Positions 1 through 64,000 of a DNA stretch of 64,000 nucleotides are shown here, piece after piece. Numbering within the stretch: position 1 is the first letter of the stretch; every line of letters starts with the position of its first letter. The DNA lies in assembly GCA_047495785.1 (NCBI GenBank), contig JBLDXI010000010.1:1116001-1180000 (forward strand), in the 5' to 3' direction. Source of the DNA: Lepidodermella squamata. Taxonomy: Eukaryota; Animalia; Gastrotricha. Under the pieces are notes generated by a model. That model did no database searches, was not told the DNA's origin, and saw only the letters and a program-made list of their open reading frames with translations. A program made the translations under genes and the position numbers.

Positions 1-2281
1 AATTCTCCCGCCTTAGCAACGGCATTCGCTGTCGTGGATGTTGGGTAGGCTGGTAGCGGGAGGCGGGGGCTTCCGCAGGGGGCGGAGCTTAGCACGACTC
101 TGCAGGAATCGCGCAGTTTCAATATTTCATCATTTCCTAGGAAATCCGAGTGAACAGATACACATGCGATAGCATCTCCTGGATGAAGGCCGATTCTTCC
201 TTGGCTAGAATAGCCAACCACAATGCCTTGCAAGTCGTTCCTCACTGAATTTGTAATCTGTGTGACCGATTTCGTGTCCGAATTGCAGTAGGCAATACCA
301 TGGCGGCCGTAAACTCCATAAAACGAACTTGTTTTTTTATAGGTGAGCGCGAAAAAGGTCCATGCTCCCTTAGGCTGAACCATCCTAACAGAGGTTAATT
401 TCTGATCTTGACCAGTGTATACCTCGATGAAATCACCGGAGTATTTTACGCATAAGGGAGAATCGCTGAGAAATTCGAAAAGCCCGCCACTTTTATCGGC
501 ATTAGCGGCGCCTTTAGTGAAGAAGAAGCTTATCGTAAAGGCTTCGTCGATTTGAAGACCAGCCTTGTACAAATTCATAACTGGATTTTGAGACCCAAGG
601 CTCTCCGTCGCTGTATTGGCATCTCCATATGGCCCGGTCACAAATTTCCCCGATTTAACACCATGTAATCCGTTTTTGCTAACGTCTTTCCCACCGTTTT
701 GCTGATCCAAAGGCCAGTATGCCAGCAAATTGTTCTGTTTAGGCCAGATTGGTGGTTTAGAGCCTTTTGTTTCACAAACCTTCGGCAGTTGGGACATTTC
801 GCTTCCAGTCAAAGCTGTTGAATACATCATGAAGCAGGCCAATTGATCGGTCATGCGTAGACTTGGATAGAAATCAGCCTGGATATCAGAGCGTAAACCA
901 CGGCCGAATACTAAATAAGTAACTCCAGCATCCTTTACCGGTAGAGTTAGGTCAAATTCTTTCGATTCTTGGTTTCCACCAATTATTTTCAATTTGCTGG
1001 TCACGTGGTCATAAGTTATTGCAACAAAATTCCATTGTTTAGGCTTCAAAACTTGCGCACTAGCAACCAAATTACCCAAAGACCAAACCTCGATGCTTCC
1101 ATCTTGTTTATAACGCAGCCATACTTCTTTATTCCAAGTAGCTGTTTGAACTTCGAGGATGCCACCAGTTTCTTGATCAAGTAATGTGTACAAGTGGAAG
1201 GATATCGTGAAGCTTTGGGCCATCACCGGCTTTGCTGTAGCCATTGCTCCAATATGACAGTACATTCTCTGTGGACAATTGACTGAGTAAGAGGTCCTTT
1301 TATCGCCAAACGGGCCGGGTTGGTCGTACCTGCCATCAGTTTGCCTAGCTCGGCCAATGTAAGTCAAATGATTGAAGTCGCCAAGATCCGCAATATTGCT
1401 GGTTCCACTTTCACTGTCGAATGGCCAGAAACCAAGCAGTTGATCCTTTCGTGGCCATTCATTCGCGCCGCAGCTGCCAAAACATTTCCCCCTTAAAAAT
1501 GACTCATATTAGAGATTATTTCGGCATAGGAAATGGTTTTTACCCCCTGTCTTGGCAAGCTGAGCTCAGTTTACCCATCTCATACGATGCCAGCGAATCG
1601 TTGTAGTACATGAAGCATGCGAACTTGTCGTCTTTACTCATACCCAGCGGCTCGGTACCGCCTATGTTGAAGGTTATAAGACCCTTGTCTGTAACAAGAT
1701 TGATTCCTTTATCGTAGATAGGATTTGCATTGGGCGGTACGATAGTAAGTGTTTTCGAATCAGTACTGTAGGTCATTGCTACAAAATTCCACGTGTTTCT
1801 AGTTAGAATGTCATAGCGGCCAATAAGCTGCTCATCTCTCGTCCATACCTCCAAATAGCCAGGGTCGCGATAATTAACGAGAAATAGATCCCCAATTCGC
1901 AGGATCTCGCCATAAGACGTGATTTTCGAGTTGATGTAGAAAGAAACTGTGAATGATCTGCCGATTGGCACTTGGGCCGATCCTATGTTGTCGGTATTTT
2001 TCGTGGCTGTATAGCATGTTCTAGGCTTGCCGAATGGGCCGTTGCTGACCCTGTCTAAAACTCCTCTGCCTATTTGACTGATGTGGTTGTAACGGCCGGA
2101 GAGATCGCTTAGACCTACATCGCCAGCTAACGGCCAGAAACCTTGCAGAGAGGAAGGTAGGGGCCAAGTTTGAGCTGAGCAGCAGCCAGCCAATCTTCAG
2201 TAAAAGACTGTGATGCGGTAAACCATTTACAACAAAACTTGCTTACAGTAAAATAGCAAATGATATCGGGATGTTGGGCAT
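1..2281 (-). CDS. Secreted or cell-surface protein with three LamG/pentraxin-like (ConA-fold) domains and a probable CCP start; runs off the window edge
   Basis: Manually spliced. ATG 2281 gives MPNIPISFAILL, intron 2195-2246, then LAGCCSA (signal peptide); second intron 1492-1543. Three repeats of the pattern (F/Y)WP(L/F)..D..GP(F/Y)G..FT(V/I)SF..W.F.A.TY..AC....L...E...L...C. Reading frame is open to position 1. Confidence 0.8.
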
Positions 2282-2844
2282 TACTTTGACATTTATGCGA
2301 AGAAATGCAGTAAAAAATGAGTCCTGATCCATGATAAGCCTGTTCCTAAATAAGAGGCGTGGGCGAGCTACTAAGATAAGAGAATGTTCTAACCTTATAA
2401 TTAGAAGCGCTAATAATTCACCTCAAAGTCAAAACTTGTTAACATTCTAAATTATACCAAACTTTTTGGAACTGCATGTGTTCATCTCTAGGTTGAACAT
2501 GTAGTGCTACAACGCTGGAGAGACTTCTCCTTGCAAAAGAAATGCTATGTGATGACTGATTGCCTCAAATAATCTGTAAAATTCGCCTGTCAATTCTATA
2601 TAAGATTCATGTATCTGCGAGGTGTCCGAGTGCCCTAAAGATTATAACAGCCTGCCTAGAAACAGCTCCTCGAAATGACGCCAAAACACAACAACGGTTG
2701 CTAGGATTAGTTGACAACGCCCGCTATGGTCACTTTATCTTATCTCATCAGCAAACGACTCAAGAACCGGCTTCACAACCATTAAGATACGGCAGCTCAG
2801 TTTTCTTTTGTTTTCCCTCTCAGCAGAAGGAAAAATCGGCTGAA

Positions 2845-5800
2845 ATGGCCGTTGATGATCAGGTTGCTAATGTTTACTCGGTTCTTTTACTTAACCCTCT
2901 TGTTTATGCCGCTGTAGAAGCTGAAACTCGCCAGTCTCTTGATCGATGATGCTGTTAATGGGCGAGATTTCCCTTTCCGGGACGATCCTAAATCTCTTTG
3001 GTACTTCAATAAAATATTTTGTCCTTTGACAACAAATTTTGTTTGTTAAGGTGGTATTCTTTCTACAACAACACTGTCGCGAATTTTGTGAACAACTTCG
3101 CCATAGTCTTACTGCTGGGGCTAGCTATTTTTGAAGATCCGGCATCTTGCGATTATTGCCGCCTGCCAGTTTGGGTATAGTTTTTGGCTCCCCTTTATCC
3201 CTCCAATTAAATAATTTAAAATTTATGGCAGGCTCTTGTATTCTGGGAAACAGCATGCTTATTGGAGATAACTTTCCATTTGTTCGTCCGACTTCGATTT
3301 TGCGGTCTTACAACCTTCATAAAAGATCCAAAAAACATCATTTCACTGACATGCATTTTGGTTTGCCTGGTTGATATGATTGTTTGGTCCGCATTCTTCC
3401 GACCTGCGATTCCTCTGACTGGCCTCTATCCACAACGATTTTCCCGTATTTTACGCCCAATTTTCGTCATTAATGCGTCTGAAAATCGGAGGGTGAGTAC
3501 AAATTAGTCTTAATCTTCATTTGGGTCTCCTTTCCTTGAATAGATACGACGTGTTGTCAGATGCATTCGATCGCTGATCCGAGATGTCACCCCGATTTTT
3601 GTCCTATTTTTCATCATAATCGCAGTTTTTGCGCTTATTTTTCAAAAAATCTTCTCCCAAGGCGAGAAGCTGTCATTTTTCGACGGAAGAATTCCCCCGA
3701 CTCCCTACTTCCAAGACTACTTCGACTCGATGTGGGATTTATTCATCTATGTTACTACATCAAACAGCCCAGATGCAATGTAAGTCATACATTTTGATCA
3801 TCGAATGGGAGAATGATATTGATTTTCTCCAGGCAACCGGCTTACGATCAATCAGGATGGTACTCATTGATGTTCATTGTCTTTCTTGCCATCACTCTAT
3901 GGGGAGTCATGCCGCTTATTCTGGCCATAACATATAACAGCTATTTGCGATACCTCAAGGTATGTTTAGGGTTTAGCTGATCGTGGTGAAATTTGGAAAT
4001 AATGATTTTGTTCAAAGGACCAAATCACGCTTAGTGTGAAACAGAAGAGGCTCAAGTTGAAAAGAGCCTTTGCAATCCTAAGCACTCCTGACGAAGAAAG
4101 CGGCTCGAATGTCGTGACCGTCGAAACATGGCAGAAAATCGCTGCTCTTGTGTTGCCAGACAAAGATGGAGACTATCGAAAGCTTATGTTCCAGATCCTA
4201 GACACAAGCTCGTCGAATTCATTGGACCTAGGTGAATTCTTGTACCTGAGCGATCTCCTGAACATCGATATAAGGAGGGCCCAATCTAAGACCCATATCA
4301 TCGAAACTATGATGCCGAGGATCTACGACAGCGAAATCAGCAAGCGAATCCGCCGAATTGTAGTCCATCCTTTCTTTAGCTACGTTTTCGACATTCTCAT
4401 CATCGCGAATGCTGTGATCCTCGCAGCGTCTTCAAAAGAAATCGTTAGCGCAACTGAATGGGCATTTCTTGTCCTATTCACATTTGAAATCCTTCTCAAA
4501 GTCTATGCTTCCGGGCCACTGAGCTTTATCACGAAAGGATGGAACATTTTCGATTTGTTACTGGTCGTTCTTGCGTGGTCTGCTTCGATCGCAGAGGTGG
4601 TAGAGCCCGATGTGAACGATGTCGCTGTACTCTATGATCTAGTCATCACAATTCGAGTACTCAGAGTCTTCCGAATCATCTACAGCATTAAACAATTCGT
4701 TGTAATTGTCAACACGTTCCATCACATCATTCCCAGCGTTGCGGCTATTGTCACCCTTCTTCTGTGTGTCTACTACATGTTTGCCATTCTTGGCATGATG
4801 GTATTTGCTGGGGTTATCAAGGACGATATTCACCCATGGGAGCCAGGATGGGATCATTGCGGTAACCCTGATATTATAGGAACGGCCTACGCGAGTGCTC
4901 ATTACTGCAAGAACAATTTCAACAGCCTAGCCCTATCTTTCATTGTCATGTTCGACCTAACTGCCGTTAATAACTGGCATCGTAAGTTTTGATTAGACAG
5001 AAAGAACCTTGATGATAATTACGGTTTCACAAAGTTTTTGCCGAGGCTTTTACCCTTGCGACGAATAAGGCCGCTCGAGTTTACTTCATCAGCTTCTATT
5101 TCGTTGTTATTTTCGTTCTGTTGAAGTGAGTATTAAGATCAAATGATAGTCATTAGTCATCAATCATTCTCTTTTTCAAGTATTTTCGTCGCTTTTGTAC
5201 TCGAAGCTTTCATCCTTCAGTACAAAATGTTTCAAGGCGAGCAAAAGGAGTCTAAGCTGAGACTTCATGTCGCTAAATTTCTGGATACTGTCTCGGGTCG
5301 AAAAGCTGTGGAAACCAATGTTTCTCACTCGATTCTAGGCGGCATTGTCAACACTGAGGAAGCCGATGCGGTCGGAGGCCACCAATCCCATATAGAATGG
5401 ACTGTGGGTGATGGTCTTGGCATCAGTCTATGGGGCCCAAGTGCAGAAGAAGCTAACTACGGCTTTGTCATGCGAAATACTTGTAAGCTTTATTATTTCT
5501 GGTGAATTCTTTTAATTCATTTAATTTCAGACCGAAATGCGGATACTCTGATTGAGACTATGCTTTTCGATGAAGAAGAGGACGAAGAGGCCGAGCGCCA
5601 ACGGGAGCAGGCTGAAGCACCTCGGAGCTCTGACTCCCAATCAGCCAGTGGACCGCCATCTGGAGGCTCAAAACGGCTCAGGGCGACCTCTTCTGTCTGG
5701 AGGCGAAGCGATTTAGCTTCCCACACAATTTTCAACCAGAGAACACCTCCTGTTTCACCACAGGTTCCAACTTCCCTACCTGTGACGGCTCAGCTATCAA

Positions 5801-5907
5801 GTCCACCTGTGTTAGCTGCTAGGATGTCTGAAGAAGCGACATCGCCCTCAGTCTTAGAGATGGTCGGAGAAGTTGTAGCCTCTGAATTGAAAGAGGATGA
5901 GAACTAA
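2845..5907 (+). CDS. TPCN3: Two-pore channel, TPC3-like (10 exons)
   Basis: Spliced product has LASLLIDDAVNGR, LAIFEDP, RFSRILRPIF (S4-I), pore I TTSNSPDAMQPAY, an EF-like linker, S4-II RVLRVFR, CGNP..YCKNNFN, pore II VNNWH and LLNIFVAFVLEAF. NSPD and YCKNNFN favour TPC3 over TPC1/2. Nine short GT-AG introns. Confidence 0.88.
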
Positions 5908-5999
5908 AGACAATACACTAGCCACTTGATTCAAATAAAAAACCACATAATCGTAGAGTTTGAACTTTATTTGCAGGGAAAATTGCTTGAGAATATGAG

Positions 6000-6548
6000 C
6001 TAACCATCAGTCCACATAGCCCATTGAGGTGTCCCGGAATAAGCCGCGGCTGATCTTACCGCTGACCAGTAAGTTGGCGGCACTCCACCCGCCCAGTTGT
6101 TCCATACAGTCCAAGAGAATGTCCAAGGATACCAGGCTGAAGCCGGCACGGCTGACCAGGAGTAAGTCGGAGCCCAAACGTATGTAGGATAGTAAACGCC
6201 ATAGCTTGGCTGGCGGTAATAATTGGTGAAATCGCTGAAGAAACTCTTCGATTTATACATGGCCAGACTTGAGCAGATGCAGTTGTTTTGGTCACTCAAC
6301 GCCGACCATGAACATGTTGCCCACTGCGCTGAATAACACGTCTGCCAGCAGTTACAGGAATAGTAGGAATTCCGAGATAGGAAAATCGAATCGTAAGGAT
6401 TTTTCGATTTGATATTTCCCAAGTTTTGACAGCCCTTGTAGCATGGTGACGTTACAACGAGGGAAACGTAAGTTATACCAGCGACTAAAATGAGTACGAT
6501 AGGGCTTACTATCAAAGCTACAACCAATGGATGCGTTTCATAGCACAT
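6000..6548 (-). CDS. Unrecognised signal-anchored Cys-rich protein with a W/Y/P/S-rich tail (paralog 1)
   Basis: N-terminal hydrophobic segment. Cx3C...CxCx3CYxAQWxxCx10CxC is shared with the neighbouring ORF. Confidence 0.75.
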   Translation of the reverse strand: MCYETHPLVVALIVSPIVLILVAGITYVSLVVTSPCYKGCQNLGNIKSKNPYDSIFLSRNSYYSCNCWQTCYSAQWATCSWSALSDQNNCICSSLAMYKSKSFFSDFTNYYRQPSYGVYYPTYVWAPTYSWSAVPASAWYPWTFSWTVWNNWAGGVPPTYWSAVRSAAAYSGTPQWAMWTDG

Positions 6549-6677
6549 TTCATGTGATGAATGAATTTCTCTGCCTTTTGGAGTTCCTTCTTTGTATACA
6601 GTGTTGCTAAGACACGTTTTGAATAGATGAATGGTTTATTGAAATCTAGCACCACGAAATGAGAATTAAGGAGTCTA

Positions 6678-7142
6678 CTAGCTATCGGCATTTCGATCAG
6701 ATACGAAATAAGATCCTAGCCATGATGAGACTGCCCCAGATTGAGAGGACCATGAAGTTGTCACAGAGTAGGATGATCTCAAATTGAGTATTGTCCTCAG
6801 CCAACTATTCCAAGGAGACTCTGTCGATGGTCCTGGATAGTCTGCATCGTAGTAGTAAGGATTAGGTGCCCATGTCGGTCTTACAATTGGTAAGCCAGTT
6901 GTATCTTGTAAATCGTAGACGAGATAACTCGCGCATACACAAAAGTCTTGAGGTTCTGCGAGGCTTTTATTGCATTGCGTCCACTGCGCTTGGTAACACG
7001 TCGTCAAACAGTCGCAGTTTATGCCGAGAGAGTAGTACGACGAGTAATAAGCAAGTTTCAAGCATCCGATAAAGCAGTTCGAGGTGAGAACAAGGGCAAA
7101 ATAAACGAAGGCAGCAACCATTGGTAGCAGCATGAAAAACAT
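6678..7142 (-). CDS. Unrecognised signal-anchored Cys-rich protein (paralog 2)
   Basis: Same 8-Cys spacing (CDCLTTCYQAQWTQCx10CVC) and a PT(W/YVW)AP tail motif as 6000-6548. Confidence 0.75.
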   Translation of the reverse strand: MFFMLLPMVAAFVYFALVLTSNCFIGCLKLAYYSSYYSLGINCDCLTTCYQAQWTQCNKSLAEPQDFCVCASYLVYDLQDTTGLPIVRPTWAPNPYYYDADYPGPSTESPWNSWLRTILNLRSSYSVTTSWSSQSGAVSSWLGSYFVSDRNADS

Positions 7143-8011
7143 GAAGGATTATGAAACAGCAGATTGCTTAATTCGTCATTTATACGAGGAGTGAGACGTA
7201 GTCTTTCAATAATTATGAAAAGACGCGATACATTAAAAACAAATGTTATTCAACTGAATTTGTGATTCAATGGAACGTAGGCGTAAAATGGCGTGAATCA
7301 ATAATTGAGTGCTCATTTTTTCCACAAATTTTCCTCGTTTTTTTGGCCGCTGAACTTACCCACAGGTCAAAAAACGTCTGGGCACGCCCCAGTTCTGACG
7401 GGTGGACTTAAGGCATCAAGACTTAGGACAACTAAACTCAAAGAATCATATATATGCCTATGTAAAATGCTCTTGCCGAACGTTGAAAAGATCTTTATTT
7501 AGAAACAGGCAACAGGCCATGACTCGAAAGCATATCTTGGTATTCAATACATAAATAAATAAATGAATTAACGCATGTTTCAGTTCAGATGGAGGATGAT
7601 TTCGCCTATGAATCGCGTCGTAGAAGTTGGGATTGAGAGACAGCCTTTCATTTTTTATCATTGGCACGGACAGATTTAATGAATTTCTTTCGCATTTTTC
7701 TTGTTTTGCGTCCACTTCTGGGTTCGGTAGCGAGAAATCGAAGAATATTCGATCAATAGAACGGTGAGTAAAGGGCAATGTACTGCGATTCGAGGTACAA
7801 AATGTAGGCGAGGTCGATGGAAGCTCATCGAACAGCATCATTGAAAGCGAAACCGCCCAACAACTGCTTGGAATTCGGCCTTCATACGCAAAAATACAGT
7901 TGTTCAAGTTTGTTTTCATAAAACGCGATTCGTTGAAAGAAAAACGTGGTTTTAATGAAAAGTGATTCGATGGAACACAAACGGTGAAACAAAATACATT
8001 CAGTGATTTCT

Positions 8012-8974
8012 TTATCGACTACTCGTGCTGTTACCAGTGGCGGCGCCGTGACGAAACATGAGCAATTTAGCCTGGCGTTTGCCGCCGGTTCTTACCGAGT
8101 TCTTCTCAGCCTCCCCGCTGAAAATCGTCGGGCGGCGCTTATTCCCGGAATAGACTTCCTTCCGCTTCTGCAACGCGTCGTGCTTCACCTTTTGATCTCG
8201 CTTATTTGTTAGGAAGGAGTTGTATTTTGCCGAGAAGACATCGCCGTTATACGGCTGGTTGTTCGGTGAATTCAACCGCTCTTCAAGAATCGCCGAATTT
8301 TTCTGTTTCTGCTCCTCAGCTAACTGCCGCGCTTGTTCTTCGAGGAAAAACTGAGCCACTGTCATTTTCTTCTCAAACGAGTCAACGGTGTCATTGTCAT
8401 TATCTCGCCGTGGGATTAATGGCTGTCGTGTTGTTGAGCAACTGGGTGCCACTGGAGTCATGGGCGATTTCGCCTCGGAACTCGATTCATCTTCAATGGA
8501 TGATCGCCTCGTGTTGGTACTTGCCGTTCTCGCTACCCCACTCAAATGCAACATATTCCGGCCGATTTGTCCGAAATGGCCCCGCGTGGACATCATTGAG
8601 AACTGCCGCTTGTGTCTTTCCTTCGCATTTTTGCTTAGATCATCGCTGTTGGCGTAGCATTTTCTGAACAGTTTAGTCCGTGTTCGGATTATGAAAGCAA
8701 CAATGAGGCTGAGGATTAAGATTAGAAGTAGAGTTGCGCCGCAGATTACGCCGATGCTGTAATTAGTGAAGTAATAATCATCCGGCTCAGACTGGAGTAG
8801 GTCTGTTGCAGTAGTTGTTAGGCCAGTATTAGCGCGGAGTAAGGCTTTTGACGACGAGACGAGTGACGCGACAGGATTTCTCGTAGTCCTACCGTTCTGC
8901 TTACTACGTTTTGTCGCTTTTTTCGAGCCAGGTTCTGCCGCCAGTGGAACGAGGATAGTAGACGTTAGCTGCAT
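8012..8974 (-). CDS. Single-pass membrane protein, array member 1
   Basis: S/T-rich N-terminus, TM helix, RQFSMMSTRGHFGQIGRNMLHLSG, DVFSAKYNSFLTNKR, AKLLMFRH. First ATG is 8974; the ORF track starts at a TTG at 8992. Confidence 0.8.
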   Translation of the reverse strand: MQLTSTILVPLAAEPGSKKATKRSKQNGRTTRNPVASLVSSSKALLRANTGLTTTATDLLQSEPDDYYFTNYSIGVICGATLLLILILSLIVAFIIRTRTKLFRKCYANSDDLSKNAKERHKRQFSMMSTRGHFGQIGRNMLHLSGVARTASTNTRRSSIEDESSSEAKSPMTPVAPSCSTTRQPLIPRRDNDNDTVDSFEKKMTVAQFFLEEQARQLAEEQKQKNSAILEERLNSPNNQPYNGDVFSAKYNSFLTNKRDQKVKHDALQKRKEVYSGNKRRPTIFSGEAEKNSVRTGGKRQAKLLMFRHGAATGNSTSSR

Positions 8975-9650
8975 TTCAAAGTGCACTTTCAATGAATGGT
9001 TGCGAATGATTCGCTATTGCAGACATTGGTAGGAAAAAAAACTATACCGATGAAACCACACGGGTGTGATTAATTATTAGTCGCATCGAGAATGAGGTGT
9101 GAAAATGCGCTCTATGAATATTTCGGCTAAAATCACTGTTCCGTGCTTCAACCCACGCGTAGCGGCAACTTCGTCGCGCTCGATTGAATCAACACTACAG
9201 GTGTGGCTCGCGTGACGCGAATCGCACATAAATTTATGGTAATTACCATCGCCTCAGGTCGGAGAACACATCATCGAGTCATCTTCTTTTATCATAACCC
9301 ATTTCTTAAAATGAATTTTTTCGAAATAATCAGCCATTTCCTGTCTGAGTTGAAATCCCGCGGGAACTCCTGAGCATTGATTTTACATTTGCGATTCCTC
9401 ATGCATTGTTAATTCATGACTAGGTCCTGTGCGGGCCCACACGCGGAATAACAAAACTGTATATTTACACAGACACAGACGAAGAAAAACACTGCACCGA
9501 AATTAGCAATTCCCCTGTATATTCATCACTTTATTACTTCTAAGAATAAAAGATCATTAAAAAGTAATCGATAACTCGGGAATTGATGGGGTTAAAAATC
9601 CATCAAAACCTAAGAGTCCTCAAACGGAACAGAAAAATAAAAGTGTTGAG

Positions 9651-10634
9651 TCATTTTTGAGGACCTTTTGAATCCATGGCATGGCGGAACATAAGAAGCC
9701 TCGCGTTTCTTTTCCCCGGTTCATGAGTCATACTTCCTCTTCTCTTTTGAGACAGGCCCTTCCTCCGGCCGATCGACTCTTGCCTCTTCATATAGCCACG
9801 CTTACTCTCCAAGAAGCTGTTGTACTTCGCTGTGAAAGGGTCTTCATTGAAATGGGAGAGCTTATCATGCGGCTCAGCTACTGGGTGATTGACATGCTTT
9901 TCCTTGAGTTTCTGCTCGGTAATTTTCGCAGTCTCTTCTTCCAATTGCTTCGCACTTTCCCGCAGGAAGAACTCAGCCGCCGTGAGCCTTTCTTCAGTCA
10001 ACCGCTTCGGGGTGTAAGTCCCGCCGCTCGAAGAAACCGTGCTGGTCGCAGTCCCTAATCGAGGCCGGTGGGCGGGAAGAGCAAGGAACAAATGGTCATC
10101 TACGTCGAGACTTTTCGGACGATTGAATATCAATAGAGCAGCTCCGTTATTGGAATTTGACGGGCTAGCGAGGTTAAGGTAGCTTTCATTCGGTTTTATC
10201 GATAGACTCCTAGGTCTTGATGGCGCTGCGACTGCAACAATGCCACTGACCTGCAACATCTGCCTGCCCAACTGGCCGAACTGAGATCGCGTCGCAAACA
10301 TGCTGTACTGCCGTCTTTGTCGATCTTGAGCCGAAGTTCGTTTGAAAAGGCAAATTTTGTAACGGTACATCGCAGCGGCCATAACGCCGAGCAGGATGAG
10401 GAGCAAACAGGAAGCACCGATTACGACGCCGAGCGTGAAGTACGTCAAAGCCTCGTCTTCGCCAAACACAGGTATTTCAGCGGGCGGTCTATCACTCTCT
10501 GTGAGCTGGACCAGAGGTTGTACAACCTCGATGCTGGGAGGATAGGTTGTAGCTGCTGAGGGTGGCGTTACTGTCCTCCGCGTACGAGGGCGCCTTGTAA
10601 CAGTTGAAAATAATATCGTTGAACTCGAGGCCAT
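9651..10634 (-). CDS. Single-pass membrane protein, array member 2
   Basis: TM helix, RQYSMFATRSQFGQLGRQMLQVSG, DPFTAKYNSFLESKR, ARLLMFRH. Closest to member 1. Confidence 0.82.
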   Translation of the reverse strand: MASSSTILFSTVTRRPRTRRTVTPPSAATTYPPSIEVVQPLVQLTESDRPPAEIPVFGEDEALTYFTLGVVIGASCLLLILLGVMAAAMYRYKICLFKRTSAQDRQRRQYSMFATRSQFGQLGRQMLQVSGIVAVAAPSRPRSLSIKPNESYLNLASPSNSNNGAALLIFNRPKSLDVDDHLFLALPAHRPRLGTATSTVSSSGGTYTPKRLTEERLTAAEFFLRESAKQLEEETAKITEQKLKEKHVNHPVAEPHDKLSHFNEDPFTAKYNSFLESKRGYMKRQESIGRRKGLSQKRRGSMTHEPGKRNARLLMFRHAMDSKGPQK

Positions 10635-12162
10635 GACGTCTCATTTATATTACTAAAAGGTTCTAAAAGGGGAAAACAAGAACGAAGAATTTGTAAAGAA
10701 GATAACTCTGGCGATTTCACTGCTGCGATGCTTTTGGTGTTGGCTGCAAGAAGATGCGTGAATGTTTGCGCAATCGATCACCTTGGTTCACGATTGATTT
10801 TGGCGCAGTAATTTGTGCACATAATATTTCTTGCCAATTATGTGTGCGTGTGATTAATTCTCAGTGCAAGCGTTTTCTTTCTTTACACCTATTTCTTAAT
10901 GAGTTTCAGTACGCGAAAAATGCGCGTGAGTATTTATGATGACATGCTGCCTATGAAAACTCAAAAATGACATAAACTCAAGTTGTCCAAGCTCTGAGAT
11001 TGAGACGAGGCACGACAGAATCGTCTGGAGGCTAGGGGATACGGTTACCTTTTTCTTCAGGAATAATATTCCCAAGTTTCCGCAGTTTTCGCATATGATT
11101 CTTCGAAGGTGAGGTTACTAGATACGATGTCGAAATTTTGGAGTAAAGAACAGGGAAGCGTCCTGGCCCCCACCTTACCCCCAACCTCAGGAAGGCTGAA
11201 AAACCGCAGGTGGAAGAGGATTCCTTACTTCGACTGGAAACTAAAAAACCCTTGCTTCAGAATCCAACTTCGCGCTTCGAAACTTCGCAAACTGGTCACA
11301 ATTATCTTCGGACGAATTGGATTAATCGATAGGGCAATCCTCGCTAATTGCCTCTACTGAAAACGATAAGTGAACCTTCTTTATTGCTGTGGAATTAGGG
11401 CCAACAAATTTCCAGAAATTTGTGATACAAAATTGCATTTTCGACTGCGAATCTTTAACATTTAAAAACTCAAACATGTCTCACTCAGAGGAAATACGTC
11501 ATGAATCAGAGAAAAACATTTGCCTTGCGGTATGATAATGTGATCTAAGTGGTACACTCATCAGTCACATGGGACGCGCGCATGGGAATTATTAAACAAA
11601 TATGTGGATTTTTATGTTAACTGGGGAAATTAGTAAACTAATTTGACCAAGATCCAATCCCTCTATAGCGACATGATACTTGTTCTTATAATCCTATTAC
11701 TAAAATCAATCAATGAAACGAAAAGCTCATAACGCGATTCAATAGTACAGATTGAGTCTGCTGCGAATTCTACATTCAAACAATGGTCTGAATCAACAAG
11801 CAGTGGTAGTAGTGTCGTCGGTTTTTTCAGCATTGCCGTACCATATCCCGGAGTATTCAGTCGATTGGTATCACAAAATCCCTTATGGCCGTTATTTATC
11901 CGCCGCACGCGGTTTGCTTAATAAATTTTTGATCGGATTAAGAGCTCGGAAAAAATGCGAGTAATTACACTCCAAGCAATGACGCATCGATCCTTATTTC
12001 CCCATCAAAATGTGGTGTAATTTAGTTCGCAGCGCGCATCCTAAGGACAAGCGCTCGGGGCGTGTAGTGCAGTGTAAAAAACCGAAACAAATTTCAAGAC
12101 TTGTCAAGCTGCGGGAAAAAAGTCGTTTTTCACATACTAACAATACTTTATTTTTTTGTAAT

Positions 12163-12924
12163 CTAACGAGAAAAAAATGGGTCTATCTCTGAGGTCGACA
12201 GCGAGGGCTCAGTTTGCGTGTCCCGGTCGATGCTAGCTACGCGCTCGCTGTAGCGGCGTTGATGAAAAATGGGCGATCTCATTCGCGGAAAGTGACCTGA
12301 ATCGATGCTTGTGACTCTGTTAGCTTTCCACGACGCTCGACGTTGCTGCGCTGACATCATAGCGATTTTGCTCATTGAATCGGCCGGCGTGCTTGATTGC
12401 GCCGGGCTGAGTAGGGTCTTACAACACTCTTCGTGGTTGGATATAAGTTGCCGGTAATGAACCTCAAGATCGGCAATCGGCGTTGAGAAATCCACGGTTG
12501 ATAGCGGTGATAGCGGGTTAGTTGGGAACGGAACTGAGCTGTGGTCTCCTGAGGGATGGAAGAACCCGCTGAAACCCGCGATTTGCCGGCTCATCCCGCC
12601 GAAGTAAGCCTTTGAATGGTTAATCGTATACTTTGCCTTCTTCTCCTGGCGCCGTTTCCATTTCTCCCAAATGCATTGAATCAAATTGACGAATGATATG
12701 ATGAAAAGAATGAAACCAACGGCGATTAAACAAGGAATTCCGAGCTGATAAACTAAGCTTGTAGGCTCTTGCGTTGTAGGGATGTATTGCGTTTCGATGA
12801 GGTTTGAAAGCGGCTCTTCTGCGAGATTTACAATGGCTTCACTGGGTACACTCAGAAAATCGACTGTTTTGGGCGTTGTTGTCGTGCGTCTACGTCGTCG
12901 AACTGTGGAGTTGACATTTGGCAT
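12163..12924 (-). CDS. Single-pass membrane protein, array member 3 (C-terminally truncated)
   Basis: TM helix and KAYFGGMSRQIAGFSG. Ends DPFFSR* where paralogs continue D(P/V)FxxKY. Confidence 0.75.
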   Translation of the reverse strand: MPNVNSTVRRRRRTTTTPKTVDFLSVPSEAIVNLAEEPLSNLIETQYIPTTQEPTSLVYQLGIPCLIAVGFILFIISFVNLIQCIWEKWKRRQEKKAKYTINHSKAYFGGMSRQIAGFSGFFHPSGDHSSVPFPTNPLSPLSTVDFSTPIADLEVHYRQLISNHEECCKTLLSPAQSSTPADSMSKIAMMSAQQRRASWKANRVTSIDSGHFPRMRSPIFHQRRYSERVASIDRDTQTEPSLSTSEIDPFFSR

Positions 12925-14631
12925 CAAAAGAAGCGAACAAGGCGCCAGTTGCGTGCGGTCAGTAACTATTAAAACTAAAACCTAAAGATGATAGAGCTTA
13001 TTAACAGAAAAACCCCAGAGCTGGACGTAAGCTATGGATTACAAAAATTGCGGTACAATATTCATATAGGTTATAAGCCCTTCCTGATTATTTCCTAAAC
13101 AATATATCATAATGTGAAGTAGCCATATTGCTTGCAATAATTTGCTTTCTCGCCTCTGCGCGTCCTACCTGCAGCTCTTCTTGCCGTGGGCTCATGCTGC
13201 TAGAGTTAATTGCTTGTTTACTACTAATACCAGTAAATCAAATATGTGTGGTCATGTTTTCCTATACCTGCTTATTCCAGTGTGAGAAATATCATTCGGA
13301 CGAATACTGACCGCAATATAAATAGAAAATTGCGAGCGCTCAAATAGCAGAAATTCGAGGGCACAAACATCGGAATAAATTGAATCATTTACCGAATGAA
13401 GGGTTTATTTAAATTCAGCTAACGCCTTCGGTTCAGCCCAGGGACTCCTTAGAGAGTTGAAAATTGTTTCAGCACGTAATCTTATTGCCAGCTGTTGTTT
13501 GTTTACTAACGATTCACTTGATTTTATGATTTGATAGTTTGAGTACTCAACGCGTACAGAAGCTTGGTTTTACACCTAAAGTTCGTCATACCCTCGCTGT
13601 GTTGTGTTGATAAACAAGGACAAAATTTTCCATTCCCAGATCCTGTTTAATGTTTATCAGAGAGAGCTGTTGGTTTTGTTATTACAAAAACGAAAATAAA
13701 AGCACCAGCCAGGATTGGGCTTTGGGCGCATCAAAAATATCGTTATATTATATCGTATATATACCGATTTAGAAGGCTCTGCCTTATAATTTTATCAATC
13801 AACCCGCAAAAAATACTATGGTACCAACAATTTCAGCTGTCGTCATTTCAGTGCCTATTTCATGAAGATTTTAAATTTCGGAATCTAAGTTCGCTATAGG
13901 ATGTCCCCGTCATCCTCATAATTCCGGAATATTGAGCTGGTTTTATAAGCTCATCAGCTTGAATGATGGTAAACTGGAAACAAGCACCGCATTATTCTGA
14001 AAATCTACATTCTCTGTGAGAATACAAATAAAGTAAAGCTAGGCGAACGGGGAACTTGTTCTTTAGCATTGAACGTTTTTTTTCAACGCGCATTTCCTCA
14101 AAGCTTAGTGAATGGCTTAACAAGTTTTTAGGAAGCCGGTAAAATTTCCAATAATATTCCGAAATAATATACGCAATAGTGCTCAGTGACAGGAGTCATG
14201 CGGATTCGGCAACTTGGAACATTTTAGCGATACGAAACATAACCGAGTTCCAACAATCTCCTATAGAACGATTTTTTTCAATGTTATGTCAGCACGCGCG
14301 CTCCGATCCTGCAACCGAAGTAGAATGATCTTTCGAATTCTCGTTCGTTAATGCCACAGCTATTTCACTACAAAACCCACATTTCGCTTGATCAACATCA
14401 TGGGCAAAGAATTACTTTACTATGACCCCAGGGGCTTCCCGTAGGGCTTGACAGCCTGACCCAGCCTTCACCGACGTAGTCAATTTTAATATCCTCCGAA
14501 AATTTTATTAAGAAACGTGATTTTTTCCAGAATAACACCAAAGAACGTTGAAAAATAGCTGTGAAATCATATGTCGTTTGTAATTGAAATAAACTTGGCC
14601 ACGGGAAAAATGGCATAGGTACGGTACAAAT

Positions 14632-15630
14632 CTAATGTTGGCCTTGCGCGCCAGCTGTGAAGGCATACATCAGCAAACGACCACGACGTGCGTGCGATTT
14701 CTCTTCTTCAGGGACGCGGGTTGACCGCTTCCGCTTCAGAGAATCGCGATGCTGCTTCTCGCGAAGAAACGTGTAATACTTGAACTCAAACGGCGTGTAG
14801 CCCATAGGAATTTTATCTGGAATATATCGACCCGAACGGCTGAAAGATGACGCTGTAGAGTCAGTCCTGCCCAACGCAGCCGACCATCTCGCGCGTTTCG
14901 CATCTGCCTGGACTTTGTCGATGGAAGATGAAAGCTGATCTGTGTCAGCTGCAGCTACGTTAAGAGCCTCCAAATCGCTGCCGTAGCCGTAGCTGCAACA
15001 AGCCCCGTAGTTACCCATTTTACTAGCAGCGCAACACGCGAGTGGGCTGTCATCGCTGCTCCCAGGTCGGATGAATTCTATATCACCAGAAGGCGCGAAT
15101 CTAGTCAAACACCCTCCTGAAGAGCTGTTTGAGTTATCGAAAGGCCTAGCGCTCTTATCATCTGGCGAGTCGAGGGATTGGTAGAGTTTTGCATAGTTAA
15201 CACTAAGCGTTGTTTGACGATGAATTTCCGTGATTTCATTCACTTGACAGACCCGGGTTGAAAGACCGCTGAGAGTAGCCATTTGGCGTGACATTCCGCC
15301 GAAATAGCCTCGACTGACAAACATCGAATAATGGCGACTCTTTTTCTGAGCCTCCTCACTAGCTTTCCGCCAGTAGCTCTCGAACATGTTGCCGAGAAGG
15401 ATCATAAGGAGGACGATGGCTAGAGCTATGAGACAGATAATCCCATATTCAGCTGCTAGTTTTGCAGGGGCCTGTTCGTCGTGTGGCTCAATCGGGATAT
15501 TCAGCGACGCACGGCGTGTGGCTCTGGAGGATTTCGAGGTAGAGGTAGCTTCTTCAAGGTAAAACAGGACGATATTAGGCTGGGTCGTAGCGATGCGCCC
15601 CACCAAATCGAGCGAAGGAGAGGCTTTCAT
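14632..15630 (-). CDS. Single-pass membrane protein, array member 4
   Basis: TM helix, HYSMFVSRGYFGGMSRQMATLSG, PFEFKYYTFLREKQHR, GRLLMYAF. Probable 5'UTR intron (gtaact...tttag) just upstream of the ATG. Confidence 0.82.
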   Translation of the reverse strand: MKASPSLDLVGRIATTQPNIVLFYLEEATSTSKSSRATRRASLNIPIEPHDEQAPAKLAAEYGIICLIALAIVLLMILLGNMFESYWRKASEEAQKKSRHYSMFVSRGYFGGMSRQMATLSGLSTRVCQVNEITEIHRQTTLSVNYAKLYQSLDSPDDKSARPFDNSNSSSGGCLTRFAPSGDIEFIRPGSSDDSPLACCAASKMGNYGACCSYGYGSDLEALNVAAADTDQLSSSIDKVQADAKRARWSAALGRTDSTASSFSRSGRYIPDKIPMGYTPFEFKYYTFLREKQHRDSLKRKRSTRVPEEEKSHARRGRLLMYAFTAGAQGQH

Positions 15631-17159
15631 AAACTCCTAAACAATTAACAACAGAGTTATTGGCTTTAACGAGTGTAATATCGGATGATTAGTTACCTTT
15701 TCGAGGGGTGATGTAAAATGTGAAGCTTCTCTATTCCATAATGCTTGCGTTATGCAGTACTAGAGTAAACATGCAATGATGAATTCCGGTGTTTATTATT
15801 CTATAGGTGTATTTGACGCGCTCGTTGGCATGGTCGATCATATTTTGCGCGCTGTATGTCAATCATGTCGTGAATTCGATACTACGGTGTAAACGCTACG
15901 CCGTCTAGCACGTGGCAAACACCAATGCAAACATACCTGGTGAATTTCGAATTAAGCGATCTCAAGCGGAGAATGATAAGCAAGTCACAGTCTATCTTAA
16001 CTCGCAGACAAATTTGTGTTCGAAGAGGTATTATTCATATAACGATTTCCCAACTTCTCATCTGATTCTGCAGAACTATCCCAATCGAAAAAAATTAATT
16101 TTTCATCTTAGAAATGAAAATAATAGGATTGTTTCGTTATATCGTTCTATCGATATACCAGGATTCATCATACAGGCATAGGCTCGATTCGTTAGGTGAA
16201 TCACTATTAAGACCGCATAGTTCTCGCATGTAGTAGTCCCATTTCTCAGTTCATCGCAAAGATTGCACGGATCACAATGTTGTGATTAATATCATTAGAT
16301 GGCAAGAGCATGGACTCTGATTCTGAATTATTGATGAAGGCTGAATTATTCACGGCTAAAACATGTTTCACCGCCCACCGCCCCCAGCTTTCGATGATTC
16401 CCACCAGTTGGAGTGGGATAAGTGTTTTTTTACAGTTCAGCATGTATTGAGTTGATGAGGTGTGATCAGTGCCGGTCGTAAACATCGCCGATATATCGAT
16501 CAGTAGGAAATGTAGCCCCCGGTTGCAGATTGAGCTCACACGAAAAGGAGAACGGAGAATATATGTGATTTCCCTCATTTCAAGGATAATCAACACCAGG
16601 AGCAGTTTGAATGTTCAGTTTCGACAGATTGTTTCAGCATTTTTTACAGACGATAAGTATTCATCGCAAAAACGCCACACATGGCACACTCGAGACCACT
16701 TTACGTTATCAATCTTCCAAAACACCAAGTTGTTTTGAAACCCAGTAATATTTCAGCCAATGTAACCGCAGGTCCACATGTCCATTACCTTCAAGAAAAA
16801 AGTTTGTTCTATCGCGACCGTTTAGGGTTTAGGTCATTCTGCTGACAAAGCATGAATCCTGGAGCTGCCAGAAATGGGGAAAATATGCTGTATTTCCTGA
16901 AATCTCTTGGGATTTCCAGCAACAGTACCAGCCAAGCGAGAAAAGAGAAAATTGTGAAGAATTTTCACCAAACATATCCGGCACGAAAAATGTTTGCATA
17001 CAGTTGTCGAAAATCCTAGAGAAGGTCGATAATCCTAGGTACATGCTGGAAAATCTTTTTGAAAAACCTCGAAAACCTGGAAGAGTTCGAAAAGCCTTAT
17101 TTTGAAAATCGTTCGAAGCATAGTTTTATGGTTAGTAGGGCTACAGAAAGTAAGGATGT

Positions 17160-18340
17160 TCAGTAAAGGATTTTCTTTGAGTTTTTGTTATCGGCATGGT
17201 AATCACTAAATGCATACATGAGCATTCTAGCTCGGCGATGTGCTCTCACTGGGGTTGCATTCGTCATTCCTCTTCTTTTAAGGCGCATTCGATGATGAGC
17301 AGCCCGTTCACGCTGCTGCTTGTCGTGAAGGAACAGCTGATATTTCCGAGTGAAAACATCAACATTAGCACTGCTAGCTGCTATCGTAGAGTTGAGACTG
17401 CCAGGTTTCCCTGTCTCGAAGCTGCCGTAGTTTGGCATAGTTTTCGGCCGCCTTACTGCCCAAGTCACTCTGCGCTCATCTGCCGTCATTTCCGTTATCG
17501 GTTTCAGTATCACCGGCGTAGTGCGGAAAGCTTCATTCACAGCATCCGCGCTTAGTGTTGAATCATTGATGAAAACAGATGGGCCTGGCACTCGGGTAAC
17601 GTGATCGAGGTCGAAGTACGTCGAAAAGTTGTTGTACGGATTTTCGTACAGATTTGCGTGTGACGTTGTTGCGTCAGAGTTGACTTCATTTCTCGAACAT
17701 GAGGGTAGTAAGCTACTGCTGGGGTTTGAAAGCTCCGTAGTCAGTGGTGTGTGGGCTGAGTAAGAAGGGACAGTAGATTGCAGTTGGATAGTAATAGCTT
17801 CATCGTCATCCCGGGAAGACTGGTTCGCGAGATTGCCGTAGGAAATTTGCGACTGAGTGCTTACAACGGCAGTCCGAGTCGGTATCATAACACCACTGAA
17901 ACAACACATTAGCAAGATGGATTGATAGCAATATTTAAAGCAAACCTGACATGCAGCATTTGGCGAACAATCATTGCAAGATGCTCTCGAGTTGCTGTTG
18001 TATACTTTTGCTGGAACCTGTGCTGATTCTGGGGGTATTCATTTTGAAAGTAGGGAAGCGTAATCCGAAATCGTTTCAAATAATCGATAAGTAATAGGCT
18101 GATAAGCAGAACCATCAGAGTGCACAGTGTGAAGATAAGCGCGAGCCAATAGACCAGGTTCTCATTTGCCGCTAAATCAGCTGAGCTAGTTAGCACATCT
18201 CGGTCTTTCAAAATGTTGTAATTCGACTCAGTCGCGCCAGGTAGTAAAGCTGACGAGACGAAAATAGGCTCGGCGATTTTGTACCTCGCCTTTGGGTAGT
18301 CCTTTCTGAGAAAATCTTTGCTGACAATCTCGCTCGCCAT
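17160..18340 (-). CDS. Single-pass membrane protein, array member 5 (two coding exons, intron 17896-17945)
   Basis: Removing a 50-bp GT-AG intron joins the two ORFs and restores RQMLHVSGV. Also DVFTRKYQLFLHDKQQR and ARMLMYAF. Confidence 0.8.
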
Positions 18341-19592
18341 TTATCTATAGCGCCATTGCTGTCGATTTGATCCAAATATAAGCCATTAAATGAGTTCAGT
18401 CCTAAAAAAAGTATTACGACAATCATGTGATAGCTAGCTGGTTTCACGGAAGGGCCCCATTAAACGTCGTGCTTTTCCGGTTCCTTGATTATTGAGCTTA
18501 TAAAAGCAATAAAAGTTGCAAGTAGGTGGATTTGATAGCCATCGTGCATCTCTAATATCTAAATTTGAGACAAGTGAGTTATATGGCCGATTTCTTACGC
18601 GCGATCTATTTTACAACGAGGCTCGTCTGAAGCAGTCTGCACTATGCTTTTATTTTATCGAATTTTCATTAGTCGAACCACTTTTTTCGGACGAGTGTAT
18701 TCGCGAAATAAATCAAACTAGCGTGATAACGGTCCAGATCCTTATTTGATAAAATTCGCATTGTCGGTGGGTTATTATTTTTTATTTGTTGTTAGTGTCA
18801 TTCTATATTTTTTTCAATCAACCCTAGAGATTTTATAGAGACGCTAAGTAACGCCGAATGTTAGATTCGCATGCTTGTTTTTTTGTTTTTATTTGCGATT
18901 GAAGAATTAATTATTAATATAACGAAAACAGTGATGCGCATCTACAACTCTTATTCATAAAACGATATCATGAGGTTTTAATGCTATAAGACCAACTATA
19001 GACAGAGACGCAAGCAAATTGATATTTGAAATGTATAAAAACAACAAAACAGCTCATCATTTATTGAGTTTTTCAATAGACTACTGAAATAGGCTCAGAA
19101 AAATAGGAATTTTCCTAATTTGACTAGAAAGATGTTATTTTCATCACTAAATAAGTGTTGGCCGTATGTCGCTATGCATTGTGGCTTCTCTTAGCGATTT
19201 GAAACCTTTGAATCCAGTAATCCGAGGAACTAGGTCGCTCCAGCATCTATTAATGTATTTTCACTGCTAAATATGGAAGGAATGCCTTGATAATTTGCGT
19301 GGTCATCCGAATTTGAAGTTTAACGCAAAGCTTCTTTTGCTCCAAGAGCAACGAATAGAAACGAATATAAAAGGGAGACTATCATTTTGTTGTTTCATTG
19401 TTTAATTTTGTCTTTCTCGCCAGGTATATGCTTCATGAAGTTGGTTTAACAGCAAAGCAGCCAGACCATAAAGACCATTTATTTTTCTAACATCATATAT
19501 CATATATTTGCATAAAACTCATCAGAATCTTCACGAAGAACAGAAATGTTTCTTCATTCCCTGAGTTAATCTGTCTTATCAGCTATCAGCAA

Positions 19593-21026
19593 TCAGTTCA
19601 AAAATCCCTTATGGATCGGAATTCGCAGGGCATTGATCAACATAGTCGTCTGCCGCTGATCTGGCTCATCGGATAACGGCGAGTTGCCGTTCGCGAAGTG
19701 AGCATAACGTTGGCCGTGCTGCAAATATTGGTTGGAGGGTTGACCATCTATGTCTGTCGCAGCCGAAACCATCTTCCGCCTCTTCAACGTCGCCCTGCGT
19801 TGGCTATCACGCCGCCGTTTCTCAGCGATGAACATTGCATATTTCCGCTGGTAGACGTCATTCTTCAGTTTCTCAATCGACATACGCCGCGAATGTTGAT
19901 GGTGATGATGGCTGATCCTAGGATTCTCAACGCCCCGCTGGGCCGATGCCAAATCATACCAGGACGTAGTTCTTGCCTCTTGGTCGTCGGAAGAATCCGC
20001 GACGAAATGACTCAATTCAGTTAGCACCGATGTCGACTCAACTAAGCGACTTTGAACATCGGAGATTGAATTGCAAGAACCGCAAGAGCTGACAACTAAT
20101 TCTGGGAGAGACTTCTCGCCAGGTCGAGTAGCTGCTACGCTGAGGCTGGAAGACAGAACCCGATGCGGATTGATCATTTCCACCATGTTGCTTTCGAATT
20201 TCGCGATATTCTCCATTGCCTGGGCTTGCGATACTAGTTTCTGCTTTTCAATATAGTCGGTCAAATCAGGGAGGGGCGGCAAAGCGTTGACCGGGAGGCA
20301 GGAGAACTGTATTCCTAGAGACTTACCACGTGCTAAGGATTCGTGACTAATTGAGTTTTCCGACGTTCGCGGTCCGAGGAAACGTGATGGAACCACAGGG
20401 CTCACGTAAACCTTCTCCCGTTCCTTGAAGAAAACTATTTTTACATTCTCCGGAACGAGAGACTGCGTGGAGGTCAGACTCTGCTTGTGATTACTCGACG
20501 GGATTGACGAGCCATATGATGGACGGTAACTTGAGAACTCTGATGAAGTTGTTAGGGATGATTCAGGCCTCGAAACGTCCTTAGATTTCTGCAGCAAGCC
20601 AGATTGATGCTGGACAATTCGGCTCATCTGCCACATGTGGTTGCCGATCCCAGTGAGAGTGCTTCCAGCGACAATTTCCGGCCTTTCATTCTTTCCCTTT
20701 TTCAACCGCCGTTTCTCCTTCATTTCGTCGTAGATTCGAGTTAAACGTCGTTTGCATGGGTGGTATAGCATGAAGACTATCCCGCAGAGTAGGACGACTC
20801 CAACTAGGGCGAACATCACCATGACTAGTTCGAACATTGGCTCTTCATGGTCGTGGCTTTCCGTCGCGTCATTACGTTTTTCGGTTGAAGCAGATAGCTT
20901 GCTTCGGGTTTGTGGGTATTTAGAGGTGACTCCTTTGTAGCGGCCTGTCGATTGGGTAGTTCTCTCGGCAATCAGAGTGATAAGCAGCGTGCCATCAGAG
21001 GAGCTAGCCTCTTCAATTTCATTCAT
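19593..21026 (-). CDS. Single-pass membrane protein, array member 6
   Basis: TM helix, LTGIGNHMWQMSR, DVYQRKYAMFIAEKRRR, TMLINALRI. Confidence 0.8.
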   Translation of the reverse strand: MNEIEEASSSDGTLLITLIAERTTQSTGRYKGVTSKYPQTRSKLSASTEKRNDATESHDHEEPMFELVMVMFALVGVVLLCGIVFMLYHPCKRRLTRIYDEMKEKRRLKKGKNERPEIVAGSTLTGIGNHMWQMSRIVQHQSGLLQKSKDVSRPESSLTTSSEFSSYRPSYGSSIPSSNHKQSLTSTQSLVPENVKIVFFKEREKVYVSPVVPSRFLGPRTSENSISHESLARGKSLGIQFSCLPVNALPPLPDLTDYIEKQKLVSQAQAMENIAKFESNMVEMINPHRVLSSSLSVAATRPGEKSLPELVVSSCGSCNSISDVQSRLVESTSVLTELSHFVADSSDDQEARTTSWYDLASAQRGVENPRISHHHHQHSRRMSIEKLKNDVYQRKYAMFIAEKRRRDSQRRATLKRRKMVSAATDIDGQPSNQYLQHGQRYAHFANGNSPLSDEPDQRQTTMLINALRIPIHKGFLN

Positions 21027-22931
21027 CTCTCGAATAAAAATTCTCTATCAATGAGAGTGAGTATCAATGCGGCGATCAAGTCAGCCGTAAAATCAATGGG
21101 ATTATGACTAACTGTTGTAATCAAAAATGTTTGAAAATCACTGATTAGGTGAGGGTTCATGCACTTAGATTTGACTGTCGAAAAATAACGTGATGCGGGT
21201 GTGCCGGGTGAAGGGATCGGGCTAATAAACTGAGACGCGAGGTTAATAAATCCGGCGCGTCATCATCCAGGCGACTTTGTTTGCAGTCACTCAGGTGATC
21301 AAATCGATTTTCCAAACATTTTATGCGTAAATCTAAATTACAATCATTCAGTGATCAACTCTACGGCGATTCCATGAATTGAGGTTTCAAAGGTTTCACG
21401 TCAGTGTCTTTGGCAGGATTAGGTTGATATTAGGTTTTAATGGTAAAGACAACTGAATGAAGAGATAGGGCTCTGCTTTTCTTGGTTTCCTATTTCTAAA
21501 TGTGCAATCAATCAAACAAATGCAGTTGTCCATAGCTGATTAGGTCTCCGCGGACCTTGGTGCGATAAAATGACGATATTTCTTAGAGTGAACTCTATCG
21601 CATTGCGCACTCAAGAAAAATCAAGTTAAGCCGCTTCGCAATACAGTGTAGCCCGTTAAAAATAGGCCATCAATTGAACTTCATTTATTGTCTGCGCAGT
21701 TATTTCACTTGTTCTTTATGTATCGGCGATGTACAATGATGTGTTCACAAATCTCGTCATGGGCCAGGGTGCAAATTTGACCGTTGCCCTGGTTGCCATA
21801 TGCGCTAGTATTTGTCATATGTCTCCGCTCGGCAGATTTTGTCCATCAAATTGGCAAATATCAAAGAACAGAGTCAGGGATTAAAACACGCGTGATCGTG
21901 ATAATTAGCTGAAAACAAAATATAAATATAGATGTTGGGAGCCAAATCCTGAAGCTGAGTCATGGGAAATCCTCTCAGCTTTCATCAGTATAAACCTACA
22001 GGTGCGAGAATGTGTTTTCACAAACATTTCCTTTCGTGTCGAGAGTGGAACGCTTTGAAGAACATTCGATCAAAACATCTAGAGCTTTGCCACTCGTTCC
22101 TCCTGAGACAATTTTCTCAGAGTATTTGGAAATTCTTCCGCAGAATGAAGACGCAATGAGTGCTGAGCGCTGCCAAAACTGACCGGAACACAAGACAACT
22201 TTTGTACATGCATTTTGAGTTGATTAAATTGTCCACTCAGAAACTTTGGATGAATTCTATCTTTTCTATTTACAAACAGTCTATGGTATTTGGGCAGGAT
22301 TGTATGTCAAATTTTTCGAATTTTCTGCCTTCGATACACATATGTTCATCATCGTGCGCCGTACTTATGGAGCATGTTTTAGGGGGAATTCTTCAAAATC
22401 AGTTCGCTCCGATCTTATTTATGGTTGAAGTCTCAAGTAATTTTAGGAAATTATTCATCCTCGGCAGCTCCAGGGTCCACTATCGCAACCTGAGCATTTT
22501 AATAATCTATCGAGAGACACAGAATTATACACGTTTAATTCCGATGACGCTGAAAGAGCCGGATGGTTGGATGTGACGTCGGTACATTTGACGTCGACAT
22601 AATTGCCTAGCCGGATATGCTGAATAAAATATGGCACTTATACAACGTCAAAAATTGTATTTTTCAGACAGGACAATGGGTACAATTCTACTGTTAAGTC
22701 AATATCATCGAAAGGGAAAAACTAGTTTATGAGGGCTGACGCGAAACAGGTAAATCTGTTCAGCTGATATGTTCTGATTCTTGATTCTGTGTTCCGGAAT
22801 GTTAAATCCTAAATATGAAGAAAAACAGCGTTAAAGCTTCCTTCTAGATGTTAACACTTGGAATATTATAAAAAGCAAGTGTTACTTCAAATAAAGCGAT
22901 TTATTAAACAATTCAAAACATTTAAAAGCTG

Positions 22932-24440
22932 TTAAAACAAAATCTTGGCCAAATTAATACGCATTGCATTCAAAAACATCCGGGTTTTGCCTTCAGCATG
23001 ATCAGGGTCTTCGTTATCTTCACGATCTCGACGACTTCTCCCGCGAACCGCCCCTTCATTGAAAGTTTTCACTCTCGTCAGGTGTCGCTTGTAAACCAAA
23101 TTGTGCCCAACAGGAGGTTTAATCACTGTACTGCAGCCAGAGCTATTGCAAGCTCGGAGCTTTCGCTTTGTTTTCTCGTCAGCAGCTTTTTGCCGCTTCC
23201 GTTTGTCTTCCTGGAACAACCGGTACTTTGAGGTAAAAACGTCCTGATGACGGCATTGTTTAGTAGTAGCCAAGGTGGCGCAATACAAACTCTTGTTAGG
23301 ATCGGTTTCCATTCGGAAACATGTCGAATGGCGCCGCTGATTATTCATAATATTAGCCAAACTCGAATGATAAGCATAAGATCCATCGGGCTTCAGGAAA
23401 GTCTGGCAAACCGGGTAACTCGCTTTCCTAGGGTATCCGCCACACTCAACGCCATAATCTGAAGATGCGCGGGAAGATTCGAGGCTGTTAGATGATACAG
23501 CAAGGGTTGTAGGGCGTAAGGCTGAATTGTTATCACTCGTAACAGAATTGAATGACCCATACTGAGTGCAAGTTCCATGGCCACTGCTGAAACTTTGCTG
23601 GCTGGGCGGGAGAAGGCTATCAGTTGCAGCTCGTGCCTCTGAAATTCTCGATAGAGTTTTATTCAACGGAATTCTAGTTATTTCATCGCTCGATGTGGCT
23701 GTATCGATTGGTATAGGTGTAGAGGGCTCCACCGTTGGGGAGTTCGGGGCCTCTTGACTACTTAGCAGCTTCTGATTCTCAGCCGCGAATTCGAACTTTC
23801 GATTCGGGGATCTTGACTTATCGCTTAGACTCGCAAGTGAGTCGAAAAGATTGTCGCTCGAAGATAGGTCATTTGCATAATGGAGCTCGCACTCTGTTTG
23901 GTAAGAAATCGAGCAGCTCTTCGCTAGTTTAGCGAGAGGAGCAGTTGTCCGGCGGGTTTTTCGAGGTATCGGCGGGGTATCACATACAGGATTATCATAC
24001 GCCTCGAGCTCGACAGGGTTTCGCTTGATTTCAGCTAAATTTGTAACCTCGGGCTTCTCAGCTAGCACAATTCCTTTTGACTTGATGTGATTAGTTATAA
24101 TTTTGCCCCTTCTACTTCTCGATGAATAAGATTTCCGCCGGAAGTAGCCAGATTCCCTGAGGTAAACGATGTAGTTGAATAGGACCATAAATCCGATGAG
24201 AGCTAAAAAGCTGACGCCGAAAAGAGCGACGATAACTATGGTTTGAGGTTCGCCCATTCCTGTGAATGGGTCCTGAGTAGTTGTTGCATTTTGGATAGAT
24301 GAATTCGAGGCTGGCAACGTGCGAGGGAATTGAGACGGCGCTGAAAGCTGAATACTGGCTTTTGCATTCATGAAGGAAGAAGACGCCGGGGCGATGTGAA
24401 CTGTTCTCACAGCAAGTCTGGCTAGGGGATGTTGAATCAT
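22932..24440 (-). CDS. Single-pass membrane protein, array member 7
   Basis: TM helix, long Ser-rich tail, DVFTSKYRLFQEDKRKR, RMFLNAMRI (like member 6). Confidence 0.8.
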   Translation of the reverse strand: MIQHPLARLAVRTVHIAPASSSFMNAKASIQLSAPSQFPRTLPASNSSIQNATTTQDPFTGMGEPQTIVIVALFGVSFLALIGFMVLFNYIVYLRESGYFRRKSYSSRSRRGKIITNHIKSKGIVLAEKPEVTNLAEIKRNPVELEAYDNPVCDTPPIPRKTRRTTAPLAKLAKSCSISYQTECELHYANDLSSSDNLFDSLASLSDKSRSPNRKFEFAAENQKLLSSQEAPNSPTVEPSTPIPIDTATSSDEITRIPLNKTLSRISEARAATDSLLPPSQQSFSSGHGTCTQYGSFNSVTSDNNSALRPTTLAVSSNSLESSRASSDYGVECGGYPRKASYPVCQTFLKPDGSYAYHSSLANIMNNQRRHSTCFRMETDPNKSLYCATLATTKQCRHQDVFTSKYRLFQEDKRKRQKAADEKTKRKLRACNSSGCSTVIKPPVGHNLVYKRHLTRVKTFNEGAVRGRSRRDREDNEDPDHAEGKTRMFLNAMRINLAKILF

Positions 24441-25190
24441 CCTAACTCATTAAGCCTAAATTTCAATCATAGAAAAAGTCAAATCTAGTGGCCTAGTGAG
24501 AGCGATTAGTAGTAATCAAAACGCGGATCTTCCTACTGAATTCTTCATATCACTGAGTGCCTTTGAAGGAATTAGGGCCTTCAATATAGGATAATAAGCT
24601 ATCGATTAAGCGATAGCCGTAGGTAAAACGAGACAGTTGGAGGATTATCTGCGATGAATGGTCATCATTGATTTAATCCCAGGTATAGCCGTTATATGTA
24701 CTTGCGGATGGGATTCGAAAGCAATTCGCGTGGGCTTAATTTTTGAGCATTGCTAAGTGCCGCTGAAAATCACGGCCCTTGTTAGGTGCAACCTAATTAT
24801 TTATGACTGAGCACCGAGGACGTTTGCCTTGTTCCCTTGTGACACAGAAAATTATGACAAAAAAACACTTCCTGTAGGGTCAACTCGGAAGTCTACCTGA
24901 AATGAAATGAAAACGGAAACTCCAAGAGCTGAAAAAACCGGAATATGTTACTTGGCTAATTATGTTTCCATCTGTCTGCCAAAAATGTCTCATACCAGTA
25001 TTCCCATGCGGGTGAATCCAGACATTTTTCTGGATATTGATCAAGGGACGAAAAATAAGACATATCCGCTCTTAGTTTATTTTAGACTTGGTTTTTTCAC
25101 TCGGATAAAATTTTGATAAATTACTGGCGGCATTTCATTCATAATTTGCCTAAGGTCTTTTCATAAATTAGTAGATGATTGGAACCGCAT

Positions 25191-26622
25191 TCAAAACATG
25201 TGGGATGTTTCCAATTTCGCTGTTTTGATGAACAATCTAGCTTGCTCAGCTATAGAACGGAGGTGATCCAGTACAATTGCGTTGCTTTTGATAAAACCCT
25301 CGCGGTGATAAGGCAGGCCGTGTTTTTTCGCGAATTCTACCACTATCGGGGTAAGTTCCCGGTATCTGTGGCGGGGTAAACGAGGCATCAGGTGATGTAA
25401 GACTTGATATTGAAGGCCGCCGTGAAACCAGTCGAGCCATGCTGGTGTTTCAACATCGAGAGTTGTGATAAATTGATGAGCGACCCAATTATGCTCCGAT
25501 TCGAACTCGAAAACGGGCATGCTGACGTGAGACAGGTTGACTTGAATTGAAGCCATAGCAACGGCACAACTGGCTAGGGTTGCCCAGAGAAATAGAAGCG
25601 GCCAGGTGGGGATACACGATAGCAAATAGCTCTGCCACACTGCGAAGATGCAGAGGCCGAACCATTCAACAGGACGGGTCTGGGACGGAAAGGTAAAAGG
25701 CGGCCTCTGAAAAAGATAAACTAGGAATGAAATCAGTCTCATGCATAAAGTTTAAGTGAAATACCAAAGATTTCGCGATGAGCCCCAGCCGTGTGTAGAA
25801 AACCATCCAAGCGTAGTAAAGGTAGTGCTGAAAAATTGTGTTGAACTGGACAAATTTATTGAAGCGCAGCGTCGCCTTGTGGAAAGTTGAGTAAATGCCC
25901 TTGAAAAAGCGAGGTGACGGTGTAGTGAACGGCATCATTTGGATAACCGGGTCGTGTCTAGGATCATTCGTCATGAGATGATGAATGTTGTGGCGACTCT
26001 TCCACCAGGTTTGTGAAAGACCTCCGAAGACGCTGCCGAAAAAGCTGCCAACGTAAGAGTCGATTTTGCGGTTGTTTGTGACTTCATGATGGCCCATGTC
26101 GTGGAGGAAGAAGAAGATCGATTGCTGCCATACGAATCCCATTCCCAGCCCAGACAACGCAATAGGTAGAACGTACCATCCAGGTAAGATTTTCTCCCGA
26201 AATACCGTAAGGGAAAATGAGGCAACGAAGAATGAGAGAATTCCGAGGAAGTATACAATGTTGTAGAGAATGCTTGGTTGGAAGTAGCCTTTCTCATACA
26301 TTTCAGCTTGAAGCTTCCTGAAATCGAGTGAGATGGGATTGTTGAAGTAGCTCTCAGCCTCAGGTTCCTTTTCCTTGTCAATGACCAGCTTTCCAATGCG
26401 GTAGAGCGGCATTTGCTTCTCGATGACGCGAACTGGATGGTAGGCTCTGATTGCATCGGTCGCGTCCTTCTTTAGAAAATGCTCAATTGCTAATCGTCCA
26501 CCGGGATGACGATCCGCCCAGCTGGTCGCATCATAAACGTACAAATCGTTGACAACAAGCAACTTTCCTTGGTCGATTTCATCTTTCAGTTGCTGGAAGG
26601 AGAAATTCCGTAGGTTAACCAT
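25191..26622 (-). CDS. Cytochrome b5-fused front-end desaturase, delta-8 sphingolipid desaturase-like (copy 1; intron 25707-25764)
   Basis: HPGG heme motif; His boxes HDMGHH, WWKSRHNIHH, QVLHH; DWFHGGLQYQ; one phase-0 58-bp intron. Confidence 0.92.
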
Positions 26623-28542
26623 TTTCGCCGATATATTTTGCTATAATGGCAAGTAATGTCGCTAATTTTGCACTTCTTATCTTCTCACCTAATCGCAACC
26701 GCCTAGTCTGGAGTCTGATTTTTTATGTTTGCACTAGCCACCGACAATATAATTTACATTGAGATATTAATTGCACAACTCCTATTCCTCGAATGCGTGG
26801 GCTGCTTTTTGATTATCTCATAGCATGCACAAGAAAAAGTGACCCCTTATTGACGCTACCTTAAGGCACGACTTCACGCATCCCTAATCATGGTGCAAAT
26901 ACCGCACCTAGTCATCGCATCTTCTCATACGTTGATTAGAACGAATGTGATGCAACACTGTTGAGAATTGGCTTTCTCTTTTCAGAGGCTTCAATGTCCC
27001 TTTTTAGCCCTTATCACAAGAAGCATTTTTCGTAACGAAGCGTTTGATATTTCGCGGTGTGATAATAACTGGTTCAGCTGTTTGAATATTTGAACTTACT
27101 TCTTAGTCAGCTCGTGACAAGGCTGGGAGCGGTTTTCAATTACATTCAATTTTCATCCGTTTGAAATGTTTATCTATCTCAATAAAAAAGGCGGGTATTT
27201 AGCAACAAAGGTTTCGAATTATTTTGAGTGAAGCGACCAAGTAAGCTCCACAAATTGATACAGATATTATGATCTGCAAATAAAAACGCTTTCAAGGTTC
27301 ATTACAGAGCCGTTTTCCCATAATATAATTTATTGCCAATGTATTCCTCTAACGCACGTCTCGGCGCGAGTACCTGATGGTTATTTTTCTATAATTAGGA
27401 ATATATCAGCTCAACAGTACGAAGGTCAGCGCGCTTGAGATTAGCAGCTATTGTCTTATGAAATCCGAATGATTACAAAATGCACTGAATTGTGCTATCC
27501 TATACAAGTGCTTATCAACATCAAGTCCGTTGAGCCGATAGTTGCTAAACGTACACTGAATCGGACACCGACACGGACCTTGAACATAATTTCGTGGAAA
27601 CTGCTGTGACTTTTCTTACCGCACAGGGAAGGTTTTCCGTTTTTGACGACCTTTTCGTTGGTAAAATGTCACTTTCCGCTAATCTTTCACCCCATTAAAA
27701 CCAAAATGAACCGATAGCGGTATTGTTTTGGTCATCTGCCCCAACCAGCACATAACAATATCGGTCCAGTTACAGTGCAGCTTAAAATGCAGTAACTTCA
27801 GTTCTTTTTGGCCTGAAAGCGCGCTACATTCTACATGAGGCCCACAATGGCTCGACAGCTACCGCAACATCGTTTATTACTTCACCAAAAAGCTACCAAT
27901 CGAAGGCGATCTGGCCAACGACAATCGAAGCTTGAGAAATTCAGCGATTTTTAGGTAAAAATTTACTGTGAAAATCCTTAAAAAAATGCGTATACCGCGA
28001 TATAAAATTAATTCTTGCTATTCAACGCATTTGTGCCAGGTATGGGCGTGCCCTTATTCTTTTATCAACAATTGCCTGCAAGCCATTCTATACTTATCGT
28101 TCCTTAGACGTTAATTAGATAGGGCGCCGCGACTTTGATTCGCTAACCGGTAGCCCACGTAAGTAGGGTCAAAGGTAAATTGTTATCGAAAATGATAATC
28201 ATTCCAGTTTCTGCAGCGCAAACATAGCAAGAAATCTCAAGTTCAAGCGAGGTTCCGATTGCGGCACATGACATAGAATGTTAAAATCCCACCGCGCTGA
28301 TGCTTTTTCATTTGAAGGTTATGTATACAGCTTCATTCTGTTGCAAAAGTAATTACTTGTTAAGACTCTTTGCTGTTATCTCTTCTTTTTATTCCAAAAC
28401 GCTTTGCTGCAATAATTGTCAATCAAAAGTAAAAAAATATGATAAGTGAAAAGAAAATTCTCACGAAATCAAGCTCACCGATGTAATGTTCAGATAGCAT
28501 AGGAATTGTCAATATTGAAAATCGAAGAGCAAATTAGTCAAA

Positions 28543-30027
28543 TTAAAAATTGTAGGAGCTTTCGACTTTAGCCGCTTTTATGAACAACTTGGCTTGTTCG
28601 GCTATAGACCGGAGATGATCTAATACAAATTTGTTCCCGCTGATGAAGCCTTCACGCTTATAAGGCAGGTTGTGTTTCTTAGCGAATTCGACGATGATCG
28701 GAGTGAGTTCTCGATATCGGTGTCGGGGTAAACGGGGCATTAGATGGTGCAAGACTTGATACTGAATTCCACCGTGAAACCAGTCGAGCCAAGCTGGTGT
28801 TTCGATATCGAGAGTTGTAACGAATTGACGAGTAACCCAGTTTTCATCGGGCTCAACCTCATAGACTGGCATGCATACGTGAGACATATTGACTTGAATT
28901 GAACCCACGGCTACAGCACAGCTGGTTAAGCCTATCCACAGGAAAACCAGAGGCCAAGTTGGAATGGTTGATAGCAAATAGCTCTGCCAAACGGCGAAGA
29001 TACAGAGACCAAACACCTCAACGCGGCGAGTAATAGAGTGGAAGTGTTGAGGCGGATTCTGAAAAGAGAAATATTTGGTTAAGCATGTGCAAAAATTAAC
29101 TAAACTAAGGGCTGCGTATGAAATTTGTGTACATGTTAAGTGATAGCTTGGAAATAGGGAATTCCTTACCAGGGCAACCAGGAGGACACCAATTCTAGTG
29201 TAAAGAATCTGCCAGACGTAGTACATGTAATGCTGAATCGTTGCGTTGAACTGGACAAATTTGTTGAATAGCAGCGTTCTCTTGTGGTAAGTCGAATAGA
29301 TCCCTCGGAAGAAAACTGTTGATGGCGTTGTGAAGGGCATAAGCTGGATAACCGGGTCATGCCGAGGATCATTTGTCACCAAATGGTGAACGTTATGGCG
29401 GCTCTTCCACCACGTTTGTGAAAGACCTCCGAAGACGCTCGCGAAAAAACTGCCGAGAAGCGAGTCAATTTTCCGATTGTGTGAAATTTCATGATGGCCC
29501 ATGTCATGAAGGAAGAAGAAGATGGATTGTTGGCATACGAAGCCCATTCCAAGGGCCGACAATGCGATAGGCAAGACAAGCCAACCGGGCATAAGCCGAT
29601 CCCGAAAAACAGTGAGACAGAAAGAAGTGAGGAACAAGGAAAAAATTCCGAGAAAGTACACGACGTTGTAGGCAATACTCGGCTTGAAGTAGCCTTTCTT
29701 GTAAAATTCATTCTGCAGCTTTCTGAAATCGAGTGAGATGGGGTTGTTGAAGTAGTTCTGAGCCTCAGGTTCTTTCTCTTTGTCAATGACCAGCTTTCCA
29801 ATGCGGTAGAGCGGCATTTGCTTCTCGATGACTCGAGTTGGGTGGTAGGCTCTGATTGCATCGGTCGCATCCTTCTTTAGGAAATGCTCGATTGCTAGTC
29901 TTCCACCAGGATGACGGCTGATCCAACTGGTCACGTCGTAAATGTCGAAATTGTTTACAACGAGCACTTTCCCTTGGTCGATTTCATCTTTCACTTGTTG
30001 GAAGGAGAAATTCCTTAGATTGGCCAT
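28543..30027 (-). CDS. Cytochrome b5-fused front-end desaturase (copy 2; intron 29059-29169)
   Basis: Same motifs as copy 1. The ORF track reads through a 111-bp in-frame intron at the same position as the introns in copies 1 and 3. Confidence 0.92.
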   Translation of the reverse strand: MANLRNFSFQQVKDEIDQGKVLVVNNFDIYDVTSWISRHPGGRLAIEHFLKKDATDAIRAYHPTRVIEKQMPLYRIGKLVIDKEKEPEAQNYFNNPISLDFRKLQNEFYKKGYFKPSIAYNVVYFLGIFSLFLTSFCLTVFRDRLMPGWLVLPIALSALGMGFVCQQSIFFFLHDMGHHEISHNRKIDSLLGSFFASVFGGLSQTWWKSRHNVHHLVTNDPRHDPVIQLMPFTTPSTVFFRGIYSTYHKRTLLFNKFVQFNATIQHYMYYVWQILYTRIGVLLVALVRNSLFPSYHLTCTQISYAALSLVNFCTCLTKYFSFQNPPQHFHSITRRVEVFGLCIFAVWQSYLLSTIPTWPLVFLWIGLTSCAVAVGSIQVNMSHVCMPVYEVEPDENWVTRQFVTTLDIETPAWLDWFHGGIQYQVLHHLMPRLPRHRYRELTPIIVEFAKKHNLPYKREGFISGNKFVLDHLRSIAEQAKLFIKAAKVESSYNF

Positions 30028-31584
30028 TTTCCAATCGTGTCAGGACCTTGTCACACGAAAAAGGATTATATTTTGGTTTTATCTGAGCGTTTGCAACCTT
30101 TTTATAGTCACAATTAAGTCTTGCGTGGGGAGGTCTGTTTGTTTGCACTGGCAAAGGATAACATGATTGGCACCAAAAGTTACAAAGGAAACTTGTTTCA
30201 GAAACGCGTGGGCAACATCACGAATTCCGTTTTTTTCGGCACCTGTTATCGGCAACTATTCCAATAATTGCGTCATACATGTCACTTGAACTATATATTT
30301 ATAATAGAATGATGAGCGAAAAAATTACACGACGGAGAAAAACTCTCATTACGTAACTACTATTTATGATCGGCGAGGTTTAGTATGATTAACTGGATTT
30401 GTCATAACACGAGCTTTCAGAAACTGTGTCACCGGACAAATAAGTTTTAAAAAACCAATTATTGAAGCTCCAGAGTTTTATTGTAGGAGTCGCTTTCAAT
30501 TTATCTGAGTACCTCAGAAGCTTCTATATTTAAATCTTACTTGGAAGGAAAATATCACTGGTTTAAATAACACGTGAGTCGCAGTAAGTAAGCACAAAAT
30601 AAATTACCCCTCAGCTTGAGAGGTCCAGACATATAAACCCTGACAAACAAGCACGAGGGACAATTTGGCCGATATTTTCGAGGCCGGCAATCTTCTCGAG
30701 GATCTTATTACTTCGCGCACTTATTAGCGTCTTCCTACGGTAAAGCGAATATGCTCAGCTTCTTTGAAAAATGAGACGAATGAAAAGTTTCCATATTTTA
30801 GCCAGATACTCATTTGAAAGAGGCATTACTAGTATTCATTAGTTCGTAGCTTAGGCTTAGTAGATGAGAAGCAACAGATAGCCATGGCGAGTCTCAAATA
30901 CAGCATTTACCACTACAACATTGGAAAAGCTTTCTTCTTTTTTTGTTATTTTTTTGTTATAAAATATCAAAATATTTTATTCTCGACTCTTCGAACATTT
31001 CACCATCTTCTCTTATTGACTCATTCTATTCATGTTTTCAGCTTGCTACCCAGTGCAACTTCTGGCCCTTTCTCTAGCGAAACACAGTCATAACTTAGGG
31101 CTAGCCAAATTCGCTCTTTTATCGCTTACTGCGTTTCTTTTTTTCTATTATCGTATTTGCTCGAGTCGTGGTCTGCGTTCTGTGTTTCACCGATATCTAT
31201 TACCACCATACAGGGGGGTTAGAAGCACGACCGTGTCCCTTATCTATTTTTTGGGCGTTTATCACCCAAGAAATCCGTCAGAGACATTCTTAACCTAGAA
31301 ACAGATGAAAAATTATACAACACTAAATTCGATTCATTTTCATCTAGCATCCAGTACCCACAATTTTGGCAGGTCTTCGAAATTGTAACTATGATCGCGA
31401 AAAAAATACTCGACTTCTACATTGTTTTGATTGAAATAAAGCCGGAAATAATTCAACACTTCGCCGCGAGGAATGAGAGCCCTCTCTTACAGCCCACGTC
31501 CTCTTCAGCCAGCTCAAGGAGCAACTAGCTCATAACCTGATGAAAATAATATTCCCCGATATTTTCGGTACAAAGGCATCAGCT

Positions 31585-31986
31585 ATGCATTATATCTCCG
31601 CGTTTTCCGTCGCAGCTTTCGTCGCTGTCCACCAGTGCTATGCATTCTACGTTCCACATCTTGTGAAACCGCTTCACGAAGACTCGCCTTTCGCCTACAA
31701 CGACCAGGACCTGCACGGGCCGGGGGATGACGGCCAAAACTACGACTTCTGGTCGAGTTTAGAAGACAGCAAGCAGAAGCGCGATGACGACTTTGAAGAT
31801 GAAATCTACGACGATGATTTGATCTCACTGATGAAGGATCAGAAGTTCAGGAGCAAAAAATCAGCTGGAACGCCGAAACTTGAACGAAAAAAGAGGTGGG
31901 TTCTCCGATGGAACGGACAAAAAAATGTCCACAGCGGTGCAAAATACAATAGAATGAACCAGTTCAATGATGATAGCAGTTACTAA
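31585..31986 (+). CDS. Prepropeptide (neuropeptide/secreted peptide precursor-like) P1
   Basis: Signal MHYISAFSVAAFVAVHQCYA, acidic spacers, KR and RKKR sites, C-terminal peptide WVLRWNGQKNVHSG... Confidence 0.78.
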   Translation: MHYISAFSVAAFVAVHQCYAFYVPHLVKPLHEDSPFAYNDQDLHGPGDDGQNYDFWSSLEDSKQKRDDDFEDEIYDDDLISLMKDQKFRSKKSAGTPKLERKKRWVLRWNGQKNVHSGAKYNRMNQFNDDSSY

Positions 31987-32352
31987 CCCGACTGCAGAAC
32001 TTTAAAATCCGGACTAATATCAATATAAATCGATGCACTGCTTTTTCACACCAGAATTTTGTTTACAGTCTCGAAATAAAAACAAAATGGCTTATCACGT
32101 CATGTTTTAATGAGCTGGGATTTGTGACATATCTTTTTTGGTCTAAAATCGATTGAGCTAAATCACGGATTGTTCTTTTTTTAATTATCCGCATAATCAA
32201 CCATTTGATCCTCGGCTAAAGCCACGCAAAATTAGCAATTTTCCTAGCTGCCCCGGAAGATTAATGCGAAATTGATAGAGGTTGCTCAGTTTTGTTCATT
32301 TTTTTTTCCTGAGCACAGTCTGATTTTTTTCTCGGAAATTTGTGTCTAAGGT

Positions 32353-32625
32353 ATGGCTTCTTACTTGAAAACATTCTTTGCCTTCGCGGCGATTGCTGCC
32401 CTCCTCATCGCTGATTTCGGCAGCGTTGAGGCAAGAGGTCTGAGCAACTACGAACGTAACCTTGTTGCCGCTCGCAACAGCCAACTTGGGAATATGATCA
32501 GCAACTCTAAGAGATCCGCTGGTCTTTATGACGGTGATGATGATGACGGCAGAGTTTGGCAGAAGCGCCGTCTTGGCGAGATGCGCAACAACAAGGCTAA
32601 GAACTTTGCTGCCATGGGACGCTAA
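32353..32625 (+). CDS. Prepropeptide P2, predicted amidated product
   Basis: Signal peptide; KR and KRR sites; ends LGEMRNNKAKNFAAM-GR* (amidation signal). Confidence 0.85.
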   Translation: MASYLKTFFAFAAIAALLIADFGSVEARGLSNYERNLVAARNSQLGNMISNSKRSAGLYDGDDDDGRVWQKRRLGEMRNNKAKNFAAMGR

Positions 32626-33948
32626 AACTTCAGATACAGAATTCTGAACTCAGAACTTGGCAGTATGCAACTGTGTTCGCTATAATTATTTGATATGATT
32701 AATATGTAGAGAAGAAGTTATTTCGATCAATAAAACCGAATGTAGTTTGTGGTACTGACTCATTATCTGATTCATTCGACAACATCGTATAATATATCGC
32801 GGACAGAAAGACTTGCCCAGAATAGTATCAGATGGCGTAATGCATTTGATACACCGAAAAACTGGCTTTCTAGTGATCAGGCGAGTGATCAGGCGAGTGG
32901 AGATGGAAAAAGTTAGTTTGACGCGATTTGTTTCTATTGCAAGCAAGTCGTTCTGTCGCGCGTCGCGTCCCCCTCTCTCCAGCGATATATCGGGATCATC
33001 TACAGTCTTATAGAGTTAGTCATCTACGAAAAATGTTTTAACACTGCCACCCGCTCATCTTGGCGAATTTTTCCGTGGTTGAACATTATTTTGAAAGCTG
33101 TAACCGCTAAGATTATGTGGTTCAAAGTAATGAGGATACCGTGAAAGAAAGAAGCGAAAAATTGATAAATTTGAAAAACTCAGTGTTTCCCATTTGCTGA
33201 AAATATGAGATTCGGCATTTGAAAATTGCTGATTAAACTTAAGAAAGTCAGTTCAGGTTTCCCGCTCTGGAAATGCGAGAAGCGCTTTACATGCACGTGA
33301 AATTCTTGGATGTTTATCGAAATAAGAGACAATTTCTCGGGCTATTTCCGCTTTTGAGATTGTAAAATCGAGAGTTTAGTGGAGAACATCAGCTAAATAT
33401 CAAATTGAGCAAAATTAACTACCTTGTAAATTACCGTTTGTCATTTTGCGAGCTACGTCAAAGTCTTTTTAACCATTTAAAAACGTAGCGATTACAGCTT
33501 CGAAAATCATCTCGGGCACTGAGAATTCGCAAAGATCAGTGAAATATTACACATTTTCGGACACGCTGAAGTAACGAGTGAAGACAATTTTAACCTCATT
33601 ATTTTAACATTGAAATTGCCAGACAGAGCGCCACAATTTCTACTAATTGCTGGCTGGATGAAAGAAGAAAAATTCCGAATTCTTTGTAAATCATCTTGAG
33701 GAGAAAGACATTTTGAACATATTTACGTAATATTGCAGACTCATGTGACTTTTAAAGGAAAAATAGCAAAACATGTTTTTCAAATTATCGAGCCGGATAT
33801 TACAGAATTAATGAAACGCCCGTAGCCACGTCAATCCATTAATCTGACCGTCAGTAAATCTGGCAGTTCCGAGAGTTGAACGACATTTTTGCAATCGGCG
33901 TTTTTCTGAACACGTTGTCATTTTTTTGACTTTTCTTTCGGCAAAGAA

Positions 33949-34161
33949 ATGAAGCTTTTCGCACTTTTTCTTGTAGTCGCCTTTGCGATTTTCGGATCAG
34001 TTTTTAGTTTCACGAACGACCGCGAGATTCAAGCTCTTGCAGATCTCTACGCGGATGACGCACGAGTTTTCTTTTCGCCATGGCAGAAGCGTCGGTTTGG
34101 AATGCGAAATTCGATGACTTCGAACAAAGTAAAAGGCGGAGTTTACCGTTCGAATAACTAA
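33949..34161 (+). CDS. Prepropeptide P3 (paralog of P2)
   Basis: Signal peptide; LYADDARV..WQKRRFGMRN..NKVK aligns to P2 LYDGDDDDGRVWQKRRLGEMRNNKAK. Confidence 0.82.
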   Translation: MKLFALFLVVAFAIFGSVFSFTNDREIQALADLYADDARVFFSPWQKRRFGMRNSMTSNKVKGGVYRSNN

Positions 34162-34378
34162 CTATAGATCTCAAGCGCGAATTACTCATGAATTAAAATT
34201 GCACCTAGTCATCCTGTTTCGTGTCAGCCCACGACTATGATTGATGGAATAAAATGTGTCAAGACGTAGGATGGGAAATGTGAAATTAGATCTTTTTATT
34301 GCTCTCTGTCTGCAGGCTACGCTTCCTGAACACCTTTTATTAGGCCGCTATGCAAGGTTTCGCTGACACTTTACGCAA

Positions 34379-34729
34379 ATGAGCCGCTCAATTTTCATTA
34401 TTACATTCTTTCTCCTTCTCAACCTTGCTGTGTCCCATGCAGGTGAGGACAGTAAGGTTGATCTTGAAGATAGTGAAGATGGAGATTTTTCAGATGAACG
34501 AGAGCTAGCGAAACGGTCCTCTGCCTTGGAAGAGGACGATAGCGATTCGTCTGACGACCGTGAACTAACAAGGCGATCATCAGACGAGGCCGTCGAGGAT
34601 CAACCTGACGAGGCAGATATTCTGGAAAAACGATCTGCAAACCGGGACAATTGGTACGGCCGTTCTGCCCTTAGCAACAGATACGCTGCGTCCAGAATGG
34701 GAAAGGATGTCAAAAGTCGAACAGCGTAA
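34379..34729 (+). CDS. Prepropeptide P4 with repeated acidic spacers and a cationic C-terminal peptide
   Basis: Signal peptide; RELAKR-SS, RELTRR-SS and ILEKR-S units; final peptide SANRDNWYGR... Confidence 0.85.
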   Translation: MSRSIFIITFFLLLNLAVSHAGEDSKVDLEDSEDGDFSDERELAKRSSALEEDDSDSSDDRELTRRSSDEAVEDQPDEADILEKRSANRDNWYGRSALSNRYAASRMGKDVKSRTA

Positions 34730-34930
34730 TTTGCTCCGGTTTCTCTCGCGCTTAATTTAATCAGACAGGCTTCGGGCTAAGTAAAGACTAATCACTTCGT
34801 TTCTTGATCCTGTGACACCCGTGGGCTAATCTATTTCGGATATAAAAAATTGAGAAATAAATACGCTTAATTGTTTTACTTTCAATTTAGCCACCCTATT
34901 ATATTTAGTAAATTTGTTGATACTTCGAGG

Positions 34931-35257
34931 ATGCAGATTGTCCTACCTATTGCCATCGCTTTTGTTGGCCTTCTCGCGTTATCGAATGCCGAGGATGAGT
35001 TTTCTATCGGCGAGGAAGATCTTACCGATTACACTCTGGAGCCATTTTTCAACGAACAAAGCCAGCAAATGGTTGACTATGAGCCTGTTTCGCGGAAACG
35101 AGCCGCCCGTCCGATCTATAACTTCAAAAGCGAAAATGCGGCGGACTTTGGGGCGCAGCCATCTGAATCGCGCAACATATTGCCGACCCGCGCAATTGGT
35201 ACGAACAATAGAATTCGCGGCTTCAGGCACTCGAAAACGAGCGAGACAAGCGAATAA
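34931..35257 (+). CDS. Prepropeptide P5
   Basis: Signal MQIVLPIAIAFVGLLALSNA, acidic propiece, RKR site, basic C-terminal region. Confidence 0.8.
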   Translation: MQIVLPIAIAFVGLLALSNAEDEFSIGEEDLTDYTLEPFFNEQSQQMVDYEPVSRKRAARPIYNFKSENAADFGAQPSESRNILPTRAIGTNNRIRGFRHSKTSETSE

Positions 35258-35414
35258 TGGGCAGAGCCCGTTACGGCCGTACACTTCAAACTCTTTTATT
35301 GTTGAATCGCAATAAGCACTTTCATTTATTCCAGAATAAAGAATCGCACGAGGCCAGCTTCCTGTTTCTATAATATTAGCCAATACAATATTAGCCAATC
35401 TATAATAATACAAA

Positions 35415-35717
35415 ATGGGAAAATTTTTGCTCGTGAGTGCGATTCTCATCGCTGCGATCAGCATATCAGAAGCCCGAAGCCGTTTCCAATGGTCTGGTAA
35501 GCCTGTTGGTTTCTTCCCGAGTAAGCAGAGAATGAGTCTGCTGGAGGACGACGGAGTTGCCCATGAGGAAAATCATTCATTCGACGCCCCCGAAAAGCGG
35601 ATGGTTCAATTCGCGCCCCGCCTACCCATGTACAACTATCCTATGATGAACAGTGAAGAAAATACAGCACAAGGACAATATTTTTACCGCATGTTCAAAC
35701 GGAGTGCAAAGCAGTGA
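35415..35717 (+). CDS. Prepropeptide P6
   Basis: Signal peptide; RSRFQWS-GK (possible amide); EKR and FKR sites flanking MVQFAPRLPMYNYP... Confidence 0.82.
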   Translation: MGKFLLVSAILIAAISISEARSRFQWSGKPVGFFPSKQRMSLLEDDGVAHEENHSFDAPEKRMVQFAPRLPMYNYPMMNSEENTAQGQYFYRMFKRSAKQ

Positions 35718-36431
35718 ACGGACACGTTTTTATGCATTAATCTTGCGAATTCCTCGTCCCTTTCAGCATTCAGCAATCATCCTATTCCCTTTGAAACCTC
35801 ACCGTTGTTGTACTTGCGAATTTGTAAACTAATAAAATGAAGAGCTTTATTACACAGAGTGTGTCCTTGGTAAACAAGATCTAGACTCTCGGGGGATTAC
35901 AACTCGATGGAGATGCGCGGGCTTACATCGATCAGAAGCCACAGGGGTGTAAATGCTGGTCATCACTCTGACGTCAATTTTCATAAAATCCAGGTATGGA
36001 CTGTTTGTTTGCGTCCCCTTCTTCTTCTTCACGCAAAAGTGGGCGTGATCATCTCGAAAATAAAATTCGCCATTATCGGCGGGCCCAATGATGCGAGGCG
36101 GCATGCTCCATGCGCAAATTAGCCCCTAGGGAGCCATTAGCCATTCAATTTTTATTCATTTTTTTCGCTAGCGATGAATTTCTCAATTCATAACATAGAT
36201 GCCTTCCGTGTTTTTTTCAAGACTGATGCAATTACAGAGCAGAGCTGTTAATGGGCGGAAACCATGTGGCTCTTTATCACACACACATCTTCCGTAAACA
36301 TTTGTCCTACGAACTTTCTAGAAGTCCTTTCACTTCAATCGTCTGCGTCATAGTGCCGCATCCGCGACCGGCTTCTAGCAGCTCTCTTTATTTAAACTCT
36401 TCAAACTCAAATAGGTTTTATTTTTGAAATT

Positions 36432-36689
36432 ATGACCTCAAAAGCATTCGTTGCCCTCACAATCCTCGCGGGTATTTTCCTACCTGCCTTATTGGTATCA
36501 GGCGAGGAAGAAATGAACGACTTGCTGCTTCATTTCATCGAAAATCGCGGCGAGGACGATGCTAATTACTTGCTGGACGACGATACCCGATTCGAGAAGC
36601 GATTCATCGGCTCTGAACCGTCACATGCAGTCGTGCGCCGTCTACTGAAAACTCGTTTCAACGACGATTTGGACTTGCTGGAGGACTAA
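36432..36689 (+). CDS. Prepropeptide P7
   Basis: Signal peptide, acidic spacer, FEKR site, then FIGSEPSHAVVRRLLKTRF... Confidence 0.8.
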   Translation: MTSKAFVALTILAGIFLPALLVSGEEEMNDLLLHFIENRGEDDANYLLDDDTRFEKRFIGSEPSHAVVRRLLKTRFNDDLDLLED

Positions 36690-36952
36690 GGCGCTGTTGA
36701 CACTCTAGTTTAGTAATCGATAATTTTGCAGTCTATCGATGTTAGAGAATTAATGAATAAAATTTTCTCTTATCCACCACTGATTTTTTTCATAATCTGG
36801 TATTCAGTCTATAATGCGGATAAACAAGGGCATTTTTCGTACGTATTAAAGCAAATCTTTTGATTGCTTTGGGGCGTTGGTTGCTTTTGGGACGGAGGCA
36901 ACATAAGGCTTTTTTGAGGTTTGTTATTTACTTCGGTTTTTTTCGAAAAAGG

Positions 36953-37153
36953 ATGCGTTTCCCCGCGGCGGTTTTCACCTGGACTCTGGTCGTTATAGCC
37001 ATTGTTTTCTGTGCTACCTTCAGCACGGCAAATGCCGAGCAGTATCAATACGACATGATTTCGGCCGACAAGCGCCCCCGTGAAAGCGCAGCCATGTACC
37101 GCAACCGAGACCGCCGCCGCTTCCCCTTCAACGTCTGGGGACAGGCAGAATGA
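36953..37153 (+). CDS. Prepropeptide P8
   Basis: ATG 36953 gives signal MRFPAAVFTWTLVVIAIVFCATFSTANA; DKR and RRR sites; FPFNVWG. Confidence 0.75.
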   Translation: MRFPAAVFTWTLVVIAIVFCATFSTANAEQYQYDMISADKRPRESAAMYRNRDRRRFPFNVWGQAE

Positions 37154-37326
37154 AATAGGAAATTCAATGGCAACTCGACTCAGTTACTAAGACTTTTATT
37201 CACAAAGCAATAAGGAAATATCGTCTATAGCTAACAACACCCCCTGAAATAGCGTAATCTAAGGAACAGTCAATAAAATTCTTAATATCGAGATTATTGC
37301 CGTTGTTTTTGCACTAAGCTTTTGCG

Positions 37327-37500
37327 TTACATGTAGGGGAACTCCTCTTCGGCTTGCTCGTCAAAGTTTTCTTCGTCCGATCCACCGTCGAAGAAGCTTC
37401 GCTTGATGTCAAAATTGTGCTTAGCGGCCGAGCTGTAGCCGATAGCCAACAGTGCAAACAGCATCAACATAATCAGAGTCGTGAGCTTAGTCATAGCCAT
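37327..37500 (-). CDS. Prepropeptide P9 (57 aa, not in the ORF track)
   Basis: Translated by hand: MAMTKLTTLIMLMLFALLAIGYSSA-AKHNFDI-KR-SFFDGGSDEENFDEQAEEEFPYM*. Start context caaaATGG. Confidence 0.78.
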   Translation of the reverse strand: MAMTKLTTLIMLMLFALLAIGYSSAAKHNFDIKRSFFDGGSDEENFDEQAEEEFPYM

Positions 37501-38419
37501 TTTGTTAATTAGTAATGATTACAAAAGCCTAAATTTGAACTGAGGTGTCAAAGTGAGATTATTTTGTGTGAAAAAAGGATTCCTTATTATCGAGAAAGGA
37601 ATTGCGTATGATTTCCTGGTAGACAGATGTTTTCGGTCTAATTTATTTGAGGAAAATCGTAACCTTTGTTTCTGGCTATCCAACTTGAAAATTGCGTGAT
37701 TAGGAAATACGGCCATATGTTAGCATTAATCATCACAAGAGGGTGTATCGATGGCAAATTCGCACTAAACAACACCGGAAACAAGCTGCGACGTAAGCAT
37801 CTTAAGAATGTCACGAGATATCGGAAACTGCGAAATGCGCAAGGCGCCGACCGGATGTTATGCGAAGTGGGCGCACTTAGGGACATAGGCTCGTATAACA
37901 GAAATCAGTGATTAATGTGCGCTGAGATCTCACGCTGCAGAACCTCGATCAAAATCAATTGAGTTGAGTTAAACTTACTTCTCTAACCATTGATTGAATG
38001 TTTCAATCTCAAGGCATTGATAATACCAATACCAAAACGTTATTTTTGAAAGATAACCTTAGTCCCATGAGAAGGTTTATCATGCCAATGTTTCAAGGCA
38101 CAAAATTCAAATGGCTGCGGCTGAATATAGATCTCCAGCTGCAGAATGATTGAGAGATTCTACAACGAGCAATGCAAGGCGCAACATTTTTGTAACTGAA
38201 TGCTGAGGGGGAGGGTAATATGAAACAGCTCTTTTCCTTTTTTTCTTGCTTTCCTGATGTGAAAAAATGAAGCAACTCAGACACTCTAATGCGAAATTTG
38301 AAGCCTGACTTTGACTTCCACGGAGAAATGAGCCAAAAATAATCGAAAGAAGTGATCCCAGGGGTCGACATATTTAGAAGAAGCATAAGGGTTTTGAAAT
38401 TGGACTAGAAAAAATGCCA

Positions 38420-38954
38420 CCCGTAGCAACAAAATGGTACTTGTTTCTGTATCATTCTGTAATTATGCAAACGAGCTTATCCTGTAAACTAGATACTATC
38501 TTGTAAACTAACTAGTCAGTATCATTTTTTCAAAGAAACAAGTTTTCCACTAAAATCCATAGAAAATTAAAATAATATCTGAGCAGGCTGCGGGATTTGA
38601 CCCTCTTTCACACATTCCAAATGCAGCCTCTCTTACCACTGAGCATCTGCTCTCTTACAATCTGTGTCCGATTTTTCGCTATTTAACATCGTTGGACATC
38701 TGAGCTCTTGCCAACTAAGAAAGTCCATAAAGAACATGAAAGCGGCCCCGCCGAATCGTATGGCTTTTTCAAAATCTTCGTAGCCATCACAGTTTCAAAG
38801 ATTAGGCGTTCAGGATCCAGTTAAATAGCAAGAAAAACGACACTGATTGTAAGAAAGCAGATGCTCAGTGGTAAGAGAGGCTGCGTGTGGAATGTGTGAA
38901 AGAGGGTTCAAATCCCGCAGCCTGCAGAAACAAGTAACATTTTGTTGCCACGGG
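38420..38954. mobile_element. Non-autonomous foldback/MITE-like DNA transposon (CMC/EnSpm-like) with tRNA-like arms
   Basis: Termini CCCGTAGCAACAAAATG...CATTTTGTTGCCACGGG, flanked by CA on both sides (possible 2-bp TSD). Inner inverted arms 38583-38687 and 38820-38925. Confidence 0.7.
38857..38925 (+). pseudogene. tRNA-derived sequence (A and B boxes) inside the foldback arm; mirror copy at 38583-38650 (-)
   Basis: GCTCAGTGGTA A box, GGTTCAAATCCCG B box, GCAG/CTGC ends. Stems are imperfect. Confidence 0.55.
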
Positions 38955-39139
38955 CACCCTTTGGAGCTGGGCCTAGTCAGAGCATTGATGGAAAGATTTT
39001 TTCATTTAAGAATACGTTTGTCCTATGGAGATGAGGTTTATTGATTGACGTGACATAGCATTGCGTGGCATCGACCTAAATTAATTTTTATGGATAAAAA
39101 TTGTCCAGATCCTTGATAGCAAACTACATCTATGGATGT

Positions 39140-39260
39140 TAGGAATCATCCCTACCAGTTCAATCATTCCGCACGGTCAACTCAATCAAGGGCCATAGGA
39201 TTGACTCTTTCGTCGATTTTCCTCATCCTTACCAGTTCTGCTACTTCGCTCTGTGTCTAG
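39140..39260. repeat. Diverged dispersed repeat; inverted partner at about 40800-40920
   Basis: atcatcccta..agttca and cgattttcctcatccttaccagttctgct match the reverse complement of 40800-40920 with the same ~70-bp spacing. Confidence 0.55.
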
Positions 39261-39737
39261 AAATTATCGAGGGAGACAGCTATCGAGAGCTTAGAGTTAT
39301 TGGTCTGAATAGAGTTATAGTGCCCGCGACCACTCATAGTCCTAAAAGAGGGTATCGAGAGCGGGCAGATATCGAAGGAGCACTAAAATGTATACTAAAA
39401 ACGTTGATATTACCACAAACAATTTGATATCGTTCAAATTGGCAAGTCGAATCACACGAATGCTCAGAACGGAAAAAACGAGAAAAGATACTGCTGCTTT
39501 CCTCTACTTTTCCTGAAACGAAGTTAAAAAAAGCAAAATAAGAACACGCAAATTATGGCATTCAATCGCATGATCCCCCTCTATTCGAGACAAAATAAAC
39601 TTCAGTCACGCGATATTTTTATTACCACATAAAGGCGGGTGCTTATCCACCAATTGAAGTGCACGGAAAGATGAAATCAAAAGTTCAACAGTTGGTGGGG
39701 GTGGATGAATAAACAAAGCCGATTCTGATAGAAGAAA

Positions 39738-39986
39738 TCATTCCCAAAATTTCCACCATTTAGGCGGGCTGATTACAGGATACCTCTGGCTGGCGGTCAA
39801 TGACAAATCTCCAGCAGCTTCTCCGTCTGTTCGTTTCCTTATGTAATCCGATAGCGATTCGTCAACCTCCATACGCTTGCGAATGTAGTCCGATAAATAA
39901 GTTGAAACATCGTCAGCATCTTCAGCAAAAACACTTGCGATGATAACAGCAAACGCGAGAAGAATTGAACTGAATTTAACTCGCAT
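39738..39986 (-). CDS. Prepropeptide P10
   Basis: Signal MRVKFSSILLAFAVIIASVFA; two LSDYI-RKR repeats; ends PPKWWKFWE. Confidence 0.85.
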   Translation of the reverse strand: MRVKFSSILLAFAVIIASVFAEDADDVSTYLSDYIRKRMEVDESLSDYIRKRTDGEAAGDLSLTASQRYPVISPPKWWKFWE

Positions 39987-40269
39987 TATTGGCGCGCTTA
40001 AAAAATAAAGAAATACGTCTGTCGCTGTGTGAAAAAATTGCCTTCTGGATTCTAAAAATGAGACACGACATGGCGATAACGCTTGCCTTGATCCCAACTG
40101 GACAGCAGTGCAATTAACACAAATGTTCGATTTTATTATTTAATTTCACACTGGTTGACTAATGGCGCTAGACATCACTCAAGTGATTGTCATATCCGGC
40201 CGCCTTTTTTCTTAAAATCAAGGAAATAAGAATTGATTTTGCGGCGGCGCATCAGTCCTGTTGTAGAAG

Positions 40270-40527
40270 TCAAAATAGCCATGCGGAAGATGGCAAGCTT
40301 TTCATATTCCTGTAGGCGTTTTGTGCTGCGGGATGCTGCCATTGAAAAATGTGTCCCTCGAATTCGTCGCCGTCATCCGATCGTTTTTTAGGCGATTCCT
40401 CAAAAAACGGCGAGTGGTGAAGTGGGGCTTCTGATCCGCGGTCCGAGGACAAAAAATGATCACCAGCGTGTATCGATTCAGCTGTCATCAAGCAGCCGAT
40501 CAAAATAAACAAAACAACCGATTTCAT
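40270..40527 (-). CDS. Prepropeptide P11
   Basis: Signal peptide, PKKR site, acidic then aromatic C-terminal peptide. Confidence 0.8.
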   Translation of the reverse strand: MKSVVLFILIGCLMTAESIHAGDHFLSSDRGSEAPLHHSPFFEESPKKRSDDGDEFEGHIFQWQHPAAQNAYRNMKSLPSSAWLF

Positions 40528-41373
40528 GATGCAATTTTTCGAAAGAGAAAAACAAAGCTGAGTGCTAAGGAAATGTTTTTATGAGGAAACTTCTCGACTT
40601 GGAAATAGGCAATAAATGATTTACATCCGGCACTGTATCGCGAAAGCCATAGCTCTTTCGCCATAAAAACGTCAACCTTAGAAATGCGAAGGAGTACGGT
40701 GAAGAGCGATACATACTTTTTTATTATTCATTCAGTTTAGCGTTTAGTTTTCCCAGCAATTAACAACCCTTGAAACAGGTCACGGCGGGCTGCTATGGAG
40801 CCAAGACAGCGAATTAGAGCAGTAGAACTAGTAAGGATAAGGAAAATCGCCTTAAAGGTCCCCCTTTTGTCTTTGGCTTTGAAGACTGAGACGACTGAGT
40901 GAACTAATATAGGGATGATCCATTCAGCTCAAAATTCTGTTCCTGTCCCTCGAATGTGGTTCTCCATTTCATGAAAGATCTTGAAAGACTTAAGCGGTAT
41001 ACTATCACGTCTTCGATCCCTTAATTGCTCAATAAGCAATAAGCTCTAAACTATATAGCTTCAATGAACTACAGTCAAGATCCTACTTTAAAGATACATT
41101 CGAAAGCATTTCAAACTCTTCCTTCGTCAGGTGTGGGCTGTTACCTATGAATTCATACGTTTATCACCGTGGAAATACAATGCTCTCACTGCACAAAGTT
41201 GAAAGTATGCCCATTTGGACGGTCAAGGCTGTATTTATTCATTAAAATGTTTTTAGCTGTACATAGCTCGATTCTTCATCAATGACATTGATACAATTCG
41301 AAAAATCCTGCTCCATGATTCAGGATGGCTCTTGCCATCTCACATTTGCAAAGATACAAATAAATGCGTTTAG

Positions 41374-41724
41374 TTATTCTCGTCCTGATCTCGATTTCGC
41401 TTGCCCGTTTCTCTTCCACATGAATTCTTCAGCACTAGTCATGAAAGGATCATTGCCCTGATGGTGGTAGAACCGTTTGAAAAGCTCGGCACTGCTTGCC
41501 CAAGGATCATCGCTTTGATGTCGAGTATCAAAGTCCCGCTTGAACAACTCAGCACTACTAGCCCATAGATCGTCACTTTGGTGGTAGCTGTGACTCGGAT
41601 CTCTTTTGAACACCTCCGCGCTACCAGCAAAAGGATCGGCGCTCTGATGATGTTCGAACCGTTTCTCCTGAGCTGAGATGATTGCGATAGTAAGGCAGGC
41701 CAAATAAACAGTTAATAATGACAT
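41374..41724 (-). CDS. Multi-copy neuropeptide precursor P12 (4 x HQxxD(P/L)(F/W)xxSAExF)
   Basis: Signal MSLLTVYLACLTIAIISA; five KR sites delimit four related peptides. Confidence 0.92.
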   Translation of the reverse strand: MSLLTVYLACLTIAIISAQEKRFEHHQSADPFAGSAEVFKRDPSHSYHQSDDLWASSAELFKRDFDTRHQSDDPWASSAELFKRFYHHQGNDPFMTSAEEFMWKRNGQAKSRSGRE

Positions 41725-42048
41725 TATATGTCTTAAAATTCGAATTTTCGTCTTGAAGAAGGAAAGACAAAAAACTGAAAAATATGTCCGCGCACTTTCA
41801 GTATACTTTGGCCTCTCGGGGCTCAGAACATTGCGGCTTGTCAATCAAGCGTGCGTAGGTTCCTAATTAATTTGACGCATCATTAGCGTGAAGCTACTCG
41901 GATGTCGGAGGCCTAATATAGCTTTGGCGGGGGGCTCTCGTGACTTCCGGCCAATTAATAAAAGTAGCTTTTTTTAACAAACATCACAAAAAGACGGATT
42001 CTACAACGAAAACATGAGACTTTTCTGAAAAATTGGTTTATTATCAGT

Positions 42049-42930
42049 TCAGTTGTGGCAAAACTCAAATCCTGCCACGTTGAATTCTGTTTTTGTAACT
42101 GTCGTCGTTGAGCTCACAACGTCGAAATACTTTGCTGCTGGTGAAGGTGAGCTGTAACAACATGATAACCAGGAAGCAAACTGGGAGAGCTTAAAATGAG
42201 CAATTCATTACGAATTTATTGAATAAACTTACACTTCCTGCCGTTGGAGAAACTGCGCTAGGATTGCCGTTATTAAAGCACGTCTCTGGGAATCGCGGGC
42301 AATAGGTTCTGGCTGCAGGGGTTGAAGTTGAGTATCCATCGGCAACAGCCGTCGCAGTACAAGCTCGCCATTGAGTGCCAGATGGGAAGCATGCTGCAAA
42401 TGGCCGACCGTTAACTGAAACTTGATCATAAACCGGCGAGCTACCGAGAGTAGTGCAACAAGTGCTGAAATCTGCATATGTTCCGACAGACTAAAAATTA
42501 TTCAGCTCAGAAGTTTTCTAAAATTTAGGATTAATCTTCATCTCAACCGTAGAAGCGTAAGGGCAGTTGAGCGTTCCTGTAAATCCTGGCGCGACGCAAA
42601 ATTTCAGATTTGTAACCGGGGACGCAAGATTAGTTGACGCGATTTGGCACATTGTAACAAGGGCCTGGAGGTAAAGAGCTCTAATTCAAATCATGAGTTA
42701 TTGGACATGAATTCAACCTGGCAGGTGATGTTTGATGCCGAGCATGGGTTCGTTGTGTTCGAGCAAGTTTGACCGGATGGGCAGGGATTTGACGTAGTTT
42801 TGCATTCCGTACCAGTCGGGCAAGACGTTGTTGACGTGGATGGGGATGTCGTGGGTACCGTTAGCGAAACTGAGCAGCCATTAGCAACTGCAATCACGCA
42901 GCAGCATAACAGAATGAGTTTAAACTTCAT
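42049..42930 (-). CDS. Secreted Cys-rich protein B (4 exons), mature chain begins CSVSL
   Basis: Manually spliced: signal peptide, Thr/Ser linker, MCQIASTNLASPVTNLKFCVAPG, FAACFPSGTQWRAC, YCPRFPETCFNN, ends EFCHN*. Confidence 0.82.
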
Positions 42931-42978
42931 GTTAAAAGTCTACAAAAGAATTATGATGGACTCAGTTCATTCCAAGGT

Positions 42979-43880
42979 TTAATTATGGCAAAATTCCTGT
43001 CCGGCATTATTGAAATTAGCGTTATTCGTGATCGTTGTAACAGGGCTAGCAGCACTTCCAACATAGTCAACAAACTTGGCCGGGGCTGCAGAACAGCAAG
43101 CGTAATATGACGCGAACTATCATCATGAGAAACACATGGAGCTATGAATCTCGACTAGTGTTTGAAACTCACGCTAGCTGGCGAGGCCGATATTGGACCA
43201 GCGGCGTTGTTGAAACATGTCTCTGGAAAGCGGGGGCAATATACCTTGCCTGCGGTCGCCGGGTTGTAGCCGTCATTTGTCGCGGTGACAGCGCAGGATC
43301 GCCATAGCGTGCCTGAGGGGAAGCATGCAGCAAACGTCTGGCTGTTGGATCGGACTACGTCGTAAACAGGGGTTCCGCTGAAGTTGGAACAGCAAGTTGC
43401 GAAATTGGGAAAATTGGCGTATGGCTGCCGATTAAAAAGCATAGTCTTCAAGTTAGTCTAACAATGAGGATGTTTTACCGTTGAGCCGTATGGGCACACA
43501 AAAGAGGTGCCAGACAACCCTGGGCCGACGCAAAATTTAAGATTCGTTATCGGCGATAGTAGATTTGTTGATGCGATGTTGCACATAGTAATATAGGTCT
43601 GCATTTTTCATAATTTGCTTTTCCACTTTTATCAGTCAGTTTAAATTGTCCTAACCTGACAGCCTGTTCCAGATCCGCACGACGAGGCTTGGCAAGTAGC
43701 TGGGCTCGTGCATGGGTTCGTTGTATTCAGGCAAGATTGAGTTGATGAACACGATGACGAGGATGATGTCGGGTTCGGCGTTGTAATTGTGAGCGACACT
43801 GAAACACTGCAACTATCCGCTGTCTTAATCAAGGCCAAAATCAAGCCGTAAATTGTAACAGTAAATTTTAAAGAGCTCAT
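42979..43880 (-). CDS. Secreted Cys-rich protein A (4 exons), tandem paralog of B
   Basis: Same exon structure. MCNIASTNLLSPITNLKFCVGPG, FAACFPSGTLWRSC, YCPRFPETCFNN, ends EFCHN*. Confidence 0.82.
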
Positions 43881-44560
43881 TCTCAGCGCAGAATTAAATA
43901 CAAATTTTTGATGTATATAAGAACATTGGCAAAAGGTGAGGTGATTACACCCACGCCCGAACTTTAGTCTCTGAATGTTGGGTTAACAAAGGCCAGGTAT
44001 ATTTTATCTAACTTCGTCTAATCCGCCACGCCATTATTGCTGCTACATGCAACGATCTCGAGATAATCCTTTGCATGCGTTACCATACGCCTGCTTTGCC
44101 TTCACTAGGGTATGTATAAGGCAGCTTTCATTAGGCACATTCATAACGAGACCTTTTTATAGTTTCCTTGTCATTGCATTCGTCCTAATTTCATTTCATT
44201 ATCATTGAAAAATCAAATGTTGTCTTGATGTGGTCACAGCTCTAAGACCTAATGATAGTACGCGTACCATTTTTACTCAATTTGTTGAAATAGAACATCT
44301 CATGAAGAGGAAGCTGCCAAAAGTTGTTATTATACAGCCAAAAAACAGTGGAAGGGTAAAAAAAGCTATATCCTTCTATTGCCATTTCCGCTTCCGCACT
44401 GATCTCAGACTTCTTGAGATGGCTGTCAAAAGCGTGCCGGAAGAGTCTGAAAGCCGCAGAAAGCCAAAACAATCCCACGCCCTTTTTCCATCGCGATTTT
44501 TTCGGCTCCACTGAAAGGTAAAAATTGTCATCCGAGACAGAACCATTCCAAACGTGAAAA

Positions 44561-44818
44561 ATGCATTTCTGGTCTGCTATCATTTGCGCCCTGCTAGCTG
44601 TGTTGGTTTGCTGCCAAGCCATGGCTATCAACAAGCGAACTGTCTTCGGCCATACAGCCAGCGATATGGACTTTGATGGGCCACCCTTCTACTTCGGCGG
44701 TGACGACGATGATGTTGGCCCAAATGATCTAGCCAAACGGGCTTTCCGCGGCCTTCCAAGGAAAATCACAGCGCAAGATTTGCTTTTCCGCCTACCCATT
44801 GAAGGCCTCAATCAGTGA
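44561..44818 (+). CDS. Prepropeptide P13
   Basis: Signal peptide, INKR site, acidic spacer, DLAKR site, then AFRGLPRKITAQDLLFRLPIEGLNQ. Confidence 0.83.
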   Translation: MHFWSAIICALLAVLVCCQAMAINKRTVFGHTASDMDFDGPPFYFGGDDDDVGPNDLAKRAFRGLPRKITAQDLLFRLPIEGLNQ

Positions 44819-45781
44819 ATCGATGTCACTTAATGCTATAACTCCAAACCCGGTCTAGTACGTATCGATTATTGTAATCCAGAGGCTGCCCTTAATGCGT
44901 GCTTAGAATACATTATCCGACGATTTATGCTAATAAAATACCAAGTGCCCCATAATAGGGCGGATTTTCTTCAAGACAAATGTTTACTTAACCGTTTTTT
45001 AAGATTTCGCAGACGACTTTAATGAGTCAATCGCTTCTATCTACGAATCTCCGTTCTCCGTACAGTCAAAATCAAGCGGCCTGTTAGGAATTAGGAGTAA
45101 TTCATTGCGAAGCTATATGTATTGAACATATCTATTGAACTGAGCTAAGGACCAATCGATGTTCTATTGGTTTTTGATACCTAATCAGACGTTTGACTAG
45201 CGTATTTGGACTTATCTTGAATTCAAAGCATTGGATACATTTGGGCGTTTAGACACTCGCTGAGCCAACTCGATAGTGTTAGCCAGGACAAAACAGTGCA
45301 AAGACAAACATTTCAATCATAGTTCAACTGCATTTTGCTTATTTCCGCAAAGGAAGCGCGTTAGGCGTTGCCGCGTGGTGTCTGCAAAGTTAGATCCGTT
45401 TCTGAGCCTAAATTAGCTATTTGCAAGTGCCAAGGGACTCGAAGTGAAATAGCTTTAGATTCACCTTCAAGAAGCGTGGGTATTTTTTAACTTCAGATTG
45501 CTTTTTCAGTCCAAGATCAGTCAAACGCATGTGGACTGCCAACTCATCGTCTGGCACCGACGTATTATCCCCAGAATGCTGTAATTTCAATTTTCCTTAA
45601 CTATGAACCTCGATTGACATAATGACACATTGCGCACTGGCCTCCGCGTCGGGCTTTCCATGATGAATCCCTAAGGTCCGCGATCAGTTTATTTAATCGT
45701 TTTTTCTCCATCACAATCGCCAAATCTCCAGCTCATTCCGCTTAGATTCTCAGACCTATTTTTTTACCCTCATCAGTAAAA

Positions 45782-46060
45782 ATGAATTCAAAACTCATCA
45801 TCGCTATGTTGGGCATTGCCTTCGCAATGGCTCTGAACTTCGAAGTTATCTCAGCGCAAGAAGAAGGCGAGCATATCGAAGATTACCCCGATGGTCGAGG
45901 CGACGATGATGCGATGAAGCGAAGCGTCAATATGCTCGAGGATGGCGGCGATCCGGCTGAATACGGCGAAGACCTAGCCAAGCATTTCGCCGAGTACTAC
46001 AACGGCGCGTCTCGGTTCCGGCAGAACAAGGCTAAATTCTTCGGCAAGGCTCGGGCATAA
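45782..46060 (+). CDS. Prepropeptide P14
   Basis: Signal peptide, acidic spacer, MKR site; ends RFRQNKAKFF-GK (possible amide), similar to P2. Confidence 0.85.
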   Translation: MNSKLIIAMLGIAFAMALNFEVISAQEEGEHIEDYPDGRGDDDAMKRSVNMLEDGGDPAEYGEDLAKHFAEYYNGASRFRQNKAKFFGKARA

Positions 46061-46376
46061 ACGAGAGACAAACTATTTTAACATCGATTGACATCGATAA
46101 TGCACTGAAATTTCGTTTGTGCGTATTGTTGTGAATAACTAAAATGTCTATGCTAACGGCTAGTTTTAATTCAATCCAACTTCCGCCCGCTTGTTATAAT
46201 ATCATCACCCGCGCCAGTCGCAGTCAATAAAATCTATAATAAATGATTTATGATGACGAAAGCGCGGCGATAGTTTTCAAATACGCACTCAAGCTTCCGG
46301 CCACTTGTTAGCCAGAACAAAATAAAACCTGACAGCCTCCGCACGTTTTTTTCACAACAACATCACAACACACAAA

Positions 46377-46760
46377 ATGGCGTGTAATTTGTTTCGCACA
46401 ATCGGCGAATTGCGATTCATCCACATGTTTGCTGTTTCGTTCATCGCGGCGCTTGTTGTTTTTGTTCTTGGGGTTGGAATTTTCACCTGTCCTGTTTCAG
46501 CTGATGAGGAAGATACGGCGTCTCATGTTCACCCTGCGAACTTCGACTACGAGGCGATTCGAGACGAGGACGATGATGCGATAACGCCTGTTTATCAAGC
46601 CAGTGACAAGGCTCGGTCGGATTTACTACTTCAATTGGCTAGATACTTTTATTACGACAGCATGTCTAGTCGAAACCGTAACAGCTTTTACTCCACGGCG
46701 AAAACTTACAATTTTGGCGCGCAGAATGAGCTTTACCCTGGCCTAGCAAACTTCAAATGA
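46377..46760 (+). CDS. Secreted propeptide-like protein P15
   Basis: Hydrophobic signal ending VSA, acidic propiece, Tyr/Arg-rich C-terminus. Only monobasic sites. Alternative ATG at 46425. Confidence 0.72.
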   Translation: MACNLFRTIGELRFIHMFAVSFIAALVVFVLGVGIFTCPVSADEEDTASHVHPANFDYEAIRDEDDDAITPVYQASDKARSDLLLQLARYFYYDSMSSRNRNSFYSTAKTYNFGAQNELYPGLANFK

Positions 46761-47423
46761 TGATAAAGTCAAGATTTTTCATTATTGTCCAGAGAATGTC
46801 ATGTATTGTCGAAATAAATTGAAAATTAGTCGATTACAGAAACGCTTTGATTATGTTGGCAAGCAATATGATTCAACTTACAATAACTTACTGTTTGCTT
46901 TTGTCCGTCTTATCATTTCAGAACACAAGGTTTAGCTCAAAACAGCGGTCGTTATCTAAAAGGGCAATCCAGGGAAAATTAAGTGAGTTAGGATGAATCA
47001 GCGAAATTTCATATAAGTTCCCATCTCATTCAACAGTGTCGTTCATTTCAATAACTTTATCCGGCTACATTGTCTTCCCTTCATCTTGAGCTAAAATCAC
47101 GCTGTGCTTTCGGAAAGACAATGAGTCCATTAGACAATTTTTAAAACTCATTACTATCTTCACCCATAGTTTTTTGCTGCCTGAACTCAATCAAATATAC
47201 TGTCACCTATATCGTTAACCCAGTTTAACAGTTGGGATTATTTTACTTTTGTTTAAAGGTATTAGGTTAAAAGTGATGGTGTCATTCGTTGTCACCTATC
47301 AACTACCACTTACCACCTACCACAGTTAAACTGGGTCGTTTGTTTCATTTTAAAGGCCAACAAAAGCCTCAAAATCGTTTCTGTTTTCTTCTTAATGTTC
47401 ATAATCCATAGAAGTTATAACAT

Positions 47424-48674
47424 ATGGCTGAAGACCCTGATCAAAACAATCTAAAAGATATAGCTGACGAAGGTCAGCGTCTCTTGAAGTCCGAAGCTCC
47501 TGGGTGGCATCAAGAGGTCGGGCGCAAGGCGATAGAAATCGCTGACAAGGAAATAAAATTTGCTGTTATCGGAAAAACGCTGTGCGGCAAAACTGAATTC
47601 ACCAGGCAGTTTCTACCCGGGTGCAAAGAGGTTACGGAGAGTGGCATTGAAACGGGGAACAGAACCAGTATAGTCAAACTCTGCCACCATCCTGAGATCG
47701 AGAACATATCTGTCGCAGACATTCCTGGCATTGGCTATGGGGAATACGCTAATATGGAGGCTGATGAGTACTTCAAGAAGCTGAAACTCGATGATTATGA
47801 CGCCTACGTACTCATGTTCCAGGAGCAATTCATCGACCGAGAACTGCAGTTGTTCAATCGAATCGGAACAACTCTCAAACCTGTCCACCTAGTCTGTTCG
47901 AACTTTGATGTCGCCCTGTTCAAGCACCGGAAGAAGCACCCTGAAGCAACGCCTGATGAAGTCAAATCTGTGCTAAGGGCGTACGTGTCACGTGAACTCG
48001 AGGGGCAGCGAATTTACTTTGTCGATAATACGGAGCCTGAGATGTGGGATTTTCCAGACTTGGCGCGTGACCTTAAGCAACTGCCTGATTATTTCAAACG
48101 GTTGGTTGCCATTTCATCTGTTTTCAGAGCCAATCTGAAAAGCGTCGAGCAGCAAGCAGATGCTATGCGCAAACAAGCTTGGTTCATCGCTACAGCAAGC
48201 GCTGTCACTGGATTGATTCCGCTACCCTTCGTAGATATGCCGATTGATGCTGCGCTTATCATTTACATGGCATCGCGCTATGCTAAGTCGTTCTGTCTGA
48301 CCGAAAAAGCGATGAAAGCTCTTCTGGCTCAATTTAAAATCAGCGAAGACCAAGCGCCTTCAATTAGGAGCAAAATGAAGTACTGCTCTCAAGATTTCAA
48401 GCAAATGGTGAAAGAAGCGTTCAAGAGTAAAGCGAACTGGCTGAGATTTTTGAAGGTCATTGCATTTGGTAGCATTCCGTTGCTTTTGTCATCCGCCGAC
48501 GATTTCATCAAAGCTATCCCTATTGTTGGACAAATAATAGGCCCTATTATTGGGGCCCCTGCTGGGTATGTCTCAACGCTGTTGCTGCTGCGGCGCATCA
48601 TAGAGTGCCTCGAACAGGACGCCAAAGTTTTGGTTCGTGAGATCAACCGTTTGAAACCACAGAAAATTGAATGA
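47424..48674 (+). CDS. Immunity-related (IRG/IIGP p47-like) GTPase, intronless
   Basis: G1 GKTLCGKT, HPEIENISVADIPGIG (G3), YD.Y, G4-like SNFD, WDFPDL, and hydrophobic C-terminal helices (GLIPLPFVD; IPIVGQIIG). Confidence 0.85.
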   Translation: MAEDPDQNNLKDIADEGQRLLKSEAPGWHQEVGRKAIEIADKEIKFAVIGKTLCGKTEFTRQFLPGCKEVTESGIETGNRTSIVKLCHHPEIENISVADIPGIGYGEYANMEADEYFKKLKLDDYDAYVLMFQEQFIDRELQLFNRIGTTLKPVHLVCSNFDVALFKHRKKHPEATPDEVKSVLRAYVSRELEGQRIYFVDNTEPEMWDFPDLARDLKQLPDYFKRLVAISSVFRANLKSVEQQADAMRKQAWFIATASAVTGLIPLPFVDMPIDAALIIYMASRYAKSFCLTEKAMKALLAQFKISEDQAPSIRSKMKYCSQDFKQMVKEAFKSKANWLRFLKVIAFGSIPLLLSSADDFIKAIPIVGQIIGPIIGAPAGYVSTLLLLRRIIECLEQDAKVLVREINRLKPQKIE

Positions 48675-50134
48675 AAATCTATCGCAATCTTCGTCGAATG
48701 TCAACATATAATCCTTGGAAGAAGACACTTTGAGACTCGCCTATCAACGCACTTTTAACGCTTATTCAAGCTTTGCACTTCATATTAATCGGCTGGCAAT
48801 ATATTAATAAGCAATCAAATGAAACAAATTTTCCTTTAAACCCTCTAAAGCTGGGGATGTTATCAACTCATAACTCAATAGATCAATGAAAAAACCTAAT
48901 TCCCTACAAGCAGTAGAATATAGAAATTGCTCAGTAATGTAACGCTGTGCTGATTTGAGGCTGAGAGCATGGAACTACGTGCTACGCTATTCTTCATTCA
49001 AGTAAAAAATGTGCGGGAAAACAGATTACCGTATTTCTCGAAAATATACCGCACCTCGATATTAGATATACAGTGCATGGCACGACTATATTCTACCGAA
49101 GCTGAGGAAATCGCACCATAGAGGAAGAAAAAAACCCCGCCCAACAGGACAAACTGTTAGGGACAATACAAACTGAGAGATATTACCAGAAGATCGCGTT
49201 AAACTAGTCATGTTGCTTCCTTTTTCTTTCATCCTGAAAATCCAAGAGACTAAAGATCTAGCCACATCGAACATATTGCACATCGACATCTACGAGCTAC
49301 ATCCTAAATCATGCGAATATTTTTTTAATTACGCAGTGGTAATGTCTTTATAGCTTCTTAACTCTGGGCTAGAGGTGCATTAAATGCTCATAGGAAACTC
49401 TCTTGAGAAAATGGATCACCCATTTTTAGACTTCTTTACAACCCTACTTTTTGGAAATTAATTTCAAGTTAATTTCAAGTTAATTAATTTCAAGGCAAGC
49501 GCTGCAAAAAGTTGAGTGAGCTTCGCAAATAATACAATGTGAATGTGTGCAAACTTTACATCCGATTATGCTACAAAATTTTGAATATAATGCAGCGTTA
49601 CCTTATGTTTTTTATAAACCCATTCAGTTTCTTGTTTCTTGCGACGGAGTAGAGGGACTGCTCTAGAGGGAGGCACGCAATTCGAAAAACCAAATTCTAT
49701 AAAATGGTATCCAGTGCAAATAGTAACCAGTAATAACAGAAATATATATAAGGTAACCTGGTAGCCATTTACTATAGAAGTCTTAGCGCGAAATATTCTG
49801 AAGGATTCATTCGCAATTCCAGCATGTTGCCTAATTGCCTGAATGCAAGAATCTATTGATCAATTTTCAAAGGCGCAGCTGTCTATTATTGAGAGCTATT
49901 GTCACCAAATTATTTATCAACTGCGCAATGGTAACTTGGCCGATGCATTTCAGACACGCGAGAAATATTCAAAAATATAATTTCTCACCATAAGTAAACA
50001 CCGGAAGAGGAGGAAAGACAAAGCGTATTGTCAATAGATCGATTGTGGGCTTGGTGACTCGGGGAAAAACAATAGGAAAAGTGCATCCTTCACTTTGTTA
50101 GCAGCACCACTTTTAATTGACAGGGACGTACGTG

Positions 50135-57252
<7,118 letters not shown>

Positions 57253-57774
57253 TTTTCCGGAAAATGAATTCATAGATGACAGCTAAAAGAAAGAAACCGC
57301 AGCTTTGTGAAATCGCAAAGGCAAGGCTCTAGAACCTAGCATATTTTGACCCGGTGCCTATGCATTTTTTGAAATTTAAAGTCCAGGTCTAATAACTATT
57401 AAAATGATAGTACGATATTGAGAAAGCTCAGAATTAAACGATAGATTTGCTATATAACGATAGGGAAGCGGTAGATTTGCTAATATTTCAATTTGAAAGC
57501 TACCCTGAATACACTTTATCTTTTATCTGTCTTCATCTTGTTATTCTGTTATTCTACGGATGAATCATGCTATTTTTCCTGTTACTAATCAGAATAAACA
57601 ACTTTCGTTACTTGACCTTTGCGCTATCAATTTCTGTTTAGAGCATCGAGAGCTTCACAGCTTAACCTTTTATCTCTGATAAAAAATAAAGAGGTTGCGA
57701 GTTTTCAGATAAGAAAAGCAAAATCATCCTCATTTTCGCTGGACAAAGGTGGAAAAGACATATTGTATCAGAAA

Positions 57775-59247
57775 ATGGTAAATTTGAGGAGTTTTTCTTT
57801 CCAACAAGTGAAAGATGAAATCGATCAAGGAAAGCTGCTCGTTGTCAACAATTTTGAAATCTACGACGTCACCAGGTGGGCCAGTCATCATCCTGGGGGA
57901 CAATTAGTCATCGAGCATTTTCTAAAGAAGGACGCGACCGATGCAATTAGAGCGTACCACCCAACTCGTGTCATCGAGAAGCAAATGCCGCTCTACCGAA
58001 TCGGAAAATTGGTCATTGACAAAGAGAAAGAACCTGAGGCTGAGAGCTACTTCAACAACCCCATCTCACTCGATTTCAGGAAGCTGCATACTGAAATGTA
58101 CGAGAAGGGCTACTTCAAGCCAAGCATTCTCTTCAACGCTGGCCACTTTTTCGGAATTTGTTCCTTGTTCCTGGCGTCCTTCTGTCTCACTGTTTTTCGG
58201 GATAAGCTCATGCCCGGTTGGCTTGTCTTGCCCATCGCATTGTCTGCAATAGGGATGGGCTTCGTATGCCAACAATCCATCTTCTTCTTCCTTCATGACA
58301 TGGGCCATCATGAAATTTCACACGATCGGAAAATAGATTCGCTTATCGGAAGTTTTTTCGCAAGCGTCCTCGGAGGTCTTTCACAAACCTGGTGGAAGAG
58401 TCGCCACAACATTCATCATTTGGTGACGAATGACCCTAGACATGACCCAGTTATCCAAATGATGCCGTTCACAACACCGTCACCCCACTTCTTTGGCGGG
58501 ATCTATTCGACTTTCCACAAGAGGATTATACCATTCAACAAATTTGTCCAGTTTAACGCAACGGTTCAGCATTACATGTACTACGTCTGGCAGATTATAT
58601 ACACTAGACTGGGACTCTTCATCCTCTCCATAGTAAGAAAGCCCATATTTTCAAGCTATTTGATTTGCGCATATCTTTACCTTTATCTTTTCATATTATA
58701 AGCTTGAACTAATGTTACTTCATTTTTTCAGAACCCGCCTCAAATCTTTCCGTCAATTACTCGTCGCGTTGAGGTGTTTGGTCTCTGTATCTTCACCATT
58801 TGGCAGTTCTATTTGCTATCAACCATTCCAACTTGGCCGCTCGTTTTCCTTTGGGTAGGCCTATCCAGCTGTTTTAGTGCTATGGCTTCAATTCAAGTCA
58901 ACATGTCTCACCTATGTATGCCAGTCTATGAGGTTGACCCTGACGAAAACTGGGTTACTCGTCAATTTAAAACAACTCTAGATATCGAAAGCCCAGCTTG
59001 GCTCGACTGGTTTCACGGCGGAATTCAGTATCAAGTCTTGCACCATTTGATGCCCCGCTTACCCCGTCACCGATATCGAGAACTCACTCCGATCATTGTC
59101 GAATTCGCTAAGAAACACAACCTGCCTTACAAGTGCGAAGGCTTTATCCGAGGGAACGAACTTGTGCTGGATCATCTGCGGGTTGTAGCCGAGCAAGCCA
59201 AGTTGTTCATTAAGGCGGCTAAAGTCGAAAGCTCCTACAACTTTTGA
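57775..59247 (+). CDS. Cytochrome b5-fused front-end desaturase (copy 3; intron 58633-58731)
   Basis: Highly similar to copy 2 (HPGG, HDMGHH, HNIHH, QVLHH, ends KVESSYNF). Opposite orientation. Confidence 0.92.
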
Positions 59248-59878
59248 GTTGGTTAATTTCCTATACATTTTCCTAGAATGACAGTTCCTATGACATTTGA
59301 ACCTTACATCGGTGAGCTTTTGATTTCGTGAGCATTTTCTTTTCCCTTATCATCATTTTTCACGTTTGATAGTATAATGATTGCACCGAAGCATTTTTAC
59401 GTGAATAAAAAGAAGTGATAAGAAACTCCTTTGTTTTTCTTGGAGCAATTCAAAGATTTTCCAGCCGAATAAAGCCGCAACGTCAACCTTGAAATACATG
59501 AAAAAGAAGCCGGTGGGATTTTCATGTTTTTGAATGTCACGTGACGTTGACGTTGGCGACCCAGATCCTCACTTGAATTTGGGGTTGAATAGAAGCAATA
59601 GAAGCATTCGGCGATTCTCCGTTTTGACAAAAATCTACAGCCGACCCTATTTATTTCCACTACAAATTAGCGAGTCGAAGGAACCATGGGTTTAGAAGGA
59701 AATGTTGCTTGCAAACGCTAATCTGTTCACCTCTTCAGTCCGCTTTCATCATGGGCTACCGAAGAGAGATACCGATTTATTGGTGGTCTGCGTTACATAA
59801 TTCTTAGTAACATTGCCTTCAAGACACAGAGATATAAACTAATTAATTTCAGAATATGTGATAATAAGTATTGGTTAT

Positions 59879-61110
59879 TTATCGTTGGTTGGAATATAGA
59901 TGGTGGTGAAGAATTCGAATACTGTCTTTAAGGGCCTGTGAAGCGATTCCGATGGCTGTGCCGGCGTTGATTCCATATTAGTCGCGCAGAAGTTGTATGG
60001 CTTCTGTGTCAGGGATCCGCGGGCACCGATGTATAGTCCACGTACTTCTATTGAATCTAGGTTGTATGCTTCGCAAATAAACTTGCTACACGGCTCGTAT
60101 ATTGCGCGTTTTTCTTAGCATCGACCAATTCAAATTGGTTTTGCGAAGACTCGCATCTGATAGTTGGATCAAGAATTATTCCTGTTCGGCTTCCTTTTCG
60201 GAGGGCTAGGATATCAAAGCGTCAAGAAGAGCTGTTGCTGGCTACACAATGTCCTTCCTTAGTGACATTATATCCCTGGCCGCGCAATTCGTTCGCTATT
60301 TTCTGGCAGATTTTGTTATGTCTCGAAGTGATTAGCATCGAGTTGTAGGGGCAGGCGCCAACATGTGCGAAGTAGGATCCGGGAGCTGAGGTGTTTTCTA
60401 GCAAGTTTCTAGCACCTAGCCGAAGAAACTAAAGGGTCCCCCTGTGGATTTTTAGAATTTCTCTGTTAGGAGTCCCGGAGCTGGGGTGTCGCGACACCCC
60501 AGCACCCCTGTACTTCGCACTTCGAGCAAGAGATTCAATCTCAGCGCTGCATCGACGACACTGGTTTCCGTCCTGACTGACACCTGGTACCCCACTAACC
60601 GGAGCCGTGTTTCTAGACATTTTGATCGTCATGATCCATTCAGCAACGCTTAACCCGTTTTTCCGAAAAACCCAATTGTTTGTTTTGGGCACACATTTGA
60701 ACTGGGCAACTCCTCTCCCTTTTTTGATCCAAGCTGTGTCATGTTCCACGTAGTCGAAGAGTGTTACGTATGATCTTAGTATTCGAAGGAGGATTTTTCT
60801 CCGGGTCGAATCGATCATCGTTTTCCATTTCCTCATCCAGATTCTGATCAAGCTCATCATTGTTAAGGTCAACATCAAGTTACGCTGGACATTCTTCTAT
60901 TTCCTTCTCAGGGTTTCTGCAGGCCAGTACCAGGGGTTCGCCGTTAACTAACAATTTTCTACAAATATTATATATTTGAAGATAAGCTTCCCAAATAGCT
61001 TTCGGAAGGCCAAGACCACGATGTTTACGAGCAGCATAGCAGCATCTATCCTGCTGTTGCTCATTCAGGTCTAATCGCAATCTTCCGAGGTACGTCAGCA
61101 TGTTTCGCAA
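59879..61110 (-). mobile_element. Degraded non-LTR retrotransposon 3' end with REL endonuclease (R2/NeSL/Utopia-type)
   Basis: RT thumb YAARKHRGLGL, CCHC finger CRRC..E.ESL.H..G.CP, RHNKI, DIL, IILDPTIR, IGARG, ending ALKDSIRILHHHLY. Contains frameshifts, stops and an insertion. Confidence 0.8.
60365..60520. mobile_element. Small MITE-like insertion nested in the retrotransposon zinc finger
   Basis: Terminal inverted repeats GTGCGAAGTA / TACTTCGCAC; internal 24-bp perfect palindrome at 60480-60503; splits the ESLA..HVGACP motif. Confidence 0.55.
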
Positions 61111-61333
61111 TCGTTACCCTATAACAGAAAATGATATATCAGGTCAGAAAGTTCTTGCTTTAAACAAGTATGGAACTCAAAGGCCAGGAACATGAGATAA
61201 ATTATGTTTGAGCAACATTTCGTTCCTCGGAATCATGAGGCTGATAGAAAAGAAATCGACCCATAACGTTTGATCGAGGTTCATCGATTGCTATACGTCA
61301 CTCGGTCCCTTTGCACTGCAGAGTACCGAGGGA

Positions 61334-61869
61334 CATTATGCTTCCGTATTGCAGGATCAAAGTCCAGGTGGTCACGTGGTATGAATAGCTAGTTCTGAGG
61401 CGTTGTTTTTTTCGTTGCTTCGTCGTTTCGTCGTATCGTCACTTCGACATCTCATTCAAAAAGCTGACGAAAGAAAAAATAATGGGGTAAAAGAAGGATT
61501 TGAAACCCGGGACCACTGAGTTTTGACGCACAAGGCGAAACCACTGAGCAATAGTGCTGGGTCATGGTAATCACCCTCGTTCGGCATTTTTATACACTAA
61601 ACGAACGCTACACATGAGCGTTTGTTGCCAGTTGCAGATAGAAAGCCTCCTATCGTATAGCGGCTCAAATTCATGGTTCTGATCCTTAAAGTCCCGGTTT
61701 CAAATCCTTCTTTTACCCCATTATTTTTTCTTTCGTCAATTTTTTTGTATGAGATTCGAAGTGACGATACGACGAAACGACGAAGCAACGAAAAAAACAA
61801 CGCCTCAGAACTAGCTATTCATACCACGTGACCACGTGGACTTTGACCATGCAATACGGAAGCATAATG
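61334..61869. mobile_element. Foldback non-autonomous DNA transposon with ~180-bp TIRs and tRNA-like inner ends
   Basis: CATTATGCTTCCGTATTGCA... mirrored by ...TGCAATACGGAAGCATAATG; flanked by GA on both sides; B-box-like GGTTTCAAATCC in both arms. Confidence 0.8.
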
Positions 61870-62324
61870 GAAGTTGAGAAAAGATCGAAATTAGGGCGGG
61901 TAGCATCTTGTAGAGGCGACTGGCCTAAGTGCAAAACAACCAGTCATAAATTATTTCGTAATACATTGGCTACATGTTCATTAAGAATGAACGTAAACGT
62001 TTTTGTTCTCGAAATTGAAAGCCAGCTGTTCAACATAGCGCAGTTTATCTGGTCCTGCTTGCTATAATTACCTATTCTACCGTTCACTGTTTACTGCCAA
62101 AACTTTTCGGTAGCATATCAGACAAAGAGAAATCAGCTGATGAAGCAAACATCGACTGAATGCCTAAGGAGATACACGGGGACAATACAGACACCGTTGC
62201 GTTAATTATTCAGCTGGAGGAAACTGTATCGGAAGAAGCTTTCATGCTGCTAAGAATTTAAGCGATTATTGAACTGGGAAAGAACTGCTTCATGGTGTAA
62301 TTATACAAAAATAAATACAGCGTG

Positions 62325-64000
62325 ATGAAGTTTCTCTGGTTACTTTTCAACGTTTCCGTTACAAGCGTATTCTGCATCGAATACGACACGGGTTACATCG
62401 AATATCAGTTGAGACAACTGCCTAGTGTTGTAGGCTATTGGCCTCTGACAGCCTACTACAACGTTCAAGATGCTCTCGGAGTTATCGATGCCGTTTCCTC
62501 AATTGATCCACCTCTATTTGGCCAGGGTCCTTACGGAACTGCCAATTCTGCGATTCAAATCGACTCTTCGGATGCGGCAAATCAGCGATACGTTACTGCA
62601 TCATCGCCTTTGATAAATGTTGCAACATCGTGGAGTTTGGCGCTTTGGGTTAAGACAGAGATAAATCAAGGCATGTGCTTCCTCGAATTTTACCCAGGCA
62701 GGGCGCATCTCTGGCAGTGGAGCGCAGTCAATTCTCTTTATTTCTACCCGGCGAACAACAATAATTCAGCTATAACTATGCCATGTACCATGAATTATAC
62801 TTGGACGTTTGTCGGGATTACGTACGACAGTGTGGCTCAAAAAATGCAGCTGTTTTGTAATACGGTCGCTGGCCCACTTGTAGCAATAACAGTTCCACCA
62901 GCTATATCAACGGACCTAGGAATAGGCCGAAGGTATTATTTTTAATTCCTGCGGGAAATCGTTGTAGCGAATGAAATTTTACGTAGAGATGGCTGGACGC
63001 ACATTGGAAAGTATGCATGCGTTTCTATGCATAAAACTGCGATGACAACCGCCCAGTTCCTTCAGGTGAAAGCTAGCTGCCAACTTTTTTCAGGTATCAT
63101 TTTGTCACGCAAGATTTTCGGTAAAATCGAGTAATTTTTTCTCCAGCCAATTGCTCAACAGCATGCAAAAATGGCGGCACGTGTGTTGCCTACAACGTTT
63201 GCAAATGCCCTTCTGGGTATGCCGGTGTACTTTGCCAGTTGGGTAAGTGAAAAATGCGCGTTAAAGTTGGTTTTACGCTGTCCCTCGATTTAGTTGCAAC
63301 CGATAAAGACCTGATTGCCACTAGGTTTAGTGAAATTCCGAGCCTAGTCGTTTTCTGGCCTTTGACCAGTGAATATGGAACCTTGGACGCCACTTCGAAC
63401 AAAATCCATGGCAACCTTACAATGTACATGAAATACGACACTAGCCCATTCAACAACGTTGTTGCATCGTCTGTCAGCTCGCTATCACTAACGAATTACA
63501 TCACAGCTAAATCCCCACTCCTGAATTTTAACTCAAGCTCCTGGACTTTAACGATGTACATATACGCTGTGACGCCCTGGCACCCCATTTTCGAATATCT
63601 TCACCCGACAGTGCCATACGCAGATTGGGGCATGCACCTGTGGCTCAGAACCGCAAATGACTCGTTGTGGTTCAACACCCGAGCGCCGAATGGCTTGGAA
63701 GTTGCTTGCACGTTGATGAAATCGTGGAAATTCATCGCCGTGACATGGGAAGCGACAACGAAGACGCTGCAATATTTCTGCGACGAGTTTTTTGTGACAC
63801 CCACCTATGTTTCCACCGGATTTCCAATCACATCAGATAGTGTACTAATCGGAAGAAGGCAAGTTATTAAATGGAAATCGCGGTGGCATTCATAGTGATG
63901 CCCTAATTGCATTGATATAGCTCAATTGACCAGACTCAATTCTACGATGGGAAAGTTGCATGTATATCGCTCTATTCCAAGTCTCTTAATGCAAATGAGA
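62325..64000 (+). CDS. LamG/pentraxin-like + EGF repeat protein (paralog of 50135-57252); runs off the window edge
   Basis: Signal peptide, YWPL/FWPL domains, CKNGGTC EGF. Same intron positions and the same cgtgATGAA start context as the 50-kb gene. Confidence 0.82.

Follow-up and report, generated by a model that had tools for sequence, protein, structure and literature searches.

What do seven long open reading frames, following one another at positions 8012-24440 on the minus strand of a 64-kb stretch of gastrotrich DNA (the window, meaning the whole stretch analysed), encode, and what might their products do? To our knowledge, gastrotrichs are nearly unexplored molecularly. An earlier note on this DNA had described a tandem array of seven co-oriented genes for single-pass membrane proteins with conserved cytoplasmic motifs. 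The frames (253-502 aa) were found at those places and in that orientation, and are named m1 to m7 here by rising window coordinate. Scanning all six frames of the window with an HMM returned the same seven and no eighth member, and the gaps between the array genes held no conserved ORF.

All features of the array lie on the minus strand. The gene m1 (8012..8974) has its predicted start at ATG 8974 and encodes 320 aa, with a transmembrane (TM) helix, a juxtamembrane block, a KY..F block and a terminal KLLMF, and has m2 as its closest paralogue. In m2 (9651..10634, 327 aa) the TM helix covers aa 70-88 (10371-10427), the juxtamembrane block aa 110-133 (10236-10307), the KY..F block with its basic residues aa 265-300 (9735-9842) and the terminal RLLMF aa 312-316. 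The three blocks are all present in m4 (14632..15630, 332 aa). In m6 (19593..21026, 477 aa) the TM helix and the KY..F block are present, the juxtamembrane block is degenerate and the terminal motif is MLINALRI, and m7 (22932..24440, 502 aa) has the TM helix and the KY..F block, no juxtamembrane block, and a terminal MFLNAMRI. The seven placements stand as first given, but some of the gene models had to be revised, with the start of m1 assigned to ATG 8974, m5 interrupted by a predicted intron and m3 deprived of its distal blocks. In m5, exon 1 (17946..18340) encodes the N-terminus, the TM helix and the start of the juxtamembrane block (..VRQMLHV), which is split before SG by the intron (17896..17945, 50 nt, GT..AG, phase 2), predicted by direct reading of the genomic sequence; exon 2 (17160..17895) encodes a disordered tail, an RRVTW block, the KY..F block and RMLMYAF. 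In m3 (12163..12924, 253 aa) the TM helix and juxtamembrane block are kept, and both distal blocks (KY..F and terminal) have either degenerated or disappeared. Its stop is preceded by a run of seven T (12171-12177) and the frame beyond the stop is open to 11994; every GT..AG candidate for an intron at the 3' end was tried, and none restored the KY..F or the RLLM block.

Three blocks are thus kept in the family, namely the juxtamembrane helix, the KY..F helix with the basic residues after it, and a hydrophobic C-terminal motif. The juxtamembrane block had been reported as absent in m7 alone; it is indeed missing there, but the regular expression for it matched only m1-m4, the block being degenerate in m5 as well as m6. 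The distal block was found exactly in six of the seven members and nowhere else in the window, the exception being m3. The two terminal variants that had been distinguished both occur, but RLLMF and MLxNAxRI align as a single terminal block. As two blocks are missing from m3 and one from m7, not all three are essential.

Comparison of the members with each other gave blastp E-values of 5e-19 (m1-m2), 4e-12 (m3-m4) and 3e-7 (m2-m4), and an HMM built from m1-m5 gave bit scores of 32.9 for m6 and 24.0 for m7, against a maximum of 10.8 bits in 1000 shuffled controls, so that the relatedness of the members is above chance. Subgroups following physical order were recovered in part: 1+2 and 3+4 are supported (m3+m4 at 90/87 in the tree), but 3+4+5 and 6+7 are only weakly supported by blastp, HMM and trees. 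Trees of the N-part and the C-part were mostly unresolved, the only supported groups being m3+m4 and (m1, m2, R1). No DNA-level repeats are left within the array; with similarity gone at that level the array must be old, which fits the duplications of long standing that had been proposed. Signals of the AATAAA/ATTAAA type were observed 26-122 nt past the stop at five of six array stops. The upstream DNA of the array genes shared no more k-mers than shuffled sequences did and contained no motif pointing to co-regulation, and Rfam gave 0 matches in the window, with no spliced-leader or other RNA gene.

To determine whether the family is known elsewhere, several collections were searched. Pfam assigned no family above its cut-off to the array proteins, although the earlier note had left room for a known one, and no adaptor family appeared even at E <= 1. 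A PDB profile search with the family gave 0 matches. A word-index protein search with m2, in a collection without the proteins of this genome and thus without m2 itself, returned nothing, nor did assemblies looked up for the exact m2 sequence yield a match. Only two matches, P0001 (9.5e-10) and P0002 (1.3e-6), came out of an exhaustive profile search that covered 1.84e9 proteins. Both are from one eukaryote in ENA metagenomes and both have the same blocks; P0001 and m5 are reciprocal best matches. The word-index search with P0002 found P0002 itself only, and no relative of P0001 was found in the JGI metagenomes. Conservation is limited to the short cytoplasmic blocks, which survive in this distant relative. 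Between haplotypes of the relative the pooled pN/pS was 0.23 (binomial p = 5e-4), showing that the family is under purifying selection in that organism. That the frames are chance ORFs or pseudogenes without function, as the degenerate C-terminus of m3 might suggest, can hardly be maintained in view of this ratio, of ORFs of up to 502 codons with motifs kept across deep divergence, and of the AATAAA/ATTAAA signals.

Each protein has one hydrophobic segment, whose first residue lies at 61-77, and hydropathy places the TM helix at about residues 61-95. The flanks of the segment are acidic on the N side and basic on the C side, and the long tails, whose net charge is +7 to +22, are mostly disordered. 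The models that AlphaFold2 gave for m2 and m7 agree with one TM helix and a long tail, as had been claimed. In m2 helices were predicted at 59-135, 219-248, 266-298 and 309-319, the remainder being disordered; in m7 only 64-96 (TM) and 401-433 (KY..F) formed helices with pLDDT >70, with weaker ones at 99-121, 449-462 and 481-501 and disorder at 122-400. In both, pLDDT was 72-97 at the TM and conserved-block helices and <50 elsewhere, and with pTM <=0.31 the models consist of the TM helix and 2-4 short helices, with no packed domain. The absence of a folded domain from these models and of any Pfam match above the cut-off is in agreement with the enzyme-less character that had been suggested. 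Hydropathy and flank charges, on which the assignment is based, favour an N-out/C-in, type III (reverse signal-anchor) topology, again as proposed.

The N-termini of m1-m7 comprise 60-76 aa before the TM helix, with 14-28% S+T, and none has a typical signal peptide. Near the N-terminus of m1, m2 and m6 lies a hydrophobic patch of 6-9 residues (max KD9 1.3-2.3); it lacks a positive n-region and might function as a weak signal peptide. The S/T-richness of the N-terminus is real in the array but is not a family trait, since the N-termini of the relative, which run for about 24-70 aa up to the predicted helix, are acidic and unconserved. The same difference bears on the idea that these are mucin-like or glycocalyx surface proteins whose S/T-rich ectodomain is the functional part, the cytoplasmic blocks being sorting or endocytosis signals. 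N-x-S/T sites in three of the N-termini and the presence of small surface glycoproteins (opalin, TMEM119 and UL132, for instance) among the neighbours in the Atlas language-model feature search would suit such proteins; the short ectodomain, its composition in the relative and the confinement of conservation to the tail make this unlikely. The Atlas search itself returned no family, only such generic neighbours. TMEM119, opalin, TMIE and herpesvirus UL132/UL135 have the same gross architecture, with feature similarities of 0.76-0.87 that lie within the range often reached by shuffled sequences, and neither common motifs nor an alignment supports kinship.

A larger ectodomain could in principle be encoded upstream, making the products type I receptors with a signal peptide and ectodomain on unrecognised exons; candidate AG acceptors do occur just 5' of the ATGs of m4 and m7. 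In-frame stops were found 0-18 codons 5' of every array ATG (seven of seven genes) and 2-27 codons upstream of the three starts in the relative, and such proximity disfavours hidden upstream coding exons, including the large ectodomain exons that the earlier note had considered. The alignment of the m1 and m2 N-termini moreover begins at the initiator Met (M..S(S)TIL), and the intergenic gaps contain no conserved ORF, so type I receptors are very unlikely. We conclude that m1-m7 are very probably real protein-coding paralogues of a lineage-restricted, fast-evolving orphan family of single-pass membrane proteins with the N-terminus out and the C-terminus in.

As to what such proteins might do, the explanation towards which we lean for the data as a whole is that of an orphan type III family serving as a short-motif membrane scaffold or regulatory subunit. 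The sole hydrophobic segment would insert the protein, with the variable N-terminus of 60-76 aa outside or lumenal and the long basic disordered tail exposed to the cytoplasm. Selection would be almost confined to three short cytoplasmic elements: a helix running on from the TM helix (R-x-[YF]-[ST]-[MIL]..R..FG..xRQM...SG), a distal helix (D[VP][FY]xxKYxxF[LI]xxK) with a stretch rich in Lys and Arg after it, and a hydrophobic motif at the C-terminus (R[LM][LF][MIL][FYN]A). The protein may work at the membrane, as an anchored scaffold or a regulatory subunit that has no enzymatic activity, and its conserved helices would dock a common partner; binding of such a partner by the motifs is what we infer, and the adaptor or regulatory mechanism as such is put forward tentatively. 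R-x-x-S/T and RRx[ST]W sites are putative targets of basophilic kinases, which makes phosphoregulation plausible, such consensus matches being frequent in basic disordered tails.

A close parallel in architecture is found in the vertebrate lymphocyte adaptors LAT, PAG/Cbp, NTAL and LIME1. These combine a short extracellular N-terminus, not headed by a signal peptide, with one TM helix and a long disordered tail in the cytoplasm that has short linear motifs and no catalytic domain, an arrangement that is predicted for m1-m7 as well; LIME1 is among the weak Atlas feature neighbours of the family (0.86). There is, however, no sequence homology to these adaptors, Pfam giving no match. Their juxtamembrane CxxC palmitoylation motif is found in none of m1-m7, where only m1, m2, m3 and m6 have one Cys in the roughly 11 residues past the TM helix and m4, m5 and m7 have none. 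Their arrayed Tyr SH2 motifs are also missing: no YxxΦ or YxN is repeated, and only two aromatic positions are conserved in the family (R-x-[YF]-S and KY). What is conserved in m1-m7, unlike in the adaptors, is a set of helices together with Ser/Thr sites that fit basophilic consensus sequences. The Lys/Arg clusters that every member has after the KY..F helix, together with the strongly positive tails, could also be read as the mark of membrane-tethered factors, with an NLS-like tail that is cleaved and sent to the nucleus or that binds acidic lipids or calmodulin. This would be an argument from composition alone; a DNA-binding or other domain and a conserved cleavage motif are both absent, and we consider such factors highly improbable.

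The genomic neighbourhood of the family offers a more specific possibility. A multi-exon, TPC3-like two-pore-channel (TPC) gene at 2908..5907 on the plus strand is convergent with the array, and its best PDB match is TPC3 (6v1q, 2e-65). In the relative, three family genes in tandem (P0001, P0002 and an intron-split third) adjoin the orthologous TPC gene, which is 57-93% identical per exon to that of the window, versus 23-35% identity between the family proteins of the two organisms. The neighbours beyond the channel gene are not shared: the relative's locus, L001, has Metallophos and Sel1 genes there that are without counterpart in the window. The array proteins might then be auxiliary or regulatory subunits of the adjacent TPC3-like channel, presumed to be in the plasma membrane, with a linkage that is kept since the products cooperate and that predates the split of the two known carrier species. 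The analogy would be with KCNE proteins (Pfam ISK_Channel), which, as is predicted for the array proteins, are small, N-out and single-pass, have no cleaved signal peptide and continue the TM helix into a juxtamembrane helix, and which belong to a voltage-gated-like channel, a feature matched here by gene adjacency alone in two organisms. The array proteins nevertheless have no ISK_Channel match in Pfam, their tails are 2-4x longer and disordered, and the linked channel is two-pore and not Kv7. As only one pair of species shows the linkage, it is more simply read as residual synteny. The array and TPC genes are arranged tail-to-tail without a common promoter, two unrelated genes (6000-7142) intervene between them in the window, seven paralogues for one channel are unaccounted for, and our literature search found no single-pass TPC auxiliary subunit reported. 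Channel subunits are therefore quite improbable, and the orphan scaffold or regulatory family is still the reading we prefer.

The array is a clean case of a lineage-restricted family in a gastrotrich, although orphan families of this sort turn up in numbers whenever a phylum is newly sequenced. The family diverges fast, with its low identity to the sole relatives found, yet keeps three short cytoplasmic helices under selection, and so offers a tractable system for the persistence of short linear motifs in disordered membrane-anchored tails. The conserved location next to the TPC gene yields one concrete hypothesis open to experiment; if the subunit reading were true, two-pore channels would have their first described family of auxiliary subunits.

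Seven long ORFs lie on the minus strand between 8012 and 24440, separated by gaps of 0.7-1.9 kb, in a window that is eukaryotic, with short spliceosomal introns and a GC content (40-47%) that agrees with the 43% of the published Lepidodermella squamata assembly (PMC11660948). When a family HMM was run against all six-frame ORFs of the window, the seven genes were recovered as eight ORF pieces (E 1e-37 to 1e-121), because member 5 is split, and nothing else matched below E 0.9; the array here therefore has exactly seven members. The seven-gene array described in the earlier note is confirmed, with corrections to the start of member 1, the exons of member 5, the distal blocks of member 3 and the terminal motifs. 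Member 1 is predicted to start at ATG 8974 (-), where the ORF listing gave instead a TTG six codons upstream. The ORF first proposed for member 5 covers exon 2 only (17895-17160, -), which resumes at 'SGVM..'; upstream are exon 1 (17946-18340, -), which encodes the N-terminal part and the TM helix and runs as far as '..VRQMLHV', and a predicted 50-nt GT..AG intron (17945-17896, -). In all seven genes an in-frame stop is found 0-18 codons upstream of the start ATG, and the N-termini of members 1 and 2 can be aligned from the initiator Met onward. Both observations argue against hidden upstream coding exons, and so against the large ectodomains that the earlier note had considered such exons might add. 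An out-of-frame ATG at 10644 (-), 10 nt upstream of the start of member 2, opens a 50-codon overlapping ORF, suggesting either leaky scanning or a transcription start between both ATGs.

The seven genes form one family. By blastp, with E-values computed against a proteome-sized search space, member 1 matches member 2 (5e-19), 3 matches 4 (4e-12), 2 matches 4 (3e-7), 4 matches 5 (0.03) and 5 matches 7 (0.008). With an HMM trained on members 1-5 only, members 6 and 7 reach 32.9 and 24.0 bits, against a maximum of 10.8 bits among 1000 shuffles. Since no DNA-level repeats link the copies, the duplications are old, as had been proposed. No member has a Pfam match above cut-off, so the Pfam assignment to a known family that the earlier note had allowed for did not arise; a PDB profile search with the family gave no match, and Atlas feature searches returned generic small membrane proteins only. 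When 1.84 billion representatives were searched exhaustively with a HMMER profile, two proteins were returned, P0001 (9.5e-10) and P0002 (1.3e-6), both unnamed, from ENA metagenome assemblies and carrying the family blocks (RRQFS.. / RRYSM..FCGLGRQMLQLS, DERRLTW, KYQSF, RMLMYAF / RLLMY).

The KY..F pattern (D/T/H, V/P, F/Y, xx, KY, xx, F, L/I/Q, xx, K) is present in six of the seven members and was not found in the remaining ORFs of the window. The strict juxtamembrane pattern matches members 1-4, with recognisable degenerate forms in members 5 and 6, and the search bore out that member 7 is without this block. With the relatives added to the alignment, RLLMF/RMLMYAF and MLINALRI/MFLNAMRI share columns, and what had been described as two separate terminal motifs is a single block. 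An additional block, ..ERRx(S/T)W, is common to members 3 and 5 and P0001, with a weaker form in member 6. Member 3 stops directly after a seven-T run (run and stop within 12163-12177, -), past which the next frame is open for about 50 more codons (11994-12143, -), ending ..KLHHILMGK. This could be due to a frameshift, a homopolymer error of the assembly or a 31-nt intron, and none of these readings recovers the distal family blocks. Because no GT..AG candidate, all of which were enumerated in member 3, yields the KY..F or RLLM block, either the distal blocks were lost or a homopolymer error is present.

Each protein has one hydrophobic segment, whose best 19-residue window begins between residues 61 and 77. 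The net charge is -1 to -6 in the 15 residues before it and +1 to +5 in the 15 residues after it, with a tail of +7 to +22, which by the positive-inside rule predicts an N-out/C-in topology. None of the seven has a typical signal peptide. Members 1, 2 and 6 do have a short hydrophobic stretch close to the N-terminus, so some members may carry a weak cleavable signal; the orientation would be the same. AlphaFold2 modeled member 2 (family alignment) with a single long helix at 59-135, comprising the TM segment and juxtamembrane block (pLDDT 72-97), more helices at 219-248, 266-298 (KY..F, pLDDT about 90) and 309-319, and the remainder below pLDDT 50. In member 7 the confident helices (pLDDT >70) are 64-96 (TM) and 401-433 (KY..F), with weaker ones at 99-121, 449-462 and 481-501 and disorder over 122-400. 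The models predict no hidden folded domain.

In the metagenomic eukaryote that carries P0001 and P0002, three family genes stand in tandem on contigs L001-L004 (GC 38%): R3 (P0001), R2 (P0002/3/4) and R1, which the gene caller had split and whose parts a canonical 55-nt GTAAGT..TTTAG intron connects. For searching, aligning and folding, the exons of member 5 and R1 were used separately, candidate introns being read across solely for frame-continuity checks. Between samples, haplotypes of the relative show differences at 13 synonymous and 11 non-synonymous sites; the pooled pN/pS of 0.23 (binomial p = 5e-4) is direct evidence that its family reading frames are under purifying selection. The N-terminal segments of the relative's proteins (about 24, 38 and 70 residues ahead of the predicted helix) are acidic and not S/T-rich, and the conserved part of the family is not the ectodomain.

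In the window the array is convergent to a multi-exon two-pore-channel gene (TPC, 2908-5907, +), whose best solved relative is TPC3 (6v1q, 2e-65) and whose orthologue lies on L001 beside family members. The orthologue directly follows R1, to which it is convergent, and its exons match window exons at 2908-5904 with 57-93% amino-acid identity per exon. The order R3-R2-R1-TPC parallels m5-(m4,m3)-(m2,m1)-TPC in the window (m, member), R1 groups with members 1 and 2 (support 91/98 in a tree of the C-terminal part), and R3 and member 5 are reciprocal best matches. The array, at least in part, was therefore already in place beside the TPC before the two organisms split. R2 may be closest to either member 2 or member 4. 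This one conserved linkage is the basis for reading the family proteins as subunits of the neighbouring channel, which we regard as quite improbable. On the far side of the TPC the neighbours differ: L001 carries Metallophos (purple-acid-phosphatase-like) and Sel1-repeat genes (7165-8538, - and 10460-11872, -) with no counterpart within the 64-kb window, so synteny ends there. Two extra genes separate the TPC from member 1 in the window (6000-7142). They encode paralogous small proteins (6000-6548, - and 6678-7142, -) with a TM segment at the extreme N-terminus, a common Cys pattern (C..GC ... C.C..TCY.AQW..C) and a tail rich in W/Y/S; having no Pfam match and no counterpart in L001, they seem to have been inserted between TPC and array.

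Elsewhere in the window, three cytochrome-b5-fused front-end fatty-acid desaturase genes (Pfam Cyt-b5 + FA_desaturase) occur within 33 kb, at 25191-26622 (-, intron-split), 28543-30027 (-) and 57619-58701 (+). An intronless 416-aa ORF at 47424-48674 (+) matches the interferon-inducible GTPase (IIGP/IRG) family (E 2e-19), a type unusual in a small invertebrate.

In architecture the array proteins resemble vertebrate transmembrane adaptors and KCNE subunits, but every sequence-based membership test for both was negative, as were the palmitoylation and tyrosine-motif criteria for the adaptors. Judged from the consensus, an R-x-[YF]-[ST]-hydrophobic site is conserved where the juxtamembrane block starts, and the RRx[ST]W block is a candidate basophilic (PKA/CaMKII-type) kinase site. 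Conservation is located in three short cytoplasmic helices inside a disordered basic tail, which may be the signature of a partner-docking protein, a putative adaptor as the earlier note proposed; the architectural part of the adaptor interpretation (a single TM, no enzymatic domain, short conserved cytoplasmic helices in a disordered tail) stands. The family is real and protein-coding, has no enzymatic domain and, as far as present data go, is confined to this lineage; it is a new orphan family whose architecture is of a familiar kind.

Follow-up and report, generated by a model that had tools for sequence, protein, structure and literature searches.

Why do fifteen short reading frames with a common architecture lie side by side in 15 kb of the genome of the gastrotrich Lepidodermella squamata, and what do they encode? 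The window, i.e., the whole stretch of 64,000 nucleotides under analysis, contains them between positions 31585 and 46760 (Table 1). The sequence-only reading of this DNA had claimed 15 ORFs of 57-133 aa, each with a secretory signal and a region rich in Asp and Glu, and the ORF listing and translations place all of them where it did. Signal peptides were called by a hydrophobicity heuristic rather than SignalP: a hydrophobic core lies at the N-terminal end of every ORF (mean Kyte-Doolittle value over 10 residues, 2.46-3.49), no ORF has a second hydrophobic segment, and Asp and Glu make up 9-28% of the residues after the signal. The genes follow each other at a density of about one per kilobase, in a plus-strand run (g01-g08), a minus-strand run (g09-g12), and another plus-strand run (g15-g17). 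Two genes of another kind, g13 and g14, also with a signal peptide, lie within the cluster. In our best explanation, which is probably correct, the array consists of 15 genes without introns, each transcribed on its own, that encode secreted prepropeptides processed by convertases and that descend from old tandem duplication.

Table 1. Features of the cluster, with coordinates in the window and gene products as predicted from the translations.
Feature	Position	Strand	Length (aa)	Predicted product or description
g01	31585-31986	+	133 (alternative start 31540)	Prepropeptide; signal, two acidic segments with Tyr, sites KR and KKR, C-terminal peptide of 29 aa
g02	32353-32625	+	90	Prepropeptide; C-terminus ...FAAM-Gly-Arg-stop; distant paralogue of g03
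g03	33949-34161	+	70	Prepropeptide; core ...WQKRR(L/F)G.MRN common to g02 and g03
g04	34379-34729	+	116	Prepropeptide; three acidic units ending in KR/RR/KR, then a +5 C-terminal peptide
g05	34931-35257	+	108	Prepropeptide; acidic propiece, then an RKR site and a C-terminal peptide of 51 aa
g06	35415-35717	+	100	Prepropeptide; two KR sites
g07	36432-36689	+	85	Prepropeptide; KR and RR sites
g08	36953-37153	+	66	Prepropeptide; KR and RRR sites; C-terminal FPFNVWGQAE
g09	37327-37500	-	57	Prepropeptide; single KR, then a 23-aa acidic peptide
Dispersed repeat	38563-38923			Between g09 and g10; matches on both strands
g10	39738-39986	-	82	Prepropeptide; unit ...LSDYI-RKR twice, aromatic peptide at the C-terminus
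g11	40270-40527	-	85	Prepropeptide; KKR site and 36-aa C-terminal peptide
g12	41374-41724	-	116	Multi-copy precursor; four related acidic peptides of 17-20 aa, HQS.D(P/L)(W/F)..SAE.F, KR after each
g13	42691-42930	-	79	Cys/Ser/Thr-rich secreted protein; no dibasic site; not acidic
g14	43641-43880	-	79	Cys/Ser/Thr-rich secreted protein; paralogue of g13
g15	44561-44818	+	85	Prepropeptide; KR behind a 2-aa stub and behind an acidic segment
g16	45782-46060	+	92	Prepropeptide; single KR; ...AKFF-Gly-Lys in the C-terminal part
g17	46377-46760	+	127 (111 from 46425)	Secreted acidic protein; no dibasic site

Are these ORFs genes? Three libraries (X2, X3, and X4) are SMART cDNA, with loose ends made of the SMART oligonucleotide plus GGG and of poly(A) runs, and a fourth run (X1) is DNA. 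Contigs were mapped over 6 kb with the first nine genes (31540-37539). The DNA run covers this stretch entirely, gaps included, whereas the cDNA contigs lie on all nine ORFs, contain no splice joint, and are missing from the longer gaps between genes. Template-switch ends mark cDNA 5' ends at 32288 (followed by GGG; g02) and 36905 (g08), and poly(A) tails lie at 32751 (g02) and 34873 (g04). For g01, contigs of X2 and X3 span 31540/31610-31856; g02 is unspliced and has the greatest contig depth of the stretch; g04 has cDNA in X2 and X3; g05 is covered from 34889 in X3 and at 35075-35291 in X2; contigs of g06 start at 35406/35407 in two libraries; and g09 is found in all three. In one of the cDNA libraries, contig depth varies between about 25 and 990, a measure that cannot rank genes by expression. 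Further along, 58% of the words of 41300-45300, a stretch that includes g12 and g15, are present in X2 and 36% in X3. Hence at least nine genes (g01-g09) are expressed and unspliced. Across the cluster, AATAAA or ATTAAA occurs 52-165 nt past the stop codon of all 15 precursor ORFs (e.g., 88 nt for g01, 126 for g09, 114 for g10, and 52 for g17), and no such signal is found within 300 nt for g13.

Allelic differences tell whether the frames matter. Among the best-supported 40 of 108 differences, 27 are synonymous and 8 non-synonymous, where 21% synonymous would be expected at random. All nine indels fall outside ORFs, though these occupy 42% of 31540-37539. Within the same best 40 of 108, the changes are all synonymous in g05 (8/8) and g06 (4/4), they number 7 synonymous and 4 non-synonymous in g01 and 5 and 2 in g03, and g08 has 2 of each, the non-synonymous ones lying within the signal peptide. 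Purifying selection acts on the reading frames. It is thus extremely improbable that the cluster consists of chance ORFs, non-coding transcripts, or exons of larger genes, as the shortness of the ORFs, their lack of homologues, and the confinement of read evidence to 9 of 15 might suggest: cap-end and poly(A)-end signatures bound single ORFs without joints, synonymous changes prevail, ORFs are free of indels, and poly(A) signals are present throughout. For g01-g09, the cDNA contigs and the synonymous excess already contradict this reading.

The concentration of such genes also argues against chance. When a fixed mechanical filter was applied to 264 kb of contig, its 13 matches all fell in the cluster and the other 249 kb gave none, so that the cluster is unique among its surroundings. 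The claim that coding introns are absent is borne out by unspliced cDNA for g01-g09, and for the other six it follows from ORF continuity. The contrast then drawn with intron-rich neighbours is weak, since most neighbouring genes in the window are also long single ORFs.

What would the genes produce? Dibasic sites had been claimed for 14 ORFs, and we count them in 14 of 15, g17 being the exception. Lys-Arg is found 24 times against 5.1 ± 2.1 expected from shuffles, while RK, KK, and RR occur at chance, and each repeated unit of g12, g10, and g04 has KR or RKR directly behind it. This enrichment and the architecture agree with the layout of convertase-processed prepropeptides that had been proposed. 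Each gene would give a short capped, polyadenylated mRNA encoding a secreted prepropeptide. The signal peptide would direct it to the secretory pathway, furin/PC-type convertases would cleave after Lys-Arg (less often after Arg-Arg or three basic residues), and a carboxypeptidase would trim the basic residues, freeing peptides that are linear, lack Cys, and measure some 10-50 residues, many of them acidic with Tyr or another aromatic residue. There is no Cys in the 1056 post-signal residues, and the genome has 10 matches to the P-domain of furin/PC. The amidation signals are weaker than claimed: one is classic (the C-terminal Gly-Arg-stop of g02) and in three others Gly precedes a lone basic residue, so that PAM-type amidation could apply to one to four products at most. 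The best reading of the translations is that the products are convertase-processed, Cys-free, mostly non-amidated secreted peptides. One might instead see small disordered acidic proteins that act intact, in ion binding or in matrix or cuticle, with incidental dibasic sites; they are rich in Asp, Glu, and Ser, have no predicted domain, and g17 has no such site at all. We regard this as very improbable, because composition alone cannot give a nearly five-fold enrichment of KR without one of RK, KK, or RR, nor place sites exactly behind each repeat unit.

The precursors had been called mostly unrelated. BLAST similarity among them is indeed almost nil, but neighbours retain faint similarity above shuffles, as expected for adjacent pairs after old tandem duplication. 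Seven pairs exceed z = 3, mostly neighbours: g02/g03 (BLASTP E = 9e-5, z = 5.8), g16/g17 (z = 5.35), and g05/g06 are adjacent, and g04, g07, and g16 also resemble each other. Most likely the genes were duplicated in tandem long ago and then diverged very fast, leaving only the architecture and these traces. A whole-genome DNA search found no copy of the peptide genes elsewhere (g02 and g12 are single-copy), and it found 73-82% identical copies of the dispersed repeat of Table 1 on many contigs; repeats like it occur near 32802-32959, 39115-39259, and 40804-40921. The proposed co-regulation of the locus is not borne out: no common motif or promoter cassette was found in the upstream regions, and members differ between libraries, since g07 is seen in X3 (36494-36755) with zero depth in X2, and g03 in X2 (34029-34183) with none seen in X3.

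The mature peptides were unrecognised in the sequence-only reading and still match no known family. No Pfam family was matched, and for neuropeptide families this holds with the E threshold relaxed to 1. A word-based search of very large protein collections found no homologue of g12, and an exhaustive HMMER search of such collections with g05 gave only one doubtful repetitive match; no homologue turned up for any of the genes searched. The predicted products lack canonical C-terminal neuropeptide motifs and none resembles any known neuropeptide of bilaterians. The paper on the published L. squamata assembly does not mention peptides. Gastrotrichs are long-branched (PMC11660948), which could hide orthology, and each ORF could then be a diverged orthologue of a described bilaterian neuropeptide family, the locus being made of ordinary known genes. 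Given the empty searches and the absent motifs, this seems very improbable.

The function is less clear. We tentatively prefer intercellular signalling (neuro-, endo-, or paracrine), to which we give a somewhat higher probability than to an exocrine role. Invertebrate neuropeptide and prohormone precursors, e.g., the multi-copy allatostatin, tachykinin, and FMRFamide types, similarly are short and Cys-free, combine a signal peptide with acidic spacers and Lys-Arg-flanked peptides, and hold several related copies, like g12, g10, and g04. They differ in that the cluster has no sequence relation to known families and almost no Gly-dibasic amidation signals, many of the peptides predicted from it have 20-50 aa, which is long, or are strongly acidic, and 15 different precursors adjoin here, whereas the genes of separate neuropeptide families are normally scattered. 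Several observations run against signalling: classic amidation, common in protostome neuropeptides, is nearly absent from the predicted products, none of these looks like a bilaterian neuropeptide already known, and two glue- or mucin-like secreted genes (g13 and g14) lie inside the cluster.

These genes would fit the less probable alternative, in which gland or epidermal cells release exocrine products (defence, adhesive, cuticle or scale, egg or mucus components, or pheromones) rather than neuronal or endocrine signals. The two are paralogous (E = 3e-13), and g13 has 109 matches genome-wide and a sub-threshold match to Pfam New_glue. In 5-6 precursors (g01-g05, partly g16), a cationic (+2 to +5) C-terminal peptide comes after an acidic propiece, as in many precursors of defence peptides and toxins, and some members have high contig depth in whole-animal cDNA, a poor measure of expression. 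However, these cationic peptides are polar (their Eisenberg hydrophobicity averages -0.18 to -0.41), unlike two classical membrane-active peptides, taken for scale, that score above zero. The lack of Cys means that they are not disulfide-rich toxins, and most other products are acidic or neutral. A protein language model places g01, g04, and g12 next to assorted neuropeptide precursors and not next to defence peptides, a weak lead since the scores (0.78-0.89) are below the reliable range.

Tandem clusters of secreted effector peptides (nlp-27 to nlp-31 and cnc in C. elegans, Bomanin 55C in Drosophila, arminins in Hydra) are likewise compact arrays of very small, lineage-restricted, fast-evolving genes, some with an acidic propiece before a cationic peptide. 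Yet their members are plainly paralogous, with a common signal or mature motif, whereas paralogy is nearly erased here, and the products here are not Gly/Tyr-rich or amphipathic. The vertebrate cluster of secretory calcium-binding phosphoproteins (SCPP), explained by tandem duplication and rapid divergence, also gathers at a single locus secreted acidic disordered proteins with a common gene architecture and hardly any common sequence. SCPP genes differ in being multi-exon and not built around Lys-Arg processing sites, and their products stay mostly intact in mineralised tissue, milk, or saliva. With no relative detected for any of those searched, these precursors offer a first view of the unexplored peptide repertoire of the phylum Gastrotricha.

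Fifteen short ORFs, 57-133 aa in length, lie between 31585 and 46760 (the precursors g01-g12 and g15-g17), arranged in three orientation blocks with two genes of another kind, g13 and g14, among them. Each ORF begins with a predicted signal peptide: its first 30 residues include a hydrophobic core scoring 2.46-3.49, and a second such segment is absent throughout (0 of 15), as called by a hydrophobicity heuristic rather than by SignalP. Asp and Glu make up 9-28% of the post-signal part, 14 of the 15 precursors carry sites for convertases (KR, RR or runs of three basic residues, RKR and KKR for example), and an AATAAA or ATTAAA lies 52-165 nt past every one of the 15 stop codons. Two observed poly(A) ends fall about 20 nt downstream of such signals. 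The sequence-only reading had described 15 short ORFs for secreted precursors, and the coordinates, hydrophobic cores, acidic content and dibasic sites bear out this description.

We then screened 264 kb of the contig with a fixed filter. To pass, an ORF of up to 170 aa had to open with a signal-like segment, contain KR or RR at least once, consist of Asp+Glu to 10% or more, carry no more than one Cys and no further hydrophobic segment, and be followed within 220 nt by a poly(A) signal. Thirteen genes passed, all of them within the cluster and none in the remaining 249 kb around it, which is the only background for this comparison. The array is unusually dense and heterogeneous. Scans of the window with Rfam and for tRNA genes gave no match.

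Features of the cluster, its surroundings and a monooxygenase-domain array on contig C13 (window positions, except for C13, a contig of the same genome)
Feature	Position	Strand	Description
Block 1: g01-g08		plus	eight precursors
Block 2: g09-g12, then g13 and g14		minus	four precursors, then two genes of another kind
Block 3: g15-g17		plus	three precursors
g13	42691-42930	minus	79-aa Cys/Ser/Thr-rich secreted protein without dibasic sites
g14	43641-43880	minus	79-aa Cys/Ser/Thr-rich secreted protein without dibasic sites, paralogue of g13
Desaturase, three copies	25191-26622, 28543-30027, 57619-59247		cytochrome-b5-fused front-end (delta-8 sphingolipid-type) desaturase; one copy intact, a single 494-aa ORF
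IIGP/IRG-like GTPase	47424-48674	plus	single exon, 416 aa, PF05049 with E 2e-19, hydrophobic C-terminal half
Dispersed repeats	32802-32959, 38563-38923, 39115-39259, 40804-40921		occupy the larger gaps between the genes; some match both strands (MITE-like)
L003	C13:2310022-2313462		locus within the C13 range (1.99-2.36 Mb) of the PF03712 array

Transcription was followed by placing reads on 31540-37539, the stretch of g01-g09. The DNA run X1 is present in every bin of this stretch. Three other runs (X2, X3 and X4), from whole animals, are recognized as cDNA by their loose ends, which carry poly(A) runs and the SMART oligonucleotide, in two cases with the GGG expected after template switching. 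Every one of the nine ORFs is overlain by cDNA contigs, which do not extend across the longer gaps between genes and contain no splice joints. The template-switch oligonucleotide sits directly on genomic sequence at the 5' ends, and these mRNAs therefore have no spliced leader. The g02 transcript runs from 32288 to its poly(A) tail at 32751, and that of g08 has its 5' end at 36905. Spacing can be extremely tight, with only 16 nt between the poly(A) end of g04 (34873) and the cDNA start of g05 (34889). The convergent genes g08 and g09 overlap at their 3' ends, since a single cDNA contig spans 37121-37409. For the stretch 41300-45300, sampled words were found in the same cDNA libraries at 58% and 36%, which fits, indirectly, transcription of g12-g15.

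Many differences separate the runs from the assembly, with X1 carrying both alleles at some of these places. Among the best-supported 40 of 108 differences, the 35 that fall in ORFs comprise 27 synonymous and 8 non-synonymous changes, while 21% of single changes placed at random in them would be synonymous. In the same set, all nine indels lie outside the ORFs, which occupy 42% of the stretch (chance about 0.01). The genes are real. Their proposed co-regulation, on the other hand, found no support: the depth of X2 contigs varies from about 25 to about 990 across genes (contig depth being a poor measure of expression), g03 was seen in X2 only and g07 in X3 only, and a k-mer enrichment search for a shared upstream motif returned only a T-run (TTTTTTC, in 7 of 17 genes) that is not significant after correction.

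The KR sites are not a by-product of composition. There are 24 of them in the post-signal parts, where residue shuffles give 5.1 +/- 2.1, while RK, KK and RR remain at chance level in the same test, and such a pattern marks selection for sites of the kexin/furin/PC type. The convertase P domain is matched 10 times in the genome. Several precursors contain repeated units: g12 encodes four related acidic peptides, each followed by KR, g10 has two units ending in LSDYI, each followed by RKR, and g04 has three acidic units ending in KR, RR and KR. Because these repeated units are acidic, it is likely that in some precursors the D/E-rich regions are themselves products rather than mere spacers. Taken at the level of sequence, the architecture and the KR statistics make convertase-processed secreted peptides a well-supported reading, and the same goes for the initial identification as peptide precursors. 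The amidation signals ascribed to several precursors fared less well: amidation is marginal, with the classic Gly-Arg-stop in g02 only, Gly followed by a single basic residue in g04, g12 and g16, and no Gly amidation signal in the other precursors.

Tyrosines add a further shared element. In the post-signal parts, they lie in an acidic context in 14 of 44 cases, about twice the expectation from shuffles (7.3 +/- 2.4, P about 0.008), with examples such as EIYDDD, LSDYI (twice), TDYT, VDYE, EDYP, FDYE and LYDGDDDD; Phe and Trp show no enrichment in acidic contexts. Tyr amid acidic residues is the usual site of tyrosylprotein sulfotransferase, and tyrosine sulfation is a possible theme across the precursors, to be taken as a lead only. 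The acidic Tyr context resembles that of peptides of the sulfakinin/CCK type, but the C-terminal motif of sulfakinins is absent from these precursors.

A signalling role is favoured by the short, Cys-free precursors (no Cys in 1056 post-signal residues of the 15) with their multi-copy units, and by the aromatic C-termini just before cleavage sites. It is also favoured by the nearest neighbours of g01, g04 and g12 in protein-language-model space, which are assorted neuropeptide precursors, those of allatostatin, tachykinin, PBAN, PDH, diuretic hormone, TRH and CAPA, although the scores (0.78-0.89) are in the range that the tool grades as leads only. The peptides could instead be exocrine secretions, a role we regard as somewhat less likely. 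The acidic propiece followed by a cationic C-terminal tail (+2 to +5) in g01-g05 is in line with such a role, as are the glue-like genes g13 and g14 embedded in the cluster. This layout, known from defence-peptide and toxin precursors, does not extend to g07, g09, g10, g11, g12 and g15, where the end products are acidic or neutral. The cationic peptides are polar rather than amphipathic (mean hydrophobicity -0.18 to -0.41). Given these polar tails and the lack of disulfides, neither membrane-active defence peptides of the classical type nor knotted toxins are likely. Overall, signalling is the somewhat preferred role.

The members had been described as mostly unrelated, and this is only partly so. 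At the DNA level, we found no similarity between gene units or their flanks, as all-against-all blastn returned physical overlaps only, and BLASTP among the 17 proteins is nearly empty, linking only g13 with g14 and g02 with g03 (E 9e-5, with WQKRR(L/F)G.MRN in common). Smith-Waterman scores compared with segment-wise shuffles nevertheless show an excess of similar pairs, with 7 of 136 above z = 3. These are g13/g14, g02/g03, g16/g17, g07/g16, g04/g16, g02/g11 and g05/g06, and in four of these pairs the genes lie side by side; the paralogy is faint (z 3-5.4) for g16/g17, g07/g16, g04/g16 and g05/g06. The simplest history would be an old tandem duplication followed by very fast divergence, and some members may be of de novo origin. 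The genome has one copy each of g02 and g12, and a search for DNA copies of the cluster elsewhere returned only dispersed repeats from its intergenic parts. These repeats are 73-82% identical to copies on many contigs, with a few short stretches reaching 94%. The depth of X1 peaks at 32740-32939.

The neighbouring genes are of other kinds. The family of g13 and g14 has 109 matches in the genome, on contigs C11, C29, C42 and C54, and matches the Drosophila family New_glue of Pfam below threshold; these two may encode small secreted proteins of a mucin- or glue-like kind. The desaturase has its best matches in fungi (chytrids and zygomycetes), with only about 36% identity; Trichoplax is at 32%, and the best 120 matches name no other animal. 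The gene of the IIGP/IRG-like GTPase lies directly downstream of the cluster.

Homologues of the precursors were sought in several ways. Eight precursors and two neighbours were looked up by exact sequence in a collection of 15 billion proteins, where none of them was present, a word-based search with g12 returned no homologue, and searches of Pfam, NCBIfam and PDB sequences with the precursors gave no meaningful match. An exhaustive HMMER search with g05 gave a single match (E 2e-5), in which eight repeats of a 1817-aa repetitive protein were matched and which we judged compositional. No orthology to a described neuropeptide family emerged from these searches. The precursors are new and lineage-restricted, while the gene type itself is familiar. 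The literature searched contained no study of gastrotrich neuropeptide or secreted-peptide precursors, nor a usable account of neuropeptide genes in clusters. The genome paper of L. squamata reports 28,377 BRAKER gene models, and the word "peptide" is absent from it (PMC11660948). The published assembly, made in a study in which C. elegans was sequenced too, has 122.8 Mb in 157 contigs at 43.3% GC (PMC11660948), and the genome used here has 121.2 Mb in 151 contigs at about 43% GC.

The same genome has 41 matches to PF03712 (Cu2_monoox_C), most of them in a tandem array on contig C13 at 1.99-2.36 Mb. The best match is a single-exon orthologue of tyramine/dopamine beta-hydroxylase, with 45-48% identity to its counterparts in arthropods, brachiopods, molluscs and nemerteans, and no bona fide PAM stood out among the matches. 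The N-terminal part of the array members may resemble temptin. Such a large PHM/DBH-like expansion merits a look, given how rich this genome is in secreted peptides. Only four Wnt loci were found in this genome, three of them in long open frames. The Wnt genes and the beta-hydroxylase mark the source as a bilaterian, probably a protostome; together with the assembly statistics, they rule out the sponge, placozoan, ctenophore, appendicularian and fungal (KEX2-repeat protein) origins considered early on.

Gastrotrichs are the sister group of flatworms. Synteny in relatives, sought by comparing the adjacent desaturase with metagenome contigs, was not recovered: full-length matches reached only 27-35%, and there is thus no close relative among the contigs searched. 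One ENA metagenome contig (L008, ERZ23486764) has a beta-hydroxylase 66% identical, with the same adjoining carboxylesterase gene, single-exon genes and 43% GC. Judging from these features, it probably comes from another gastrotrich, and other contigs of that organism might hold orthologous peptide loci.

Peptidomics and in situ studies gain 15 concrete candidates from this locus, predicted to yield about 35 products, with cDNA and constraint shown for the g01-g09 stretch. It might even be, though we consider this a long shot, one of many gastrotrich "peptide nurseries", compact chromatin neighbourhoods where new secreted-peptide genes would emerge and drift apart until nothing but the signal peptide, the Lys-Arg sites and the acidic Tyr motifs is left. 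Jointly, these would supply a large repertoire confined to the phylum, made of non-amidated, possibly Tyr-sulfated peptides for signalling or chemical communication that have no described counterpart among bilaterian neuropeptides. The cluster is a clean case of tandemly arrayed secreted-peptide genes that diverge while keeping their processing architecture alone, and such divergence bears on the origin of new peptide signals.
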